A DNA stretch of 64,000 bases from Myxococcota bacterium. GTDB lineage: Bacteria > Myxococcota_A > SURF-8. Below, piece by piece: positions 1 to 64,000 of the stretch. Both the position numbers and the translations under genes were made by a program. The notes under the pieces were generated by a model that was not told where the DNA came from, made no database searches, and worked only from the letters and a program-made list of their open reading frames with translations. The DNA is taken from contig OZ223209.1 in the NCBI GenBank assembly GCA_965140415.1, positions 4,448,001 through 4,512,000 on the forward strand, read 5' to 3'. How positions within the stretch are numbered: position 1 is the stretch's first letter; the number at the start of each line of letters is the position of its first letter.

Positions 1-410
1 GCGACCCGGTGGCCTTTCGCCTAAGCGACAAGCGCCACAGTTTCGGTATTGCTACAGATCTTGGACATGCACCGGAACTGGTAATCGACCAGCTTCAACA
101 GGCGGATCTGCTGCTGATCGAATCCAATCACGATGAAAAGATGCTCTGGGACGGTCCCTACCCCTGGGTGCTCAAACGCCGCGTGGCCAGCAAGCACGGG
201 CATTTAAGCAATGCCCAGTCGGCGGAACTGATCGACCGCTTGTGGCACGACAACCTGCAAGGTGTCATATTGGGGCACTTGTCCGAAGAGAACAACCGCC
301 CGGAACTGGCCTTGCAGTCGGCACTGGCGGTGCTACAGAACGAACAGCGCCAGACCCCGGTATTCGTAGCTTCGCAGTACGATCCCACCGACGCAGTGGA
401 GTTGAAGTAG
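1..410 (+). CDS. MBL-fold metallo-hydrolase (YycJ/WalJ-like), 5' truncated by the window edge
   Basis: C-terminal motifs ATDLG, LIESNHD, GPYPW.LK.R, HGHLSN and LGHLSEENN are typical of YycJ-like proteins. Confidence 0.85.
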   Translation, partial: DPVAFRLSDKRHSFGIATDLGHAPELVIDQLQQADLLLIESNHDEKMLWDGPYPWVLKRRVASKHGHLSNAQSAELIDRLWHDNLQGVILGHLSEENNRPELALQSALAVLQNEQRQTPVFVASQYDPTDAVELK

Positions 411-585
411 GTACGAGAACAGATATCATTCATTTCTGTCCATCTAATAATCATGATGTGCCATAGTCTCACGGAATGGAAATTCCGGGAGGCCGTGTGT
501 AACCCATTGAAGACACACAGCCTTCCACGATCTTCGATCGCGTAAGGCTAGAGGAGTTATTATCCATTATTAGCAATGTCTTCCT

Positions 586-651
586 GTAGCGGCGGAGCGT
601 AAGCCCGCCGAAAAACACCTTGAAAACGGCGGGCTTACGCTCCGCCGCTAC
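586..651. repeat. GTAG-type REP doublet (REPIN-like inverted pair)
   Basis: GTAGCGGCGGAGCGTAAGCCCGCCG (586-610) and its exact reverse complement (627-651), 16-nt spacer; each arm is GTAG plus an internal imperfect palindrome; lies between convergent genes. Confidence 0.75.
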
Positions 652-801
652 GGGAAATCAAAAGAACGAATCGCTAAAAATGAGTAAGAACCGGTATATG
701 CCACAAAATCATAAAATCAGTATACCACGAATAATCAAAAAGCATAAAAGCCAAAAAGCAGGACGACGCCTGCTCCTTGGAAGAATCATGGATGACCCGG
801 G

Positions 802-3800
802 CTAATCGCAGGGATCGTCTTTATCCTTTTTGTCATTATCCTTATCTTTGTCTTTTCCGCTGACCATGTCCCAGAAACCTTCTACGTTTTTCATGACTTT
901 GCGGAAAGCCGGGCTCTTGTCCAGGAAGGTGACCGAGGCGATCTTGCGCATGCCGTGCGAGCCGTTGTGGCGGGCGTCGCCGCGCTTGTATCCGCTCAGT
1001 CCATCATACATCTGCCAGGCGGTGCCTGCCGGTCCCATGGCCGTTTGCATACCACCTTTGATCTGACCACCCGCAAAACTGGCCGCATTACCGGCTCCAC
1101 CTTTCAGTCCAAGCGGATCGCTGCATTGATACGGTTTGCCGTCACAGTACATGTAAGGTTCCAGCTTCAACTGCCAAACCGGATCGCGGCTGATGAACTG
1201 CCCGATTTCGGGATCGTAATAGCGGCTGCGCATGTAGTACAACCCGATTTCTTCCAACCATAACGCACCGGCAAAACGACGCGGCTGATCCGCTATCGCT
1301 CCGCTGGAGGCCAGCAGACGACCATAGGGATCGTAGCGATACCGCGCGACGCGATTACCGCTGTTGTTGAAGAGCGCACGCACGCTGCCGTTTGGATCGA
1401 TGAGCGCGTAATAGTTTGTATTTCCCTGCCGGATAACCGCCACGCCATCCAAACCCAGTGACGGCATATAGCTTCGAATCACATCACCGTTGTCGTCGAA
1501 TTCCGCCAACAGGACGTAATCGATCCACTGATAGCTGCGACTGCTGCCGTCCACATCGACGCGACTCAGCCGCTGCAAAGGATCGTAGGACAAGACAACC
1601 GTACTGTATGGCGACGCGGCGCTTTGATCGGTATATTTCTGCACCTGTAACAACTGCCCGATGGCATTGAATTCGTAGACCCAGCGCTCATTGCTGTTCT
1701 GATCGATGCGCTCTTTTCTTGCTCCGCTATCGGAGTAGCTGTAGTCGGCCAGATCGGTGCTCGTGACGCGCCAGTCGTCATCGTAAACGAAAGCACCGGC
1801 ATACGAAGATTGCTGGATGCGCCCGCCGTCGTCGTAAGCAAAGGTAACGGTTTCCGGCCCGGCCTGACTGGTGATGCGGCCATTGGCGTCGTATTGGAAA
1901 GCCAAGGTATCCAACGCCTGGGCATCGGATTCAATGCGCTTCGGCTCCCGATTTCCATTCTTGTAAGTATAGGTCAGATATCCGCTGTTGGCGTAGCTGG
2001 ACCAGCTCAAGTAGTCCACGCGGCGAGCGGCGTCCAGCGTGAGATATTCGGAAAGCACCCAGTCGCCGTTGCTATTGGAAATGTCGATGGAAGATAATTG
2101 TCCATATTCCACAACTGCGCGCACTTCCACGCCATCACCGGAGATCGTCTGATCGGTATCGCCATAGCCGCCGTGACTGAAATCCCAATGGGTATTGAAG
2201 CCGGTGTCGAGGCTCTGAATCTGCCCCGTTTCCGCATTGTAGGGAGAATTGAAGCTGGTGACTTGCCCGCTTGCTTTATGCGTGACGGTTTCGCTGACCG
2301 TGTGGTTTTCTTCGCCGCTGTAGTCGCGCGTCCATTCGATGCGATATTCCGGCGATTCCGCCAGCACCAGGTGGTGCCGGTCATTGTATTGATAGGTGGT
2401 GGTTGCACCATCAAGTGTCATACCGGTCAACAGATTGTTTTGATCGTAGCTATAACCAACCTGCTTGCCTGCGGCGTCGGTAACATTGGAAAGAAGCCGG
2501 TTGCCATTGTAGTTGTACTGGTCGGAGTGCCCCAGCGGCGTGGTGACGCCGCCGAGATTGCCGTCCGCCAGAATTTGAGAGGACCAGTCGTTGCCAAAGG
2601 GATCGGTGATGGTTTCCAGCAGATCCCGGCCCGACGTTTCACAGCCGTCGCAGGTCGCAGAGCGAGCGAGGGCGGCGGAAAACACAGACCCACCCGGCTC
2701 GGTGTAGGAGGTCATGACGTTGTTGTGGCTGTAGCCGTATTGGAACTGGCGACCGGCGGTATCCGTAAGTTGCGTGAGGTTTCCTGCTGCGTCGCGCTGC
2801 ATCACGATGTCGTAACCGAGCGGATCGGTGATATTGGTAATGTTACCGAACGCATCCGATGTCATGCTGTAGGTTTCGCCGCTGCTATCTTCCAAATCGG
2901 TCAACTGGCCATCGTCATCATAGTAGAAATAGGTGCTTTCGCCGTTGCAGTAATACTCGGTGTAATCGTCTTCCTCGTAGACACTGCAATATTCACTGCG
3001 GAAGTGATGCTCCTCTTCGTTCCACTCCTCATCGTAGGTGGAATTAGAAACTTCAACACCGTAGAGTTCCAGATGCACCAGGCGTCCCAGAGGATCGCGG
3101 GTCGCCTGGCTGATCTCTTGCTCCCCCTTGCGAACGGTGGCCGTGATCTGTCCGTTGAGAGGGTTATATGCACGGTTGATCTGTAGCTCATCACCATTTA
3201 GTCGATAACGGTCCGGCTGACCATTCAAGGCGTAATGAGTTTCATGCTTGTGGCCTTCGCCATCGATATAAGTGGCCCAGCAGTCGGCGCAGATGCCATC
3301 GGGTTGGGCGGCTTGCAATAAGCTGGTGAAAGAGCGAGTCTCACCGGTGTCCAGGCTGATTTGCGAGATGCTTCCAATGGTATCCCACTGATAGTCGATT
3401 TCTCCCGCGCCGCCGCTGCGTCCGGTCATGTGACCACTCTCGTCGTACTCGAACAGGGTTTCGTTTCCGTCCGCGTCACTGATGCGGGTCAACTGACCAT
3501 CGGCATCGACGGTGACCATGCGCGTGCGTCCCGCCGGATCGGTGATGCCGCTCAAGTATCCATTAGTATAACTGAATGTGGTTTCTTTTCCGAAACGGCT
3601 GGTGTAGCTGCTCAAGCGACCATCGGCATAACTGTATGTAGCCTGACGGCCTTTGCTGTCGGTGAGGTTGGTCAACTGCCCCTGGGCGTTGAAGTAGCGT
3701 GTTTCCCCTGCTCCGCTCATTCTGTAACCGCTGCCATCGGATTCGATGCGCAATGGCAGATCGGAAAAGATGCCGACCGAGTAATCACCGGGCACGAGCG

Positions 3801-6435
3801 AGAAGCGATAGTCATCGTTGCTGTAGGCGGCATAGAGCACCTCGCCTTGCGTATCGAACCCCACGCCCTCTATGATCTGATTTCCGAATTGGGTGACTTG
3901 TTCGAAACGGGTGTTTGCCAGTACGGACAGGATTCCTTGAGGCGAGATCCGAATCACTTTTTCGCCGGAGAGAATATAACTGTCGCCTTTGGGACCGCGT
4001 CGCATCAAAACGCGACTGTCATCGACAAAGGCTTCTTCCTTCATCACCACGCTTTCGTTCAATCCGGCGATATCGAAGCGACGCAACAGGTCTTCGGAGT
4101 AGAACAGGTAGTATATGGCGTGCTCGGCCTCATCGTAGGCCATCGTGGCGGGAATCTGGAATTCGGTCAGTTGCATCAACGGACTGGCTAAAAAAGTCGG
4201 TTCTGCGGTTGAAATATCCACACGGATCATCAGGGGGCGCGTGGAGAAGCTGCCATCTTCACCGTATACGATGCCTACACCCATCATCCAGATGTAGCCG
4301 TTTTTGTCGGCGATCATACCGGCTTCTGGATAGAGCACGTCGATGTTCGTCAGTTCGCCATCCAATTGGCTCATGACCTGTTGCATCATGTAGGTTTCGC
4401 CGATTGTGGAGAGCAACTCAATAGTATTTGGGTAGCTGATCCGATGTAACGCGGCATCGGAATCGACCGCCAGGATATCCTCGCCGTAGGGAATCAGATC
4501 GTAAACATCCAGGCCATCGGTTTCGAGAAGTTCGACCTGCCCCGCATTTTGCAGTGAATCGGCAATATAGATTTCCCCATCTTCATTGAGCAGGTACAGG
4601 TGCCCCTGGCTGTCGAATTCGATCGATACCAGTTTCTGACCGATGTCGTCGGGCAGATCCAGGCCCTCGGTAGTAGGGAGACCGGTCATAAAGACTCTCG
4701 GGCGACGGTCGCCGCGTCGCCACAACCCTAGCCCCAGTTGGTCGTTGAATTGCAACGATTCCTGCACGCTGATTTCCCAGCCTGTACCGAAGGGATTGTC
4801 GGCAGGACTATCCACGATGGCCGGAACGGCTTTGCGCACGGAAAATGGCAGCGCTTCTCGCGTGGGAACGCCGGAATCTTCCAGACCGCCGCCGCCGAAT
4901 ACGGAGGCGGACATGTAGGTGGAACGCTCGAACTTGGTGATTTCTACCGCCGCCGGAACGATACCGTCGGCTACCGTTGTGCCATCCGGCGTTTTGTTCT
5001 TAAAGCGCGCAGCGATCAGAAACTCTCCACCTTCACTTGCGACGGTAGACAATTCCTGGCGATTTCCGGCAAGATCCACCGTGGCACTGATGCGCTCGAT
5101 GCCGTCGGTGCTGTTAGCGTCGATGGGCACCGCAACGTCGATCTCACCCGCCGCACGACCGCTGTTGTACATCAAATGCAGGGTGCTCTGCTCGTTATCT
5201 TCCCTGTAGCTGCTGGCAGGATGATAAAGGGAGAGCTGGCCGCTGATATCGTCTACGATAGAGGAACCGCGCGTTCCCTTTTCGCAGTCGTCCTTGTCGT
5301 TGTTACCGTTACTGGCCTGATCGCGCGGATCGACCGGTGCGTTTAGATCGTATGGTGAAAAGTGGTTGGTCGTAAACTCCAGCCACTGACCATCTTCGGA
5401 AACCACCGCCATGGTGCTCGGTTCCCAGGCACCTTTATCGCGATTGTAATAGCCGACCGGAACGCTGTATCCCGGCGGGAAGCCGTTGACGTTCTCCTGC
5501 CGGATGACGACCGGTTGCTCGAACCGCACACCCTCTGGCGAGGCTTCAAAGGCCTGCGTCCATCCGCTGGAATCGGGAAGCTGACCGGGCAGGCTGCGAT
5601 ACTCCGGAAAACTGATGGCCGAGACTTCGACCTCGCGCTTAACCGCATTTCCCGTCGCTTCAATGGCGATATCTCCAACACTGTTTTCCAACGCGCCACC
5701 GCTTTCGGGACTGAAAGTCGCGGTTTTACTGTCGGTCTGAACCAGATAGGCCGGGGTAAGCGAGTGATGCCGACCGGATTCCGCCGTAACCCAACGCTGG
5801 GCCAGCGTATAGCCTTCGTGCTCCAGCGTGATCAACGTGCGACCGGCTGGCACGGGCAGGGAAAATTGACCGGATGCATCACTGGTAGCCACGCCGCTGA
5901 CATTGCGCACGAAGACCTTGACACCCGAGAGCGGCACCTCGCTGCCTTCCGCAAAAACCGAACCGTGCACCGTAGCGGCATTCGCCATACTCTGGATACC
6001 GGTTTCCGCATACGTTACCGAAACGGATTCCGATATGGTTTCAAAACCGTTTCCATCTTTTACGGATACCCGAATGCTGTTTTCGCCCTCTTCCATCGGA
6101 ACGTAGCGCCGATACTTGCCGGATGAAAGCTCGGTAGCCGGATAGTAGCGTTCGCCGTTGGCGATCCAGGCATCGATGGGAGCATCGCAGTCCGTTACCG
6201 AAAAGACAACGAGTAATTCTTTTTCGTTGGTCTGATCGGGTAGATCCTCTATCGTGATGCCACCGAAACAGGGGCCTCCGGGACGCTCATCGCTGTAGTC
6301 GCCATCAACACCGTCGCCATCGGCGTTATTGTCTCCTCCTCCACCACAACCAGGCGCAGCCCAGATCATGAAAAAAGTGAACGTGAAAAGCAGAGCAGCG
6401 AAACGCCGTGAAAATGTAGTCATTATCAACCCCAC
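802..6435 (-). CDS. Teneurin-like RHS/YD-repeat lipoprotein with RHS core and short C-terminal extension
   Basis: Signal peptide with lipobox-like APGC; carboxypeptidase-regulatory-like domain (GSVF...PLSGVKV...TSDASGQFSL); propeller-like middle; many YD repeats; RHS core YYMRSRYYDPEIGQFISRDP...DPLG. Confidence 0.85.
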   Translation of the reverse strand: MGLIMTTFSRRFAALLFTFTFFMIWAAPGCGGGGDNNADGDGVDGDYSDERPGGPCFGGITIEDLPDQTNEKELLVVFSVTDCDAPIDAWIANGERYYPATELSSGKYRRYVPMEEGENSIRVSVKDGNGFETISESVSVTYAETGIQSMANAATVHGSVFAEGSEVPLSGVKVFVRNVSGVATSDASGQFSLPVPAGRTLITLEHEGYTLAQRWVTAESGRHHSLTPAYLVQTDSKTATFSPESGGALENSVGDIAIEATGNAVKREVEVSAISFPEYRSLPGQLPDSSGWTQAFEASPEGVRFEQPVVIRQENVNGFPPGYSVPVGYYNRDKGAWEPSTMAVVSEDGQWLEFTTNHFSPYDLNAPVDPRDQASNGNNDKDDCEKGTRGSSIVDDISGQLSLYHPASSYREDNEQSTLHLMYNSGRAAGEIDVAVPIDANSTDGIERISATVDLAGNRQELSTVASEGGEFLIAARFKNKTPDGTTVADGIVPAAVEITKFERSTYMSASVFGGGGLEDSGVPTREALPFSVRKAVPAIVDSPADNPFGTGWEISVQESLQFNDQLGLGLWRRGDRRPRVFMTGLPTTEGLDLPDDIGQKLVSIEFDSQGHLYLLNEDGEIYIADSLQNAGQVELLETDGLDVYDLIPYGEDILAVDSDAALHRISYPNTIELLSTIGETYMMQQVMSQLDGELTNIDVLYPEAGMIADKNGYIWMMGVGIVYGEDGSFSTRPLMIRVDISTAEPTFLASPLMQLTEFQIPATMAYDEAEHAIYYLFYSEDLLRRFDIAGLNESVVMKEEAFVDDSRVLMRRGPKGDSYILSGEKVIRISPQGILSVLANTRFEQVTQFGNQIIEGVGFDTQGEVLYAAYSNDDYRFSLVPGDYSVGIFSDLPLRIESDGSGYRMSGAGETRYFNAQGQLTNLTDSKGRQATYSYADGRLSSYTSRFGKETTFSYTNGYLSGITDPAGRTRMVTVDADGQLTRISDADGNETLFEYDESGHMTGRSGGAGEIDYQWDTIGSISQISLDTGETRSFTSLLQAAQPDGICADCWATYIDGEGHKHETHYALNGQPDRYRLNGDELQINRAYNPLNGQITATVRKGEQEISQATRDPLGRLVHLELYGVEVSNSTYDEEWNEEEHHFRSEYCSVYEEDDYTEYYCNGESTYFYYDDDGQLTDLEDSSGETYSMTSDAFGNITNITDPLGYDIVMQRDAAGNLTQLTDTAGRQFQYGYSHNNVMTSYTEPGGSVFSAALARSATCDGCETSGRDLLETITDPFGNDWSSQILADGNLGGVTTPLGHSDQYNYNGNRLLSNVTDAAGKQVGYSYDQNNLLTGMTLDGATTTYQYNDRHHLVLAESPEYRIEWTRDYSGEENHTVSETVTHKASGQVTSFNSPYNAETGQIQSLDTGFNTHWDFSHGGYGDTDQTISGDGVEVRAVVEYGQLSSIDISNSNGDWVLSEYLTLDAARRVDYLSWSSYANSGYLTYTYKNGNREPKRIESDAQALDTLAFQYDANGRITSQAGPETVTFAYDDGGRIQQSSYAGAFVYDDDWRVTSTDLADYSYSDSGARKERIDQNSNERWVYEFNAIGQLLQVQKYTDQSAASPYSTVVLSYDPLQRLSRVDVDGSSRSYQWIDYVLLAEFDDNGDVIRSYMPSLGLDGVAVIRQGNTNYYALIDPNGSVRALFNNSGNRVARYRYDPYGRLLASSGAIADQPRRFAGALWLEEIGLYYMRSRYYDPEIGQFISRDPVWQLKLEPYMYCDGKPYQCSDPLGLKGGAGNAASFAGGQIKGGMQTAMGPAGTAWQMYDGLSGYKRGDARHNGSHGMRKIASVTFLDKSPAFRKVMKNVEGFWDMVSGKDKDKDNDKKDKDDPCD

Positions 6436-6739
6436 GCAATTGTTTCTCTAAATGGATTATCCCACGGTTTGCATCTTACCGACACCCGTTAGATTGTCAA
6501 CGCCTGAAATTATTCAAGTTATTTTTAGGTGAGAAGCAAAATTGTACGTTGTATCTGATCATGTAGGGGAAGGTGTAGCGAGTGAAACAAGCGGAGCCCC
6601 CACAAAGAAAGAGGTGAACCTGAATTCGCCGAGAAAACGGGGAGTTCCGTTTGCTAACGCTCACTTCCCTCTCCTCTATGTCTGCTAGTTGATCATTCAC
6701 GCAGATTTCCGACAAATGCACACTTAAAAATTCCTGCCC

Positions 6740-8377
6740 TTATTTCATCGATTCGAGAAGCAACTCGCAATCGACGAGCGGCTGCCCGGCTGGGTTCTTG
6801 AACGGCGACCAACAATATTCCAGCACCAGACCCAAGCTGTCCGATCCTAACCAATATTGTTCCACCGTTTTCGCATCGGTTTCGCTGGTGGCCGGTATCC
6901 AGTCATACTCGCCATCATCAAGCGCGGCATCCCACAAATTCCAATTCGGGAATTGCGCGTATTGATCCACAGCCCTGGAAATAAAGCCTTGAACTTCATC
7001 CACTTCGGTAGCCGTCAAGGGATAGCCGCTCGCGGCGGCTTGGATGTAATTGATGGCCATATCCCTGAACCAACGCCCCTGCGTATGACTGACCTCTTCC
7101 AGGCTCATCGTGCGATCCCGCTCGAAACGTTCTTCAAGTCCCTGCAACATGCGCAGAGCCAATTCATTTTTCCCATTCAACAACGCCCAGCGAATACTGG
7201 CGATATGAAACGCGCGCATGATGTGAGCATTGGGAGCGTTGTTTTCGATGGATAGCTTTTCGTAGGTCAGATCACCGCCGAAAGGCGTACACTGCAAACC
7301 CTGCTCATCGCCGTAAGCCATCAATGCAGAAGCCAGCTTCGCCTGGCATTCGGCATCTGGGAAAATGGCATCCCAGGCCACAAACGAAGCCAGATCGCCG
7401 GTGTCCGCTTCCTCCGGTCCCTCATCGATCCCCGGCAGATACGGCGTGCCGTCATCGCGCTTCGATCGGATGTTGTATCCATGATCGACGATATCCTGAA
7501 CAAACAGAACCAACAGATCATACGATTCGCTACAGGCTTCCCGAACGGATTCGTCATCCGCGCGTTTCGCAGCATACAGCATGGGGATGGAGACTTCGAA
7601 CAGATAGCCCAAGCCGTCTTTCGAACGGGTATTGGTGACCCAGACCTCACCCCAGTAAGGATTGTTTACATAGTTGAAACGTGAGCAATTCCAGCGATCA
7701 TAGGAGAAAAACCAGTTCGAATAATCCACGGCCTTGGAGTAACCGTCGTGAGTTGTGTAATCGTGATTGAAAGTGATGACGTTTCTGGTCATCAAATGAT
7801 GAACCGAGTCGTTTTCATCATACACCATTCCCAGCATGGTCTGGGAAATTCCCTTGCAATATTGCTCGGATAGCTCTCCCATTACGTCATCGCCGGTCAG
7901 CAGATAGCCACCCAAAGCCGAAGATAAAATCGTGGAATTGCCTTTTAAGATATTGTGTCCGCCGTGCTGCTCGGAATAATTGTGGACCATCGTTACAAGA
8001 TCGCCGCTTTTTTCCGCGTGAGAGTCCGTCCACCACAATCGATAATCCCGCTTGCCGGTAGATGCATCCACACCGTGACTCATACGCAACAGCCAGTCGA
8101 AATATTTCTGATCTACATAGAAATCCGAAAGTTTTTGAGTAAAGCTCGCCAGTTCCTCTTGATTCTGCGCTTGCCCCTCATCCATCCGCTCGAAACTCAA
8201 ATCAAAAGATTCCGGCAGACCGTCATCGAATCCATCGGATTCCGAGTCCGCCAGTTCCGATCCGTCAAGATCGCCATCCACTGCCGAAGAATCCCCATCA
8301 TCGCTGCAACCCAATGTTGCAAAGACCATCATACAGACCAACAATAGAACCAAAGCGAATTCCTGATGATTCATCAT
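6740..8377 (-). CDS. Hypothetical lipoprotein
   Basis: 545-aa ORF, AAGGAG RBS, lipobox TLGC followed by an acidic DGD linker. Confidence 0.8.
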   Translation of the reverse strand: MMNHQEFALVLLLVCMMVFATLGCSDDGDSSAVDGDLDGSELADSESDGFDDGLPESFDLSFERMDEGQAQNQEELASFTQKLSDFYVDQKYFDWLLRMSHGVDASTGKRDYRLWWTDSHAEKSGDLVTMVHNYSEQHGGHNILKGNSTILSSALGGYLLTGDDVMGELSEQYCKGISQTMLGMVYDENDSVHHLMTRNVITFNHDYTTHDGYSKAVDYSNWFFSYDRWNCSRFNYVNNPYWGEVWVTNTRSKDGLGYLFEVSIPMLYAAKRADDESVREACSESYDLLVLFVQDIVDHGYNIRSKRDDGTPYLPGIDEGPEEADTGDLASFVAWDAIFPDAECQAKLASALMAYGDEQGLQCTPFGGDLTYEKLSIENNAPNAHIMRAFHIASIRWALLNGKNELALRMLQGLEERFERDRTMSLEEVSHTQGRWFRDMAINYIQAAASGYPLTATEVDEVQGFISRAVDQYAQFPNWNLWDAALDDGEYDWIPATSETDAKTVEQYWLGSDSLGLVLEYCWSPFKNPAGQPLVDCELLLESMK

Positions 8378-8583
8378 AACTCCTTAAACGATTTCTTTTC
8401 GAACGAATTCAAACCAGCAGCATCCTAGCAGATCGGTCTTCGGAATCAAGATTTCCTTGTTCCGAATCTCCTACAATCGGGTATGCGAGTTCTTTTTCTG
8501 GACTTTCCAAGACCTACGAATAGAATGAGATGCGTTATGCAAGCGTTGGTTGATTTGCTTACCGCCCGGATAACAAATAGAGA

Positions 8584-8985
8584 TTGAAGAAAATGCGTGT
8601 TCTACATGCAAACAAAGGTCGAACGGTCTGCCTGCTGATGGCCACGACCCTGTTCTGGTTGTCCATGTTTTTGGACTTCTTCGCTTTCTCGCATGTCTGG
8701 AGCGTCGAACGAAACACTTTCATCCACCTTCGCAGTTCTCAAACCTGTCTGCAAGCGCATGAGGATGGAGACAATCTCCACTCCGCGAGAGCTAACCAGA
8801 ATACATCTTACAACGAATGTCCGTTTAACGGGTACTGGCGTCACTTCAACGCTCAAAGCGAGCTTTCAGCAATCGTTTGTTACCTCGATACGAATGAAAT
8901 CATCAAAATCCCCATTTCAAACGATCGTATCGACCACTCGCGTCTTTTCAATTTCGCACCCAAAAATTCTCCGCCACTCGGCTAA
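8584..8985 (+). CDS. Small membrane/secreted protein ending in APKNSPP (DUF2946/RAPP-like leader candidate)
   Basis: N-terminal hydrophobic segment, His/Cys residues, Pro-Pro motif near the C-terminus, upstream of a metal-transport operon; start codon uncertain. Confidence 0.5.
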   Translation: MKKMRVLHANKGRTVCLLMATTLFWLSMFLDFFAFSHVWSVERNTFIHLRSSQTCLQAHEDGDNLHSARANQNTSYNECPFNGYWRHFNAQSELSAIVCYLDTNEIIKIPISNDRIDHSRLFNFAPKNSPPLG

Positions 8986-9104
8986 GCTTCGTCCATTCTC
9001 CCAAGAATCATCAAGTAAAACATTCTCCCGGTAGGATTCAATATCCGAGCCGGTAAGAATTGAAGGTTTCTTTCCATTCACCACGAGCCCAATGGAACAA
9101 CCCG

Positions 9105-9611
9105 ATGTCGGATTCAAAGAAGAACAGATTCGGGGGCGTTTTGATTTTTTCTGCGCTCCTGCTCGTTCCTCTTGCGGCAGTGGCAGGCTGGATCGTTTTC
9201 AAGAATCAAGACCCGTCTGACGTCGAGATGAAAACCATCGAGCGCTGGCGCAATAGTGAAGTAAAAACCGTAGCTTCCGACTGGAGTTCGGGTGAAGACA
9301 CCTACGAACGCTTCTGTAGTTACAAGCCCGATGGGCAACTCGTTGGATGCTGGATCGAAAAGAACGGTTCACCCTGGAGCGGCAACATGGTGAGTTGGTA
9401 TCAGATTCACACGAAAGCCAAGCCGGACCGGGGTTACGGCATTCCGAAAGCGATTCAATCCTATGAAGAAGGTACGCCACATGGGACGTGGCAGTCCTTC
9501 TACGTTACCGGAGCCGTGATGACGGAAGTGGATATTGAAAACGGAAATCGTATCGAAACGCGCATGTTTTCCCCGGATGGAAAATTGCTTAGACGCTTGA
9601 AGATGAAGTAA
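9105..9611 (+). CDS. Membrane-anchored MORN-variant repeat (YwqK-like) protein
   Basis: Single TM segment then repeats such as YEEGTPHGTWQSFYVTG and FSPDGKL. Confidence 0.65.
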   Translation: MSDSKKNRFGGVLIFSALLLVPLAAVAGWIVFKNQDPSDVEMKTIERWRNSEVKTVASDWSSGEDTYERFCSYKPDGQLVGCWIEKNGSPWSGNMVSWYQIHTKAKPDRGYGIPKAIQSYEEGTPHGTWQSFYVTGAVMTEVDIENGNRIETRMFSPDGKLLRRLKMK

Positions 9612-9625
9612 AGGGAATCAGGATC

Positions 9626-11476
9626 ATGAATAAGCGAATCAAAGCCTCTTTAATATCCATCTCTACCGATATCTTCCTGATCGCTACCAAGAGTACCTTG
9701 GCAGCCTTGTCGGGAAGCGCAGCTTTGCTGGCAGACGCCTACCACTCGCTATCGGATTTATTCGTGTCTTTAGCCGTTCTTTCCGGTTCGGCTTTCCGAA
9801 GCTGGATGGAAAAACGCGAGCTTCTGCAATCCACACAAGCGGAGTCTGCCGAGAACGAAAATAGTTTGGAATTACAAGAGGTTTCACCAGCGAAAGCAGA
9901 AGAAGACGAAGATTCACCACCCGCCAAACCCGGATACTGGGTCGAGGCGGGAATTACCTATATTATCTCCCTTATTATCCTGTATCTCCCTTATGAAATC
10001 ATTTCGGGTATTTCCAAGCAAAAGAAATACGATCTGGAATATACCTGGCTTGCGATTATCGGCGTTATTGCCTGTATCGTAATTACGTACTTCATTTCCC
10101 GCTACAAACTGCTCGCCGGTCGGGAGGTGGATTCGCCTGCCCTCGTTGCAGATGGCTACCACAGCCGAATGGACATGTTCACCTCCGTGGCCGTGTTGTT
10201 TTCCATGCTTGGCCAGATTATCGGAATCAAACTGGACCCACTGGTAGCAGTTGTAATCGCCGTCATGATCGGCATCGTCGGTCTGGAATTGTTCATTACT
10301 TCCGTTGTTGCGCTGGCCAGAAAATCGGGGCTGAAGCGGCTTTCTCTCTTTGCCTGGCTGTACGAACAAACCGAGCGAGTTTTTACATTCCTTGCCGGAT
10401 TGTTCGTCGGCAAACAACTGAAGCTTTCCGATTTACACCTGGCCGAGCGTCTCTCGCCTGAGCGCTGGTATAGTCACCGCCGCCTGGCTGTGCTTGTTGT
10501 CGTATTTGTCTCCGCATATTTTCTTAGCGGATTGACCATGATTCGACCGGAGGAAACCGGTGTAAAGCTGCGCTTCGGTCACATCGAAAACGATCATCTG
10601 CAACCCGGTCTGACTTACCGCCTTCCCTGGCCCTTTGAATCGATCAAGCGTATTCGAATGCAGGAAATCCGCCGGGTTGAATTCGGCTTCAGGACCGATG
10701 ATCGACTCAACACCAGCATTTCTCCGACTTTGTGGGAAACCAAACACGGAACGAGGGGCTACAAGAAAAAGAAAAAGGAATCCATCACCTTGACCGGAGA
10801 TGAAAACATCATCGATATCAGCCTGGTTCTACACTACCGACCAACCAACCCCATAGACACCCTTTTCCGGGTCAACCGGATGGACAACGTCCTTCGAGGT
10901 CTGCTGGAATCGTCTCTGAGAAAAACAATCTCAGTTCGAAAAGCGGACAGTTTACTGGTGGAAAATCGTCAGGAAGCCTTGAACGCCATTTTAGACGATG
11001 TCCGGGCGCATATCAAACAACTCGACCTTGGAGTGGAAGCGATGGCGCTCTACTGCCACGACTTGCATCCGCCGCTTGAAGTTGTCGGCGCGTTTCGAGA
11101 TGTCTTTTCCGCCCGAGAGGAAAAGATTCAGCTATTGAACAATGCTGAAACCCATCGCAATACCGCGCTTCCAGAGGCGCGCTCGAAAAGCTATCAGAGC
11201 CTTCACGAGGCGCAGGCCGATCGTATCGAACGACGCGAAAAGGCCATTGGGGATGCAAAGAACTTTGCACTCGTTTCGAAAGCATATCGCCGTCAACCGA
11301 AATTGACCGCTTACCGCATGTTTATAGAAATGGCTGAAATCGGAATGGCCGGAAAACGGAAAATCATTGCCGATCCCGAAGTCAACCGGGGCGGATACAG
11401 ACTATGGATGTTTGCACCTGAAAACGGCAATGCATTGAACGATCTGAAAGGATTGAAGAAAGGAGTAAACCGATGA
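9626..11476 (+). CDS. Cation diffusion facilitator membrane domain fused to HflK-like SPFH domain
   Basis: SGSAALLADAYHSLSD and ALVADGYHSRMD CDF motifs; C-terminal half has GVKLRFG...PGL.YRLPWP, LTGDENIID and HPPLEVVGAFRDVFSARE HflK motifs. Confidence 0.85.
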   Translation: MNKRIKASLISISTDIFLIATKSTLAALSGSAALLADAYHSLSDLFVSLAVLSGSAFRSWMEKRELLQSTQAESAENENSLELQEVSPAKAEEDEDSPPAKPGYWVEAGITYIISLIILYLPYEIISGISKQKKYDLEYTWLAIIGVIACIVITYFISRYKLLAGREVDSPALVADGYHSRMDMFTSVAVLFSMLGQIIGIKLDPLVAVVIAVMIGIVGLELFITSVVALARKSGLKRLSLFAWLYEQTERVFTFLAGLFVGKQLKLSDLHLAERLSPERWYSHRRLAVLVVVFVSAYFLSGLTMIRPEETGVKLRFGHIENDHLQPGLTYRLPWPFESIKRIRMQEIRRVEFGFRTDDRLNTSISPTLWETKHGTRGYKKKKKESITLTGDENIIDISLVLHYRPTNPIDTLFRVNRMDNVLRGLLESSLRKTISVRKADSLLVENRQEALNAILDDVRAHIKQLDLGVEAMALYCHDLHPPLEVVGAFRDVFSAREEKIQLLNNAETHRNTALPEARSKSYQSLHEAQADRIERREKAIGDAKNFALVSKAYRRQPKLTAYRMFIEMAEIGMAGKRKIIADPEVNRGGYRLWMFAPENGNALNDLKGLKKGVNR

Positions 11477-12357
11477 AGAAAATACTGGTTGCACTCGGAG
11501 CATTAACGATATTGGTTTACCTGTTGAGCTTTTCGTTCGTCGTGTTGGACGAAACGGAAATGGGAATCGTGACCACGTTCAACAAGCCCACTCAGATCAT
11601 TAAGGAAGCCGGGCTGATCGTGAAATGGCCGGACCCCATCCAATCGGTAATACGACTCGACCGACGACTGCAAGCCCTGGATTCCAATCTTGGAGAATAT
11701 CTCACCCGCGACAAAAAAAACCTGGTTGCAAGCAGCTTTATTCTCTGGCGCATCGACAATCCAGAACGCTTCATCCAAAGTGTCCGCAGTAAAAAGAACG
11801 CTGAAAAGCGCCTTGCCGATCTGGTTGGCTCCGAATTGGGAGTGGCGCTGGGAGAACATCCGCTACACGATTTCCTGACAACGGAAGAAAGCGGAAGCCA
11901 AATCACCGAAATCTCCACACATGTGTACAAACAAACGAAAAACGCGGCTTTGCAGGACTTTGGAGTCGAACTGGCAGATGTACAGATTCGACGACTGGGC
12001 TTTCCATCTCAGAACCTGCGCTCCGTTTACGACCGCATGAAAGCCGAGCGCGAACGAATCGCCAAAAAATACCGCGCAGAGGGCGAAGAAGAAGCCTCGA
12101 AAATCCGTTCCCAGACCGACAAGGAAGTTCGGGATCTGCTTGCCGAAGCCTATCGAGATGCACAGATCACCAAAGGCCAGGGAGAAGCGGAAGCCATTCG
12201 CATTTATGCCGAAGCTTTTTCGAGCGATCCGAAGTTCTACAAATTGACGCGCACGATGGAAGCGTACCGGAACATGCTCGATGATAAAACGACCTTGATT
12301 CTTTCCGCCGATTCACCGTTGTTCAAGTATCTCGAAACACCACCGGAGGGTCGCTAG
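11473..12357 (+). CDS. hflC: Protease modulator HflC (SPFH family)
   Basis: YLTRDKKNL, VYDRMKAERERIAKKYRAEGEE, GQGEAEA.RIYAEAF..DPKFY. Confidence 0.9.
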   Translation: MKKILVALGALTILVYLLSFSFVVLDETEMGIVTTFNKPTQIIKEAGLIVKWPDPIQSVIRLDRRLQALDSNLGEYLTRDKKNLVASSFILWRIDNPERFIQSVRSKKNAEKRLADLVGSELGVALGEHPLHDFLTTEESGSQITEISTHVYKQTKNAALQDFGVELADVQIRRLGFPSQNLRSVYDRMKAERERIAKKYRAEGEEEASKIRSQTDKEVRDLLAEAYRDAQITKGQGEAEAIRIYAEAFSSDPKFYKLTRTMEAYRNMLDDKTTLILSADSPLFKYLETPPEGR

Positions 12358-12359
12358 CC

Positions 12360-13292
12360 ATGCCGAACGATCCCATCATCGAACATACTTTCCGCAATGC
12401 GAAAAGAATCGTGTTGGCAGCCTGCCTGCTGGCCATAATCGTCTATTTCGCAACAGGAATCTATTCGGTAACTCCGACCCAGACCGGAGTCATCAAGCGA
12501 TTCGGGGTAATCGTCAACGACGACATCTCTCCGGGAATTCACTACCACTGGCCGTGGCCTATCGAACTTGTTGCACGCCCGAATACCAAGGAAATCCGAA
12601 GCATGAAGCTTGTTTTCGATCAGACGACCATCTCGAAAGAGCACGCCGGAGAAGGTGCATTGTTAACCGGTGATGAAAACCTGGTTTTGTTGACCTTGCT
12701 GACCCAGTACACCATCGATAATCCACGGCAATATCTGACCGTCTTTTCCAATCCCGATGAATTACTGAAACGCCTTATTCTGGCAGCCTGCGTTCGATAC
12801 ATGGCAGGCACTTCCGTCGATGATATTTTGACCACCGGTCGTAATAACCTTCAGAGAACGCTGAAGAGCGAAATCCAGAAAAGCTCTAACCGTTTCGGAC
12901 TGGGGCTGCGCATCGTCTCCATTCAGGTCAAAAATATCGAACCGCCTACTAGCGTCGCCCACGCCTTTAAAGACGTCGCTTCCGCACGGGAAGACATGCA
13001 CAAAATGCTGCAAAATGCGAACGGAGAAAAGAACCGCCGTCTCCCGGAAGCCCGCGCAGATGCCGAGAGTCTGCGCCAGCAGGCCGAGGCCTATGCAAAT
13101 GAAACCGTTCAGAAAGCGAAAGGCGACGCCGACCGCTTCCTTTCGACCTGGAAGGAATATCGCAAAGCAAAAAGTGTGACCGCTCAGCGAATTTATTTCG
13201 AAACAGTCGAATCCATCATGACCAAAGTCAAAAAGCAGATCATCAACCCTCGCGCCGAGCGCAGACTCGGTCAGGGAGGCATGTATCAATAG
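12360..13292 (+). CDS. hflK: Protease modulator HflK (SPFH family)
   Basis: GVIKRFG, PGIHYHWPWPIE, LLTGDENLV, AFKDVASARED, AKGDADRF. Confidence 0.9.
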   Translation: MPNDPIIEHTFRNAKRIVLAACLLAIIVYFATGIYSVTPTQTGVIKRFGVIVNDDISPGIHYHWPWPIELVARPNTKEIRSMKLVFDQTTISKEHAGEGALLTGDENLVLLTLLTQYTIDNPRQYLTVFSNPDELLKRLILAACVRYMAGTSVDDILTTGRNNLQRTLKSEIQKSSNRFGLGLRIVSIQVKNIEPPTSVAHAFKDVASAREDMHKMLQNANGEKNRRLPEARADAESLRQQAEAYANETVQKAKGDADRFLSTWKEYRKAKSVTAQRIYFETVESIMTKVKKQIINPRAERRLGQGGMYQ

Positions 13293-13295
13293 GAA

Positions 13296-13904
13296 ATGAC
13301 GATGTCCCCAATACAATGGCGCTTTCTCGTACTGTTATTTCTATGTCTCGTTACAATTCCAACATCTTCGGCCCGGGCGCATCCGCATATCTTTGTGGAC
13401 GCGCGTGTAACCCTTCTTTTCGACGAGCAGGGATTAGCCGGTTTCCGGCAGGAATGGACCTTTGACGAAATGTTCGGAGAGTTCATCCTGGAAGATTACG
13501 ATGCCAATAAAAACAAGCGCTTCGAAGATAAAGAAGTTTTAAAGATCAAAGCGGAAGCCTTTGACAACCTTAAAGAAAGCGACTATTTCCACATCGTTCA
13601 ACTCAACGGCAAACCCTTTGCTGTAAAATATGCGACGGACTTTTCCGTGCAGTTTAAAAATGAGCGTGTGGTGTACACCTTCACGGTTCCCTGCCACATG
13701 AAAGTGGCAGCGAAATCCACTTTAGACATTTCCCTGTCCCTTTCCGATAAAACGATTTACACCGATCTCGTTTTTACGAAAGACAGCCCGAAATCCGATG
13801 GAAAATCAAGTCTGTTCAACACTCAACACAAACTGGATGATGGCGTGCAGCCAAGCGGTCAAGTTCTGGCCCAAACCCTGCATATCAAGGTGACACGCAA
13901 ATGA
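13296..13904 (+). CDS. DUF1007 family periplasmic protein
   Basis: Signal peptide followed by AHPHIFVD and WTFDEMF. Confidence 0.85.
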   Translation: MTMSPIQWRFLVLLFLCLVTIPTSSARAHPHIFVDARVTLLFDEQGLAGFRQEWTFDEMFGEFILEDYDANKNKRFEDKEVLKIKAEAFDNLKESDYFHIVQLNGKPFAVKYATDFSVQFKNERVVYTFTVPCHMKVAAKSTLDISLSLSDKTIYTDLVFTKDSPKSDGKSSLFNTQHKLDDGVQPSGQVLAQTLHIKVTRK

Positions 13905-14836
13905 AAACCTGTGCCGTCATTGCGATCCTGCTCCTGTTTTCAATGCTCTTTGCCATGGAAGTAGAAGCAGGAAACCCGTTCCTCTCCAAGAAGAAAACGG
14001 AACAAGTTACTCCGCAACACGAAACAGAACCCACAGAAACTCTCGTCACGAGCAAAATGCCGGAGTGCTTTGCCCCGATCCTGCGAACAGTCAACGACTG
14101 GCAGAAAGAGTTGAAGCAACAATTGAGCACGTTTGCACGCGATATGAAGACCAATCCTTTCGGCAAATCCTTCCTTCTTTTTCTGCTGCTTTCTTTTGTT
14201 TATGGAAGCGTTCACGCAATTGGTCCCGGGCATGGCAAATCGGTGGTAGTCAGTTATTTTCTGAATCGGCCAGGAAAACTCTGGCAGGGAATCGCGATGG
14301 GGCATCTTATTACCGCCGTTCACGTCGCCTCCGGAGCGCTTGTTGTGCTGGTAATGGCATTGATTTTAGATACGACCCGATTGACGGATTTCGAAGAGGC
14401 AAGCCCGAACCTGGAGGCCATAAGCTACATCCTGGTGATTCTGATCGGGTTGTATCTGATCGTTCATACAATATTGGACCTGAAAAGGCGCAGTTGGGAA
14501 AACACGGAGGAATCAACATCCGGCAATCTGCGAGGCATATTGCTCACCGCCATTGCTACCGGGCTGGTTCCCTGCCCCGGTGCAGCACTGATTCTACTTT
14601 TCTCTGTAATTCTCGGCGTATTCGCTCAGGGACTGGTCGCGATGCTGTTCATTGCATTGGGAATGGGGCTAACCACCAGCCTCTTCGCAATAATCGCTAT
14701 TACCTCGCGCCGAACGGTACTAAACGTTGCACGACGTAACGAAAAAGTTTTTATCGGTGCATACTCGATCTTGTCCTTCGGCGGAGCATTTACGATTATC
14801 TTGCTGGGTTCGGTAATGCTTGCAGGCCTGCTGTAG
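13901..14836 (+). CDS. NiCoT/RcnA-type nickel/cobalt transporter
   Basis: YGSVHAIGPGHGKS and GLVPCPGA motifs, multiple TM segments. Confidence 0.85.
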   Translation: MKTCAVIAILLLFSMLFAMEVEAGNPFLSKKKTEQVTPQHETEPTETLVTSKMPECFAPILRTVNDWQKELKQQLSTFARDMKTNPFGKSFLLFLLLSFVYGSVHAIGPGHGKSVVVSYFLNRPGKLWQGIAMGHLITAVHVASGALVVLVMALILDTTRLTDFEEASPNLEAISYILVILIGLYLIVHTILDLKRRSWENTEESTSGNLRGILLTAIATGLVPCPGAALILLFSVILGVFAQGLVAMLFIALGMGLTTSLFAIIAITSRRTVLNVARRNEKVFIGAYSILSFGGAFTIILLGSVMLAGLL

Positions 14837-14886
14837 AAGATAACCTACACTTTTAAAGCGACGATCATGGAACGGAAAGAATGGAA

Positions 14887-15615
14887 TCAGCCGATGGGCT
14901 CGCCCAGGGTTTGAATTACCATCTCGATATATTCGGCAATGGCTTTGGCATTTTCGCTGTTTTCCTCGAATTGCAAACCAACCAGAATCCGTTTGGTGTT
15001 CATATCCACCCGCTTCACGACGCACTCCAGGTTGTCAATCGCTTTACCGTTGGGAAGAGTGAAGGAAAGTCGGATCGATTCTTCTATTCTGGGTGGGTCC
15101 ACCATCTGAACCAGCGCACCGCTGGAACTCAAATTCAAGATGGTATTGCCACTATCCTGTGAATCGTTAAGCCGAAAAGGAATGACCATTTGAATTCGTG
15201 GTGAACGACGTAGGGATATTTCTTCGATACGACTGGGATATTTCAGGAAAGTCAGGTTCAACGGCGAGCCGATGGTTCGGAAAATTGTTGTCTGAAACCC
15301 GAAAACACTGCCCTCGCACATGTAGCGGACGGCCATCTGGTTCTGCCCACCATAATTGACCAGCATCCCGTTAATGCGGGGAGTCATCAGAATCAGGTAT
15401 TCACCACGCAAATATCCCAATAGCTTGGTTTTCCACTTGTCCTTGTCCGACCGACCCAGCGGTTGCATAAACATATCCATACCGACCTGAAACGAAGTCA
15501 GAAAGGAAGTGTCATGCTGTTCGTGTAAGCGTTTAGGAGCTTTGGCGGCTTCGTAGAATCGCCCAAGGGAATCCTGATTATTGTGGCTCATCGTCTGTAC
15601 TTCCCCAGTTTTCAC
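14887..15615 (-). CDS. YcgR-like PilZ-domain c-di-GMP receptor
   Basis: RRSPR (RxxxR) and NLSSSG (D/NxSxxG) motifs with an N-terminal PilZN-like region; start uncertain. Confidence 0.85.
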   Translation of the reverse strand: MKTGEVQTMSHNNQDSLGRFYEAAKAPKRLHEQHDTSFLTSFQVGMDMFMQPLGRSDKDKWKTKLLGYLRGEYLILMTPRINGMLVNYGGQNQMAVRYMCEGSVFGFQTTIFRTIGSPLNLTFLKYPSRIEEISLRRSPRIQMVIPFRLNDSQDSGNTILNLSSSGALVQMVDPPRIEESIRLSFTLPNGKAIDNLECVVKRVDMNTKRILVGLQFEENSENAKAIAEYIEMVIQTLGEPIG

Positions 15616-15804
15616 CCGCCGATTGGATTTGCCTAAAACCTCTCGGCGGAATTCTACATCGAGTAAAATTATAAAAGGATATTACCTTAAACGCAAGTTA
15701 TTGAACGGTTATATTGACGAATGAGAATGAGCCATTCGGAAAAAACAGCAGCTTATCTGTAACAATTACAATTTGAGAGAGCAACTAACCGACTTTTAAC
15801 AGAG

Positions 15805-16318
15805 CAACCTCCCCTTTTCGTGTAGACTGCAACCACCTAACACGCATGGTTCTTTATTATCTTTTCCCTGCCGGTCATCCCTATGGATGGCCGGTTCTCT
15901 TTTCCTAAGATCGAATAACCCAACAAAATATTTCCTAAACAGGAATAATTCCGGCAGTAGCACAGTTATATCTTACAACGTGGCAACAAACATTCCATCC
16001 CCCTTGGCCGGTCATCCCTCTGGATGGCCGGTCCCTCCTTTATGTAAAAATCAATAGAGGAAAAAAAGTGTACGTGCGGGAATAGTTCCGGCTGCAACAC
16101 GGTTATATCTAACAACGTGGCAACAAACATTCCATCCCCCTTGGCCGGTCATCCCTCTGGATGGCCGGTCCCTCCTTTATGTAAAAATCAATAGAGGAAA
16201 AAAAGTGTACGTGCGGGAATAGTTCCGGCTGCAACGCGGTTTTATCTAACAACGTGGCAACAAACATTCCATCCCCCTTGGCCGGTCATCCCTCTGGATG
16301 GCCGGTCCCTCCTTTATG
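15805..16318 (+). repeat. 137-bp-period tandem repeat: three near-identical units plus one diverged upstream unit sharing only the hairpin
   Basis: GGAAT at 15942, 16079, 16216; hairpin CCGGTCATCC-CT(A/C)T-GGATGGCCGG starting at 15871, 16008, 16145, 16282. Confidence 0.95.
15975..16318 (+). ncRNA. Candidate array of three ~70-nt small RNAs, each with its own promoter and terminator-like hairpin
   Basis: Each unit is GGAAT-N18-GTT, then an invariant ACAACGTGGCAACAAACATTCCATCCCCCTT, then a GC-rich stem-loop and CCCTCCTTTAT. Confidence 0.5.
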
Positions 16319-16398
16319 GGTACTTGAAAACGCACAAAACGATTGAAGCATTTTCGTTTCTGCCTTACCATAAGCTTCCATACAGAAGGGAGGCTTTC

Positions 16399-16689
16399 GT
16401 GCTTTTCCAGGTACAAGTCATTCAAGCGGGACAGGAAATTTACTCCATGACATTGGATAACCCCGATGCAGCATCCCGCACGGCTCTTTACTTTACTGTC
16501 AAATACGACGGCCGCGCGGATTGCATCCTGTCCTCCAATAAAGATGGACTGCAACAGTGTTGGTATTTTGATAACGAATCTGAAGACTGGCTGGAGGCAG
16601 ACAGCGAACAACTGGCCGCACTTGCCGCCGAAAAAGACCCTATCGCAGCGACTCGGACCTTCTTCAACAACATCGGCAAAGTATTATAG
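16399..16689 (+). CDS. Hypothetical protein
   Basis: GTG start 5 nt after AGGGAGG; TTGAAG-N17-TACCAT upstream. Confidence 0.6.
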   Translation: MLFQVQVIQAGQEIYSMTLDNPDAASRTALYFTVKYDGRADCILSSNKDGLQQCWYFDNESEDWLEADSEQLAALAAEKDPIAATRTFFNNIGKVL

Positions 16690-17130
16690 GTGAAGAATCA
16701 ACGTGGCTTTTCGATGCTTCAAGCGCACCGTATGGATTCCGGCATCCAAGAACAAACCTCGAATCTTTTGATCCGTATTTAACAGCTTTCTGGATTCGTA
16801 GGCTTCCGCTTTGCTCTGTTTGGCAGACAATTCACTGAAATCGGCCAGCAATGCATCGGGACCGGTAATCGTACAGGTGATATCGACCCCTCTCTGCTGC
16901 ATTCCTGCAACGAACAAGGTGCATACATCCAACTGAGGTTGCGTCGGCTCGTAATTCTCAGCAGAAGCGGAGCCTTTTTCTTCCTGGGCGGAATCGGAGC
17001 AGCCTGCAATCGCAAGCATCATCATGCCGGCACAGAGCAAGATCGCTAACGCCAGCTTAAACACCGGCATTTGAGCATGACTGCCCGACCTTCGAGTTTT
17101 TATCTTCTTGATAACCATGACTTCTTTCAA
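16684..17130 (-). CDS. Hypothetical lipoprotein
   Basis: Hydrophobic signal ending IAGC; start uncertain. Confidence 0.6.
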   Translation of the reverse strand: MKEVMVIKKIKTRRSGSHAQMPVFKLALAILLCAGMMMLAIAGCSDSAQEEKGSASAENYEPTQPQLDVCTLFVAGMQQRGVDITCTITGPDALLADFSELSAKQSKAEAYESRKLLNTDQKIRGLFLDAGIHTVRLKHRKATLILHL

Positions 17131-17140
17131 TGATGTGGGA

Positions 17141-18103
17141 TCAGGTTTCGGAAGTATCTTCCATATTTTCCGGCAAGACTTTTAACGGCAATACCCGATG
17201 GTGGTTCTCAAACACGCAGGGCAACATGCCGGGCTGTTCGCCATCCATATCGATATATACATCCTGATCCGACTCGGCCACGATGCGCTTGCCTCGAATC
17301 ACGCGGAACTTGGGTAATTGCAGGTGAGTCCCTTTGTAGATGTGGCTACTGCTGGCAATGATTTCGCGCTTGTTCAGATCTCCCATAATGACGACATCGA
17401 ACAGGCCATCGTCGATTTCCGCCTGCGGCGCGATCATCATGCCACCGCCATAGAAGCGACCATTCGCCACCGACACCACGTTGATGGTCAGTTCTTCGTC
17501 GAAATGATCGTCGATCTTCAAACGCACACGTTGATTTTTATATCGCAGCAGAGCCCGTAAAGTAGCCAGCAAGAAACTCATTTTGCCACCCAGCGCCTTG
17601 CTGCTGGTATTGCAAATGTGATCCACCAATCCGCTCATGCCGAAACTGGTGATATTGGCAAAATACGAGCCGGTATCCTTTCCGTCGTGATCGCGATAGC
17701 TGAAGCGCCCCACATCGATAGGACGGATATGCTCGCCTGCAATGCGTTCGATGGCGCTTTCAAGCGTTAGATCCCAACCGAAGGTCTTTCGGAAATCGCC
17801 GCCTGTACCGCGACTGATGTTGCAGAAGGCACAGTCCGGGTTGATCTGGCGTTCGCCATCGAAAAAACCGTTAACGACTTCGTTATTGGTACCGTCGCCG
17901 CCGACGGAGACAATCTGCTCGTAGCCCTTTGCCACCGCCTCACGTGTCAATTCGGTTGCCTGCCTGGGATACTCGGTAAAGGCAGAATCGAAAGCACCGA
18001 TACGCCTGCGAATGCGTTCCTCCATCAGCGGCCATGCGCGCGCTGTGGAACCATTGGCGGAATTGGGATTGACGACGATAAAGGTTTTTCGTTGACTGGT
18101 CAT
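17141..18103 (-). CDS. Diacylglycerol kinase family lipid kinase (YegS/DagK-like)
   Basis: VVNPNSA, GGDGT, GTGGDF, NGRFYGGG, DGE motifs. Confidence 0.9.
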   Translation of the reverse strand: MTSQRKTFIVVNPNSANGSTARAWPLMEERIRRRIGAFDSAFTEYPRQATELTREAVAKGYEQIVSVGGDGTNNEVVNGFFDGERQINPDCAFCNISRGTGGDFRKTFGWDLTLESAIERIAGEHIRPIDVGRFSYRDHDGKDTGSYFANITSFGMSGLVDHICNTSSKALGGKMSFLLATLRALLRYKNQRVRLKIDDHFDEELTINVVSVANGRFYGGGMMIAPQAEIDDGLFDVVIMGDLNKREIIASSSHIYKGTHLQLPKFRVIRGKRIVAESDQDVYIDMDGEQPGMLPCVFENHHRVLPLKVLPENMEDTSET

Positions 18104-18121
18104 AGCCCCATTTCAATCTGT

Positions 18122-19240
18122 TCAGGTTAAACAGGCATCCAATACTTCGGCCAGTGTCTTGACCGAGGGATCATCCGCTTGGCGCACCTTTGATAGCGCC
18201 AGCGCTTCTTTGGGAGAATCGGTAACGATCAGTTCTGCGCGCACCTCAACAGCCTGGCGCAAACACTCGCGACTGATGGCGTCCGCCGCTTCCGGGAACA
18301 TCCATTCATAAACATCCAACGTCCCGCTGGGATAGCTGCTCTTCCCTTCCCACACCAAAGAAACCGGTTGATGCTTACTCACATTGTTCAATATCGCTTG
18401 CACCCGACTTTCCTCGCCAAGATAACGTGTAAGATACGCCGAGGAATGATAGGCTGGGATATCTTCTAGCTTGTTCGCTATTTCCATGCCGCTCAGATAG
18501 GAATCCAGGCATTGGCTGATGTGCATCACGCGATCCGAGAAATTGTAGCCCAACTCCAGATACAATGCCTTCAGCGTATAAACCGCTTCGGGGCTGCTGC
18601 ACACAATTAACTTGTAGTTCATCAATCGTTCGGCTACCTGTTTGGCCAATTCTTTGAATTCGCGATGAAATCCGGCGCGGTACAGCGGCAGCCCTGCACA
18701 GAAACCGGGACCGGTATAACAGGATATATAGTCGATACCCAGTTTCTCGAACAGGGAGAACGTCGCCCGGATTTCGTTTGGCAGTGCGGATAAGCTTTCC
18801 CAGTCCGGCCAATAAACCGCCTGGGCATCGTCAACGAAATACCGTTCCGGAACCAGCGTTTTCAGCGTTCCCGCCAAATCCGTTCCGTTCGGATTTTCCA
18901 TACCAACCATGGCTTCGCGCAGTTGTTGCAAACGCGGATGCACCACTCCCTTTTCGATCAGCAACGCTCGCGCATCCGTAAGCACTTCGCCCACTTCGAT
19001 TTCATGCTTGCAGTACGTCGTACACAAACGGCAGGCCAGACAGTGATACAACGGCTCCACCGTGTCATGTTCCAAGGGAACCAAGCCTTTGCGCAGCAGA
19101 TTGGCCAGCGTCATTTTAGCCCAGGGCGTTACCGCCTCGCGCTTTTCGGCATTGGATACCGGGCAGGCGAAAGTGCACAGTTTAGGGCAGTAGGTGCAGT
19201 AATCCAGCGCCTGTTTGTGCCGTTCAAGTCGCGTGATCAT
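18122..19240 (-). CDS. Fe-S binding oxidoreductase subunit (GlpC/GlcF-like, degenerate CCG domains)
   Basis: CTYCPKLC..ACP and CLACRLC..YC ferredoxin motifs. Confidence 0.8.
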   Translation of the reverse strand: MITRLERHKQALDYCTYCPKLCTFACPVSNAEKREAVTPWAKMTLANLLRKGLVPLEHDTVEPLYHCLACRLCTTYCKHEIEVGEVLTDARALLIEKGVVHPRLQQLREAMVGMENPNGTDLAGTLKTLVPERYFVDDAQAVYWPDWESLSALPNEIRATFSLFEKLGIDYISCYTGPGFCAGLPLYRAGFHREFKELAKQVAERLMNYKLIVCSSPEAVYTLKALYLELGYNFSDRVMHISQCLDSYLSGMEIANKLEDIPAYHSSAYLTRYLGEESRVQAILNNVSKHQPVSLVWEGKSSYPSGTLDVYEWMFPEAADAISRECLRQAVEVRAELIVTDSPKEALALSKVRQADDPSVKTLAEVLDACLT

Positions 19241-20268
19241 GGCGTTTGAAACAGCCTTTCCATTAAAGGATCGGAGAACATCCGCTCCCAGTGTTTGTCG
19301 ATCTTGCCGCTCAAGGGCCGCAATTCAAGAACAACCGCCTGTACGTCATTGAGCAATTGCAGCAGATCTTCTACTTCCTTGGAGATCAATACCCGATCCC
19401 GTTCACCCTCATAGGAAAGCAGGCGCATCGAATACAGCGCGGCATCATGCCAGCAACCGGTCAGACTGGTCTGTACGGGATAAATGCCGGCGGCCCTGCG
19501 CGTCAACTCACGCAGCATCGCCGACACACGCGCCCAGCGAATGGATACATGCAACTGCACTTCCGCCTGTTGCTCCTCTTTAGGCGGCGCAAACAGCGCA
19601 AGACCAGAGAGCGGACCATCGTAAAAAACGTCATCAAGTCGCTCGACGGAAAGATCCTTCAAAGCCTGCACAAAGCGTGTCGTGCAGAAATCGACCACAT
19701 GCGGGTCGCCCTCGTAACCGATCTGCAACACGCAGCGGTCCGATTGCTCTTCCCCTTCCAGAAACAGCGCCTGCGAAGATTCGGCATCGTACAAGCGCAC
19801 GAACTGGGGCCGGTTCTTCTCCTGCACCTGGCGGCGCAAACAGGCCAGTGCATCGTCAACAAAGCGAAACGCCAGCGTCGTGACTCTCCCCTGTTCTGGA
19901 AGCGATTGTACGCGCAGCGTAAAACGGCGGATGTCCCCACCCCATTGCTTATTACCAGTCAGTAGATAGCGCAACCCCGGTCCGGCGGCAGAACGCGGCG
20001 ATAGCACCGTTTCAGCGATTTCTCCGCTATCGAAAGCCACCTTGACTGCCGCCAGCAGGCTTTGCGAATCGCCGTGTTTCAAATACGGCTCCAGCGCATA
20101 TCCACCGCAGAAAGCATCGGCGATGGTCAGTTCTTCGTCCGAACCGATATAACCCAGCGTAAAGCCCTTTTGCTGTAATTCCGCTTCCAACTCCAACCAG
20201 CGAAGCTCGCCAGAAACGGTGAGTAACATGGACTGCCGATCCAATTCATATTCGATGTGGTGACTCAT
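19237..20268 (-). CDS. FAD-binding oxidoreductase-like subunit (degenerate paralogue of the upstream gene)
   Basis: PRSAAGPGL motif and GFTLGY segment of the VAO/PCMH family; overlaps both neighbours by 4 nt. Confidence 0.7.
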   Translation of the reverse strand: MSHHIEYELDRQSMLLTVSGELRWLELEAELQQKGFTLGYIGSDEELTIADAFCGGYALEPYLKHGDSQSLLAAVKVAFDSGEIAETVLSPRSAAGPGLRYLLTGNKQWGGDIRRFTLRVQSLPEQGRVTTLAFRFVDDALACLRRQVQEKNRPQFVRLYDAESSQALFLEGEEQSDRCVLQIGYEGDPHVVDFCTTRFVQALKDLSVERLDDVFYDGPLSGLALFAPPKEEQQAEVQLHVSIRWARVSAMLRELTRRAAGIYPVQTSLTGCWHDAALYSMRLLSYEGERDRVLISKEVEDLLQLLNDVQAVVLELRPLSGKIDKHWERMFSDPLMERLFQTP

Positions 20269-21848
20269 GACGGCGTCCCCAGCTTTCCCGGATTCATTAC
20301 ACTTTCAGGGTCCAGTTTGGCTTTGAGCTTCTTATACAGCGGCCACAGACGGCCATACTCGGCAGGCAGCATGGCGCCCTTACTGAAACCAACTCCGTGA
20401 TGATGAGTAATAGTCGCGCTCATGGCGTGCACGGCAGATAAAGCGTTACGCCACACGCGGGCGTGTTGATGCTCCATCCGCTCGGTCGAGGAAGCCGAAG
20501 AGGCGAAGGAAAAATAGATGCAGCAGCCGTCGCGATAAGCATGGGAGAAATGCGCCATGATAAAGGCGTCCGGTGCAACCGCTTTTTTAACGGCCTGATA
20601 CAGCACCGGAACATTGCTCCAGGTCGTGGCGACTTCCATCGTATCCACCCAGCCGTCCGCATCGAAAATCTTCGACTGCTTGTAGGAGATCGCATAACGA
20701 TGCTCCAGCCAGTAGCGGGCCGGACCTTCCCCGGCATCGCGTCCGCGATTGTCCAGGCAGATCGAGCGGATCTGCCCGGCTTCGAACTGCGCCAGATCCC
20801 GCTCTCCCTCGGTCAATACCACCAGCAGGCAGCGCCCCGGAAGCTTGTCGATCAGGCGATTGAGAATCCCCGGTCGCCGCAGTGCCTGGGTTAAGGAACG
20901 ACGCTTGAGCAGGCCAAAGGCATCGCCGAACGCCTTACGCAATAGCGAAGGCATCTCCTCCTCTGCGCCCTGCTGATCTTCTCCGGGATCACCATGCGTT
21001 CCGGCGATGATCGTGTCGAACTCGTCATAGAGCCGCAACACGCAAGGTTCGTAGCCCTGCTGCATCACGCCACGCATGGCTTCCAGGCCACGCTCGATGG
21101 AAGGAAAGTGAAACGCGAGAAATTCACGATGCTTGGGCAGGGGATGTACACGCATCCAGGCACGGGTAATTACCGCAAGCGTCCCCTCCGACCCGATTAT
21201 GATCTGATTCCAGTCCGCACGCGATGCGCCACTGGAAGAAGCCGAGGTGCGATGGATGGAGCCATCCGGCAGCACGAATTCCAACGCCACTACCATATCT
21301 TCGATCTTGCCGTAGCGACTGGACATCTGCCCGGCAGAACGCGCCGCCAGATAGCCGCCCAGGGTGGAACAGTAAATCGAACTGGGAAAATGTCCCATGG
21401 TATAGCCGAGCGGATTCAGGCGACGCTCCAGGGTTTCTCCGTAGATACCCGGTCCAAGTTCCGCCACCAATGACTCGCTGTCGATGCCATGGATTTCGTC
21501 CATCCGCTTCAGGTTCAGTGCAATACCGCCGGTAAAGGGAATCGTCCCTCCACAGACGCCGCTCCCCGCTCCATACGGGATCACCGGAATCCGATGCTCA
21601 CTTGCCCAGCGCAACAATGCAGAAACTTCTTCCGCTGTGGCGGGGCTGACAACCGCATCCGGTGGATGGGGAACATGACCGCGCTTGGTCCAGAGCACGC
21701 TGCGCGGCCACATGTCGCGGGAATGAACAAGGCGATCCGCCATGGCAATGGAGACATGCTCCGCCCCAACAATCCCCGACAATTCCTCCAAATGCTCGGA
21801 GGAAAAAGTCGATGCTTTGAATAATGGCCTCACGGTTAGATCTTTCAA
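20265..21848 (-). CDS. Alkyl-dihydroxyacetonephosphate synthase-like FAD oxidoreductase
   Basis: PYGAGSGVCGG, GHFPSSIYCSTLGG, RSAGQMSSRYGKIEDMV, GSEGTL, HFSHAY.DG, HHHGVG. Confidence 0.8.
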   Translation of the reverse strand: MKDLTVRPLFKASTFSSEHLEELSGIVGAEHVSIAMADRLVHSRDMWPRSVLWTKRGHVPHPPDAVVSPATAEEVSALLRWASEHRIPVIPYGAGSGVCGGTIPFTGGIALNLKRMDEIHGIDSESLVAELGPGIYGETLERRLNPLGYTMGHFPSSIYCSTLGGYLAARSAGQMSSRYGKIEDMVVALEFVLPDGSIHRTSASSSGASRADWNQIIIGSEGTLAVITRAWMRVHPLPKHREFLAFHFPSIERGLEAMRGVMQQGYEPCVLRLYDEFDTIIAGTHGDPGEDQQGAEEEMPSLLRKAFGDAFGLLKRRSLTQALRRPGILNRLIDKLPGRCLLVVLTEGERDLAQFEAGQIRSICLDNRGRDAGEGPARYWLEHRYAISYKQSKIFDADGWVDTMEVATTWSNVPVLYQAVKKAVAPDAFIMAHFSHAYRDGCCIYFSFASSASSTERMEHQHARVWRNALSAVHAMSATITHHHGVGFSKGAMLPAEYGRLWPLYKKLKAKLDPESVMNPGKLGTPS

Positions 21849-21884
21849 CGACTTGATGGTTTAGGCCAGGCGAACGGTAAAACC

Positions 21885-22388
21885 TTATTTCATCAACAGA
21901 TCGGCGGCATCGCGCACGCCTTTGATGAGCTTGTCTTCGCCGCTCACTTCGTGAGTCACACGCTTTTCGATCTTCTTGGAGACGGTGGAAATCAGGCTCA
22001 GGCTGATCACGAATGTTTTCCCGACTTTACCGATGGTTCCATTTACGAGGTAGGGCGATTCCAGCAACTTTCCAATAGCCTCATAACAGGCATCGTCATC
22101 GCAACTGCCCAATAACGCCGTCTGCTGCGCCGAAGCCAGAATGGCATTGACGTCGGAGGCGCAGATCACGTTGTACTTTTTGTGCGTCATCAGCCGCGTG
22201 CACAGCACGTCCGTCAAGGTGGCGGCAGTATCGGCATCCACACCTTTTCCACCCAGGGTTTTAATCGCCATGCGGGCAGCCGGTTCGCTCTTTTTAGCCG
22301 CCGGTTCAGCCGCTACCGCCATCTGCATCCACAACAGACATAGGGCCATCAGCACTACGATGATCGTCAAGCCAGCACGTTTCATCAT
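21885..22388 (-). CDS. Secreted protein, CsgG/TolB-N/DUF2380-like fold
   Basis: Signal peptide; LGSCDDDACYEAIG and GTIGKVG pattern. Confidence 0.6.
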   Translation of the reverse strand: MMKRAGLTIIVVLMALCLLWMQMAVAAEPAAKKSEPAARMAIKTLGGKGVDADTAATLTDVLCTRLMTHKKYNVICASDVNAILASAQQTALLGSCDDDACYEAIGKLLESPYLVNGTIGKVGKTFVISLSLISTVSKKIEKRVTHEVSGEDKLIKGVRDAADLLMK

Positions 22389-22450
22389 GTTTCCTCCCGC
22401 TCTTTCGGTTTGTCCGAAAAAAATAGTTCCTCATTTTGAGCAACTGATTC

Positions 22451-23296
22451 TCATTTCAAAATCACCACATCTCCGGAAGCCAATCCTTCTTCCGACCGGA
22501 TACGCGCAAGCGAACCGACCACCCGTTCGATGTGGCAACGTCCTTCGCTTCCATCCTTTTTGGCGATCCGGCAATTCATCTCCTTCGCAACTCCGTCGCG
22601 ATGACCTTTGTCGATCCAAGCCTTGACGCCTTTGACTTTCGTTACCTTTGCGCGTAACCCGACTTTCGAACTCTTCTTTGCAACCTGTTTTTTGTTGGAT
22701 GCTTCATCGTGTACCCCAAGCATCCGGCGAATATCCTGTTCGATGCGCTTGATTTCCGATGCTTCACCACCCACATACATGGTTTTGATACGGCCATCGG
22801 GCGCGATCAAAAAAGAAGCCGGCAGGTTGAATTCGTCATCGAAATAGCGCCTGGCTACGATGTTCATCCGGTCAGACAGCACAGCAAACGAAGGTTTCTG
22901 TTTCTTTACATAGCGAGTCGCTTTCTCCAAGCCTTCGCCGTCGCGATCGATATTGACCATGATCACAACCAGTCCACGATCACGGTATTTCGCCTCGATC
23001 TGCTGGATCTGCGGAAACTCGGCCATGCAGGGTTTGCACCAGGAGGCGAAAAATCCCAACAATAGCGCCTTCGCCGGAGCTTTCGCGTCCTCACCTACAT
23101 AGTTGTCCGGGTAAACAACCGATGCTTCTCCAGCCGCCGGAACCAATCGCTTCAATCCAAACGTTTCAAAGAACTGCCCGGTCTGTACTTTGCTGCCCGC
23201 CCAGGCGACGGTCGACCCGAAAAGAAGGCCAACGACCACGGCAACGAATCCTGCGTATCGACTAAATCCACTCATATTTCGCCAACTTGCTTCCAC
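22451..23296 (-). CDS. TlpA-family thiol:disulfide redoxin with C-terminal beta extension
   Basis: Signal anchor, FFASWCKPC, LPASFLI. Confidence 0.85.
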   Translation of the reverse strand: MEASWRNMSGFSRYAGFVAVVVGLLFGSTVAWAGSKVQTGQFFETFGLKRLVPAAGEASVVYPDNYVGEDAKAPAKALLLGFFASWCKPCMAEFPQIQQIEAKYRDRGLVVIMVNIDRDGEGLEKATRYVKKQKPSFAVLSDRMNIVARRYFDDEFNLPASFLIAPDGRIKTMYVGGEASEIKRIEQDIRRMLGVHDEASNKKQVAKKSSKVGLRAKVTKVKGVKAWIDKGHRDGVAKEMNCRIAKKDGSEGRCHIERVVGSLARIRSEEGLASGDVVILK

Positions 23297-23536
23297 GTTC
23301 GAATGTAGCTCACATCTCGATAATTGATAGATGACTCGCCTGCATCGTAGCGCGGAACGGCATGAGGCGTCAAGTTCTTATTCGGTCATGAACCCCCGCA
23401 AAAACAACAGGTTGACGCAACTTCCTCTCCTCCCAAAGGATAGCCCATGCGCCCATTCAGCCAACTGTCAAAGTTCGACCGTAAAACGGGCGCGAGTATT
23501 CAAAAGGAATGAAAAAAAGTCTCTGGATAAGGAATG

Positions 23537-24163
23537 TCAACTGCGAACGATAGACAGAATCTGCTCGCTGATCAGATCCATGGACAGGCTGCCATCCAGC
23601 ACGAACGCTTTGCTATCCTGCTTGAACAAGGCATCGTAATTGGCCACGACTTTCTCTAAAAAGTCTCTCTTTTCATAGATTTCCTTCTGGGTACGCCCCT
23701 GAATGCGTTTCAGTGCCTGCTCGGCTGAAAGTTGCAGGTACAACACCACATCCGGCTGCAAGGCCTTTTTATTCAGTTCGCGTATCCAGTCGATATCCCC
23801 CTCAACCCCTTGATAGGCGATGGTGCTGTAGTAATAGCGGTCGCAGATAACTGCCGCTCCTCGTTCCAACGCCGGAAGAATCAGCGTCTGTAAGTGATCC
23901 AGCCGATCGGCGGAAAAAAGCAGACTCATGCTGTCTGCATTCAAAGGCTGGGGACCGTCGGGACCGGGAGCGACCAGCCGCCCTCCCAGCACCTGGCGGA
24001 TCATATTGCCGATGGGACCGCTGGTGGGTTCCTGGGTATAAATAGCTTCCTGTCCCATTTCCGAAAAACGACGCACCAAGCGCCTGGCCTGGGTGGTGGT
24101 GCCTGCACCGTCGATGCCTTCCAGCACAATGAAAATGCCTTTCCGATCCGTCACGTTCATCAC
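23537..24163 (-). CDS. tmk: Thymidylate kinase
   Basis: FIVLEGIDGAGTTTQ, EP, LLFSADR, DRYYYSTIAYQG; true start may be 24154-24160. Confidence 0.92.
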   Translation of the reverse strand: MMNVTDRKGIFIVLEGIDGAGTTTQARRLVRRFSEMGQEAIYTQEPTSGPIGNMIRQVLGGRLVAPGPDGPQPLNADSMSLLFSADRLDHLQTLILPALERGAAVICDRYYYSTIAYQGVEGDIDWIRELNKKALQPDVVLYLQLSAEQALKRIQGRTQKEIYEKRDFLEKVVANYDALFKQDSKAFVLDGSLSMDLISEQILSIVRS

Positions 24164-24498
24164 TCCTTGAAGCGGTTAGCGGTTTTAGGCAGTGTACCTT
24201 AACGAACGAAATGGGGATAGGAAAAAGAGATTCTTCTCCCATCACATCTGACTTTCTGGAAAACAAGCAGGATCTCTTCGTTGCCATCTCCGACGCCGGG
24301 TGCAATACAAGAAATTGCGAACCTGCTGATTACAGTGTGGCACGGGCCAAGCCGCATACTTGCCCGTGTTCGAGAACCACATGGGCAAGCTCCGTTTCTC
24401 TCCGCTTCGCCCACGCCACCCGCCGCGAGAGCGAGCGATGGAGAAGGATGGCAACGGGCCATCCTCGATAGTGTGTCTTGTCCCTCTTCATAAACCGA

Positions 24499-24533
24499 CA
24501 ATCCCCGAAACGGGAAATCCGCTTCGGGGATTG
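24499..24533 (-). terminator. Hairpin downstream of tpiA (probable terminator of gap-pgk-tpiA)
   Basis: CAATCCCCGAA...TTCGGGGATTG 11-bp stem, 43 nt past the stop codon. Confidence 0.6.
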
Positions 24534-24575
24534 CAAGAGGCTCACCTGCAACAAACGTTGCAGAAGTGTTCTCAA

Positions 24576-25334
24576 TCAGGCTTGCGTGAAGTTCACGATG
24601 CGTGCAAAGGAATCCACCTTCAACGACGCGCCACCCACCAGTGCGCCATCGATGTCCTTCATGGACATCAGCGTATCGACGTTATCCGGTTTGACCGAAC
24701 CGCCGTACTGGATGCGAATGGCTTCGCTGACTTCCTGGCCATAGCGCATTTCCAGTTTTTTGCGAATGAACGCATGGACATCCTGCGCCTGTTCCGGGGT
24801 CGCGGTGCGACCGGTGCCGATCGCCCAGATCGGTTCGTAAGCCACCACCAGTTTGGCCGCGTCTCCGAACGGAATGTCCTTGAAAGCTTCTTCAAGCTGG
24901 TAGCCGATCTTATCGAAGGTCATCTTGCGTTCGCGCTCATCCAACGACTCACCAACGCAAACGATTGGAATCAGACCGAATTCCAGCGCCGCCTTGATCT
25001 TGGCGTTAATAAAAGCATCCGATTCGTGAAAATACTGGCGACGCTCGGAATGCCCCAGAATCACATGGCTCATACCCATGTCCTTCAGCATTGCCGGGCT
25101 GGTTTCACCGGTATAAGCACCTTCAGCCATCGGATACAGATTCTGACCACCCACCATGATCGGGCTTCCCTTTGCCGCTTCGGCAACTGTCGCCAGCGCC
25201 ACGGCAGGCGGGCAAACCAGCGCTTCCACGCCGGAAGGCTGACCAACGGCTTCGATCAGTTCACGCACAAAGGCCGCTCCCTCTGCGGGAGTTTTGTACA
25301 TTTTCCAGTTACCGGCCATCAGTGGTGTTCTCAT
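24576..25334 (-). CDS. tpiA: Triosephosphate isomerase
   Basis: AGNWKM, GHSERR, AYEPIWAIGTG, YGGSV, LVGGASL. Confidence 0.98.
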   Translation of the reverse strand: MRTPLMAGNWKMYKTPAEGAAFVRELIEAVGQPSGVEALVCPPAVALATVAEAAKGSPIMVGGQNLYPMAEGAYTGETSPAMLKDMGMSHVILGHSERRQYFHESDAFINAKIKAALEFGLIPIVCVGESLDERERKMTFDKIGYQLEEAFKDIPFGDAAKLVVAYEPIWAIGTGRTATPEQAQDVHAFIRKKLEMRYGQEVSEAIRIQYGGSVKPDNVDTLMSMKDIDGALVGGASLKVDSFARIVNFTQA

Positions 25335-25347
25335 GATTCACCTCTTC

Positions 25348-26529
25348 CTATTTTTCCAATGCGGCAATGCCAGGCAGCTTTTTGCCTTCCATAAATTCAA
25401 GCGATGCACCACCGCCGGTGGAGATATGCGTAATCCGGTCCGCCACTCCGGCACGATTGACCGCCGCCACCGAATCGCCACCACCGATGATCGAAACGGC
25501 ATCGCTTTCGGCAACCGCTTGAGCTAACGCCATGGTTCCCTCGGCAAAAGGCTTCTTCTCGAAAACACCCATCGGGCCGTTCCAGAAGATGGTCTTGGCT
25601 TTTTTGACTTCCTCGGCAAAGGCCGCGCGTGCCTTGGGACCGATATCCAGACCCATTTCCATATCACCGAATTCACCACTGTAGACTACACGCGTTTTCG
25701 CCTCGTCCGTGATCTCTTCAGACACGACGTGATCCTCTGGCAGCATCAGCTTGACATCGCGGGCTTTAGCTCCCTTGACGATCTTCAAAGCGAATTCCAC
25801 CCGGTCCTTTTCCAACAGCGATTTCCCGATGGAAAAGCCCTGAGCTTTCAGGAAAGTGTAGGCCATGCCGCCACCGACGATAATGCTGTCGGTCTTGTCC
25901 AGCAGGTTGTCCAATACGCCCATCTTGTCGCTGAGCTTGGCTCCGCCCAGAATCGCCACAAAGGGTCGCGCAGGCTCCAACACGGCCTTGGAAAGGTTCT
26001 CCACTTCCTTTTCGATCAGGAATCCCGCCGCCACTTCTTTTACAAAGCGCGTTACGCCTACGGTCGAGGCATGGGCGCGATGCGCGGTGCCGAAAGCGTC
26101 GTTGACGTACACGTCGCACATGACCGCCAGTTTCTTGGCGAAATTCTCGTCGTTGTCCGTTTCTTCCTTGTGGAAGCGCAAATTTTCCAGCAGCACGACC
26201 TGACCGGAACGCACATCCATCACGACTTTCTTTGCGCCGTCGCCGACACAGTCGTCCGTTAACAATACGTCGCGGTTAAGCAGCTCGGCCAATCGAGCCG
26301 CAACCGGCTCCAAGGACATTTCCTTTACGACCTTGCCTTTGGGGCGTCCGAGGTGCGACATCAGAATCAGCCGCGCCCCCTGGTCGATAATGTGCTTGAT
26401 GCTCGGCAGCGCCTTCTGAATGCGGGTATCGTCGGCGACCTTGCCATCTTTGATCGGGCAGTTGAAATCCACCCGCATCAAGACCCGCTTTTCGTTCAGT
26501 TCCAAGTCTTTCAATAAGCGAATGCCCAT
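25348..26529 (-). CDS. pgk: Phosphoglycerate kinase
   Basis: [43 protein letters not shown]. Confidence 0.98.
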
Positions 26530-26538
26530 GACATCCTC

Positions 26539-27555
26539 CTAGGCGTTCATTGCGTATTTCGCCAGATCGATCATACGAGTCGAATAACCGGTCTCGTTGT
26601 CGTACCAGGTAATGACCTTGACCTGCTTGCCTTCACCGCCCAACACGCGCGTCATCAGCGAATCGAAGGTGCTGCTTACCGCCGCGCCGTTGAAATCGTT
26701 GGAAACCAGCGGTTCGTCCGTATAGGCCAGAACGCCCTTCAGTTCTCCCTCAGCCGCTTCTTTGATCGCCGCATTGATCTGCTCGGCGGTTACGGCAGTG
26801 CTCAGGTTGGCGGTCAGATCCACCAGCGAAACATTCGGTGTGGGAACGCGAATGGCAAAGCCGTCCAGTTTACCGTTCAATTCCGGGATAACCAGGCCAA
26901 CGGCTTTAGCCGCACCGGTGGTGGTCGGAATCATCGAAACCGCCGCCGCACGGGCGCGACGCAGATCCTTGTGGCCCGCGTCCAGCGTGTGCTGGTCGTT
27001 GGTGTAGGAATGGATGGTGGTCATCAGGCCGCCCTCGATACCGAATTTGTCGTGCAGTACGCGCGCCACCGGAGCCAGGCAGTTGGTGGTGCAGGAAGCA
27101 TTGCTGATGATCTTGTGCTTATTCGGATCGAAGGTCTTGTGGTTGACGCCCATCACGAAGGTGCCATCCACTTCGTCCGCTTCTTTCTTCGGGCGCGATA
27201 CGATGACGAATTTCACACCGGCTTCGATGAACTTCTGTAACTTGGCTTTACCAACGATTTTTCCGGTGCATTCGAACACCACATCCGCCGAAGCGAAATT
27301 CTTGGCGACCTGATCGACATCGGTAGTCGAATAAATCGGAATGTTTTTGCCGTTAACGGCGATGCCGTTTTCACTGGCTTCCACCGTGGCATTCAAGCGA
27401 CCGTGAACCGAATCGTACTTGAGCAGGTGGATGCTCGTGGGAACCGGGGTCAGATCGTTGATGCCGACCACTTCCACATCGTCATAGCCCAGAGTCTGAC
27501 GAAATACGACGCGACCAATGCGACCAAAACCGTTGATAGCGACTTTAATACCCAT
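26539..27555 (-). CDS. gap: Type I glyceraldehyde-3-phosphate dehydrogenase
   Basis: INGFGRIGR, SNASCTTNCLAP, WYDNE; ATG at 27555 after AAAGGAG. Confidence 0.98.
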   Translation of the reverse strand: MGIKVAINGFGRIGRVVFRQTLGYDDVEVVGINDLTPVPTSIHLLKYDSVHGRLNATVEASENGIAVNGKNIPIYSTTDVDQVAKNFASADVVFECTGKIVGKAKLQKFIEAGVKFVIVSRPKKEADEVDGTFVMGVNHKTFDPNKHKIISNASCTTNCLAPVARVLHDKFGIEGGLMTTIHSYTNDQHTLDAGHKDLRRARAAAVSMIPTTTGAAKAVGLVIPELNGKLDGFAIRVPTPNVSLVDLTANLSTAVTAEQINAAIKEAAEGELKGVLAYTDEPLVSNDFNGAAVSSTFDSLMTRVLGGEGKQVKVITWYDNETGYSTRMIDLAKYAMNA

Positions 27556-27751
27556 TACTTTTCTCCTTTTCAAAGTTTCTTGAATGTTCCAAACTACTCA
27601 GGTTGACAGGTTTCCGACATTAACAATGTCCAGTAATTCTTTTCTCTTAATTACACCATCCACATCTACTCTCACTACTGCGAATGTTTTCCCCCTCGTA
27701 AACTTTTTCAGCCTTGTTCCATACAACCCATCCCGAATCAGCCGTCCGGGT

Positions 27752-28936
27752 TCACTTGTTTTTTCCCCACAGCGGCAGTTCGCTCGCAGCAGGAGTTTCC
27801 GAAGATGACTCGGAATCCGACTTATTGCCGGAAAAACGAATGGAATTGGTGAATCCACCCTTGGGGGCGGGTTTGTCCGTGGGTCGGGGTCGTTTGCGCC
27901 CTGGCGGCGCAGCCTCCGGCTTTGGAGTTGCAGCGGAAGCGACCGGAGCGGGCGCTTCGCCGTTATCATCCCTTTTAGCGGGGCCTGACCAGCGGTAGAG
28001 GTAGCGGTTGTACATTTTCTGATAGTTTGACCAACGATCGTTCGAGGTTTCTTCGTCCAGAATGGCCTGAAAACTGTAGATGCGCGCGTCCATATCATCC
28101 AATGCGGAGAGCACCATCGCTTCCATGATTTTGGGACGTTTCGGCGAACCGAACTCAAGCATCCCATGATGGGCTAGAATCATGTGTGTAATCAACATCT
28201 TGAGATCTTCGGGAAAATCCCCAAGCTCCCGGATTCTGTCGTTGAGCATTTCCACACCGATCGTAATGTGACCGATCAAACGGCCTTCATCGGTGTAACC
28301 CAGCGTTCGTTCGTATTCCAGTTCGCGCACTTTTCCAAGATCGTGGAAAAAGATTCCCGCCAGCAGCATGGATTCATCGACCTGCGGGTAGTGACCGCAA
28401 ACCAGTTTCCCAAGTTTGGCCAGCGAAAGAGTATGCTCCAGCAAGCCACCCAGAAATGGATGGTGAATCGCCTTGGCAGCCGGGGCGCGCACGTACTTTT
28501 TGAGGAAGTCTTCGTCATCCAGAAAAGATAAAATCAGGCGGCGGATATCCTCGTTGGGCAAGGGTTCGATCAATCCCCGCAGTTCCGCCAGCATCTGCTT
28601 CGTACCGAAGGAGGAAGTCGGCATGAAATCCGCAGGATCGACATCGTCTGCGGAAATGCGCCTGATATTGCCAACGCGCATCTGCAATTTGCCGTTATAA
28701 GTCGTAACGGTCGCCTTGACTTTAACGTAATCTCCTTCTTCGAACTGACCGGATAACGATTCGACGTTATCCCACACTTTGGCATCGACCGAACCGGTTT
28801 TATCCACCAGAGTCAACGCCAGATAAGGCAGCCCCGTTTTCCCGGTGAAACTACCCTTATTTTGACATAAAAAGACCGTAACGATCTGATCGTTCGGCTG
28901 TAACTCATTCACATACGTTTTTACAACATCCAACAT
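27752..28936 (-). CDS. yhaM: OB-fold/HD-domain 3'-5' exoribonuclease YhaM family
   Basis: N-terminal OB fold (DKTGSVDAKVW), PAAKAIHH...GGLLEH, HDLGK, HHG..EFGSP. Confidence 0.85.
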   Translation of the reverse strand: MLDVVKTYVNELQPNDQIVTVFLCQNKGSFTGKTGLPYLALTLVDKTGSVDAKVWDNVESLSGQFEEGDYVKVKATVTTYNGKLQMRVGNIRRISADDVDPADFMPTSSFGTKQMLAELRGLIEPLPNEDIRRLILSFLDDEDFLKKYVRAPAAKAIHHPFLGGLLEHTLSLAKLGKLVCGHYPQVDESMLLAGIFFHDLGKVRELEYERTLGYTDEGRLIGHITIGVEMLNDRIRELGDFPEDLKMLITHMILAHHGMLEFGSPKRPKIMEAMVLSALDDMDARIYSFQAILDEETSNDRWSNYQKMYNRYLYRWSGPAKRDDNGEAPAPVASAATPKPEAAPPGRKRPRPTDKPAPKGGFTNSIRFSGNKSDSESSSETPAASELPLWGKNK

Positions 28937-29554
28937 CCGATTCTCCAATAAATCACCACAAATTGGAAAACTATGGTAGCACGACTCCAACCAAGGTCAA
29001 GCCTATTCAGTTATATTTACACCTTCTATCAAGGATATACTTCCTTTTAAAAAGACGTTGTTAGACCACCTTGCCTTCACTGCCCTCTCCTTGTTTTTTA
29101 GATACAATACCGCCGTTTTAAGTTGGAGAGATTTCACGTTCGACTTATGCCATCGAATCCAGGGAAACATTGCGTACACGTTTCCACTGGAAAAGGAATT
29201 CGTTAACAGCCCACACACAATCGCCAGGCTTTCTTTTCACATCAACCATCTTGACGTCCCTGATCTTCCCACAATCGTAACGCAATAGCCGACAACTAAT
29301 CTTTCACTATAGTTTCAAATAGTTACGCCACATCGCATTCCACATATTCTCACAATCCGTAATGTAGTAAACAACTAACTAAAAGCAAGTATAGAAGACA
29401 CCCTTTACTACTTTTTCCTTTTGAAACCGTTTTATTAAAAAACGATTGAGGTGGTACGCAAAGGCTTGAACCTCCGACCGGGCTGTGGTAATGAAAAGGA
29501 CATCGATTCTCGAATGAATCGGGTGATATTGTCAACAAGCAAGGAGCGTGTATC

Positions 29555-30277
29555 ATGGCCATAACCTTTCCCATTCTGATTATCACCGGACGCCCGGCAG
29601 CCGGAAAAAGCGAGGTCATCGACTTTCTCAAGCGTGTACCGGTCATCAAGCGCGCAGAGACTCTGCACATCGGTCCATTCGAAGAACTGGATGACTTCCC
29701 CTATCTGTGGGAAAAATTCGAAGAAGACGACATGTTGGAAAAAAGCGGTCGCGAGCGGCTGCATTCCGATTCGAAATATTATTTCAAAGACGAGTGGTTC
29801 TGGGATTTCATGATCGAAAAGATCAACCTGGAACTGCGCAAGAAAATGGCTAAAAAGCCCACACTGTTCGAAGACGGCAACACCGTCGTGATCGAATGGG
29901 CGCGTGGCGGTGAAAACGGAATCCGTCATTGCCTGGACGTGCATTGCGACGAAATCCTGGAACGCGCCGCCGTGATGTACATCGACGTGACCTACGAGGA
30001 ATCCGTACGCAAGAATCATCGCCGCGCCCGTCCGGGCGAGGAAGACAGCATTCTGTACCACTCGCTGCCCGACGAAAAAATGGACTTCTACTACAAAGTG
30101 AACGACTGGCAGGAAATCGCCGGGGATCAACTGGGCGGTTACATCGACGTGCGTGGCTTCAAGGTGCCTTATTCCGTGCTGCCCAACATGCCGGAAGTCA
30201 CCGATGCAGACGAAAAACTCGGTCCGGCGCTGGCGGAATCGCTCAAGCGCCTGTGGAAACTGTACACCGAGAAATGA
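29555..30277 (+). CDS. P-loop NTPase / nucleoside-kinase-like protein of unknown function
   Basis: Walker A GRPAAGKS; AAGGAG RBS; biased codon usage. Confidence 0.7.
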   Translation: MAITFPILIITGRPAAGKSEVIDFLKRVPVIKRAETLHIGPFEELDDFPYLWEKFEEDDMLEKSGRERLHSDSKYYFKDEWFWDFMIEKINLELRKKMAKKPTLFEDGNTVVIEWARGGENGIRHCLDVHCDEILERAAVMYIDVTYEESVRKNHRRARPGEEDSILYHSLPDEKMDFYYKVNDWQEIAGDQLGGYIDVRGFKVPYSVLPNMPEVTDADEKLGPALAESLKRLWKLYTEK

Positions 30278-30307
30278 TTGGCCCCTTTACGGGGCTCGCC
30301 ACGGGAG

Positions 30308-30342
30308 ACGGCGGCTCGCAAGGGTCGCCGTTTTCCCTTTTT
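30308..30342 (+). terminator. Rho-independent terminator
   Basis: ACGGCGGCT...GGTCGCCGT stem followed by TTTCCCTTTTT. Confidence 0.65.
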
Positions 30343-30386
30343 AGGGTATTCGCTTTGCTCGCTAAAAAATTCCCATGGAGGAATGA

Positions 30387-32030
30387 ATGTTCAAGAATCG
30401 CTGCATTCATGTGTTGCTGATGCTCGTTGTTCTGTCGGGGCTACTCGTTTCCTGCGGGAAAACCAATCCTGACGAAAGCAACGGCGATTCGGATATCGAT
30501 TCTACAACAGACGGTGACATGGAATCCGGCGAGCAGGAAGAAGTGGAACTCGTTCAAATCGAGCGACTGGAACCGTTTCGTCCGCAACTGCATTTTTCGC
30601 CCCTATCCGGCTGGATGAACGATCCCAACGGCTTGATTTATCATGAAGGTGAATTTCATCTGTTCTACCAGTTCGGTCCAGAAAGCCTGCTGCTCTCTCC
30701 CATTCACTGGGGCCACGCCGTAAGCCGGGATCTGTTCCATTGGGAGGATCTTCCCATCGCCCTGTATCCGGACGACACCTTCGGCAAGGTGTATTCGGGC
30801 AGTTCCATCACCGACCTGGAAAACCGCAGCGGTCTATGTGAAATCGATGGCGAGCAAGATGCCTCCTGCCTGATCGCCATCTTCACCCATGCGGGCGGCG
30901 ACATCGGTGGGCAGAAACAGAGTCTGGCCGTCAGTCGCGACCGGGGCCGCAATTTCACGATGTACGAAGGCAACCCGGTGCTTACCGCACCGGATGGACA
31001 GGCGGATTTCCGCGATCCGAAAGTGTTTTTCCACGAGCAAAGCGACCGCTGGATCATGCCCTTGGCCGAAGGGGACCGTATCGGTTTCTACGCCTCGGAA
31101 AATCTGAAAGATTGGACTTGGCTCAGCGATTTCGAAAAGCAAAGCGGCGATGATACCGGCATGTGGGAATGCCCCGATCTGTTTCCCTTGTCCATTCAGG
31201 GCGATTCAAGTCAACGCAAATGGGTGTTACTGGTCAGCGTCTTTTCTGGCGGCCCGCAAGGCGGCTCCGGCGTGCGCAGTTTCATCGGGGAATTCGATGG
31301 CACCACCTTTACCTGTGAGTCGGAACGAGTCGAACCGGGCTGGCTGGACTGGGGCAGCGATTTTTACGCCTGGCAGTCTTTCGCCGATGCTTCCAATGAG
31401 CGGCGCATCGGGCTGGCCTGGATGAACAACTGGAGCTATGCTCCATCCATTCAAAGCGTCCCCTGGCAGGGAGCGATGAGTTTACCCAGAGAATTGACGC
31501 TCATTGATTCCGGTCAAGGAAAGTGGTCACTACGTCAATCTCCGGTAGCGGAATTTGAAAACCTTTCGGCAAACACACAGCTTGAACTACAAAATGACAC
31601 GTTGTCGGAATCGGAACCCATCGTTCTGGACGGATCGAAAAGCTTGGACATTCAACTTCAAATGGAACAAAGCGGGGAGGAACTGATTCTCTCTGTCGAA
31701 TCGAATGGTGAAACGCAGGCACAATTGACAGTGAACACCTCAAGCCAAACGCTTATTTTCGAACGGCAACAACCAAACGACCTTGACGCTCCATCAAGCT
31801 TCGCGGGACAGCATGAAGCCCCATTGTCTTCCAATTCGAAAAGCTACAGCTTGCGCGTGATTCTGGATCGTTCTTCGTTGGAAGCATTCATCAATGACGG
31901 TGAACTGGCGCTGACCGAACAGATTTTCCCGGACGAGGGCGAAAAGCGCGTCCGCATCGCCACAAAAGGCGGGGATGCCTCCGTCACAAAGCTTACGGTT
32001 CGAGAAATCGATTCGGTCTGGTTGCGTTAA
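30387..32030 (+). CDS. Glycoside hydrolase family 32 (levanase/beta-fructofuranosidase) lipoprotein
   Basis: WMNDPNG, WGHAVS, FRDPKV, MWECPDLF catalytic motifs; lipobox LVSC. Confidence 0.92.
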   Translation: MFKNRCIHVLLMLVVLSGLLVSCGKTNPDESNGDSDIDSTTDGDMESGEQEEVELVQIERLEPFRPQLHFSPLSGWMNDPNGLIYHEGEFHLFYQFGPESLLLSPIHWGHAVSRDLFHWEDLPIALYPDDTFGKVYSGSSITDLENRSGLCEIDGEQDASCLIAIFTHAGGDIGGQKQSLAVSRDRGRNFTMYEGNPVLTAPDGQADFRDPKVFFHEQSDRWIMPLAEGDRIGFYASENLKDWTWLSDFEKQSGDDTGMWECPDLFPLSIQGDSSQRKWVLLVSVFSGGPQGGSGVRSFIGEFDGTTFTCESERVEPGWLDWGSDFYAWQSFADASNERRIGLAWMNNWSYAPSIQSVPWQGAMSLPRELTLIDSGQGKWSLRQSPVAEFENLSANTQLELQNDTLSESEPIVLDGSKSLDIQLQMEQSGEELILSVESNGETQAQLTVNTSSQTLIFERQQPNDLDAPSSFAGQHEAPLSSNSKSYSLRVILDRSSLEAFINDGELALTEQIFPDEGEKRVRIATKGGDASVTKLTVREIDSVWLR

Positions 32031-32052
32031 GGTTGGAGATGCGCTCTTGCGA

Positions 32053-32871
32053 TTACGGTGCCGCCAGTTTGGCCGTCAACGCCGTTACCTGTTCCAGGGC
32101 TTTTTTCGTTTGATCCGGAACGCGTTGCAGGTTTTTCACCAACTCATCTATCGTGTCGGTTGCGATCGGCAGTTTCACCGCTAATTTCCCACTAAGCAAC
32201 AACGGCAGACGCATGGAAAGATCTTCTCCCTGCTTGGCCAGTTCCTGAACCTGCCCACCCAAAGGATACAACACCGCCATCAAAGCCATCATGCGCTTCT
32301 GCGCTTCACCTTTGTCAAGTGTCCCTGAAGCCACGGCCACCTGGGTTTTGGCTAAAAGGTAACGGCTGAAACCGAAAGTTCCGACAGCCAAGGTGGCTTT
32401 CCGCAGGAACTCGTCCACTTCGGGAACCTGGCAGGCTAGATAGCTCAACGGATTTTCTTTGTACGGATCGTTTTCCGTATCGGCATATTGTGCCAACATG
32501 GGATTGATTTCCTTAGAGGGAATCACGACTTCCTGCTCGGTTTTCGTTTCCGCTTTTTCAGCGATAGGCGCCGCTACTACTTCCGGCTTTGCTTCCGGTT
32601 GTGGTGCAGGTTTTTCCGCTTCGGGAGTAGCAGTCGCAACAGGTTCAACCGCCGCTTCTGCCGGCGCGCTTTCCGGTTCTGCGGCGGATTCCTGTTCCGC
32701 TTGTTTCGTTTCGGCGGCAGGTTCAGGCGCTGCGACAGGCTGCGTTAATACACTCGGCTCCGGTTGCGGTTTGGCCGCTTCCTGCTCGATCGTTTCGAAA
32801 AAGCTCGCCGAAGCGAAGCGAGGCATAGCGAGTACGGAAACAACTAGCAACGCAACATACAAGCGTCTCAT
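32053..32871 (-). CDS. Hypothetical secreted protein with Pro/Ala/Glu-rich linker
   Basis: Signal peptide, low-complexity linker, helical C-terminal domain; GGAGGG RBS. Confidence 0.7.
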   Translation of the reverse strand: MRRLYVALLVVSVLAMPRFASASFFETIEQEAAKPQPEPSVLTQPVAAPEPAAETKQAEQESAAEPESAPAEAAVEPVATATPEAEKPAPQPEAKPEVVAAPIAEKAETKTEQEVVIPSKEINPMLAQYADTENDPYKENPLSYLACQVPEVDEFLRKATLAVGTFGFSRYLLAKTQVAVASGTLDKGEAQKRMMALMAVLYPLGGQVQELAKQGEDLSMRLPLLLSGKLAVKLPIATDTIDELVKNLQRVPDQTKKALEQVTALTAKLAAP

Positions 32872-33237
32872 GGACTATCTCCCTCCAAAGTCAAGAACCT
32901 TACGTGCGACTATCCTAGCCTAAGTCGTCGATTGGAGCAACAGGTATTGGAAATTCCATCTTGTTGGGCAATACCATGAATTGGGTGAATGACAAGAATA
33001 TTTATGTTATTATTTAAGCGGTGAGATTGAATCGCTCATTTTCAACTCGAATCCTGACTCGTCAAATGGTCCACACAACGGGTGGCGCGGCAAGTATAAG
33101 TTTGTGTAACTTAGTCCGCTTTTCAAACAATGCAGCCACCAGTCTGCCACAACTCAGAAAACTCATAACTTACCTGCCAACAGAAGCGGCGGAGCGGTTT
33201 GTCCTGAATCGGCTCAAAGAAGCCGGTGGAGGGGCAT

Positions 33238-33283
33238 AAAATGGAAAACTCCAGCGCATCTCATGAGAAAGTTGCGCTGGAGT
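33238..33283 (-). terminator. Original terminator of the tRNA operon, displaced by island insertion
   Basis: 11-bp stem ACTCCAGCGCA (33248-33258)/TGCGCTGGAGT (33273-33283) with a minus-strand U-rich tract, immediately outside the left att core. Confidence 0.75.
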
Positions 33284-33285
33284 AT

Positions 33286-33297
33286 AACAGTTGGCGA
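33286..33297. repeat. Attachment-site core, tRNA-distal junction
   Basis: AACAGTTGGCGA, identical to 42857-42868. Confidence 0.85.
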
Positions 33298-33434
33298 ACG
33301 ACAAGACGCTGACTTGGAAACAGATTGACGACTGGTTAGACAGCATGGAGATGCTCAAGGCATCTCTTTTCGAAGCCAAAAACTGCCATGATTTCTGGCA
33401 CCTAATCACCGAACAACAGGAAGCGAGGGGATAA
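33297..33434 (+). other. Detached in-frame 3' segment of the serine integrase gene (45 codons plus stop)
   Basis: Joining at the repeat gives ...CYEQLA|NDKTLTWKQIDDWLDSMEMLKASLFEAKNCHDFWHLITEQQEARG* with no internal stop. Confidence 0.75.
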
Positions 33435-33736
33435 AGCAATGGACAAGTGTGTCCTGGAGATAGAAACGGACACCTGAATTGAAAAACCGCCCTTGCAGGG
33501 GCGGCTTACAAAACATCAACCCCGGGTATGGAGATGACGTCATGGATATCTGTAGTGTAACCAACCGCATTGACCTCGTCAAGATTTTCATCGCGCCCAT
33601 TTCCACATCCGCTTCAAGACCCCCTTGCAGCCCAGTATGGCTTCGGAGATCACCGGACTCCTGAACCATGGTGTCACCCGTCACCCATAAATAGGCGGGG
33701 TATATAGAAACTTTTAACGATTCTGGAGGTCATGCC

Positions 33737-34432
33737 ATGGAGATTAAGAGAAAATCAGCGTTCGACTTTCCGTCCGACAACGAAGCCCGCGCAGATGAAC
33801 TGCGCCACATCGGTTTTGACAGACTCGCAAATATGATTGCTGACTGTAAGCCCGGCTGGTTCTGCAGACAGCGACTCTGTCCGACCTGCGGCCCGTTCTA
33901 CGCAGCGATCAATGCGGGCAAAGTCAGAGTGAAGGTACTGGAGATGCGGTGGCCGCACACCTATATGCTGACACTCCGGTCGAAGCATCTATGGGATTTG
34001 AAAGCGACCGTCGAGGAGTTTCGAGCCTGTCTTCGCAAGTTGAGAGTCCGGAAATACTGGAAACAGCATGTGCGTTCGGGAGCCGGTGCCATTGAGGTAA
34101 AGTTATCGAACGACCGCAGGGCCTGGGTGGTTCATAGCCACTTTGTTCTCGATGTCCTCGATCCCACCTTCGATGTCGAACTCATCGATGAATATTGGCG
34201 GAAATACACCAATGGCCGTGGTTCTTTCATGCGGCAGACCGGTAACCGGGTCGTCATGGAAAACCTGACCGCACTGGCCTCCTACAACGCGAAGGCCGAT
34301 ACCTGGTGCCCACCTCCCGGCGCCTTGTATCCGGACGAACTGCGGCATCTCATTCGTGCGATTAAAGGGAAGCAGCTGCCAATTCTCTTCCCTTCTCGAC
34401 GGAAGAGGAAGCCCCACTCGTCGGAGAAGTAA
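33737..34432 (+). CDS. Rolling-circle replication initiator (HUH, Rep_1/pC194-like)
   Basis: Cys cluster CRQRLCPTC, motif I MLTL, GAIEVK, HUH motif HSHFVL, motif III YNAK; GGAGG RBS. Confidence 0.8.
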   Translation: MEIKRKSAFDFPSDNEARADELRHIGFDRLANMIADCKPGWFCRQRLCPTCGPFYAAINAGKVRVKVLEMRWPHTYMLTLRSKHLWDLKATVEEFRACLRKLRVRKYWKQHVRSGAGAIEVKLSNDRRAWVVHSHFVLDVLDPTFDVELIDEYWRKYTNGRGSFMRQTGNRVVMENLTALASYNAKADTWCPPPGALYPDELRHLIRAIKGKQLPILFPSRRKRKPHSSEK

Positions 34433-34730
34433 ACGTGCGGCCAACTGGCCTGTTCCACTATCCGGCCAGCGCGATTAGTGGGGTATTCACGATTCGTATG
34501 TGCGTTACCGCGCCAGTTCTTCGCAGCGCGGTAACGCACTACGGAACGGTGAAACGCCGCTGTGAGCGATGGAGTACGTGAACAGCGACTACGCCCTCTG
34601 AGAAAGCCATTGACATGCGACAAAAAAGTGTCCAAATCGGAGGAGGTAGGTTCATGAATTTGGAGGAAATCCAACTTAACACCACGATAACACTAACAAT
34701 ATCTCATATTCTGAAACCCTCACGCATTTG

Positions 34731-34784
34731 CTGCGACGTCGGTTTTTCAACTGCGACGTCGGCACAATCACCCAGCGACGTCGG
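34731..34784. repeat. Three iteron-like copies of C(T/A)GCGACGTCGG
   Basis: Copies at 34731, 34751 and 34773 with palindromic core CGACGTCG. Confidence 0.7.
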
Positions 34785-35395
34785 TGCTCGCATTCTCCTA
34801 GCCCTATCCGGTTTTCGATTCCAGCCCCATAGGGGACCCAGACCCCGCCCAGCATTAAAACCATTCGGGGTGCTGGCCACCGACAATTACGACAGCCGTC
34901 TTGTTGGGTGCTATTCGTCAAACAGAATCATGTTTTTACCACTCGGGTTCGTTCGTTAATACCTCGACCTGCGTCAATTTGGTTGGCGTATTTCTCTATG
35001 GCGACCAGCGGAAAAAACGTTCGGGCCAGGAAAATTGGGGTTCCAATATTTTTCGGGGTGTTTTTCGGGAACCGTTCGGGTCATCCGGGACAACTATGCA
35101 AGATATCAATGGATTTCGCTATAAGGATGATAGTGAAAGTGGTTGCCCTTTCACTGATCCTGGCCGGTCGACAGCTGAACTTTTCCAGGTTGTCGCGTTC
35201 GCCCGGACGTCCCGGATCAGGGTGATTCGCTCCTCGTAGGTCTTATACCACAACGCTTACCTGAATTTTAGGACTGCGACCGACCGCTCGTCTTTCGCTA
35301 GCCGGACCGATACCCAAACCACCGCCCACATGGCGGCGACGCCGCGTGGGACGGGCGAGGTCTCCGTGTGCGTCGAACACGACAAGGAGGCCCCG

Positions 35396-36091
35396 ATGGA
35401 AACCTGTATCCAACCCCAACAACCCAGCCAGCCCCTTCCGATGTCCCACGAGCAAATCAACACTACCTTCACCACCATGATCGCCGACGGCATCTTCAAT
35501 CCGATCAAGCGCCACCTGGGCGATGCGTTCGATGCCGAAGACAGATTCCAGGAAGCCCTGTGCATCATCTACGATGATTACCGCAGCGCCGCCGAGCGTG
35601 GCAAGCCGACAGATAGAGCCGCCCTGGTCTTTGGTTTGAAGTTGAAAGCCTTCGACGTGACCCACCGCTTCACCCGAACCGGCCACGGTCGCCGCAGGGA
35701 CGTGATGGGCGCGCCGGCCTGTGTCCTCGACGGGATTCAGGTCTTGCGCTTCGATGGCCTGGTCGAAGACGAAGACGGACCCTACGACGATCCCGGTGTG
35801 ACCCGGGATAACCCCATGAGCTTCGTCAACGAACTTTCCATGCGGCAGACGGCGGATGTCGAGGACCGGATCAACTCCGCTCTCGACCTTGACGCCTGGT
35901 TGGCCGACTTGGACCCGACCGACAGTGACATCCTGCAAGGCCGCATGGAAGGCCGCGCCGGAACGGAGATCGCCGAAATGGTCGGCATGAGCATGACCTA
36001 TTTCTATCAGCGCTTGAAGACGCTCGGTCGGAAGCTGGCCAAGGACGCCGGGATCATGGCCTACCTCGAACCCCAGCCGGGAGTCGCGTAG
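35396..36091 (+). CDS. Sigma-70 region 4-like HTH protein (ECF-sigma-like, mobile-element type)
   Basis: AAGGAGG RBS; DAEDRFQEA region-2-like segment; C-terminal LDAWLADLDP...GTEIAEMVGMS HTH. Confidence 0.65.
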   Translation: METCIQPQQPSQPLPMSHEQINTTFTTMIADGIFNPIKRHLGDAFDAEDRFQEALCIIYDDYRSAAERGKPTDRAALVFGLKLKAFDVTHRFTRTGHGRRRDVMGAPACVLDGIQVLRFDGLVEDEDGPYDDPGVTRDNPMSFVNELSMRQTADVEDRINSALDLDAWLADLDPTDSDILQGRMEGRAGTEIAEMVGMSMTYFYQRLKTLGRKLAKDAGIMAYLEPQPGVA

Positions 36092-36376
36092 TCGATGCGC
36101 CGCAACACCATCGACATCGTCGTCTGGATCATCCTGAAAAGCCTGAAAAACTGGCTCTGCAAGCACCGAAAATGACATTCCCCACCATGCCGCCCTGCCA
36201 CATCGCCCGCCGCACCATCCCCAGCCGCGCCCACGCGGCGGAAGAGGCCCTTTGGCTTCTTCTTTTAGCACAATTCGTATCTTGATTACATTTGAGTAAA
36301 CCGCCGAATTGTGCTAGCTTTTCCGCATTCGGGAAAGGAACTATTCTGTCAGAGACCGCTACGATCGTGAGGAGAT

Positions 36377-39300
36377 TTGGGTATGAAGCAGGCTGTTATC
36401 GTTGGGCTGATATGTTTGTTGCCATTGTTTAGTGCCGGTTGCTCGGGTTCTTCCGATGCAGGGGACGTCGCCAAAGCGCTTGAAGACCGCCTGACCGATG
36501 CCCTGGACTTCGAGGGCGGGTCGGCGGAAGACGGTGAGCCGCCCGAAGGCGAGAACACGCCTGATGCGCCGCAGATTTCGGGAATAGATGCACCGGATAC
36601 ACTTCATCCGGATGTTCCATTCGTGGTGCGGCTTTCGACTGACTATGCAGAGCCGCAGAACGTCGATAAAGCGATTGTCCATGTGGTGGGCGCTACGAAG
36701 TATCTGGTTGTGACGACCCCGCTGGTTGAAGCAAGTCATGGCTGGGTGATGAATCTTGCCGGTGTTTTGGGCGAGGAAATGTCCCTGGCGGGCGAGAGTT
36801 TCACGCTGGAATACGCGCTTCAAACCAGAGGCGGCGTAACCGGCGCGTACAAGAGAAAAGAGTTGGATATCCCTGAAGAGGACGCCGAACCGGACTGCGA
36901 CTCCGGTCCCTGCTGCAACGGCGGTGAATGGATCGAGGACGGCGGTGCGTGCACCGAGGGCGATGCTTTCGCTTGCACGCGGGATGCCTGCACGGCAAAT
37001 CATGCTTGCGAATCGACGCTGGCAGCGGACCGATGCCTGATTGACGATACCTGCTACACCTCCGGCGATGTGAAGCCGGACAACGAATGCCAGACCTGTC
37101 AGCCGGAGACGGCGACGGATATCTTCAGCGCGGTGGCCGACGGGACGGCCTGCGATGCGGGGAGTGGTGAAGGGTCAGGCCAGTGCCAGACGGGCGAGTG
37201 TGTCTTTTCCGATACCTTCATGAACGGTCGCTTGCATGAGTCGCTTGAGCCGGAGCAGGCACAGGAAGTGGCGGGTGATCCGCCTGCGGGTGGGGATGAT
37301 CCGCAAAGCTTCCCGCAGATTACCGATTTATCGGCCCCGGCGACACTCTATCCTGGGTCGAGTTTCGAAGTGACGCTGTTTACCGATTTCGCCACTCCGG
37401 ATGCGATCGATGGAGCGTTGCTGCAGGTTTCCGGTGCGCCGGGTTATTATCGGATTACGGGCGAAACAACGGCGTTGGGTGATCGCGCCTATCTCACGAT
37501 CAGCGGCCTGCTACTTGATATCGACGATCTACCGGAGCACAGCTTTACTCTGGCCTTTGCGCTGACGGCAGGCGAGGGCGTGGTGGGCGGCTATGCAGAG
37601 GCAACGATACAGTTGATCCCTGCTGCGCCGCAATGCGAGTCCGGCCCGTGCTGCAACGGTGGCGGATTGATGCCGAACGGGTCGTTTTGTCTGGATGACG
37701 ACCCCTGTACCTATGACGACGCCTGCAACGAGCAGGGAGCCTGTGCGGGCACGCCGATCACCTGTGAGGATGACCCATCGATCTGCGGGGTCAATCGCGC
37801 CTGCAACGGAACGGCCACTTGCGACGAAAGCTATCCAGGTAATGAAACAGAATGTGACGATGGTGAACCCTGCACATATGATGACGTCTGCGACGGTGGG
37901 GGCGGGTGCGCGGGCACAAGCTACGGTTGCAACGACCATGGGGACTGTGACGGGGAGGGCGCATGCGAGTGTGACGATGGTTACGATGGCGCAAGCTGCG
38001 ATCAGTGCGCCGATGGATACGAAGGTTACCCGGACTGCGTTTCGATTCAGAATTTTCTTGACAGCTTGGCTGCATCAGCGAGTCAAAGTATCCGTGAGAT
38101 CGATGGGGTCGCCGCAATGGATGGATCGGAGGAGGAAGTTATTGGTGGTCTGGCGACAGTTAAAGCCATTGGGTATGCGTACTGTGAACCAGACAACTAC
38201 TATGAGGGACCTGAAGCCGACATGTCGCTACCTCTGTGTCGTTATGGCTGTGATCAGCTGCCTGCCCTGGAGATCACATTGACCGATCAAGCCGCTGGAC
38301 TCGTCGATGTTTCCCTTCAGGCATCTGCGTTTTACGTGGATTCGTATTGGGAAATACCGACGAGGTGTGATTGCTATAGTTTGACAACCACTTCATCAGT
38401 CTCCGCCACCGGAACATTGGTTGATTTTCCAGACAATCCAAAGCTCTATCGTAATGCGGGTACAAATATGTCAGAGATGGGAAGTTTCGAGTTAGATTGC
38501 GAGGGTGTATGCGGAACATTGGTACCCAGTTTGTCTGGAGTCATGCAAGGACTGTGGAACGGTATTCTCGACGATGGCTTGCAACAATTGCTTGACGCAC
38601 TTGTTTTTACTCCAGTGTGTGAGGAAGGCCAGATCGAATACCCGGTCGGCTCCTTTACTTGCATCGACGACCCTTGTGATCCAGATCCGTGCAACGAACA
38701 TGGAAGCTGCGACAATTCAAGCGGGGAGGCGGTGTGCACTTGTGACAATGATAATATGAACGAAGATTGCTCAGCCTGTGCAGACGGTTTCATCGGCTAT
38801 CCGGATTGTATAGCTATCGGCACGTTTATTCCCATCACGGCCGGCGCCTTCTGGATGGGCTCGCCGGATGGAAGCTGCCCTGGCGGCTATCCAGGAGATT
38901 GCTCCGAAGCCGAGCCGGGGCGGTATTCGGATGAAGAACTTCACGAAGTGACATTGACCTATGATTTCGAGTTGCAGGCGTATGAGTTGACACAGGGGGA
39001 ATGGACGGCGTTGATGACGTGGAATCCGAGCAGCTTCAGCACCTGTGATGGCGGCGATGGTAGCACGTGTCCGGTGGAAAGCGTCTCCTGGTTTGATGTG
39101 TTGGCCTACGCGAACGAGTTATCGTCGGATGCGGGTCTGACGCCCTGTTATGTGTTTTCGAACGTGACGTGCGAGGAAGGCGGGAGCGTGGGCGCGGACT
39201 ACATGCAGTGCATGAACGCGATTCAGGGCGGTATTGATGATGCAACGATTACTCTGGCGGGCGGCGCGGTAAAGCCTCAGGATTGCGAAGGGTATCGGCT

Positions 39301-39748
39301 CCCCACTGAGGCGGAATGGGAGTATGCGATACGGGCCGGGAATGAATACACGGCGTTCTACCAGAGCGATGGGAACGATGGGACGATCAATGCTTCGACG
39401 ATGAGCACGTGTAGTTCATTGGACAGTAATCTGGATCAGATCGCGGTTTACTGTGCGAACGATCCCAACGGCACGGCTCCTGTGGGCACAAAGGAGGCGA
39501 ACGCGTGGGGCTTGTACGATATGAGCGGCAACGTGTATGACTGGGTCTGGGACTGGTATCAGGACTCTTATGAGAACGATGTGGCAACTGACCCGACAGG
39601 TCCGACGACACCAGGCTCGGGCCGCGTCCTACGTGGCGGCGTCTGGGGCGGCGACGCGCGGTACTGCCGGTCGGCGGGCCGCGGCAACCGCGCTCCCGGC
39701 GTTCGCAACGACCGCCTTGGCGCCCGCCTCTCCAGGTCTAGCCCTTGA
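36377..39748 (+). CDS. Modular surface lipoprotein with duplicated beta domain, Cys/EGF-like repeats and C-terminal FGE-sulfatase (C-type lectin fold) domain; probable DGR target
   Basis: Lipobox SAGC; FWMGSP, PVESVSWFD, GYRLPTEAEWEYA, NAWGLYDMSGNV.DW, RVLRGG.W...RSA.R.......LGARL. Confidence 0.88.
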   Translation: MGMKQAVIVGLICLLPLFSAGCSGSSDAGDVAKALEDRLTDALDFEGGSAEDGEPPEGENTPDAPQISGIDAPDTLHPDVPFVVRLSTDYAEPQNVDKAIVHVVGATKYLVVTTPLVEASHGWVMNLAGVLGEEMSLAGESFTLEYALQTRGGVTGAYKRKELDIPEEDAEPDCDSGPCCNGGEWIEDGGACTEGDAFACTRDACTANHACESTLAADRCLIDDTCYTSGDVKPDNECQTCQPETATDIFSAVADGTACDAGSGEGSGQCQTGECVFSDTFMNGRLHESLEPEQAQEVAGDPPAGGDDPQSFPQITDLSAPATLYPGSSFEVTLFTDFATPDAIDGALLQVSGAPGYYRITGETTALGDRAYLTISGLLLDIDDLPEHSFTLAFALTAGEGVVGGYAEATIQLIPAAPQCESGPCCNGGGLMPNGSFCLDDDPCTYDDACNEQGACAGTPITCEDDPSICGVNRACNGTATCDESYPGNETECDDGEPCTYDDVCDGGGGCAGTSYGCNDHGDCDGEGACECDDGYDGASCDQCADGYEGYPDCVSIQNFLDSLAASASQSIREIDGVAAMDGSEEEVIGGLATVKAIGYAYCEPDNYYEGPEADMSLPLCRYGCDQLPALEITLTDQAAGLVDVSLQASAFYVDSYWEIPTRCDCYSLTTTSSVSATGTLVDFPDNPKLYRNAGTNMSEMGSFELDCEGVCGTLVPSLSGVMQGLWNGILDDGLQQLLDALVFTPVCEEGQIEYPVGSFTCIDDPCDPDPCNEHGSCDNSSGEAVCTCDNDNMNEDCSACADGFIGYPDCIAIGTFIPITAGAFWMGSPDGSCPGGYPGDCSEAEPGRYSDEELHEVTLTYDFELQAYELTQGEWTALMTWNPSSFSTCDGGDGSTCPVESVSWFDVLAYANELSSDAGLTPCYVFSNVTCEEGGSVGADYMQCMNAIQGGIDDATITLAGGAVKPQDCEGYRLPTEAEWEYAIRAGNEYTAFYQSDGNDGTINASTMSTCSSLDSNLDQIAVYCANDPNGTAPVGTKEANAWGLYDMSGNVYDWVWDWYQDSYENDVATDPTGPTTPGSGRVLRGGVWGGDARYCRSAGRGNRAPGVRNDRLGARLSRSSP
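39614..39745 (+). other. Putative DGR variable region (VR) with GC-rich 3' end
   Basis: Non-conserved positions are almost all NNC/NNT codons (GGC, GTC, GGC GGC GAC, TAC, GGC, GGC AAC CGC, GTT, AAC GAC CGC), as expected from mutagenised AAC/AAT codons. Confidence 0.7.
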
Positions 39749-39758
39749 CCCCTTTCGC

Positions 39759-39920
39759 CCTTTGCCCTTTGGGCAAAGGCTATAATGGGTGCACGATAGT
39801 GCGACCGAATTGGTCCGAGCGGGAACGGAGAGAGCAAGCGAGCCGAAGCGCAAGCCGGCGAAGCGAGCGAACGAAGTGAAGCTCGGGCCGGGGAGTCCAG
39901 AGGGGCTTTAGCCCCTTTGG
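39759..39920 (+). other. Short-loop hairpins downstream of the VR (cruciform candidates)
   Basis: CCTTTGCCC-TTT-GGGCAAAGG (39759-39779) and CCAGAGGGGC-TTTA-GCCCCTTTGG (39897-39920). Confidence 0.6.
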
Positions 39921-40583
39921 TGGGTCCAGGGCCCTTCGGCAAGCTCAGGATAAACTCCGACCGGGTCGCCATAGGTTCCGGACCCGCGCCTGACGGCGAA
40001 CACTGTCAGGACAAATACACCCACCCCGGCGGCGGCAAGTAGGCGGTTTTTGACAACTGCTCGAACGTGGCCGCCGGGGACTATTACGAACTCGGACTAC
40101 AGCGGAGTCTCGCTCAGGCATGACGACGAAGGGGTGATGGGAACCGGGTGCATGGTTCACGAAGTACACCGGCCTCTCGTTGTTCGTCCAGGTAAGAAGG
40201 TGGAACCACCCGGAGTTCGACAACCCGGAGACCGGAGACCATGAAGGCATAAAACCGGAGTGAATCCCGTAAAATGCGGTAATTGTTTATGAATTTCGGC
40301 TTTCACGATGAACTTTTGGCTTGACAAAACGGCCAAATGTAAAATAGGCTTACGCTCAGTTCATTCTCATGCCGCGATTTGTAAGGGTAAAGACACAGAA
40401 AAACGACCATGTACCGCGAAGTGAAAGAAACCGGCTGGTATAAGATAGCCAAGTAACCAAGCACTAGAATTCGCGAACGGTCAACCCCGTCACCCACCGC
40501 ATGAATGCAACCTTGGGAACCCGCCGAACATAATCGCATACATTCCAACTTGAGCAGTCCTGATCGAAGGTCAGGGGCTGCGA

Positions 40584-40853
40584 GTGTATGTTCGGAGGAA
40601 CCCAATGGAGGCCCTTACAAAGAAGCGCGGTCTGAAGCCGCCTACCATCACCACAAAAACCCGTAACCTGACCATCGTGGGGTATATCGTCCCACAGGGT
40701 GAACTACCCCCAAACCCCCGTCATCCCGACCCATACATCCCTGTTGAACAACGGCACGACCGGTTCCTGAAGGAACTGGCCGGTGCGTTGGCGGAGATTG
40801 TCCCGGCCAAGGAAGAGGACGACGGAAAGTATTACCGACCAGGGCGCGCATGA
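40584..40853 (+). CDS. Small hypothetical protein of the element
   Basis: GGAGG RBS before an internal ATG (MEAL...); first of three closely spaced ORFs before the integrase. Confidence 0.55.
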   Translation: MYVRRNPMEALTKKRGLKPPTITTKTRNLTIVGYIVPQGELPPNPRHPDPYIPVEQRHDRFLKELAGALAEIVPAKEEDDGKYYRPGRA

Positions 40854-40863
40854 GTAGGATGTC

Positions 40864-41178
40864 ATGCTTAGCCTTGATGGTTGCAGAAAGTACCTCGAAG
40901 AAGAGGATGCCGCGGTCTCGGACGAGGAACTCGCTGAAAAACGAGACTCAATGTATCAGCTGGCTCGTCTGCTATTGTCCGCACTCCCGGTTCCCGGTCA
41001 TACGTCCGAGGCTCCAGTGGTATCCGATCATTTCGAGGAAATCTTACGATCCTTGTCACCAGCGAAGCAGGGCGCGCTGAAGGACCGTGCGGCTTTCCTG
41101 GTGGCTGAAGTCGGCCTCCCGCCCGATGAAGCGGAGCGGGTGGCCATAACCGAGTACATCAAAGAACAGGAGAATTGA
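40864..41178 (+). CDS. Small hypothetical protein of the element
   Basis: 104 aa; C-terminal DRAA...GLPPDEAERVA motif resembles small phage/island proteins. Confidence 0.65.
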   Translation: MLSLDGCRKYLEEEDAAVSDEELAEKRDSMYQLARLLLSALPVPGHTSEAPVVSDHFEEILRSLSPAKQGALKDRAAFLVAEVGLPPDEAERVAITEYIKEQEN

Positions 41179-41180
41179 TC

Positions 41181-41372
41181 ATGACAAACCGTTCATCCAT
41201 GAATCCGGAAGGTAACAAGGTAGGCAAGGGAACAGCTCCCATGTCGAGCAAGGTTGAGGTTGCTATGAAAAAGGTCCAGGATGCTGTCGCTCAGTTGGAG
41301 TTCGACATCCGGTCTGATAGAATAAAGGCGGGACTCGCTGCGAAACGGGCCCGTGAGAAAGGGAACTCATAA
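41181..41372 (+). CDS. 63-aa protein resembling serine-recombinase helix E
   Basis: AGGAG RBS; AMKKVQDAVAQLEFDIRSDRIKAGL aligns without gaps to AMENMAATFAQLDNDLRSDRTKTGM of the adjacent integrase. Confidence 0.65.
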   Translation: MTNRSSMNPEGNKVGKGTAPMSSKVEVAMKKVQDAVAQLEFDIRSDRIKAGLAAKRAREKGNS

Positions 41373-41391
41373 GCATCTGAGGAACTGACCC

Positions 41392-42903
41392 ATGGAACGA
41401 GCCGTTATCTACTGCCGGGTATCATCGAAGGAACAGGTGGACAATTACAGTCTTACCACCCAGGAACGCCTGTGCCGGGAATACTGCGAGCGCAACGGGT
41501 ACGAGGTGGACAAGGTCTTCGTAGAGGAAGGCGAATCGGCTAAGACCGCCAACCGTCGTTCCCTCCTTCGCATGCTGGACTACTGCGGCAAGGCGAAGGG
41601 CCGTATTAGTGTTCTGGTCGTCTACCAACTGAGTCGCTTTGCACGCCAAGCCAAAGATCATCACGCAGTGAAGGCCAAGCTGGCCAGCTTCGGAATCACC
41701 CTTCGATCAGCAACAGAACCCATCGACGATACTCCGATGGGGAAGGCGATGGAAAACATGGCCGCCACCTTCGCCCAGCTTGATAACGACCTACGTTCCG
41801 ACCGGACCAAAACCGGCATGCTCGAAGCTGCCATGAATGGCCGGTGGGTGCACCAAGCCCCAATCGGCTACCTCAATGGAAAGAAGGGAGGACCGAGCCT
41901 TGTTCATGATCCTGAGCGTGCCGACCTTGTCCGCAAAGGCTTCGAGTTGTTCGCCACACGCATGTACTCCAAGCAGCAGGTGGTGGACAAGATCAATGCC
42001 CTCGGCTTCACAAGCCCCAAGGGCGGCAAGCTCAACCCGCAGACCTTCGGGCGCATGCTCCGCAACCCGATCTATGCTGGTCGTGTGATCCTGGAGAGCT
42101 TCCAGATCGACACCAAGGGCGACTTTGAGCCCATCGTACCCGAAGACCTCTTTCGGCAGGTACAGGCGATTCTGGACGGTCGGACGTACCAGAATGTCCC
42201 CCACCACCGGAACAACAAGGACTTCCCTCTCCGGCGCTTTACCCGTTGCGCAAAGTGCGGAACACCACTCACGGGATCGTGGAGTACGGGCCGTGGGAAG
42301 AAGTATGCCTACTACCGTTGCCGGAATACCAAGTGCAAGGCCGTCAACATCCGCAAGGAGAACATGGAAGAACTGTTCCTGGAGCAGATCAACCGCATCA
42401 AGCCCAGGATGGAGTATATGAGGCTCTTCCGCGAGATCGTAAAGGATGTCTACCGGGAGCGGATGTCGGAAGGGACGGAGCACAATAAACGGCTGCAAGC
42501 CAACCTGCGAAAGGTGAAGCAGAAAAAAAGCCGCCTTCTCGATCTGCGCATCGAGGGAGATATCGACCATGCCTCTTACCAGAGTAAGAAGATAGAACTG
42601 GATGCCGAGATCGAGCTTGTGGAGCGGGAACTTGGCCGCCTGAACTCCGAAACGATGGATATCGACTCGGCACTGGACTTCGCCGAGCGTATCGTCATGA
42701 ATGCGGGTAAGCTGTGGGAAGCACTGGAGTTTGATGAAAGGGTGAAACTACAGGAGCTCTTATTCACAGGTGGGATCGACTTCGACGGCGAAAAATTTGG
42801 AACCATAAAAACAAACAGCATTTTCAGTATGTTAACCAAAAATGCTGCCTGCTATGAACAGTTGGCGACCCCAGCGGGAATTGAACCCGCGTCGCCGGCG
42901 TGA
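41392..42903 (+). CDS. Large serine recombinase (integrase); ORF ends antisense within tRNA-Glu
   Basis: AVIYCRVSSKEQ catalytic serine motif, SRFAR, recombinase domain (LRNPIYAG), zinc ribbon CAKCG...YYRC....C, coiled coil. Confidence 0.95.
   Translation: MERAVIYCRVSSKEQVDNYSLTTQERLCREYCERNGYEVDKVFVEEGESAKTANRRSLLRMLDYCGKAKGRISVLVVYQLSRFARQAKDHHAVKAKLASFGITLRSATEPIDDTPMGKAMENMAATFAQLDNDLRSDRTKTGMLEAAMNGRWVHQAPIGYLNGKKGGPSLVHDPERADLVRKGFELFATRMYSKQQVVDKINALGFTSPKGGKLNPQTFGRMLRNPIYAGRVILESFQIDTKGDFEPIVPEDLFRQVQAILDGRTYQNVPHHRNNKDFPLRRFTRCAKCGTPLTGSWSTGRGKKYAYYRCRNTKCKAVNIRKENMEELFLEQINRIKPRMEYMRLFREIVKDVYRERMSEGTEHNKRLQANLRKVKQKKSRLLDLRIEGDIDHASYQSKKIELDAEIELVERELGRLNSETMDIDSALDFAERIVMNAGKLWEALEFDERVKLQELLFTGGIDFDGEKFGTIKTNSIFSMLTKNAACYEQLATPAGIEPASPA
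42857..42868. repeat. Attachment-site core, tRNA-proximal junction
   Basis: AACAGTTGGCGA; its last 6 nt are the complement of the tRNA-Glu 3' end TCGCCA. Confidence 0.85.
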
Positions 42904-42937
42904 AAGGCCGGTGTCCTAACCCCTAGACGATGGGGTC
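42863..42937 (-). tRNA. tRNA-Glu (TTC)
   Basis: GACCCCATCGTCTAGGGGTTAGGACACCGGCCTTTCACGCCGGCGACGCGGGTTCAATTCCCGCTGGGGTCGCCA folds as a cloverleaf with encoded CCA. Confidence 0.97.
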
Positions 42938-42971
42938 GCTATAAAAAACCAAATACTGGTAAAGAACAAAT

Positions 42972-43047
42972 TGGTGAGCCGGGGGCGATTCGAACGCCCG
43001 ACCGACGGATTAAAAGTCCGCTGCTCTACCAGCTGAGCTACCGGCCC
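42972..43047 (-). tRNA. tRNA-Lys (TTT)
   Basis: GGGCCGGTAGCTCAGCTGGTAGAGCAGCGGACTTTTAATCCGTCGGTCGGGCGTTCGAATCGCCCCCGGCTCACCA cloverleaf. Confidence 0.97.
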
Positions 43048-43089
43048 ACGGTAACGCGCCAAGTAAAGCTCGGCCCGTCGAGGCAAACT

Positions 43090-43118
43090 TTAATAGCAGC
43101 AACCGCTTTCGATGTCAA
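43090..43118 (-). promoter_or_regulatory. Sigma-70 promoter of the tRNA-Lys/tRNA-Glu operon
   Basis: TTGACA-N17-TATTAA on the minus strand with a T/A-rich upstream tract. Confidence 0.75.
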
Positions 43119-43198
43119 GAAATTCCGCATAGATTTTTTTCGCATTTTTCTTTTTATTGAAACAAAGGAAAAATCCTTATCGGTTACGGCTCGATACA

Positions 43199-43543
43199 TC
43201 AATCTTCCTCGGTCCAATCCGCCTCGAACGCTTCGCGGATACGCTCTGTTAGTTGCCGTTTTTCCTGCTGAATTTCAGCCAGACGCAAAAGACTGCTCCT
43301 AACGATCTCCCACTTTCTCTCATCGAAAACGCACAGATCATCCGAACGCACCAGGCGACGATCTTTTTCGTGAATGTCGTTGGCGCATTGTTCAACCTGA
43401 ATCCAATACCAGCGGGAAAGGTCGGACCGCTCGCCTTCCTGATCGATCACCCCCACTCCCCAGTTGCCCATATCATTGAAAATCACTCGCTGGTCCTTTT
43501 TCCAACGAATCTCTTTGCGCTGCAACACCATTTTCGCTCCCAT
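43199..43543 (-). CDS. Hypothetical protein
   Basis: 114-aa ORF directly downstream of pgeF. Confidence 0.6.
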   Translation of the reverse strand: MGAKMVLQRKEIRWKKDQRVIFNDMGNWGVGVIDQEGERSDLSRWYWIQVEQCANDIHEKDRRLVRSDDLCVFDERKWEIVRSSLLRLAEIQQEKRQLTERIREAFEADWTEED

Positions 43544-43550
43544 TTCCTAA

Positions 43551-44336
43551 CTACAGTTGGTTCTCTTCCAATAGCCCGATTACATTGAGCATGCGCCCCG
43601 TAGCCGCTCCATGACGGCGATAAGAATATAGCGGCACATCATTCGAGCACATCGTACAGATATCGAAAATATGAATATTCTCTTCCTTGATTCCCTTTGC
43701 CACTGCCTGCTGTCGATTCACATAAACTAAATCAAGATGATAGTTTGAATTCTCCCCACCACTGACAACCGCCTGCTCGCCATAGCGATCAACAAAAATT
43801 TTGGCCAATTCCTCGCCGACCTCATAGCAACAGGCACGGGCGCTCGGTCCCAATGCAACCAGAACATCCTCCGGCTCCGTACCAAAAGATTTTCGCATCT
43901 GTTTTAAGGACCGTGACAGGATTTTCTCGTAACTGCCACGCCAACCCGCATGCACCGCCGCCACAACCCGCTTTTTGGGGTCCATCATCAGCACCGGCAT
44001 GCAATCGGCGGTCTTTACCGCCACAAACAAACCAGGCCGGTTGGTGATGATTCCATCGCAACGGATCACATCCGTCGGCGGAACGAAGGTATCGTTTTTG
44101 GCCACGACGAGAAGATTCGGCGAATGGATCTGGCGTACGCGCAATACCGGTTCGTCCGGCAATTCATGCAACTGGCGAAACGTCGTTTCTGCGGCGTGGA
44201 CGGTTTCCCGTCTCCAGGCCGCCAAGTTGTCGAAATCCTCCTGCGGAGCCTGGCTCGGATCGATCGGCGCGCAACCGAAGCCATGTGCTAAAAGGGGGAT
44301 GCTTTCCCATTGTGGAACTGTTAGAAATCGTGTCAT
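43551..44336 (-). CDS. pgeF: Peptidoglycan editing factor PgeF/YfiH family
   Basis: QIHS, DGIIT, TADCMPV, HAGWRG, GPSARACCYEVG, SYRR; follows rluD. Confidence 0.92.
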   Translation of the reverse strand: MTRFLTVPQWESIPLLAHGFGCAPIDPSQAPQEDFDNLAAWRRETVHAAETTFRQLHELPDEPVLRVRQIHSPNLLVVAKNDTFVPPTDVIRCDGIITNRPGLFVAVKTADCMPVLMMDPKKRVVAAVHAGWRGSYEKILSRSLKQMRKSFGTEPEDVLVALGPSARACCYEVGEELAKIFVDRYGEQAVVSGGENSNYHLDLVYVNRQQAVAKGIKEENIHIFDICTMCSNDVPLYSYRRHGAATGRMLNVIGLLEENQL

Positions 44337-45304
44337 GTGCTGCTCTTACCGCGTGTTTTCAACCACTGTAACAGGCTCTCAATATCTTCGGCAAGTTCCG
44401 CCTCGAAATGCATCCGTTGGCCGGAACTCGGGTGAACAAATCCCAAACTGGCTGCATGCAGCAATTGCCGTGTAATGCCCGCCAGCCGATCGCGCAATGG
44501 TTTGTCTGAAAGCTGCGACACGCGCCGGGAGCGGGCATAAACCGGATCTCCCACCACCGGATGACCGATGTGAGCCAGATGCACCCGGATCTGGTGAGTG
44601 CGTCCGGTTTCCAGCTTCAACTGCAATTCGGCCAGGGTGTCATAGCGCGTGACAACCCGATAATGCGTCACGGCATGCTTGCCGCCGCGCTCCACTACGG
44701 CAAAGCGTTTGCGGTCGTTGGGATGACGTCCCAAATTGCCTTCGATCGTGCCTTCATCCGTTTTCGGCGCGCCGAAACAGATGGCGCGATAACTGCGCTC
44801 GATGGAATGCTCCGCAAACTGCTGCGCTAAAACCTGATGGGCTCGCTCGTTTTTGGCGACCACCAGTAAACCGCTGGTATCCTTGTCGATGCGATGGACG
44901 ATCCCAGGTCGCAATACGCCGCCGATTCCCTGCAAGTCCGAGCAATGATGTAAAAGCGCGTTGACCAGCGTGCCATCCGGGTTTCCAACTGCCGGATGCA
45001 CTACCATTCCGGCAGGCTTGTTGACCACAATCAAATCGGAATCTTCATAGCGCACATCCAGGGGAATCTCTTGCGGTACAACCTGCCAGTCCTGCACTTC
45101 CGGCGGAGTCCAATTGATCGCTTGCCCGGCCTTCGCCCGTTGTGCGGCGCGCGTTACGATATCGTTATCCACACGCACCGCCTTGGCTTCGATCTGGCGA
45201 CGCACCTGGTTTCGAGATTCACCGGTCAGACGCACCAGCAGTACATCCAGGCGCTCCCCTTCGTCCTGCTCAGTGACAGTGAATCGTTGCTGCTCTTCGG
45301 ACAC
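44333..45304 (-). CDS. rluD: RluA-family 23S rRNA pseudouridine synthase
   Basis: S4 domain, NKPAGMVVHP, HRIDKDTSGL, TGRTHQIRVH. Confidence 0.92.
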   Translation of the reverse strand: MSEEQQRFTVTEQDEGERLDVLLVRLTGESRNQVRRQIEAKAVRVDNDIVTRAAQRAKAGQAINWTPPEVQDWQVVPQEIPLDVRYEDSDLIVVNKPAGMVVHPAVGNPDGTLVNALLHHCSDLQGIGGVLRPGIVHRIDKDTSGLLVVAKNERAHQVLAQQFAEHSIERSYRAICFGAPKTDEGTIEGNLGRHPNDRKRFAVVERGGKHAVTHYRVVTRYDTLAELQLKLETGRTHQIRVHLAHIGHPVVGDPVYARSRRVSQLSDKPLRDRLAGITRQLLHAASLGFVHPSSGQRMHFEAELAEDIESLLQWLKTRGKSST

Positions 45305-45313
45305 GAATGATTG

Positions 45314-45580
45314 TTACCAGATTTCGGATTCGATATGACCGCTGGATTTCACCAGGATGTCGATCAGGGCACGATAAAAAAAGTTCGTTTCCGAACGGAC
45401 TTCTTCGGAAACACGAGATTCGTACAAATCCAGGCCCTCTTGAATCTCGTCTTTCATCTGTTCGAACAGGTCGTCGTTGGCGATCCCGTCCGTCACTTTC
45501 TGCAAATTGTATTCCCGCAGGTCGGATGCAATCGCACGCGCCAATCTGCGCGCCGCCTCGGGTCGGTCGATTTTCGCCAT
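45314..45580 (-). CDS. Conserved small hypothetical protein
   Basis: GGAGG RBS; ARRLARAIASDL..YN motif. Confidence 0.7.
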   Translation of the reverse strand: MAKIDRPEAARRLARAIASDLREYNLQKVTDGIANDDLFEQMKDEIQEGLDLYESRVSEEVRSETNFFYRALIDILVKSSGHIESEIW

Positions 45581-45661
45581 GTCATCCTCCTGTATTTCGC
45601 TGCCGCATTGTAGCACAGCTCGCACCCTGCGGGCAAGCATCGGCAATAATTGAACGAAAAA

Positions 45662-46666
45662 CTAATCCAGTTCCATCGGAAGCCCGTTGGCTTGCAACGA
45701 ACGCTGGGCCGCCGCCAAGACCTTCAAGACATCCAACCCGTTTTGACCATCGGATAATGGCTGGCTGCCGTTTTGGATGCAGTCCAGAAAATGCAGCGCC
45801 TCCTGCTTTAACGGTTCGGCTGCCGGTAACTCAACGGCAAGCGTCTCGCCGGAACGCACGGGAATCGCCTGCATATCGGGGCCATGGTCTCCAGGCTGCA
45901 CGCCTTTATCGAAAAGCTTCACCTTATCGACCGCTTCCATGTCGTCGAAGACCAGCATCTTTTTCGATCCCACCAGCGTCATGCAGCGGGTTTTGTGCGG
46001 ATCCAGCCAACTCAACTGGAAGTTGGCGATCTTGCCGTCATCGAAAAACATGGTTAGAAACACCACGTCTTCAATGTTCTTGTCTTTCTGAATATAGGCC
46101 GATCCGACAGCCGCCACCTTGACCGGTGGTTTGCCGAACATCCGCAAGGCGATTGAAATGTCGTGCGGCGCAAGCGACCACAAAGCGTTTTCGTCTCTGC
46201 GCACCTTGCCCAGATTGATACGCTGGCCGTACATGTAATAAAGATCGCCCAACTCGCCTTCATCGAGCAGAGCCTTCATACGCTCGACTGCCGCATGATA
46301 CAACAGCAGATGCCCGACCATCAGAATGCGGTCTTTCTCTTTCGCCAGTGTAACCAGTTCCTCCGCCTGTGTCACATCCAAGGTCAGCGGTTTTTCAACG
46401 AAAACATGTAACCCGGCTAAAAGCGCTTGTTTGGCGATCTCGTAATGAGCACCGGCGGGTGTCGCGACGACCACCGCATCCACCTGCCCGGCATCGATGA
46501 CATCCTGCACGTTTTCTACAAGTTGAATCTCCGGGTACAAGGCCGCCTGCTCTGCGCGTCGCTTCTCATCCAATTCGGCGACACCCCACAACACACCCAG
46601 TTGATGAAACACGCGCACGTGGTTTTTGCCCCAGCCGCCCGAACCGACTACCGCCACCTTTGTCAT
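45662..46666 (-). CDS. Gfo/Idh/MocA family oxidoreductase
   Basis: VVGSGGWGKNH, HVFVEKP, MVGH. Confidence 0.9.
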   Translation of the reverse strand: MTKVAVVGSGGWGKNHVRVFHQLGVLWGVAELDEKRRAEQAALYPEIQLVENVQDVIDAGQVDAVVVATPAGAHYEIAKQALLAGLHVFVEKPLTLDVTQAEELVTLAKEKDRILMVGHLLLYHAAVERMKALLDEGELGDLYYMYGQRINLGKVRRDENALWSLAPHDISIALRMFGKPPVKVAAVGSAYIQKDKNIEDVVFLTMFFDDGKIANFQLSWLDPHKTRCMTLVGSKKMLVFDDMEAVDKVKLFDKGVQPGDHGPDMQAIPVRSGETLAVELPAAEPLKQEALHFLDCIQNGSQPLSDGQNGLDVLKVLAAAQRSLQANGLPMELD

Positions 46667-47655
46667 GCCTGCTCCCCGCTTCGCCTGAAGTCTTCTTTAT
46701 ACCACTCAATCGAGCGCCGCAGCCCCTCCGCCACGCTGATTTGTGCACTGAATTCCAACAGTTCCTTAGCCGCCGATACATCCGCCACCGAGTGGCGCAC
46801 GTCCCCTTCCCTCTCCGGACCATATTCCGGTTGCAGATCGAGTTGCAACAGATCCCGAATCGTGGAAAACAGATCGATCACGCTGATTACTCGTCCGCCT
46901 GCCACGTTGATCGGTCGCCCGCAGGCAGTGGATGGTGCAAACGCGGCCAGCATATTGGCCCGAGCCACATCGGATACGTGAACGAAATCGCGCGTCTGTC
47001 CGCCATCGCCATTGATGCGCGGAGCAACGCCGGAAAGCAGCTTGTGAACGAAGATCGGAATGACCGCTGCGTAGATGGACGTTGGATCCTGATGCGGACC
47101 GAAAACGTTGAAATAACGCAGAATCACCGTTTCCAACCCGTAAAGGGTGTAGAAATTGGCCGCGTAATACTCCATGGCGATTTTACTGCTGGCATAAGGC
47201 GACAGCGGCTCTGGGCGCATGGTTTCGACTTTGGGCAATTCGGGATTATTGCCATAGGTCGCCGCACTGGAAGAAAGCACCACGCGCCGCATCTTGGCGT
47301 CGCGGGCGGCCTGCAAGACCTTGATCGAACCGCCGACATTGATTTCGTTGGCCAGTTCCGGTTGTGCGACAGACTGCTCCACGCTGCCCATTGCGGCCAT
47401 ATGAAACAGCACCTGGGCACCGGAACAGGCATCGTTCAATGCGTCCGAGTTTCGGATGTCGTCTTCGATCAGGCGAAAACGATCCGCATAGCCTTGCTCG
47501 GCGATGAAATCCAGGTTGCGCCGCTTGCCCGAGGAAAAGTTGTCCAGCACAACGACACGAGCGCCATTGGCCAGTAGTTGTCGCGCCAGGTTGGAGCCGA
47601 TGAACCCCGCGCCGCCGGTAATGACGGCGGTCGTATCCTTCCATTGAGCGTTCAT
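46663..47655 (-). CDS. NAD-dependent nucleotide-sugar epimerase/dehydratase (WbpP-like SDR)
   Basis: TGGAGFIGS, YASSK, RYFNVFGP, GDGGQTRDF. Confidence 0.9.
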   Translation of the reverse strand: MNAQWKDTTAVITGGAGFIGSNLARQLLANGARVVVLDNFSSGKRRNLDFIAEQGYADRFRLIEDDIRNSDALNDACSGAQVLFHMAAMGSVEQSVAQPELANEINVGGSIKVLQAARDAKMRRVVLSSSAATYGNNPELPKVETMRPEPLSPYASSKIAMEYYAANFYTLYGLETVILRYFNVFGPHQDPTSIYAAVIPIFVHKLLSGVAPRINGDGGQTRDFVHVSDVARANMLAAFAPSTACGRPINVAGGRVISVIDLFSTIRDLLQLDLQPEYGPEREGDVRHSVADVSAAKELLEFSAQISVAEGLRRSIEWYKEDFRRSGEQA

Positions 47656-47691
47656 ATGCCTTCTGCCTCGATTGGAGAACCAGCCAACAGA

Positions 47692-49338
47692 CTACAGCCC
47701 CATAAGCATGCGGATTTTTGCGATGGGAAGCGTCCCGAAGGAAAGCAGTTCATCATGGAATTGTTTCAGGTTGAATTCCTCTTTGCTCTTCTGCTTGGCT
47801 TTCTTATAGTCTGCCAGCAGAGCCATGATTTCAAGCTTCCCGATCAGGTAGGTCATGGGCTGAGTGGGAGTCTGGCAATACCGGCGCACTTCCGCTTCGG
47901 CAGCGGCGGGTTCCATACCGACCTTTTCCACCAGTATATCGATGGCCTGCTGAGGTTTCATCTTTTTGCTGTGCAAGCCCACATCGATGACCACCCGGTA
48001 GGCGCGCCAAAGCGCGTCGCGCAGTTGCATGACGCGCTGCTTGCTTTCGGTGTAAAATCCCTGCTCGTACATCATCTCTTCGCAGTAAAACGCCCAGCCC
48101 TCCGCAAAGAGTGCCGACGGGAACAGGTGGCGCACCAGCCGTTGCTTGTTGCGATTGGCGTGCACCGTTTGCAGATGATGACCCGGATAGGCTTCGTGCA
48201 GAGCGGTTACGGCCATGCCCCATTTGGAATGCTCGCCCAGCAGTTTTCCCTGTTCTTTTGCCGGCATGTTGGTGGGCACGGTCACCCAGAAACAGCCCTT
48301 TTGTTCTTCATCCAACGGAGCCGGGGGAAGATAGGCGGCAAATGGGAAGAGCGGACGACCGAACTCCGGGGTCGGAGTCACTTCGATGGATTCACCTTCC
48401 GGTAACGTGACCAGATCGTTTTGCACGACGAAGTTACGCGCCCGCTTCATTTCGCGGGAGTACACTCCCACCAGACCATTGGTCGTGGGATGGGTTTTCT
48501 TTAAATCGCGATAAACCGCAATCCAATCTTTCTTTTTGGAAAATTTCGAAATTTCCGCATTCAGGTCCGATTCGATCTGCTTGATCTGCTTGTTGGCGGT
48601 TTTTACCAGGATATCGGCATCGCCTTTCAAGCCATGGGCGAGTTTGAGAATCTGAATGTAAACCGGCTTGGATATCGCAAAATGAGTCTTGCTTTTGCTT
48701 TCAAGCAGTCCGTTTAGATACTCGCTGAAATTCTGCAACTCGTTGATGATTTCTTCGTTGCTTTCCAATAGCGCATCCTGCAACGCCCCTCGCACCTGCT
48801 GAGCGAATTCGGGAACGGATTCCGAAAAGAATGCAATCGCTCCCGCGCAGGTATGCAGACCCGATTCCACAAACATCTTGGGGGGTTGATCCAGGTTTTT
48901 CATGGCCTGGCGCAGCAGGTTCGGCGCTTGAACCAGGCGTCTTGTGGCGGCTAAGGCGCGTTCGCGCACGGGTGCGTAATCTCTGGAAATCAGCACGTAG
49001 ATGCCAAACAGAATTTCCGACAAATACACATCCGGTAGCAGTGTATGTACCGGATATTTCTCGTAAAAGATCTTCTCCTGATCGATGCGCTCAAGAATCA
49101 GATCCATATCCACGCGGCAATCCGTACTTAACTGCCGACGGTTGATCTTTTTCAAGGCATCCTTGAATTTGCCTAGACGATCCTGCTTGCTTTTCAGTGC
49201 GGCAGGCGTAAAACTTGAAAAACTCTCGTCATTTTTATGATCACCGATAAAGCTGGATAATACCGGATTCGTTTTGAGATAGTATGCGACGAACGAATCT
49301 GCAATCTTCATGAAATCATTGTCGTGTGACGCGCCCAT
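47692..49338 (-). CDS. DUF885 family protein
   Basis: HEAYPGHHLQ, FAEGWAFYCE, R.VIDVGLH, EVRRY...P.Q..TY..G. Confidence 0.9.
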   Translation of the reverse strand: MGASHDNDFMKIADSFVAYYLKTNPVLSSFIGDHKNDESFSSFTPAALKSKQDRLGKFKDALKKINRRQLSTDCRVDMDLILERIDQEKIFYEKYPVHTLLPDVYLSEILFGIYVLISRDYAPVRERALAATRRLVQAPNLLRQAMKNLDQPPKMFVESGLHTCAGAIAFFSESVPEFAQQVRGALQDALLESNEEIINELQNFSEYLNGLLESKSKTHFAISKPVYIQILKLAHGLKGDADILVKTANKQIKQIESDLNAEISKFSKKKDWIAVYRDLKKTHPTTNGLVGVYSREMKRARNFVVQNDLVTLPEGESIEVTPTPEFGRPLFPFAAYLPPAPLDEEQKGCFWVTVPTNMPAKEQGKLLGEHSKWGMAVTALHEAYPGHHLQTVHANRNKQRLVRHLFPSALFAEGWAFYCEEMMYEQGFYTESKQRVMQLRDALWRAYRVVIDVGLHSKKMKPQQAIDILVEKVGMEPAAAEAEVRRYCQTPTQPMTYLIGKLEIMALLADYKKAKQKSKEEFNLKQFHDELLSFGTLPIAKIRMLMGL

Positions 49339-49638
49339 GATTGTTTCCCTGTCCCTCTAATCTGGAAAAATACCTAGAAAAAAATCGAATAATGCTACCA
49401 TCCTGCCGAAATCAAGTCAAAAGAATTCGGGTCCATCGAGAAGGCAAGAGTGGGAATTTGTAAGGGGCCGTCGGATGGTTCAAGGCTCCCGTTTTGAACC
49501 ATTCCTTATGGTCGGGGCTCCTGCCCTGACCATAGCTCGTACAACCGGCATTTAGAACTTGCCTCTCTAGCTGTATTTGTCTATCCTTTTTCAAGGACTC
49601 TGCCGCACGCCACGCGAAAACACTTCCACAAGAATGGA

Positions 49639-50769
49639 ATGGGGACGATGAACGCCAAGAACTTGCTGTTTTCACTTATCGTTGCACTGCTTCTCCTTGC
49701 CTGCACGGACAAGGAACAAGACATCCAATACGACCTGACCGAGGGCTTCGTACAAATCAACGCTGGTGGCTTTTGGATGGGCAGCCCGGATTGTAAGGAT
49801 TGCCCGGAGGATTATCCTGGAGATTGCTTCAAGGGGGCTTGTGAGTACGAAGAATGTCGGTTTGATAGTGAAGTGTTACATTCTGTCCTCTTGACTGTCG
49901 ATTACGAAATGCAACAGCATGAAACGACTCAAGAAGAGTTCGAAGCATTGATGGGATATAATCCTGCAGCTTTCGGTCCCAGTGGAAAAAGCACTTGTAC
50001 AACGAACTGTCCTGTTGAAATGATTTCGCATTTTGACGCCATGGCCTATGCCAACGAGCTTTCTAAGAAAGCAGGTTTAACCCCGTGCTATGTACTAACA
50101 AACATCGATTGCTGGAATGCGGAGGAAACGCCAATTGAGGACCAGCTTTCCAGCCCTGACGACTACATGGTCTGTTGTCGAGGAAAAACCGTAATCAACA
50201 GAGCTATGGCTGCGTTGAATGGAATTGAACGTCCACAGGATTGTGAAGGCTACCGCCTGCCAACTGAAGCGGAATGGGAGTACGCCGCAAGAGCGGGAAC
50301 CTATATGGACAATTACGCAGAAAATGTTAATACCACCGATCCCGTTGATGGAGATGGGGTATCCATTCAAATTCCAGAGAATCCTGATTTGGATAGTATA
50401 GCCTGGCATATTGGAAATCAAGAGGATGGAAGAGTCACAACACATTCAGTCATGCAAAAAGAGCCAAACACCTGGAACTTGTACGACATGATAGGGAATG
50501 TAAGGGAATATACATACACAACGGTAGGTAGTTGCTTTTCAGAAACATCACTCAGTAGCCCCGATATTGATCCTTATCATTATGAAGAAACAGAGCTATG
50601 GGTGATAAGTAAAGGAGGAGATCATTTAAGCGAGCCATGTGAACTTCGTTCTGCTTTTCGCCCTGGAGTTCTGAATTGTTCCCAAAAAGAGAAAAATTAT
50701 CGAACTAAAAGTGTAGAAGTTGCAGGTTCTTTAAAAGTTGGCTTCCGCCTTGTCCGCAGTTTGAGGTGA
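49639..50769 (+). CDS. FGE-sulfatase (SUMF1) domain lipoprotein, paralogue of the island protein's C-terminal domain
   Basis: Lipobox LLAC; FWMGSPD, PQDCEGYRLPTEAEWEYA, NLYDMIGNV.E, GFRLVRS. Confidence 0.85.
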   Translation: MGTMNAKNLLFSLIVALLLLACTDKEQDIQYDLTEGFVQINAGGFWMGSPDCKDCPEDYPGDCFKGACEYEECRFDSEVLHSVLLTVDYEMQQHETTQEEFEALMGYNPAAFGPSGKSTCTTNCPVEMISHFDAMAYANELSKKAGLTPCYVLTNIDCWNAEETPIEDQLSSPDDYMVCCRGKTVINRAMAALNGIERPQDCEGYRLPTEAEWEYAARAGTYMDNYAENVNTTDPVDGDGVSIQIPENPDLDSIAWHIGNQEDGRVTTHSVMQKEPNTWNLYDMIGNVREYTYTTVGSCFSETSLSSPDIDPYHYEETELWVISKGGDHLSEPCELRSAFRPGVLNCSQKEKNYRTKSVEVAGSLKVGFRLVRSLR

Positions 50770-50780
50770 GGTGAACCAGC

Positions 50781-51704
50781 TTATCCGATAAGCTTTTTAA
50801 GCATCGCGTCCATCGTCGTTTGATCGGGCGCACCGACTGCACCGCCTGCCTGGCGCACCGCCAGACCGCCGCAGATGTTGCCGCGCAGCAGGCATTCCTC
50901 CAGCGGACGCCCCTTCACCCAGCCGGATAAAAACCCGGCGTTAAAGCAATCCCCGGCCCCGGTCGTATCCACCACTTCGCTGTCGATGCCTTTTACCCGC
51001 AAAAGCTCGCCCTCTTGCAAGGTCAGCGAACCATGACCGCCATCTTTAATGACCGTCGGAGCAACGGCAGAAAGCGCGTGCAGCGCCTCTTCAACCTGTT
51101 CTTTGCCGCTGAGATAACGGGCTTCATCGGCGTTTGGCAGCAGCAGGTCCGCATGTCCCAGCGCCTGTTTGGCCGCTTCATCCTTCACTGACGCCCAGGC
51201 CAGATGTGGGTCGATGGCGACCTTCACGCCGCGCTCACGAGCTTTTTCCAATAAGCCCAACAATTCCGGATATTTAGGCATACAGGCAACCAGCAGCGTG
51301 TGGCAGAATTCGGCGTCGAGTAACTGTTCTGGGAAAGTATGCTCCGACGGACGGTCGACGTAAGACACAAACGCGCGATCCTGGGGAAAGCTCATCGAAA
51401 CCGTCACCGCGCGGGCATCGCCCTGCACCCGGTTCATATACGAGGTATCCACCCCCACCGCTTCCAATTCTTTAAGCAGGTAGCGGGAAATCCAGTCGGT
51501 GCCGGTCTGCGCGACCAGAGCGACGTTCAGGCCCAGTTTGGCCAGCGCACAGGAAGAATTGTAAATACCGCCCGGCTCGATCTGGAAACCGGAGGCGAAA
51601 ATCTCTTTTCCCAGTTCGGGCAGCCTGGGCAGGCCGGTGAAAATCAGGTCCAGAAACACGGCCCCCGGCTCGAAAAGCACCACATCGTAGCGCGGCCTGC
51701 TCAT
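50781..51704 (-). CDS. PfkB family carbohydrate kinase
   Basis: PN..EA, DTTGAGDCFNAG. Confidence 0.9.
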   Translation of the reverse strand: MSRPRYDVVLFEPGAVFLDLIFTGLPRLPELGKEIFASGFQIEPGGIYNSSCALAKLGLNVALVAQTGTDWISRYLLKELEAVGVDTSYMNRVQGDARAVTVSMSFPQDRAFVSYVDRPSEHTFPEQLLDAEFCHTLLVACMPKYPELLGLLEKARERGVKVAIDPHLAWASVKDEAAKQALGHADLLLPNADEARYLSGKEQVEEALHALSAVAPTVIKDGGHGSLTLQEGELLRVKGIDSEVVDTTGAGDCFNAGFLSGWVKGRPLEECLLRGNICGGLAVRQAGGAVGAPDQTTMDAMLKKLIG

Positions 51705-53059
51705 GTCCAGTTCTCGAAGTAGCGCGGAGCCGCTTTGGCGAAGGAATCGAAGAGCATCGCCGCTTCCTCGCGGCCTTCAACCAGTGGATTGAAAGCCAGC
51801 GCCTCGATAGCCCCTTCGCGCGAACGATCCAGAATCGCCCGCACCCCGGCGGATTCATAGCGCTTGACCTTGCTGATCAGCTCCACAGCCGCTTCAGGCA
51901 GCGTACCCGACCAATTCGGTGCATAGCGACCTGCACCCACCGCGCAACTGATTTCGACCACCGCGCGGTCATCCAGGAAGGGCAACGCGCCATTATTTAC
52001 AGCACACAGCGTATGCCGCACCGGCGTCTGGCTGTTGACGGCTTGCAGGAAGTCCAGCGCCACTCCGGCGTAACCTTCTTCCTCGTTGGTGGGCAGATAG
52101 CGATCCTCGCTGCGCGCGTAGTCCATGTAGCTTTCGTTACGCTGACGCTGATAGGCGAAGTAGGCATCCAGCCCCAGCTGGATCTGGTCCTGCGTCAACA
52201 TGGCTTCCAGCCTCAACAGCAGATCCTCGTTCCACTCCACGATCAACTCACCGCGACACTTTTCTTCCTCTACCATGGCTTTTAGCGCCTGCTCGGGCAG
52301 GAAGAAGTAATAGAGGTATTCATTGAGATAGGCGTTCAAATCGCCGATCAGGCTTGCAGGAAAGACCGGCATAGCCTTCTTCAAAAAAGTTGCATCCGCC
52401 AGCAGTTGCCCCAGCTTTTCCTGTCCTTCATGTTGAATCGATGTCGTAAAGGAAAGGTGATTCAATCCCGCCACCTGGGTCGTAACCGACATGCGCTCCA
52501 CACCCAGATAGTCCGAGGCATAGGTACGCGCCGTATCCGCCGAATCGCAGATTCCCACCACCCGGTCAAAACCGGCTTCGTTCATCGCTTCGGTCACGAT
52601 ACCGGCGGGATTGGTAAAGTTGATCAACCAGGCATCCGGGCTGATATCGAAGATATCGCGGGCGTAATTCACCAGCACAGGCACCGAACGACAGGCAAAG
52701 GCAAACCCGGCAGGACCGGTCGTTTCCTGGCCGATTACGTTGTAATCCAGGCAGATACGCTCGTCGATGGCGCGGCCTTTCTCGAAACCTTCGCGAATGG
52801 TCGTGATGACCGCCGCCGCTCCGCGCGCCGCCTCTTTGATGTCATTGGCAACCGTCAGCTTGAAGGGTCGCCCGACCTGCTCCAACAGCGACTCGGACAG
52901 GGGCATCATCAAACGGATCTTGCGCTTGTCGATGTCGTAAATGCTGACTTCGGAAATATCCAGTTCGCGCGCGCGTTTAGCCAGACTTCCAATCAACAGG
53001 GGCGCTCGCACCCCCGCTCCTCCGATGACCGCCAGTTTCATACTACGCCTCTCCCTCAT
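51701..53059 (-). CDS. Family 4 glycoside hydrolase (6-phospho-beta-glucosidase-like)
   Basis: KLAVIGGAG, GQETTGPAG, INFTNP, GICD, GLNH, NEYL.Y. Confidence 0.9.
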   Translation of the reverse strand: MRERRSMKLAVIGGAGVRAPLLIGSLAKRARELDISEVSIYDIDKRKIRLMMPLSESLLEQVGRPFKLTVANDIKEAARGAAAVITTIREGFEKGRAIDERICLDYNVIGQETTGPAGFAFACRSVPVLVNYARDIFDISPDAWLINFTNPAGIVTEAMNEAGFDRVVGICDSADTARTYASDYLGVERMSVTTQVAGLNHLSFTTSIQHEGQEKLGQLLADATFLKKAMPVFPASLIGDLNAYLNEYLYYFFLPEQALKAMVEEEKCRGELIVEWNEDLLLRLEAMLTQDQIQLGLDAYFAYQRQRNESYMDYARSEDRYLPTNEEEGYAGVALDFLQAVNSQTPVRHTLCAVNNGALPFLDDRAVVEISCAVGAGRYAPNWSGTLPEAAVELISKVKRYESAGVRAILDRSREGAIEALAFNPLVEGREEAAMLFDSFAKAAPRYFENWT

Positions 53060-53157
53060 TCACGCCGCTTGCGTCTTCACCGCCGCAGCACCGAAAATCT
53101 GTAAAAAAGCTGCCCTGCCTCCTGGCCACCTGCGCCGGGCAAGACCGTAACAATCGA

Positions 53158-54348
53158 TTATAGTTCGGATTTCAACTGAATGATTTTTTCCAACTCGGAT
53201 TTCGTCAACGCACCCTTGACCAGTTCGTCCCGACCGATCAACAAGGTCGGCGTTCCCGGGATTTCCAGGTCGATGGCTTCTTTCAAATCCTGCTGCAAGG
53301 TTTTTCTGGCCACAGACCCATTCAGGCAATCCTGCATGCGCTTCTCATCCAAACCCACTTCCGCTACACTCCAGGGGAAGAATTCCGTTCCGATTTTGCT
53401 CTGGTTGTGCAGCAGGAAGTTGTGATATTCCAGGCCTTTACCCTGCTGATCGGCACAGATGGCGAACATCGATGCCTGACAGGCATGCGAATGGAAGGGA
53501 CGCGGCACCATGGGATTGCAGGCCTGATCGAGCGGGAAATCCTTGCGGATCACTTTAAGCTGCTGATATTTCTTCACCAATTCTTCCAGCATCAAATCCA
53601 TTTTCAGGCAGAAGGGGCATTGGTAGTCGGAAAACACCACAATGACGACCTTGCCATTCGGGTTGCCGATGATGCGGCCTTCAAGCGAAACCGGCTTGGA
53701 GATTTTCTCCAGTTTCTGCATGACTTCTTCCAGCGCCTTCATCTTGGCCTGATGCTCGCGAACCGCACCGATGGTGAACATCGAAACAATCGCCGCCAAC
53801 ACAACCACTGCCGCTAAAAGCCGCTTCCAGCCCCCGAAAATCCATTTTACATCGGATATCAATGCTGAAACATGGCCGGTCGGCGACAGGTCGCAGGCAA
53901 GCCAGGAAAAGAGAAAGAAGAAGAAATTCACGATATACAGCGCCATGCACATGATGCACCAGGTGCCGATTTCCGCATAGCAGATCCAGGCCAGATACAG
54001 GGAATACATCAGGCTGAAGGTACCCATCCAGGCCAGGTAAACCCCGGCATGCGGCAGCTTTTCCCTAAAGCGGCTTAGCCGCAATCCAACGAGCAACGCA
54101 CAGAACAGGTAGGTCAATGTTCCCAAAACGGCAATGGGAATCCCGAACAAAGTCGCCCAGGGACTGACCGACACGGCGTCGCAGTTCAATGTTTCGTTGA
54201 TGTTGCAGAAACTCTGGTATTCATCGCCGGAAGTCGTGACCTTGAAGTGGATATAACTCAGATCGACCGCAACTCCAATCCCCGTTAATAAGATCAGCAG
54301 TAAAATCACCAGAACTATACGCGAGGTCTTTTTCATCCGTTCTTTCAT
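53158..54348 (-). CDS. VKOR-DsbA fusion (disulfide bond formation)
   Basis: VKOR Cys pairs C.......C and CIMC; C-terminal FSDYQCPFC and GTPT thioredoxin fold. Confidence 0.88.
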   Translation of the reverse strand: MKERMKKTSRIVLVILLLILLTGIGVAVDLSYIHFKVTTSGDEYQSFCNINETLNCDAVSVSPWATLFGIPIAVLGTLTYLFCALLVGLRLSRFREKLPHAGVYLAWMGTFSLMYSLYLAWICYAEIGTWCIMCMALYIVNFFFFLFSWLACDLSPTGHVSALISDVKWIFGGWKRLLAAVVVLAAIVSMFTIGAVREHQAKMKALEEVMQKLEKISKPVSLEGRIIGNPNGKVVIVVFSDYQCPFCLKMDLMLEELVKKYQQLKVIRKDFPLDQACNPMVPRPFHSHACQASMFAICADQQGKGLEYHNFLLHNQSKIGTEFFPWSVAEVGLDEKRMQDCLNGSVARKTLQQDLKEAIDLEIPGTPTLLIGRDELVKGALTKSELEKIIQLKSEL

Positions 54349-54660
54349 CCTGCAGGCGTAACAGCAAGACGATCAGCCGGGGCGCCGAAATCTTCTCGAC
54401 CAACCGATGACCACAACTCTCAGCAACATGTATTTCGGAGTAAATCCAAGCTGTTGTGCACAATGTAGCAAAACGACGACCGGATATCCTCCAAAAGGAA
54501 AAACGTGGTTATGATACTCGAATCCGCCGCTCTGTCAACCGATTAAACCGCGCAGAATACGATTCTATTCCAACATATAAAAAAAAGACTTGCATTCCTT
54601 AAAACGGTATGATAAACAGCGCGCTCGACAATGTGTGAGGCCTCTGTTTAGGAGCGAACC

Positions 54661-55047
54661 ATGACTGAAGAGAAAAAAGCCGCAAGAAAGACCCCGACCC
54701 AGATCATGAAAGATCTGTATGGCAGCAAGAAATCGCTGGTTTCCACGCTGGCCGGTCGTTTGGAACGCCGCGAGAAAGAAAGCAAGGGCGACTTCGAAAA
54801 ACGCCTGATGAAAGTTCCCGCCCAGAAATTGATGCGCCTGATGAAGCGCGCCGAGCAGATCGACGCCGCCGGTGGTCGCAACGGAATGGTGGACACCATC
54901 CACGATTTCGTCGTACGCGCGAAAACCAAAAAAGCCGACATCAAGGAAGACATCAATTACAAGAAACACCTGGCGGCCAAAACTGCCGGTGACTTGCTGG
55001 ATCGTTATCGGAGCATTCAGCGTAAGGTGCGTTCCCAGTCCAAGTAA
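54661..55047 (+). CDS. Small Lys/Arg-rich hypothetical protein
   Basis: AGGAG RBS, biased codons, downstream hairpin plus T tract (about 55073-55106). Confidence 0.75.
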   Translation: MTEEKKAARKTPTQIMKDLYGSKKSLVSTLAGRLERREKESKGDFEKRLMKVPAQKLMRLMKRAEQIDAAGGRNGMVDTIHDFVVRAKTKKADIKEDINYKKHLAAKTAGDLLDRYRSIQRKVRSQSK

Positions 55048-55119
55048 GCGACCTGTTGCGTTAGCGCATATTCGCCCGGTTTCGCGTTTGCGATACCGGG
55101 CTTTTTGCGTGGTTCCCTC

Positions 55120-56253
55120 CTACAAATCGCTACCCTCTTCCAATTTCACGAAAGGTTGCATGCCGCTGGAAAGCTCGACCTTCGAGGAGCGCTCCATCAG
55201 CACGGCTTCCGCGCCGCTTTGCCGCTCGATCAGCGCCAGGCCTTTTTGTGTACCGAGAATGAACGCGGCATAGGCCAGCGCCTTGGCAGCCAATGGATCG
55301 TTTTCCAATACCGCAATACTGCTCACATTCTGCGCCGGAACGCCGTCTAGCGGATTCAGGTAAGGGTGAAAATGCACGCCATCTTTGACGAATCCGATGG
55401 AATAGCGATTGGCGGTCATTACCGCACGTCCTTTGGGGGTGACGATGGCGAAATGGGCCAGCGCATTTTTTGGATGCGGCAGGCTGAGCTTCCAGTCGGG
55501 ACCGTTGCGCGTTCCCCGGCTGATATTATCCGCTCCGAAAAAGACGAAATAGTCTGTATATTCAGCCTCATTCAACCTCCGCTGCGCCTCGCGAAGCACC
55601 ACGGCGGATAAGATGAGGTCCAGATCCAGGCCCATGCCTTTTTCCGGCAGATACACGCTTTTCTGCTCGATATTCATTTGGATTTTTTCCGCGCCGACCA
55701 ACGAAGCGCGCGCCAATAAATCCTTTGGTTCGGGAATCACCGGCTTGGTTCGCTCGAAACTCCATTGATCGTAATAGGGTTTCAAGGTCACATCGAAGGC
55801 CCCGTCGGTCTGCTTCGATAATTCGATGCATTGCTGCAATAGCGCGAATACGTCATCGGAAACCTTGACCGGCGTTGTTCCTGCTTGCCGATTGATAGCT
55901 GCCAATTCGCTTTTCTCGCCTTCACTCGCCAGCCGCGCTTTCCAGTCGTCCACGCTTTTATAAAGCTCGTGAACCACCCCATCCAGTTTCGTGACTTGCG
56001 ACGTCACAACCTGGATGCGCAAAAGGGTGCCATCGAAGCGCTTGCTACGTTCGACCAGACGCACGGGGCTTTGTTTTTCGGTTTCTCCAACTTTCTGCAT
56101 TACGCGATCCACTACGCGCTGCTGGCGCTCTTCCGCGTTTTCCCAAGGTGAATACAGAATGAGCAAAGCGGCCAGCGTTCCGAATAAAAACAGCACCGCT
56201 CCGATTTTACTTTTCGGCGGTTTGCGATCACTTAAATATTGGCGTCGGCTCAT
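55120..56253 (-). CDS. ApbE-like FAD:protein FMN transferase, divergent
   Basis: SEL..IN, TDGAFDVT, GM.LDL, HPYLNP..G.P; several canonical motifs altered. Confidence 0.75.
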   Translation of the reverse strand: MSRRQYLSDRKPPKSKIGAVLFLFGTLAALLILYSPWENAEERQQRVVDRVMQKVGETEKQSPVRLVERSKRFDGTLLRIQVVTSQVTKLDGVVHELYKSVDDWKARLASEGEKSELAAINRQAGTTPVKVSDDVFALLQQCIELSKQTDGAFDVTLKPYYDQWSFERTKPVIPEPKDLLARASLVGAEKIQMNIEQKSVYLPEKGMGLDLDLILSAVVLREAQRRLNEAEYTDYFVFFGADNISRGTRNGPDWKLSLPHPKNALAHFAIVTPKGRAVMTANRYSIGFVKDGVHFHPYLNPLDGVPAQNVSSIAVLENDPLAAKALAYAAFILGTQKGLALIERQSGAEAVLMERSSKVELSSGMQPFVKLEEGSDL

Positions 56254-56739
56254 CCCTTCACTCCCTTGCTGGAGACATCTAAACGCTTGCAGGCTTACCA
56301 CACCGAGAAGAAATTGTAAATATCGACGAGAAGGAGTTTTGCATGGTGGCTTTGGAAAAATTCGTCAGATCCGTCTGACCGCAAAAGACCGAAGATGACC
56401 GGTAAACAAACAGTAAACGACCACTAACTGACACTACCAGACCGATGCACTTCCACGCAGCATGAGGCAGCGTGAGATCACAGCAGGCAACAACAGGCAG
56501 CATGAGCGACTGGTCAACAGGTCGTGACGGTTCCGTAGTGCGTTTTAGTGCTTACTCCTGTGTAAAAACGCCTTGTAACCGGAATTGGCAGAGTATAAAT
56601 TTCCCCTGCCTACCCATAATTTTTTAGACGAAAATTAGACGATTATTAGACGAATAACAAGCAAAAATGGCGATGCCCCGCGATGGATCAGAATTTTATC
56701 CTGATCCAAAACGTTACGCGCAGGAACCAATCCCGCACG

Positions 56740-56773
56740 AAAAAACGGGGAGCCGTTTGGTGGCTCCCCGTTT
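56740..56773 (-). terminator. Rho-independent terminator of the acyl-CoA operon
   Basis: AAACGGGGAGCC...GGCTCCCCGTTT stem with a minus-strand T run. Confidence 0.8.
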
Positions 56774-56808
56774 CTAAAACGAAGATTCAACTGATAAGAA
56801 TCGAGATC

Positions 56809-57849
56809 TTAGCCCTTGCGAATGGCTTCGAGATCCACATGCTTCTCGATCAGTTCTTCCATATGCTTGATACGCTCCACGCCTTTGGCAGTCAATAGCG
56901 GATGCAGGCGATTGACGGTCATGGCAGCGGAATACGTATCCTGCTGGGTCAGCAATAACGGCATGTCGCGTTCTTTGAACTTGCTGATGATGTTTGGCGG
57001 AGGCAGAATGTTGTTGGTCAACAACACCGCCGCGGCATCGCTGTCCAAAGCCGCCAGCAGCATGTCGGCGCGGTCGCCCGCCGTGATGATCATGCGATCT
57101 TCTTTCTGGAACAACGGATGCCGCATGGCCGCATCGGCGCTCATCGCACCAACGAATACCGTCTTCACGATGCGATCCAGGTTGTCGCCGCCGCTCAACA
57201 CCTTGGCCATCAGTTTTTCGACCAGGAAGTCCAGCTTGAAGCGTTTGAAATCGATCTCGTAAGGAATCACGCCCAGCACCGGGATTTCCAGTTTCTGGAA
57301 CTCGGGCAAATAGATTTCCTTGAAATCGTCGATATTGGGAACCTTGTTGATGATCACGCCCATCAGGTCCAGGCCCAGGTTATCGACCCAGGTTTTCAGC
57401 ATGAACGAATCGTCCAGAATGGAGGCTTCGTCACCGCTGATCACGACCAGCAGTTTCGCGCCCATGCTCTTGGTGATACTGATGGGGTCCATGTTGACCG
57501 AACAGCCATAGGAAAAGTCCTTGCCCGCTTCCACGAACAGCATGTCCTTATCCGTCTCCAGATGACCGGCCATTTCGTTCAGTTTGGCGTTCAGGGTTTC
57601 TTCGGTAAACATGTAACGCAGTTTCTGCTGCTCGAAACCGATCGTGATGGAACTGGCGTCCTCTTCGATGCCGAACAACGACACCATCAGGGCTGCGTCA
57701 TGGTCCCAAAGCTGCTTTTTCTTGTACAGCAATCGGTCCCCGAAGGGTTTCATGTAGCCGATTTTTCCGCCGAGCTTTTTGCCCAGGCCAACAATAACAC
57801 TCGTTTTACCACTGTTTCGTCTGATTGAGGCGACTACGATACGATTCAT
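56809..57849 (-). CDS. BioD-like/DRTGG-domain phosphotransacetylase N-terminal family protein
   Basis: SGKT P-loop, GYMKP, VGAM, IITAGDRAD (DRTGG-like). Confidence 0.85.
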   Translation of the reverse strand: MNRIVVASIRRNSGKTSVIVGLGKKLGGKIGYMKPFGDRLLYKKKQLWDHDAALMVSLFGIEEDASSITIGFEQQKLRYMFTEETLNAKLNEMAGHLETDKDMLFVEAGKDFSYGCSVNMDPISITKSMGAKLLVVISGDEASILDDSFMLKTWVDNLGLDLMGVIINKVPNIDDFKEIYLPEFQKLEIPVLGVIPYEIDFKRFKLDFLVEKLMAKVLSGGDNLDRIVKTVFVGAMSADAAMRHPLFQKEDRMIITAGDRADMLLAALDSDAAAVLLTNNILPPPNIISKFKERDMPLLLTQQDTYSAAMTVNRLHPLLTAKGVERIKHMEELIEKHVDLEAIRKG

Positions 57850-57854
57850 GGTCG

Positions 57855-60008
57855 TTACTCCTTCGGATTGGAAATGAGAATCCTGGCATCCAGCGCTAAA
57901 CAACCTTCGCCACGTTCATAAGCAACCAAGGGATTGATCTCGATGTCCGTGATCGACGGGCAACGCTGAATCAATTCCCCAACTTTCAACACAGTCTGGA
58001 TGACCGTTTCGATGTCCTTGGCTTTCTCACCACGAACGCCCAGCAGCAGCGGATAGGAACGAATCTCATGAATCATTTCCGCCGCTTCGCGTGTGGTGAT
58101 GGGCAGACTGCGGAAGGAGACGTCTTTCATGACTTCCACGTAAATGCCGCCCAGACCGAACATGATGATCGGTCCATATACTTTGTCTCGACGCGCCCCG
58201 ATGATCGTCTCCACGCCGGGTTCGACCATCTTGGACACTTCCATACCCGCGATGTTGGCATTCTCGTTGTACTTGCGGCAGTTGTGAATGATCGCCTGAT
58301 AGGCATCCATCACTTCTTCCTTGTTCAACAGATCCAGCGCCACACCACCGGCATCGCTCTTATGCAGAATATCCTTACTGACGATTTTCAGCACGACCGG
58401 ATAGCCGATTTCCTCTGCGGCATCGACAGCCTGGCCCATGCTCTTGGCAATACGAGCCTGCGGAATCGGAATTCCAGCCGCTCCCATAACCGCCTGAGCT
58501 TCGGCAGCCAAAAGGAAACTGCGACCGTCTTGCATCGCTTTTTTAGCCACGCCTTCGATCGTCTCGACATCGATTTCGATCTCGGCCAGCTTTTCGGCGC
58601 AATTACCTTCCAAGTCGCGTTTGTGCGCCTTGCGGTAACGATGGGAGAAATACAGCGCACCCAAGGCACTGACGGTTTCATCCACGTCGCCGATAACCGG
58701 AACGCCGCGCTTGCGCAACTCGGTGGAGTAATGCTCCAACTTCTCGCCACCGAACAGCGTGAACGCGATCGGCTTCTCGCTCTGATACTCCTTGAACTTG
58801 CGCTCCAAAACGGCAGCCAGTTTATCTTCGGCCATCGTTGCGGTTTCGCAATACAGAGACAGCACCGAGTGGATGTCGTCCATCTTCAATGCCGCCGTCA
58901 GAGCTTTGTCGTAAACCACTTCCGAGGCGCCACCGGTGATATCTACCGGGTTCTTGAAAGAACCGTATTCCGGAGCGGCGTCTTTGAAGTTCTTTTCCAG
59001 ATGTTCCATGTCGTCGTAGAGCGTGACATCGAACTTCTCGCAGGCGTCGGTCGCCAGAACGCCGATACCACCACCATTGGTGATGATGACGCAGTTGTCG
59101 CCCTTGGGTTCCGGGGAGTTGACCATGAAGGTTCCCCACTTGAACGCCTCGCTGATGGAATTGGCGCGCAACACACCGCATTGCCGCATGATCGCATCGA
59201 AGATTTCATCCGAGCCCGCCAGAGAGCCTGTGTGCGACGCAACCGCCACCGCACCGCGCTTGGAACGACCGGACTTGATGACGATGCAGGGCTTGACCGC
59301 CGTGGCTTTTCGCAGCACGTCGATAAACCGAACGCCGTCTTTGACGCCTTCGATGTACATCAAGATGATTTTGGTGTGTGGATCGTCAATCAGGTATTCA
59401 ATCAGATCCGCTTCATCGACATCGCTTTTGTTACCGACCGAAACGATGGCGCTTAAGCCGATGTTTTCGGCAGCGGTCTTTCCGATCATGGCGATACCGA
59501 TTGCGCCGCTCTGGGTGATGATCGCGATGTTGCCCGGCGAAATGTTGCCGCTGGCGAATGTCGCGTTCATATCCGAAACGCGCGAGTAGATACCGAAAAT
59601 GTTCGGTCCGAGCACGCGGCAGCCACGCTTTTTAGCGTATTCTGCGATTTTGTGCTCTTCTTCCGTGTTGCCGACCTCGCTGAAACCGGAGGTGATAATG
59701 GCAACGTTTTTCACGCCGTTGTCGGCGCATTCCTTGACCGAATCGAACACGAACGGCGCGGGAACGGTAATGCAGGCCAGATCGACCGGCTGGTCGATAT
59801 CCTTGATGCTTTTAACCGCTTCGCGATGATACACCACACCACCTTTCGGGTTGACCGGGTAAACCCCGCCCTTGTAACCCTGGCTGACGATGTTTTGTAC
59901 GACTCGGTAACCGATTTTGACCGGGTTGGTGCTGGCACCAATCACGGCCACGTTTCTGGGTTCGAACAGGTACTTGATATTTTCCGCTTGGTTTGGTTTG
60001 CTTGACAT
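57855..60008 (-). CDS. ADP-forming acetate/acyl-CoA ligase (fused alpha/beta)
   Basis: VAVIGAS, GPN..G, QSGA, ASHTGSLAG phospho-His motif, ATP-grasp HKSDAGGV, EINPL. Confidence 0.92.
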   Translation of the reverse strand: MSSKPNQAENIKYLFEPRNVAVIGASTNPVKIGYRVVQNIVSQGYKGGVYPVNPKGGVVYHREAVKSIKDIDQPVDLACITVPAPFVFDSVKECADNGVKNVAIITSGFSEVGNTEEEHKIAEYAKKRGCRVLGPNIFGIYSRVSDMNATFASGNISPGNIAIITQSGAIGIAMIGKTAAENIGLSAIVSVGNKSDVDEADLIEYLIDDPHTKIILMYIEGVKDGVRFIDVLRKATAVKPCIVIKSGRSKRGAVAVASHTGSLAGSDEIFDAIMRQCGVLRANSISEAFKWGTFMVNSPEPKGDNCVIITNGGGIGVLATDACEKFDVTLYDDMEHLEKNFKDAAPEYGSFKNPVDITGGASEVVYDKALTAALKMDDIHSVLSLYCETATMAEDKLAAVLERKFKEYQSEKPIAFTLFGGEKLEHYSTELRKRGVPVIGDVDETVSALGALYFSHRYRKAHKRDLEGNCAEKLAEIEIDVETIEGVAKKAMQDGRSFLLAAEAQAVMGAAGIPIPQARIAKSMGQAVDAAEEIGYPVVLKIVSKDILHKSDAGGVALDLLNKEEVMDAYQAIIHNCRKYNENANIAGMEVSKMVEPGVETIIGARRDKVYGPIIMFGLGGIYVEVMKDVSFRSLPITTREAAEMIHEIRSYPLLLGVRGEKAKDIETVIQTVLKVGELIQRCPSITDIEINPLVAYERGEGCLALDARILISNPKE

Positions 60009-60011
60009 AAC

Positions 60012-61907
60012 TTAGGTTTCCTCTCTAAAACTCATCACCAACTCGTATACACCCTCGTTTCGCTTCCTTGTAATGTCAAACCCCATCTTCTCGAACAGTC
60101 GAAGCATTGGTTCATTTTCAACAAGAACTTCAGCAGTGAACCCCAACAAACCTTGTTTCTTAGCGAGGAACGTAATGTAGTTCAGCAGTTCGGAGCCGAT
60201 GCCGTTGCGTTGAAAACTGTCGCTTACCGCAAAGGCAACCTCACCTGTATGAGCGTGTTCCTCTATCCCATATTGACCTACTCCAGCGACAACCTCCTTT
60301 TCATTGTCCTTTACAACGGCCAAAATGACCATCTCTTTTGTATAATCGATAACCACAAACTCCTGAAGCCGCTCGTGCGGCATATCCTTGCGCGTCGAAA
60401 TAAACCGACGATACATGCTTTGATCGGACAACGAATAGAACAAATCCTTCAACATCGGTTCATCGGAAATCTTGACAGGCCGTAACAACAAGTTAAGTCC
60501 CGTTTTGGTAATTCGCTTCGATTCCAGATGTTCGGGGTATTCGCCGCGTTTGCCGGGCATGAATGCCTGGTCCGCATAAATATAGTTCAGTCGCTTCGCC
60601 TCCTGGATCAACATACTGCGAAACTTGGGATGCGCAATGGCGATCAGACTCATGGCGCGCTCGCGAATGCTTTTGCCATGCAGGTAGGCAATGCCGTATT
60701 CCGTAACGACGTAATGCACGTCCCCACGAACAAGCGTGGTGCTGGCACCCACATCCAGCACCGGTGCGATACGCGAGACCTCCTCGTTATCCGCAGTACT
60801 GGGCAAACAGAGAATGGTTTTACCACCCGGAGCCAGAATCGCACCGCGCATGAAATCCGCCTGACCACCAATGCCGCTGTATTGCGTATTACCCAGTGAC
60901 TCCGCAGTGGATTGCCCGGTCAAATCGACCTGCAAGGCGGAGTTGATTGCAGTCATGTTACGATTGCGCGCGATCATCAATGGATCGTTGGTCTGATCGA
61001 CCGGCATGAACTGAATCGAAGGATTGTCGTGCAGGTATTCGTATGTTTCTTTGGTTCCCATGCAGAAACAGGCAATCGACTTGTTGCGATGCACGCTCTT
61101 GCGGGTATTGTCGATCACGCCCTTTTTCATCAGGTCTACCAAGCCATCACTGATCAACTCGGTATGCACACCCAGATGCCGCTTGTTTTCAAGACTTCTC
61201 ACCACGGCATTGGGCAGGGCACCGTAACCGACCTGAATGGTGTCGCCGTCCTGAATGATGCTGGCGACATAGCTTCCGATTTTCTTATTGATTCCATCCG
61301 GAGTGGAATCCACGTATTCCAGCACCGGTTCTTCATGTACGACGATGTAATCCACATCCGAAATATGAATGAAGGTATCCCCGTGCGTGCGCGGCATGCG
61401 GGGATTCACTTGAACGACCACCAACTCGGCCACCTCAACGGCTGCCTTTACGATATCCACGCTGATGCCCAGGCTGAAATAACCGTGAGCGTCCGGTGGG
61501 GACACCTGGACCAAAGCCATGTTTACCGGCACCATGCCTTTGAAGAACAGGGAAGGCACCTGATACAGAAATACCGGGGCATAATCCGCTGACCCCTTGT
61601 TCACGGCATCGCGCGAGTTCTCTCCAACGAAAAACGAATTCAAACGGAAATTGCTTTTGAATTTGTCATCGGCATAAGGCGCTACACCAAGCGTCCAGAC
61701 CTGTAGCACTTCCGTATCGAAAAATGCTTTGGGGTTGGACTGAACATAGTTTACCAAGCTATGGATCAGGTATTGCGGCTCACCACATGCCGTACTGATG
61801 AATATCCGATCTCCTGGTTGAATACGCCGAAACATGACGTTGGGGGGAACAAACTTTTTCGGATAGTCTCGCTTGAGGTTGTTCAGTATTTCAGGACGGA
61901 GTTTCAT
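60012..61907 (-). CDS. Acetyl-CoA hydrolase/CoA-transferase fused to a C-terminal GNAT domain
   Basis: LGVHTE, SGIGGQADF.RGA, VVTEYG; GNAT with AFAVSDSFQRNGIGSEL. Confidence 0.9.
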   Translation of the reverse strand: MKLRPEILNNLKRDYPKKFVPPNVMFRRIQPGDRIFISTACGEPQYLIHSLVNYVQSNPKAFFDTEVLQVWTLGVAPYADDKFKSNFRLNSFFVGENSRDAVNKGSADYAPVFLYQVPSLFFKGMVPVNMALVQVSPPDAHGYFSLGISVDIVKAAVEVAELVVVQVNPRMPRTHGDTFIHISDVDYIVVHEEPVLEYVDSTPDGINKKIGSYVASIIQDGDTIQVGYGALPNAVVRSLENKRHLGVHTELISDGLVDLMKKGVIDNTRKSVHRNKSIACFCMGTKETYEYLHDNPSIQFMPVDQTNDPLMIARNRNMTAINSALQVDLTGQSTAESLGNTQYSGIGGQADFMRGAILAPGGKTILCLPSTADNEEVSRIAPVLDVGASTTLVRGDVHYVVTEYGIAYLHGKSIRERAMSLIAIAHPKFRSMLIQEAKRLNYIYADQAFMPGKRGEYPEHLESKRITKTGLNLLLRPVKISDEPMLKDLFYSLSDQSMYRRFISTRKDMPHERLQEFVVIDYTKEMVILAVVKDNEKEVVAGVGQYGIEEHAHTGEVAFAVSDSFQRNGIGSELLNYITFLAKKQGLLGFTAEVLVENEPMLRLFEKMGFDITRKRNEGVYELVMSFREET

Positions 61908-62211
61908 CTCTCTCCTCTCGTTGACATCCTCTCTGACGCAGTGCGGCGAGCGCGCCAGCTTGGACTAGGTAATACGCTTTTCATCTCTCCTTGTCAAGGC
62001 AGTCTCGCAATATATTTCCATTCATTTAACTTATTGAAACGATAGATAAAACTAGCATATTTTCGAACAAACTACAAACACAATGCTCTTAGAGCGAGAA
62101 CCTGCTTCCCGAGAAAAGCGGGTTGTGATATATTCGAATTCGGCTCTTTTTGACTGTAACTTGAACGGTTATTCATTTTTACCCAGACCAGAAAAGGTCA
62201 TTTTTGCCATT

Positions 62212-63438
62212 ATGCCGTTGATTCGCTCTCAACCTAGCGCCCTGGACAAGCTCGAACAACTGGGCGAATCCGCTCAATTCGACCTGAGTTGCGGCAACTG
62301 CGGAGCCGGTAGACAGCGGCAACCTTCGCTCGATCGCTGGATTTACCCGGCTGCCATGCCCAACGGAAAAACGCAGAAAATGCTCAAAGTGCTGCTTTCG
62401 AACATCTGCACCTTCGACTGTCATTACTGCGCCCAGAGAGCCGAGCGCGATACCGAACGCTGTAGCTTTTCGCCGGATCAACTGGCCGGGCTTTTCGATG
62501 AACTCGTTCAGGCAAGAAAAGTGACCGGGCTGTTTCTTTCTTCCGGGATCTTCGGCGATCCGGTCACGGTGATGGACCGTATGCTCGATACGGTTGAGAT
62601 CATTCGCAAACGGCAGGGATTCAACGGCTACATTCACTTGAAGTTGCTGATGGGAGCGCAACCGGAACAGATCAGGCAGGCGTTGTATCTGGCCGACCGG
62701 GTTTCGGTCAATTTCGAGAGCATCAGTGACGATTACGTGCAGCGCATCGCACCACGCAAACAACTTACCCAGGGCTTGCAGGCTACACTCCACCAGGCCG
62801 TGGATATGATGAACTACGATCCGCTAGCCTATCGCTGCAAGGGCATGAGCACACAATTGGTCGTCGGTCCGGCAGGCGAGAACGATCGGGAACTGACGCT
62901 GTCGGTGGGGGACATTTACAATCGCTTTGGACTATCACGCGTGTATTACAGCGCTCATCAACCGATTCGCGACACTCCCCTGGAACACGCAGCCCGAACG
63001 CCGCTGTGGCGGGAGCATCGGTTGTATCAGGCCGATTTTCTGATGCGGGAATACGATTTCAAGGCAGATGAGTTCGTTTTCGGAGAGGGTAATTCCTTCC
63101 AGCGGCAGCTCGATCCGAAACTGGCCTGGGTATTGGCGCATCCGGAATGCTTCCCGGTAGAGATCAACCGCGCGCCGCTTCACGAATTACTGCGCGTGCC
63201 GGGCATCGGTCCCGTTGGAGCGAAGCGCATCGTCCAGCTACGCAGACAAAACCGCTTTCACTGGCCCGAGGATCTGCGCCCGCTGCGGATTCGCGTCCAC
63301 CAAGCCACCCCGTTTTTGACTTTCAACGGCAAACGACGCTTTGCCCAGGGACAACTGGACCTGTTTGCCTATTCCAATCAGCAAGCAGATCCCCAATGCC
63401 AATCCTCTGCAAACCCAACCGAGTCTATCGGGATATAA
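62212..63438 (+). CDS. Putative DNA modification/repair radical SAM protein with helix-hairpin-helix domain
   Basis: CTFDCHYC, GLFLSSG, YIHLK, REHRLYQADFL.R.Y, ELLRVPGIG. Confidence 0.9.
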   Translation: MPLIRSQPSALDKLEQLGESAQFDLSCGNCGAGRQRQPSLDRWIYPAAMPNGKTQKMLKVLLSNICTFDCHYCAQRAERDTERCSFSPDQLAGLFDELVQARKVTGLFLSSGIFGDPVTVMDRMLDTVEIIRKRQGFNGYIHLKLLMGAQPEQIRQALYLADRVSVNFESISDDYVQRIAPRKQLTQGLQATLHQAVDMMNYDPLAYRCKGMSTQLVVGPAGENDRELTLSVGDIYNRFGLSRVYYSAHQPIRDTPLEHAARTPLWREHRLYQADFLMREYDFKADEFVFGEGNSFQRQLDPKLAWVLAHPECFPVEINRAPLHELLRVPGIGPVGAKRIVQLRRQNRFHWPEDLRPLRIRVHQATPFLTFNGKRRFAQGQLDLFAYSNQQADPQCQSSANPTESIGI

Positions 63439-63559
63439 TGCTTGACTTGATAGACCGCATTCTCCATAATCCGAAATCGGCAACTTAACTACAACATTAA
63501 TTGAGCGCACCCTATCCCGGATAGAGTGAAACGATCACCAATGAAGAGAGGACCGAAGC

Positions 63560-64000
63560 ATGAAACGTGAGATGAATCTGTTTTTTCTGCTGATTCTCAT
63601 CCTGCTGATGGGAGTTTTTGCAGGATTCGCCGGTTGCAGTACCAGTGAATCGGACAACAACAACACACCAGTCGATGGCGACACCGCCGATGGCGATGAC
63701 TCCACCGACGGCGACACCGATACCGTAGCGGACGGCGACGGCAGCGAAGAAGAAACCACCAGTTGCCCGCCGGATCACGACGGCTGCTGCTTCACCGACG
63801 ATCACTGCGCCGAGGGGATCTGCTGGAACGGCGTCTGCGTACTCGAACCGACGACCGAAGCCACCGTGTGGTGGGAAGACACCTATTTCGATCCGACCGC
63901 TGGAACCGACGGTCATGGAGAAATGGTCGGCGATTACAAGCTGATCTCCGATGGCAGCGCGGCCATGAAACCGGTGACCGATTGTGGTGATGCGCTGGAA
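63560..64000 (+). CDS. Cys-rich lipoprotein, 3' truncated by the window edge (absent from the ORF track)
   Basis: ATG at 63560 after GAGG; MKREMNLFFLLILILLMGVFAGFAGC lipobox, four DGD repeats, CC....C....C....C; open to the window end. Confidence 0.8.
   Translation, partial: MKREMNLFFLLILILLMGVFAGFAGCSTSESDNNNTPVDGDTADGDDSTDGDTDTVADGDGSEEETTSCPPDHDGCCFTDDHCAEGICWNGVCVLEPTTEATVWWEDTYFDPTAGTDGHGEMVGDYKLISDGSAAMKPVTDCGDALE

Follow-up and report, generated by a model that had tools for sequence, protein, structure and literature searches.

The 64-kb stretch of DNA analysed here (the window) carries an island of 9,571 bp, bounded by two copies of a 12-bp repeat, which adjoins a tRNA-Glu gene and contains the gene of a large serine integrase. 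The features of the locus are:

33232–33285, minus strand: displaced native terminator of tRNA-Glu, a hairpin and T-run 9.6 kb from the tRNA (RNA fold; empty site in genome G004)
33286–33297, plus strand: attL core, distal copy of the 12-bp repeat (exact repeat; start of homology to the island of genome G001)
33297–33434, plus strand: detached integrase tail, 45 codons and a stop in the integrase frame (W-x-x-I-x-x-W-L helix motif; pN/pS)
33435–33504, no strand assigned: stretch past the tail conserved in G001, with a G+C-rich hairpin at about 33487–33508 (sequence comparison)
33737–34432, plus strand: candidate Rep_1-like (rolling-circle plasmid) replication protein (Pfam Rep_1, 31.4 bits, below the cut-off of 33.2)
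35330–36091, plus strand: 253-residue ORF weakly matching sigma-70/ECF region 4 (NCBIfam TIGR02937, 22.8 bits, below cut-off)
36377–39748, plus strand: cargo gene for a cysteine-rich protein of 1,123 residues with a C-terminal FGE-sulfatase domain (Pfam PF03781, E 3e-42)
40864–41178, plus strand: conserved small ORF of 104 residues, candidate directionality factor or regulator (model matches upstream of the integrase)
41392–42903, plus strand: large serine integrase, integrated (attR) form, 503 residues (domain and profile matches)
42810–42853, minus strand: hairpin and T-run inside the integrase 3' end, antisense, putative replacement terminator of tRNA-Glu (terminator scan, fold)
42857–42868, plus strand: attR core, proximal copy of the 12-bp repeat (exact repeat)
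42863–42937, minus strand: tRNA-Glu(ttc), the integration target, with its 3' end regenerated exactly (ARAGORN; Rfam agrees)
42972–43047, minus strand: tRNA-Lys(ttt), which precedes tRNA-Glu in their common tRNA cluster (ARAGORN, Rfam)

The repeat, AACAGTTGGCGA, occurs exactly twice in the window, both times on the plus strand, and two or more matches to it were found in 0 of 100 dinucleotide shuffles. As tRNA-Glu occupies 42863–42937 on the minus strand, half of the repeat (6 bp) is the tRNA 3' end, ...TCGCCA; the other 6 bp lie beyond the tRNA. Both copies had been pointed out in the initial annotation, and the overlap with the tRNA is confirmed by ARAGORN. The left edge of the island is supported independently by the related island of G001, since homology begins at window position 33283 and runs at 86% identity over 33283–33504. 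In G004, which belongs to the same family and lacks the island, tRNA-Glu runs straight into ACTGTTAT and a hairpin terminator; in the window, read in the direction of the tRNA, the distal repeat copy is followed by the same 8 bases. The segment 33232–33291 (minus strand) folds with −23.2 kcal/mol (z = −6.5) and is followed by a T-run. The displaced terminator proposed earlier is thus borne out by the fold and by the same layout at the empty site. The antisense hairpin within the integrase 3' end folds with −25.2 kcal/mol (z −6.0); such a terminator was found at one of 82 family loci and is lineage-specific. A scan for dyad symmetry around the att cores detected none, and the synteny of the window's flanks is kept in none of G001, G004, G008 and G002.

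The integrase contains a resolvase-type catalytic domain (PF00239, E 3e-35, residues 4–152) in which R9 and S11 are at least 90% conserved in the family alignment, a Recombinase domain (DBD1; PF07508, E 1.3e-13) and a zinc-ribbon domain (DBD2; PF13408, E 4.4e-11) with C286, C289, C310 and C315 invariant in 10 sequences. The presence of the catalytic-serine domain, DBD1 and the four-cysteine DBD2 identifies a large serine recombinase. Its profile matches the solved SprA, A118 and TP901-1 chains; through the coiled-coil region of DBD2, profile positions 53–420 align to 68–462 of the SprA chain, and the alignment to A118 covers 172–421. A tyrosine recombinase was rejected, as the window integrase has serine-recombinase domains only. 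The ORF stops 40 nt into the antisense tRNA-Glu, and the final 11 residues are coded by the antisense strand of the tRNA, an ending already read correctly in the initial annotation. Compared with G001, the integrase body has a pN/pS of 0.08. The G001 integrase gene is frameshifted by one additional A in an A-run, and its product stops after 488 residues, before the core; this copy, which may be decayed or carry a homopolymer error, could not rebuild a full-length form.

At the distal repeat copy, the integrase frame stays open for 45 codons up to a stop at 33432–33434. Against G001, the one close relative, pN/pS of this stretch is 0.16 in the integrase frame and 0.79 and 1.75 in the other two, and the position of the stop is kept (TAA versus TGA). 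By its substitution pattern, the 45-residue tail is a real coding sequence under protein-level purifying selection, as the initial annotation had it. Conservation of the tail in frame at the distal ends of related islands had been named there as a check; the search found it both conserved and in frame, with the core motif xSWNQ[I/L]xxWLRx[L/V]xxLR, often ending in -AA. In a comparison of 50 distinct tails, only codon position 2 is fixed at the hydrophobic residues, which use many synonymous codons, and conservation reaches about 60 nt past the core in a hydrophobic heptad-like pattern. The S-W-N codons, within about 30 bp of the core, hardly vary, third positions included, so that a DNA-level constraint on attP may account for part of the conservation. 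The conserved W is exactly 18 residues from the stop in 28 of the 50 tails; the window is atypical with 38, and its tail and that of G001 end in -RG after a 20-residue extension. The -AA ending is found in 25 of the 50 distinct tails, versus 157 of 7,982 control reading-frame ends (2.0%), and is absent from the ten commonest attR-form endings listed. A comparison with solved chains gave no sequence match to the tail.

The family set comprised 163 loci (80 from genomes, 80 from metagenomes, two from viral contigs, and the window), including duplicates, with 82 distinct integrases. In 91 of the 163 loci the integrase ORF stops inside an antisense tRNA, the tRNAs being Glu, Ala, Lys, Val, Arg, His, Met and Pro, and the overlap is 1 mod 3, i.e. 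in the same frame, in 87 of these 91. A tail model made from nine seeds was searched against 58,796 six-frame fragments of the 163 loci (E ≤ 0.01). All 57 matches lie on the integrase strand, 55 of them upstream of the integrase and two contiguous within the integrase ORF. For the 32 upstream matches in tRNA-ending loci, the best core match is in frame in 30; a core of at least 8 bp, starting at or no more than 6 bp from the TGG of the tRNA 3' end, is shared in 24, all in frame, and starts at the TGG or 1 bp before it in 20. As a control, random windows attained an 8-bp shared core in 25 of 800 trials. The shared core measures 12 bp in the window and 8–16 bp in the 24 related sites with a core of at least 8 bp, usually overlapping TGG(C/T)G at the tRNA 3' end. 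The tail was not detected in 14 of 32 loci with at least 9 kb of upstream sequence, where the islands may be larger or the tails more diverged. Integrase and tail are contiguous and unsplit as DNA in L174, L181 and L099, and six further unsplit forms with the strict motif are found among the best 150 of 36,212 matches. By eye, several of the 46 unclassified ends among these 150 resemble the tail motif.

On the integrase tree, loci with the same tRNA target group together (11 changes of target versus a shuffled mean of 36.9). Relatives of this build occur in many uncultivated bacteria, and by its contig titles the clade spans Acidobacteriota, Myxococcota, Verrucomicrobiota, Nitrospirota, Planctomycetota and other phyla. 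The attP-spanning layout is ancestral to a large clade with many phyla and several tRNA targets. Since most of the integrases end in tRNAs, nearly all in the same frame, and tails lie at the far ends of related islands, these appear to be tRNA-targeting serine integrases of a clade not described before, in which the integrase gene contains attP.

The att sites of large serine recombinases are short, cross over at 2 bp and share little sequence between attP and attB; for excision these enzymes need a separate directionality factor. In 117 of 137 testable loci, the small ORF precedes the integrase by 160–550 nt, counted as model matches on the same strand within 1.2 kb. It has no match in Pfam, PDB, PADLOC or NCBIfam, and matches to PHROG are weak (4 of 26 relatives). 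As a candidate directionality factor, it weakens the case for a purely built-in switch. Elsewhere in the island, a Rep_1 ORF is found at the equivalent position in G001, with 47 bits. The N-terminus of the 1,123-residue cargo protein appears hydrophobic by eye.

The SSV1-type integrase gene is split into two large parts on integration, whereas the integrase gene of the window loses only the last 45 of its roughly 537 codons and keeps the catalytic and DNA-binding domains whole. The SSV1-type enzymes (Sulfolobus) are archaeal tyrosine recombinases; an SSV1-type split integrase was rejected here, the window enzyme being a serine recombinase from which the tail codons alone are detached. What is shared is an integrase gene that extends over attP and a tRNA gene as target, as described for the SSV fuselloviruses in an excerpt of PMC4383910. 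Att sites inside integrase genes had initially been ascribed to these archaeal integrases; this is correct for the SSV1 type, but they are not confined to archaea. In Myxococcus phage Mx8, attP likewise lies inside the integrase coding sequence, and integration creates a new 3' end and an altered C-terminus, read as a switch of integrase activity (parts of PMC6070905 and PMC4383910). The window thus resembles Mx8 IntP/IntX (and Mx9) in the place of attP within the ORF, in the change of C-terminus and in the host phylum, also Myxococcota. In contrast, Mx8 Int is, in the same sources, a tyrosine recombinase. The window enzyme, as a large serine recombinase, differs from it in mechanism; its att sites are short, and crossover takes place at the CCA end of the tRNA. 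The window integrase works like the Mx8 IntP/IntX type without being a member of it, as it has serine-recombinase domains only. In mycobacteriophage BPs, attP lies in the repressor gene, the viral form of the repressor carries an ssrA-like tag, and integration removes the C-terminal segment and alters how the protein behaves (an excerpt of PMC4557955). The loss of a C-terminal segment through an attP inside a gene is common to both systems, and half of the clade tails end in -AA. However, the BPs integrase is a tyrosine recombinase, and integration-dependent immunity of the BPs type was rejected because the split gene of the window is the integrase and its tail ends in -RG rather than -AA.

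The domain architecture is that of SPbeta SprA/SprB, A118, phiC31, Bxb1 and TP901-1, and annotated phage and plasmid serine integrases are at most 28% identical to P0001 among the matches listed. No characterised large serine integrase is known to target a tRNA gene or to carry attP in its own gene. The principle of attP within the integrase gene is known from the Mx8 and SSV tyrosine integrases; the serine version is apparently undescribed.

By its position in the sequence, attP falls within the integrase gene, at the 3' end. The circular form of the element therefore codes for a longer integrase, with a 45-residue tail that starts with a conserved amphipathic helix, and in the integrated form this tail is replaced by the 11 antisense-tRNA residues. 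The claim of the initial annotation that the integrase gene spans attP, and that integration and excision swap its C-terminus, is strongly supported. With a probability of roughly 0.55 for the whole, window positions 33286–42868 are read as a 9.57-kb integrative plasmid-like element (Rep_1-like gene, cargo, small ORF, integrase), inserted by its large serine integrase at the extreme 3' end (CCA/discriminator) of tRNA-Glu, and the two isoforms as functionally different, by analogy with Mx8 IntP and IntX. The full-length integrase, made from the free element only, would be the integration enzyme. The tail-less integrase, the sole chromosomal form, would be poor at further integration and would excise together with the small ORF as directionality factor. 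In the Myxococcota lineage, the integrase 3' end may also supply the replacement tRNA terminator on the opposite strand. Tentatively, the clade may set its own direction by gene rewriting, the helix locking the enzyme in integration and insertion deleting the helix to yield an excision-competent or factor-responsive form. If so, DNA topology, and not the timed expression of a separate factor, would decide the direction.

It is doubtful that the helix of the tail binds the zinc-ribbon domain where the coiled coil hinges, at the site of the directionality factor, and locks the full-length enzyme in integration; loss of the tail would then free the hinge site, the chromosomal form would excise alone or become responsive to the small ORF, and the state of the gene, not the timing of factor expression, would set the direction. 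The tail is indeed a conserved amphipathic helix at the extreme C-terminus. In SPbeta, the extreme C-terminus of SprA and the coiled-coil hinge share in directionality control: a near-C-terminal integrase residue and the essential C-terminal helix of the factor act jointly, the helix packing between DBD2 and the hinge beside Int F532 (parts of PMC11722253). C-terminal extensions that may block the factor site, and 'an alternate solution to directionality', have been proposed (a passage of PMC12286644). The small ORF is found a short way upstream of the integrase gene, in the same orientation, and if the two are co-expressed, factor timing alone could not set the direction. Against this stands the lack of sequence similarity of the tail to any solved chain. 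The -AA endings suggest another function, which is improbable: they would be degradation signals that make the free-form integrase short-lived until integration removes them. An -AA ending is a protease signal in other bacteria, and would have to act as one in the phyla of this clade as well. The enrichment over control ends, the spacing of exactly 18 residues from W to stop in 28 tails and the absence of -AA from the ten commonest attR-form endings listed fit this idea, and integration-dependent immunity in BPs offers a precedent (from part of PMC4557955). However, it leaves the conserved helix unexplained, and since the tails of the window and G001 end in -RG, it cannot be the function in the window's element.

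That insertion is one-way, the tail-less chromosomal integrase being inactive and the element spreading only as a free replicating plasmid, is very improbable. It would suit the decayed relics and stacked tails in many loci (three tails each in L056, L058 and L077, an integrase remnant in L084, a relic at the second tRNA-Glu of the window's genome), the frameshift in G001 and the Rep_1-type replication genes. But the chromosomal ORF is still open into the tRNA in the 91 tRNA-ending loci, and the pN/pS of the integrase body, which compares two integrated copies, indicates strong purifying selection. Least probable of all, attP might just happen to fall in the last codons, the tail DNA being the P' arm of attP and the isoforms alike. 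The invariant third positions of the S-W-N codons lie where an attP arm is expected; the length and heptad-like pattern of the conservation, with codon position 2 fixed and synonymous change free, the low pN/pS in the integrase frame alone and the kept stop position all speak against it.

Large serine integrases are leading tools for genome insertion, and what makes them integrate or excise is under active study. Because attP is inside the integrase gene, free and integrated elements necessarily make different enzymes, and this natural isoform pair would give a direct handle on what the extreme C-terminus contributes. The use of tRNA genes by the clade, with at least eight tRNA species across many phyla, contradicts the statement of the 2014 Islander paper that serine integrases were not known at tRNA genes. 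For most members, gene callers give the truncated chromosomal form alone, ending in ...G[F/I]EP..., so that anyone collecting these enzymes for use would end up with the wrong protein if the tail were not first added back from the island's far end.

The initial annotation had proposed that a large serine integrase has its C-terminus rewritten on integration and excision at tRNA-Glu, and that this could provide a built-in directionality or activity switch. The 12-bp repeat that delimits the island, AACAGTTGGCGA, is present twice in the window, and none of 100 shuffled sequences contained two copies. The relevant features are:

33286-33297: distal copy of the repeat (attL)
40864-41178, + strand: small ORF, 104 aa
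41392-42903, + strand: integrase ORF, 503 aa
42857-42868: proximal copy of the repeat (attR)
42863-42937, − strand: tRNA-Glu(ttc)
42972-43047: tRNA-Lys

Given the position of tRNA-Glu, the proximal repeat covers the last six bases of the gene (...TCGCCA) and six bases beyond. As had been proposed, the integrase ORF crosses this repeat and stops 40 nt into the antisense strand of tRNA-Glu, and 45 codons are open in the integrase frame after the distal repeat, up to a stop at 33432-33434; these detached codons are called the tail below. By its three Pfam domains (Resolvase, 3e-35; Recombinase, 1.3e-13; Zn_ribbon_recom, 4.4e-11), the enzyme is a large serine recombinase. Dyad symmetry was not found in the attP and attB reconstructed for 21 sites, with matches around the random level of 25% at every centre.

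The island boundaries are consistent with insertion at the 3' end of tRNA-Glu. The hairpin and T-run on the tRNA strand, left of the distal repeat, were confirmed as the displaced native terminator (−23.2 kcal/mol, z −6.5). In an island-less genome of the same family (G004), tRNA-Glu is followed by ACTGTTAT and then by a hairpin terminator, and the identical eight bases are found at the distal site of the window, as the annotation had implied for an empty site. The genes flanking the window island are not syntenic in four relatives (G001, G004, G008 and G002), so that an empty site with the exact flanks is lacking. Excision was looked for in Logan contigs of three runs, all from one study. One contig spans the entire integrated stretch and may be the one from which the window derives; a contig of a second run crosses attL in the integrated form. 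The circular junction and the empty site were found in no Logan contig of these three runs, which is uninformative either way because contigs drop rare variants.

Immediately downstream of tRNA-Glu, the opposite strand of the integrase 3' end contains a hairpin of 19 pairs and a T-run, a predicted terminator that replaces the one displaced by the insertion. Such an antisense terminator was ruled out as a family trait, as it occurs in 1 of 82 family loci compared to 60 of 1,640 control windows; it belongs to this lineage only. Next to the second tRNA-Glu of the same genome (L005, G000:C1:2557545-2557710) lies a decayed integrase 3' end, hairpin and T-run included, with 58% identity to residues 461-503 and two stops. 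It looks like the relic of an older insertion. The distal flank of a related island in a close relative (G001) likewise contains a 69-bp copy of the integrase 3' end, 97% identical. Judged from sequence, the copies in both genomes are relics, with hairpins now situated where the tRNA terminators would be. A second copy of the tail was not found in the genome of the window. This genome has three more large serine recombinase genes (L002, L003 and L004, at about 4.06, 1.16 and 4.09 Mb of G000:C1), with open frames of 524-597 aa that are 26-31% identical to the window integrase.

The location of attP within the integrase gene is real and widespread. Twelve relatives were retrieved by a word-indexed protein search, nearly all of which end with ...[S/T]PxG[F/I]EPxxP, the antisense reading of the tRNA T-arm. 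Contig scans yielded 302 relatives in genomes, at least 488 in metagenomes and 22 in viral sequences. With the window, 163 loci (162 + 1) totalling 1.9 Mb were examined, some of which are one contig present in two collections; 82 tRNA-ending integrases are distinct. In 91 of the 163 loci, the stop of the integrase ORF falls within a tRNA gene read antisense (Glu 47, Ala 19, Lys 14, Arg 5, Val 3, His 1, Met 1, Pro 1), and the overlap is 1 mod 3, that is in the same frame, in 87 of them.

In nine integrases, upstream exact repeats of the tRNA-end core continue in frame into peptides sharing a motif. Searched against 58,796 six-frame fragments, a model of these nine tails gave 57 matches at E ≤ 0.01. 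Every one is on the same strand as the integrase, with 55 located upstream of it and two within its ORF. For the 32 upstream matches of tRNA-ending loci, the best core match is in frame in 30. In 24 of the 32, a shared core of at least 8 bp starts no more than 6 bp from the tRNA TGG (20 at it or 1 bp before), and all 24 are in frame; 8 bp were reached in 25 of 800 trials with random windows. The conserved in-frame tail at the far end of related islands, which the annotation had proposed to look for, was thus seen. The positions of the tails imply islands of 3.6-11 kb. Alignment of 44 tails gives the consensus xSWNQ(I/L)xxWLRx(L/V)xxLRxAA, in which the first W is invariant. With the tail model, no tail was found in 14 of 32 loci having at least 9 kb of upstream sequence; these may have larger islands or more diverged tails. 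A quick maximum-likelihood tree of the 82 integrases, in which long branches, including that of the window, are uncertainly placed, shows strong clustering of the tRNA target, with 11 changes compared to a mean of 36.9 upon shuffling; none of 200 shuffles reached so low a number. On this tree Glu is paraphyletic, with Lys, Ala and the other targets nested inside it.

The island of G001 ("MAG: Myxococcota bacterium"; G001:C2:1649000-1665500), inserted at its own tRNA-Glu, allows a closer comparison. Similarity begins at window position 33283 and is restricted to the integrase (92% identity), the stretch around the small ORF and the tail region (33283-33504, 86%). The two islands have different cargo: a PAS-rich hybrid histidine kinase of 2,478 aa in G001, and a protein of 1,123 aa that has an FGE-sulfatase domain in the window. 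The latter (36377-39748) is rich in cysteine and hydrophobic at its N-terminus. It contains internally repeated modules and EGF-like matches, and the FGE-sulfatase domain lies at the C-terminus. A Rep_1-type replication ORF adjoins the tail end in both islands (47 bits in G001; 31.4 bits in the window, slightly below the cut-off). In the G001 integrase gene, an A-run close to the 3' end is one A longer, and the annotated protein of 488 aa stops before the core.

Between the two islands, the tail shows eight synonymous and six non-synonymous differences, giving a pN/pS of 0.16 in the integrase frame compared to 0.79 and 1.75 in the other frames; the value for the integrase body is 0.08. The position of the stop is retained with different codons (TAA and TGA). 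This pattern of substitution indicates that the tail codes for protein in the frame of the integrase. At the hydrophobic positions of 50 distinct tail DNAs, entropy is near zero for codon position 2 (0.00-0.28) and high for positions 1 and 3, with six Leu codons used, a signature of selection on an amphipathic helix. The S-W-N codons, with which the helix begins, are near-invariant in the 50 aligned tail DNAs, third positions included. As their distance from the core is at most about 30 bp, a constraint on the DNA of the attP arm (P' arm) probably overlaps the coding constraint there. No significant match to the tail profile was found in PDB sequences.

The integrase is contiguous with the tail, with no tRNA nearby, in a 25-kb metagenome contig (L174) and a 46-kb IMG/VR contig (L181), neither of which has surroundings that clearly mark it as a free phage or plasmid. 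A search with the L174 integrase against 1.84 billion representative proteins gave 36,212 matches at E ≤ 0.001. The best 150 of these comprise 82 tRNA-antisense endings, six with the strict tail motif, 16 short and 46 unclassified ends, several of which by eye resemble looser W-N-type tails. Contiguous junctions also occur in chromosomes directly upstream of another element: L099 and L084 contain integrase remnants fused to a tail. L070:878-2596 and L060:1595-3274 belong to a second subfamily of large serine recombinases, with 25% identity to the window integrase. Both encode full-length proteins and run through a tRNA-Glu-type core directly into a tail, just upstream of an element of the window type. 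This arrangement suggests that a newer element was inserted at the junction of an older integrase and the tRNA. That the second subfamily shares the tail cannot be claimed, as in a tandem array the tail may be that of the neighbouring element. In some loci a single integrase is preceded by more than one tail, at spacings of 1-3 kb: three in L056, L058 and L077, and two in L065, L078, L093, L096 and L132. These stacked tails resemble fossil attL sites left by repeated insertion at one tRNA. From the contiguous junctions and stacked tails, we infer successive insertions at the same tRNA, the older element being pushed outward.

The small ORF precedes the integrase, with the same orientation, and is about 60 aa long in most relatives. 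It is mostly 160-550 nt from the integrase, and is present in 117 of 137 loci with enough upstream sequence. Its motif is ...IS[I/L]xRCRELLG...[S/T]DxE..., to which longer versions add ERAAIMEFDGGLxRxxAER. No match was found in Pfam, PDB sequences, NCBIfam or PADLOC; four of 26 members gave weak matches to PHROGs families of unknown function (best E 1.3e-4). The small ORF could encode a directionality factor or a regulator.

In its free form, the element codes for a longer integrase that has a conserved C-terminal helix under selection; once integrated, it codes for a form lacking this helix. We infer that the two forms differ in function, and a functional switch between them is plausible from the sequences. 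A switch akin to that of Mx8 is favoured, in which the full-length enzyme would integrate the element. The tail-less chromosomal enzyme would then be the sole form available for excision, probably acting together with the small ORF. In a stronger version, plausible by analogy, the tail would serve as a directionality latch at the hinge between the zinc-ribbon domain and coiled coil, in line with passages on the C-terminus and the factor-binding site in an SPbeta cryo-EM preprint (PMC11722253) and a virtual-pulldown paper (PMC12286644). The tail could instead be a degradation signal. This fits the -AA ends found in half of the family (25 of 50 tails, versus 2.0% of 7,982 control frame ends), but does not fit the window tail, which ends with -RG. 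The distance from W to the stop is exactly 18 residues in 28 of the 50 tails and 38 residues in the window tail.

Parts of this system have precedents. Genes that extend across attP are documented for the integrases of Mx8 and SSV (PMC4383910, PMC6070905). These are tyrosine integrases, whereas the window enzyme is a large serine recombinase. A C-terminus that changes on integration is documented for BPs (PMC4557955), but the protein concerned is the repressor and not the integrase. In a full-text search of the main text of mostly open-access papers, no description was found of serine integrases that target tRNA genes or whose own gene contains attP. Among the matches listed, annotated phage and plasmid records have at most 28% identity to the window integrase.

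What the first reader, a model, noticed from the sequence alone, without database searches (positions are those of the whole stretch)
36377..39920. Orphan DGR target lipoprotein carried on the integrative element
Seen: the last ~44 codons of the FGE/C-type-lectin domain switch to a pattern where invariant residues (RV.RGG.W...A..CRSA.R....PG.R...LG.RL) alternate with NNC/NNT codons, followed by short-loop hairpins. No AAC-rich template repeat, avd or reverse transcriptase is visible in the 64 kb. Known: DGRs diversify this position of CLec/FGE domains by adenine mutagenesis, and remote targets acted on in trans exist. Inference: a small mobile element may carry a hypervariable surface adhesin/receptor and borrow host DGR machinery, or it holds a frozen target from a deleted cassette.
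Basis: partly seen in the sequence, partly recalled or inferred. Interest (0 to 1): 0.8.

Follow-up and report, generated by a model that had tools for sequence, protein, structure and literature searches.

The report
Leftover DGR target on integrative element
A large surface lipoprotein gene on a small tRNA-integrated mobile element still carries the hypervariable tail written by a diversity-generating retroelement, but the machinery that wrote it is missing from this genome, so the tail now looks frozen.

Summary
The 1123-aa lipoprotein ORF (36377-39748) ends in an FGE-sulfatase/C-type-lectin domain. Its last ~122 nt (39614-39735) are a genuine DGR variable repeat.

Against an AAC-rich template repeat found in a same-order genome (G002), the window's repeat differs at 25 of 34 template adenines but only 9 of 88 other positions (p=1.7e-11).

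No template repeat, DGR-type reverse transcriptase, Avd or HRDC gene was found in the 5.98-Mb single-contig genome. Its only two reverse transcriptases are of other classes.

The window is colinear with the G002 cassette (target-VR-hairpins-HRDC-Avd-RT-TR-3' RNA element) on both sides. It lacks the ~2.2 kb holding HRDC, Avd, RT and TR. A second genome (G008) shows an independent deletion of the same core.

The gene lies in a ~9.6-kb element (33286-42868). The element has a Rep-like gene and a large serine recombinase, and sits at the 3' end of tRNA-Glu. A related element in G006 lacks this cargo.

Verdict: a frozen target left by a deleted DGR cassette. Borrowing a host DGR in trans is not supported. 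Leftover targets are already described in Treponema denticola, so this is a new member of a known kind. The conserved, Rfam-absent RNA element kept in the scar is a modest bonus.

The parts
33286..33297 (+). Left copy of the 12-nt direct repeat AACAGTTGGCGA (left junction of the integrative element)
   Evidence: Exactly 2 copies in the window, 0.01 expected by chance. Homology to the left end of the G006 element starts at 33286.
33737..34432 (+). Rep_1-like replication protein gene (231 aa)
   Evidence: Pfam Rep_1 E=1.7e-7, 31.4 bits, just under the curated cut-off of 33.2. About 48% aa similar to an ORF in the G006 element by tblastx.
35330..36091 (+). Element ORF of unknown function (253 aa)
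   Evidence: No Pfam or PHROGs match. Its 5' part is conserved in the G006 element (35319-35401 at 78% nt; tblastx 40% over 72 aa).
36377..39748 (+). DGR-type target gene. It encodes a 1123-aa protein (1121 aa from the ATG at 36383) with a lipoprotein-like signal ending in Cys, EGF-like Cys-rich modules and a C-terminal FGE-sulfatase domain.
   Evidence: ORF. Pfam. The database's gene call is 1121 aa. The best solved relative is the Treponema denticola variable protein TvpA, 2Y3C, E=4.8e-34. The lipobox reading rests on the recalled PROSITE-type rule, not on a tool.
39614..39735 (+). Variable repeat (VR), now without a template
   Evidence: Versus TRa of G002: 25/34 adenine sites differ and 9/88 other sites differ. 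Third-codon-position identity to the two paralogous tails is 0.67-0.87 here, against mostly 0.3-0.7 in the rest of the domain.
39760..39778 (+). Hairpin/cruciform-type inverted repeat 12 nt after the stop codon
   Evidence: Identical sequence after the cassette-linked VR of G002, and one base different in G008:C470.
39897..39920 (+). Second hairpin (GC stem, 4-nt loop) in the conserved VR-downstream region
   Evidence: The stem is conserved and the loop differs in G002 and G008:C470.
39931..39968 (.). Deletion junction. Colinearity with the VR-downstream region of G002/G008 ends near 39930, and colinearity with the sequence after the G002 template repeat resumes at 39969.
   Evidence: blastn: 38825-39778 matches L051:6340-7302, and 39969-40079 matches L051:9676-9785. 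Alignments.
39960..40090 (+). Conserved structured ~130-nt element that marks the 3' side of DGR cassettes in this order
   Evidence: 78% identical to the copy after the G002 TR. The same two-domain RNA fold in the window (-52.7 kcal/mol, z=-3.5) and in G002 (-58.7, z=-3.1). Covariance-model hit at 127 bits. No Rfam family.
40584..41372 (+). Three small element ORFs (89, 104 and 65 aa)
   Evidence: The 40840-41178 stretch is conserved in the G006 element. No Pfam or PHROGs match.
41392..42903 (+). Large serine recombinase (503 aa). Its last codons run into the tRNA-Glu gene.
   Evidence: Pfam Resolvase + Recombinase + Zn_ribbon_recom. PHROG integrase E=2.4e-104. 92% nt identical to the G006 copy.
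42857..42868 (+). Right copy of the 12-nt direct repeat, overlapping the 3' end of tRNA-Glu(UUC) (42863-42937, minus strand)
   Evidence: In G004 and G005, homology to the tRNA region begins at 42857.

Best explanation
The gene encodes a cell-surface lipoprotein. Its C-terminal FGE-type C-type-lectin domain was once diversified by a diversity-generating retroelement of the HRDC-Avd-RT-TR type. In that system the template repeat (TR) is transcribed and copied into cDNA by a reverse transcriptase that misreads adenines. The cDNA then replaces the variable repeat (VR).

The VR, its GC-rich 3' end, the two downstream hairpins and the structured RNA element that normally follows the TR are all still present. 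The ~2.2 kb between them, which would hold HRDC, Avd, RT and TR, has been deleted. With no other DGR found in the genome, the VR is frozen in its last state. It has since drifted by ordinary mutation.

The target plus scar is cargo of a ~9.6-kb element integrated by a large serine recombinase into the 3' end of tRNA-Glu.

Shown:
- the adenine-specific signature
- no machinery found in the assembly
- colinearity on both sides of the gap
- the element boundaries

Inferred:
- that the gap is a deletion rather than an insertion in G002
- that the protein is still made and useful as a fixed-specificity binder
- the surface location
For: (1) VR signature. The window's VR differs from G002 TRa at 25/34 adenine sites and 9/88 other sites (p=1.7e-11). 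As a positive control, G002's own adjacent VR differs at 21/34 and 0/88.

(2) A real cassette exists in the relative. L051 holds a 1306-aa target, then HRDC (E=1e-17), bAvd (E=5.9e-18), a 338-aa RT (RVT_1 E=6.7e-19) and the AAC-rich TR.

(3) Colinearity.
- Window 38825-39778 matches L051:6340-7302 at 77% over 972 nt.
- Window 39969-40079 matches L051:9676-9785, just after the TR, at 78%.
- Nothing in the window corresponds to L051 ~7480-9675.

(4) An independent parallel. In G008:C470 (same family) the same target-VR-hairpins are followed by a 5' fragment of HRDC. That fragment is fused to the last 38 nt of the 3' element, a different deletion of the same core.

(5) No machinery found in G000.
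- The 2 RVT_1 hits are a group-II-like RT and a 780-aa RT, with QG..SP-type motifs rather than the LTSQ seen in the G002 RTs.
- bAvd and PF05635 give 0 hits.
- tblastn and blastn with the G002 HRDC, Avd, RT and TR find nothing beyond the VRs themselves.

(6) Two further relic VRs lie 388 kb away, in one 813-aa protein with two FGE domains. They share the pattern. 25 of 34 TR-adenine columns vary among the three copies, against 12 of 88 other columns (p=4.5e-10).

(7) The fold relative TvpA is a solved DGR variable protein.

(8) One 25,284-nt contig of run X1 spans the whole element with 0 differences. This is weak evidence, because contigs hide rare variants.
Against: - The cognate TR is unknown. 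9 of 88 non-adenine positions differ from TRa, so either the lost template differed from TRa or the VR has drifted. Neither was shown.
- The 3' element is not strictly 'post-TR'. In G002:C4 it follows a second DUF1566-type target of an avd-TR-RT-target cassette. In G002:C1:2337075 it follows a DUF1566-type ORF with no RT nearby. In G005 a weaker copy (41.5 bits) lies in a non-DGR context. 'Target followed by the element' can therefore exist without a deletion.
- No remnant of HRDC, Avd or RT coding sequence is left in the window. The deletion is inferred from colinearity only.
- The assembly is one contig at 93.7% marker completeness. A plasmid or phage carrying a DGR would not be seen.
- Read-level variation could not be examined, because only contigs were served.
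Confidence: 0.75

Rival explanations
1. The gene never had its own cassette on this element. It was a remote or terminal target, with the 3' element directly behind it as in G002:C4. A DGR elsewhere in an ancestral or donor genome diversified it. It became orphaned when that DGR was lost, or when the gene moved to a DGR-free host on the mobile element.
For: - The 3' element follows target genes, not a TR, in G002:C4 and at G002:C1:2337075.
- The target plus scar is extra cargo compared with the related G006 element.
- Outside the VR, the window's FGE domain is closer to the G002 cassette-linked target (79% aa) than to its own genome's paralogs (71-73%). This fits lateral arrival.
Against: - The ~180 nt after the stop are homologous to the region that leads into HRDC in both G002 and G008:C470. 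They are not like the short spacer seen after the DUF1566 targets.
- G008:C470 shows that core deletions of exactly this cassette do occur.
Confidence: 0.15
2. The VR is still diversified in trans by a DGR that is not in the assembly, for example on a plasmid, a phage or a co-resident strain. The target would then be live rather than frozen.
For: - The VR 3' end, the hairpin and the ORF are intact.
- Trans action on remote targets more than 100 kb away is documented (PMC5758913, passages read).
- TRa-type templates look well conserved across families. The G008:C470 VR has only 2/88 non-adenine differences from G002 TRa.
Against: - No RT, Avd, HRDC or TR was found in the 5.98-Mb contig.
- The three VR copies differ from one another at 12 of 88 non-adenine columns. 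A shared active template would erase such differences.
- One contig of X1 crosses the VR with no difference.
Confidence: 0.07
3. This is an ordinary FGE-sulfatase domain with no DGR history. The pattern would be the family's conserved C-terminal motif plus chance codon bias.
For: The invariant residues (RGG.W, CRSA.R, PG.R, G.RL) are also conserved in non-DGR FGE domains such as PvdO and the formylglycine-generating enzymes (alignments).
Against: - Variation is concentrated on template adenines (p=1.7e-11).
- Third codon positions are more alike in the tail than in the rest of the domain.
- DNA-level homology extends to a cassette-linked VR, its hairpin and the cassette's 3' element.
Confidence: 0.02

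Closest known systems
Leftover DGR target genes in Treponema denticola strains that lack the core DGR (Nimkulrat et al. 2016, PMC4891356; passages read)
   Same: - FGE-type variable proteins, mostly lipoproteins.
- VRs that differ from the TRs of DGR-bearing relatives mostly at template adenines.
- Neither RT nor TR in the same genome.
- Interpreted as remnants of lost core DGRs.
- HRDC-type cassette architecture (Architecture C in PMC5758913).
   Different: - Here the comparison is across families of one Myxococcota-like order, not across strains of one species.
- The deletion scar can be mapped on both sides.
- The relic sits on a small serine-recombinase element at a tRNA gene.
Legionella pneumophila DGR with lipoprotein target LdtA inside an integrative and conjugative element (Arambula et al. 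2013, as summarised in PMC5758913; passages read)
   Same: A mobile integrative element carries a surface lipoprotein whose C-terminal C-type-lectin-fold VR is DGR-diversified.
   Different: - The Legionella element carries the complete, active DGR.
- Its target is of the DUF1566 kind, not FGE.
- The element here is only ~9.6 kb, with no conjugation genes detected, and has lost RT and TR.
TvpA, Treponema denticola variable protein 1 (PDB 2Y3C)
   Same: Best solved relative by sequence (E=4.8e-34, query aa 34-304 of the 308-aa domain). The alignment runs through the VR.
   Different: The window protein has ~800 additional N-terminal residues with EGF-like modules. No structure was predicted here.
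BPP-1 phage DGR target-site elements: IMH plus a hairpin/cruciform downstream of the VR (Guo et al. 2011, PMC3240598; abstract read)
   Same: A short inverted repeat lies just downstream of the VR and is conserved among homologous targets.
   Different: The loop is 3 nt here and the hairpin starts 12 nt after the stop. Its function was not tested. No IMH/IMH* pair can be defined without the cognate TR.

Membership tests
DGR variable (target) protein, FGE-type C-type-lectin fold | C-terminal FGE-sulfatase / CLec-fold domain carrying the variable residues | tested here: met
   Pfam PF03781 E=3e-42 at aa 817-1118. TvpA 2Y3C E=4.8e-34.
DGR variable (target) protein, FGE-type C-type-lectin fold | The VR differs from a template repeat at template adenines and (almost) nowhere else | tested here: met
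   Tested against a heterologous template (G002 TRa): 25/34 adenine sites versus 9/88 others, p=1.7e-11. The 9 non-adenine differences mean TRa is a relative of the true template, not the template itself.
DGR variable (target) protein, FGE-type C-type-lectin fold | Hairpin/cruciform-forming inverted repeat just downstream of the VR | tested here: met
   39760-39778, z=-2.9, identical after the G002 VR.
Complete diversity-generating retroelement | Cognate template repeat in the same genome | tested here: not met
   blastn of the VR and of G002 TRa, plus gapless scans of both strands, found only the two paralogous VRs and other FGE tails.
Complete diversity-generating retroelement | DGR-clade reverse transcriptase | tested here: not met
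   2 RVT_1 matches in 5.98 Mb. One is a 473-aa RT with weak RVT_N and GIIM hits. The other is a 780-aa RT of unknown class. The G002 DGR RT finds only the first, at 25-33% identity. That an SQ motif marks DGR RTs is recalled, not tested.
Complete diversity-generating retroelement | Accessory gene (Avd or HRDC) | tested here: not met
   PF05635 gives 0 matches and PF22296 gives 0 matches at E<=0.1. tblastn best E is 1.8 for Avd and 2.3 for HRDC.
Complete diversity-generating retroelement | Ongoing adenine-site variation in the population | tested here: inconclusive
   Only Logan contigs were served. One X1 contig spans the VR with 0 differences, but contigs drop rare variants.
Integrative element with large serine recombinase at a tRNA gene | Resolvase + Recombinase + zinc-ribbon recombinase at one end | tested here: met
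   (E=3e-35, 1.3e-13, 4.4e-11). PHROG integrase.
Integrative element with large serine recombinase at a tRNA gene | Defined junctions at a tRNA 3' end, with a related element at the same site in another genome | tested here: met
   12-nt repeat at 33286 and 42857. tRNA-Glu at 42863-42937. The G006 element shares the recombinase (92% nt) and the left end from 33286. No empty site was found in relatives within +/-1.5 kb.
Integrative element with large serine recombinase at a tRNA gene | Excision or a circular form | not tested
   No joint across 33286/42868 was listed among the contigs. Contigs cannot show rare excision.

The most novel reading that the evidence does not exclude
The orphan is a portable plug-in target rather than dead DNA. 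The 9.6-kb element ferries a target that keeps its VR 3' end, its cruciform hairpin and the cassette's 3' RNA element. The VR would be rewritten again whenever the element lands in a cell with a TRa-type DGR. Targets and diversifiers would then circulate separately in these Myxococcota-like communities.

TRa-type templates seem conserved enough for this. The VR of G008:C470 differs from G002 TRa at only 2 of 88 non-adenine sites across families.

A linked reading is that the ~130-nt element is a previously undescribed RNA module of HRDC-type DGRs, analogous to the downstream RNA segment that the Bordetella enzyme needs.
Probability: 0.1. Interest if true: 0.7.

Novelty: new member of a known kind. 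Interest (0 to 1): 0.4.

Why it matters
DGR targets can outlive their diversifiers and can travel on small integrative elements. A VR-like tail alone therefore does not show present hypervariation. Annotation pipelines that need RT plus TR will miss such relics, and pattern-only readers will over-call them.

The case gives a clean, two-sided deletion scar, and an independent second deletion in a relative. Together they suggest that cassette cores are lost repeatedly while targets are kept. This bears on the cost and benefit of keeping a mutator.

The conserved structured element at the 3' side of these cassettes has no Rfam family. It follows the TR in four RT-TR arrangements. It is a testable candidate for the RNA segment that primes or guides cDNA synthesis in HRDC-type DGRs, which are poorly studied.

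Tried and rejected

- Read-level variation. The four runs were served as contigs only. The listed 'other letters' at 80% likeness come from paralogous FGE genes, not from VR variants. X2 is fragmentary, and a listed bin without cover (39740-40076) means nothing. No RNA holder was listed, so nothing can be said on expression.

- Empty attachment site. The window's left flank (30000-33400) was blasted against the tRNA-Glu loci of eight relatives. Only one 18-nt match came up, so no empty site was shown.

- Metagenome search for close relatives of the N-terminal 806 aa: 24 pattern matches, none confirmed.

- Protein database. 1049 proteins had E<=1e-30 among 8000 scored. The best non-self hits were 64-75% identical, and no near-identical homologue with a different VR was found. 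No population-level VR comparison for this gene was therefore possible.

- Rfam on 39500-41500 at E<=1: no match.

- Covariation in the 3' element is weak. Only 1 of 22 predicted pairs has changes on both sides, because the five copies are too alike. The 5' hairpin differs in sequence between the window and G002 but folds alike in single-sequence folds.

- The covariance model found nothing at E<0.01 in 75 FGE-target loci from other phyla.

- The first gapless scan, scored as matches plus A-mismatches, was swamped by A-rich DNA and was discarded in favour of ranking by matches.

- In one search the segment picked for the second G002 cassette target was the longest open frame rather than the trimmed domain. 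That row is not used.

- Literature. Searches for 'orphan' with 'variable repeat' and DGR returned 1 paper. DGR with Myxococcota returned 0 papers. I therefore found no prior description of DGRs in this lineage in the held library. Subscription journals are not covered.
Full report
THE OBSERVATION

The window holds a 1123-aa ORF at 36377-39748 on the plus strand. A public gene call starts it two codons later, at the ATG, giving 1121 aa. Pfam places an FGE-sulfatase domain at aa 817-1118 (E=3e-42). Weak EGF-like hits lie in the middle of the protein.

Invariant residues alternate with NNC/NNT codons. They are followed by two short-loop hairpins:
- 39760-39778, DNA fold -11.1 kcal/mol in its 51-nt context, z=-2.9.
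- About 39897-39920, z=-1.1 in its 56-nt context.

IS IT A DGR VARIABLE REPEAT?

A blastn search of the tail against the whole genome gave 15 matches at E<=10. The genome is one contig of 5,975,757 bases, with 93.7% marker completeness. Three of the 15 matches are meaningful:
- the tail itself
- a site at 80% identity, 388 kb away
- a second site there at 73% identity

The two remote sites are the ends of two tandem FGE domains in one 813-aa ORF (L011:7753-10194).

Codon-wise comparison of the three domains shows two things. Outside the tail, third positions differ at 105-112 of about 258 codons. In sliding windows over the tail, third-position identity rises to 0.67-1.00, while first and second positions vary. 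The ratio of first-plus-second to third-position changes is 24:9 in the tail against 100:112 in the rest for window versus paralog 1 (Fisher p=0.008). The other two pairs give p=0.014 and p=0.17.

This is what a shared template that rewrites only certain codon positions would leave.

THE TEMPLATE EXISTS IN RELATIVES

Searching the ten genomes of the same order with the tail DNA gave matches in 9 of 10, counting G000. There were 26 matches in G002 and 10 in G008.

In G002 the best match lies at the end of a 1306-aa FGE protein. That gene is followed by:
- an HRDC gene (E=1e-17)
- a bAvd gene (E=5.9e-18)
- a 338-aa reverse transcriptase (RVT_1 E=6.7e-19)
- an AAC-rich 122-nt repeat of the tail, here called TRa

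G002's own VR differs from TRa at 21 of 34 adenines and at 0 of 88 other positions. That marks an intact or recently active DGR.

The window's VR (39614-39735) differs from TRa at 25 of 34 adenines and 9 of 88 other positions (p=1.7e-11). The two paralogous tails give 23/34 versus 5/88 and 24/34 versus 11/88. Among the three G000 copies, 25 of 34 adenine columns vary against 12 of 88 others (p=4.5e-10).

The closest solved structure by sequence is TvpA, the Treponema denticola DGR variable protein (2Y3C, E=4.8e-34).

THE MACHINERY IS ABSENT FROM THIS GENOME

RVT_1 finds two genes in G000. One is a 473-aa protein with weak RVT_N and GIIM hits. The other is a 780-aa protein of unknown class. Both have QG..SP-type motifs, where the G002 DGR RTs have LTSQ. 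That this motif marks DGR RTs is my recollection, not a test.

Other searches also came up empty:
- PF05635 and PF22296 (bAvd) give no match at E<=0.1.
- tblastn with the G002 proteins gives best E=2.3 for HRDC and 1.8 for Avd. RT matches only the group-II-like RT, at 25% identity.
- blastn with TRa hits only the three VRs and one other FGE tail.
- Gapless scans of both strands find no AAC-rich partner.

Across the order, strong homologues of the G002 RT (E<=1e-45) occur only in G002 and G008. The weaker matches, at 27-34% identity, are to other RT classes. In total 6 of 10 genomes had some match at E<=1e-5.

THE SCAR

The window is colinear with the G002 cassette on both sides of a gap:
- 38825-39778 matches L051:6340-7302 at 77% over 972 nt.
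- 39969-40079 matches L051:9676-9785 at 78%. That stretch begins 55 nt after TRa.

In alignments with G002 and G008:C470, homology after the stop codon runs through both hairpins to about 39930. At that point the relatives continue into HRDC and the window does not.

The window therefore lacks the equivalent of L051 ~7480-9675, which holds HRDC, Avd, RT and TR.

G008:C470, from the same family as G000, shows an independent version. The same target, VR and hairpins are followed by a 5' part of HRDC. That fragment is fused to the last 38 nt of the 3' element. Its VR differs from TRa at only 2 of 88 non-adenine sites.

THE 3' ELEMENT

The stretch 39960-40090 folds as RNA into a 5' hairpin plus a long GC helix that encloses a small hairpin (-52.7 kcal/mol, z=-3.5). 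The G002 copy adopts the same architecture although its 5' hairpin differs in sequence. Covariation support is weak, with 1 of 22 pairs changed on both sides. Rfam has no match.

A covariance model finds copies only in G000 (1), G002 (4) and G005 (1, 41.5 bits) among the ten genomes. It finds nothing at E<0.01 in 75 FGE-target loci from other phyla.

The contexts are as follows:
- It follows RT then TR in G002a, G002b, G008:C432 and one metagenome contig (L170).
- It follows a second DUF1566-type target in an avd-TR-RT-target cassette in G002:C4.
- It follows a DUF1566-type ORF at G002:C1:2337075 with no RT nearby.
- It lies in a non-DGR context in G005.

So it marks the 3' side of DGR cassettes, but it is not strictly a post-TR element. 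This weakens the deletion reading a little and feeds the second rival.

The Bordetella enzyme needs RNA segments upstream and downstream of the template (abstract of 10.1101/2023.10.23.563531, seen in the listing). That makes a DGR RNA role plausible but untested.

THE MOBILE ELEMENT

tRNA-Glu(UUC) lies at 42863-42937 on the minus strand. A 503-aa large serine recombinase (Resolvase, Recombinase, Zn_ribbon_recom; PHROG integrase) ends inside it, at 42903.

A 12-nt repeat occurs exactly twice in the window, at 33286 and 42857. By chance 0.01 copies are expected.

G006, a different genus of the same family, has a related element at the same tRNA:
- the recombinase is 92% identical in nucleotides
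- the small ORFs and part of ORF 35330-36091 are conserved
- it has a Rep-like ORF
- its left-end homology begins exactly at 33286

In G006 the homologue of ORF 35330-36091 lies about 1.2 kb from the small ORFs, with no FGE gene between them. The target plus scar, roughly 36100-40840, is therefore extra cargo in G000.

Outside the VR, the window's FGE domain is 79% identical to the G002 cassette-linked target. It is 71-73% identical to its own genome's paralogs and 63% to G008:C470. This fits arrival by transfer but does not prove it.

The G002 cassette is itself flanked by the 3' part of a serine-recombinase ORF and by a tyrosine recombinase. No empty site was found in relatives.

MECHANISM AND STATE

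When complete, the system would have transcribed TR plus flanking RNA and made adenine-mutagenised cDNA with RT, Avd and HRDC. It would then have replaced the VR, guided by the VR's 3' end and the hairpin. That hairpin is the kind of element shown to be needed in phage BPP-1 (abstract of PMC3240598).

Now, with no template or enzyme found, the VR is fixed. The 9 of 88 non-adenine differences from TRa, and the 12 of 88 non-adenine columns that vary among the three G000 copies, fit drift after loss. They would also fit a somewhat different lost template. I cannot separate the two.

The ORF is intact, so the protein may still serve as a binder of fixed specificity. Expression and surface location were not tested. 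One contig of run X1 crosses the whole element without a difference, which is weak evidence for a clonal VR.

COMPARISON WITH WHAT IS KNOWN

Leftover targets in strains without RT or TR are described for Treponema denticola. Their VRs differ from relatives' TRs mostly at adenines, and they include remnants of the core cassette (passages of PMC4891356).

The survey of Wu et al. covers the following (passages of PMC5758913):
- remote targets more than 100 kb away
- HRDC-type cassettes (Architecture C)
- FGE-type targets
- the Legionella DGR, which sits inside an integrative conjugative element and has a lipoprotein target

This locus is thus a new member of a known kind: a decayed DGR. Its particulars are the Myxococcota-like host lineage, the small serine-recombinase carrier, the scar mapped on two sides, and the retained RNA element. 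The lineage is inferred from the closest genome contigs records, which are titled Myxococcota bacterium MAGs. My two searches found no paper on DGRs in that lineage.

VERDICT

- Observation: confirmed.
- Interpretation: supported in its 'frozen target from a deleted cassette' form.
- 'Borrowing host machinery': not supported.
- Interest: moderate-low (0.4).

Noticed in passing
window 39960-40090; also L057:1490-1620, L063:1490-1620 (-), L061:1445-1585, L064:1430-1565, L170:~1440-1600: A ~130-nt structured element with no Rfam family. It lies at the 3' side of DGR cassettes in this order. It comes directly after RT-TR in four loci, after DUF1566-type targets in two, and once (G005, weaker) in a non-DGR context.
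   Followed up: partly
L168 (G008:C470), whole contig: An independent decay of the same cassette. Target-VR-hairpins are followed by a 5' fragment of HRDC fused to the last 38 nt of the 3' element. The VR differs from G002 TRa at only 2 of 88 non-adenine sites.
   Followed up: partly
L011:7753-10194 (G000:C1:4873752-4876193): An 813-aa protein with two tandem FGE domains, each ending in a relic VR. The first VR is internal to the protein and is followed directly by the second domain. No hairpin follows the second VR (-0.2 kcal/mol).
   Followed up: partly
L166:10-5780 (G002:C4): A second DGR type in the relative: a DUF1566-ended target, an Avd-like ORF, TR, a 509-aa RT, a 148-aa DUF1566 target, then the 3' element. 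IS-type transposases lie just beyond.
   Followed up: partly
L055 (G002:C1:3236000-3246000): A degenerate cassette inside a DGR-bearing genome. The RT open frame is only 222 aa, and the adjacent VR differs from its own neighbouring TR at 21 non-adenine sites. Most VR-like tails in G002 also carry 7-17 non-adenine differences from either TR.
   Followed up: partly
window 42863-42903: The last ~13 codons of the serine recombinase ORF are encoded by tRNA-Glu gene sequence. Its C-terminus would therefore change on excision. The G006 element carries a 69-nt copy of this junction at its far end, against only 12 nt in G000.
   Followed up: partly
window 49639-50769: A further 376-aa FGE-sulfatase protein (E=4.1e-30) lies outside the element. 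At least six more FGE tails occur elsewhere in the genome (for example C1:3333857, 3338635, 5376980 on the minus strand). The one at 3333857 is VR-like.
   Followed up: no
L010:85-3335 (G000:C1:~3798300-3801550): A 780-aa reverse transcriptase of unknown class, with an overlapping 323-aa upstream ORF. It is not DGR-like and was not characterised.
   Followed up: no
L011:7110-7820: An ORF with three tandem ~38-aa repeats ahead of a C-terminal domain, just upstream of the double-FGE gene. Not analysed.
   Followed up: no
L051:1404-2852 (G002): In G002 a separate 482-aa lipoprotein gene upstream of the cassette target resembles the N-terminal part of the window protein (tblastx 40-47%). The window gene may therefore be a fusion or rearrangement of two modules.
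   Followed up: no
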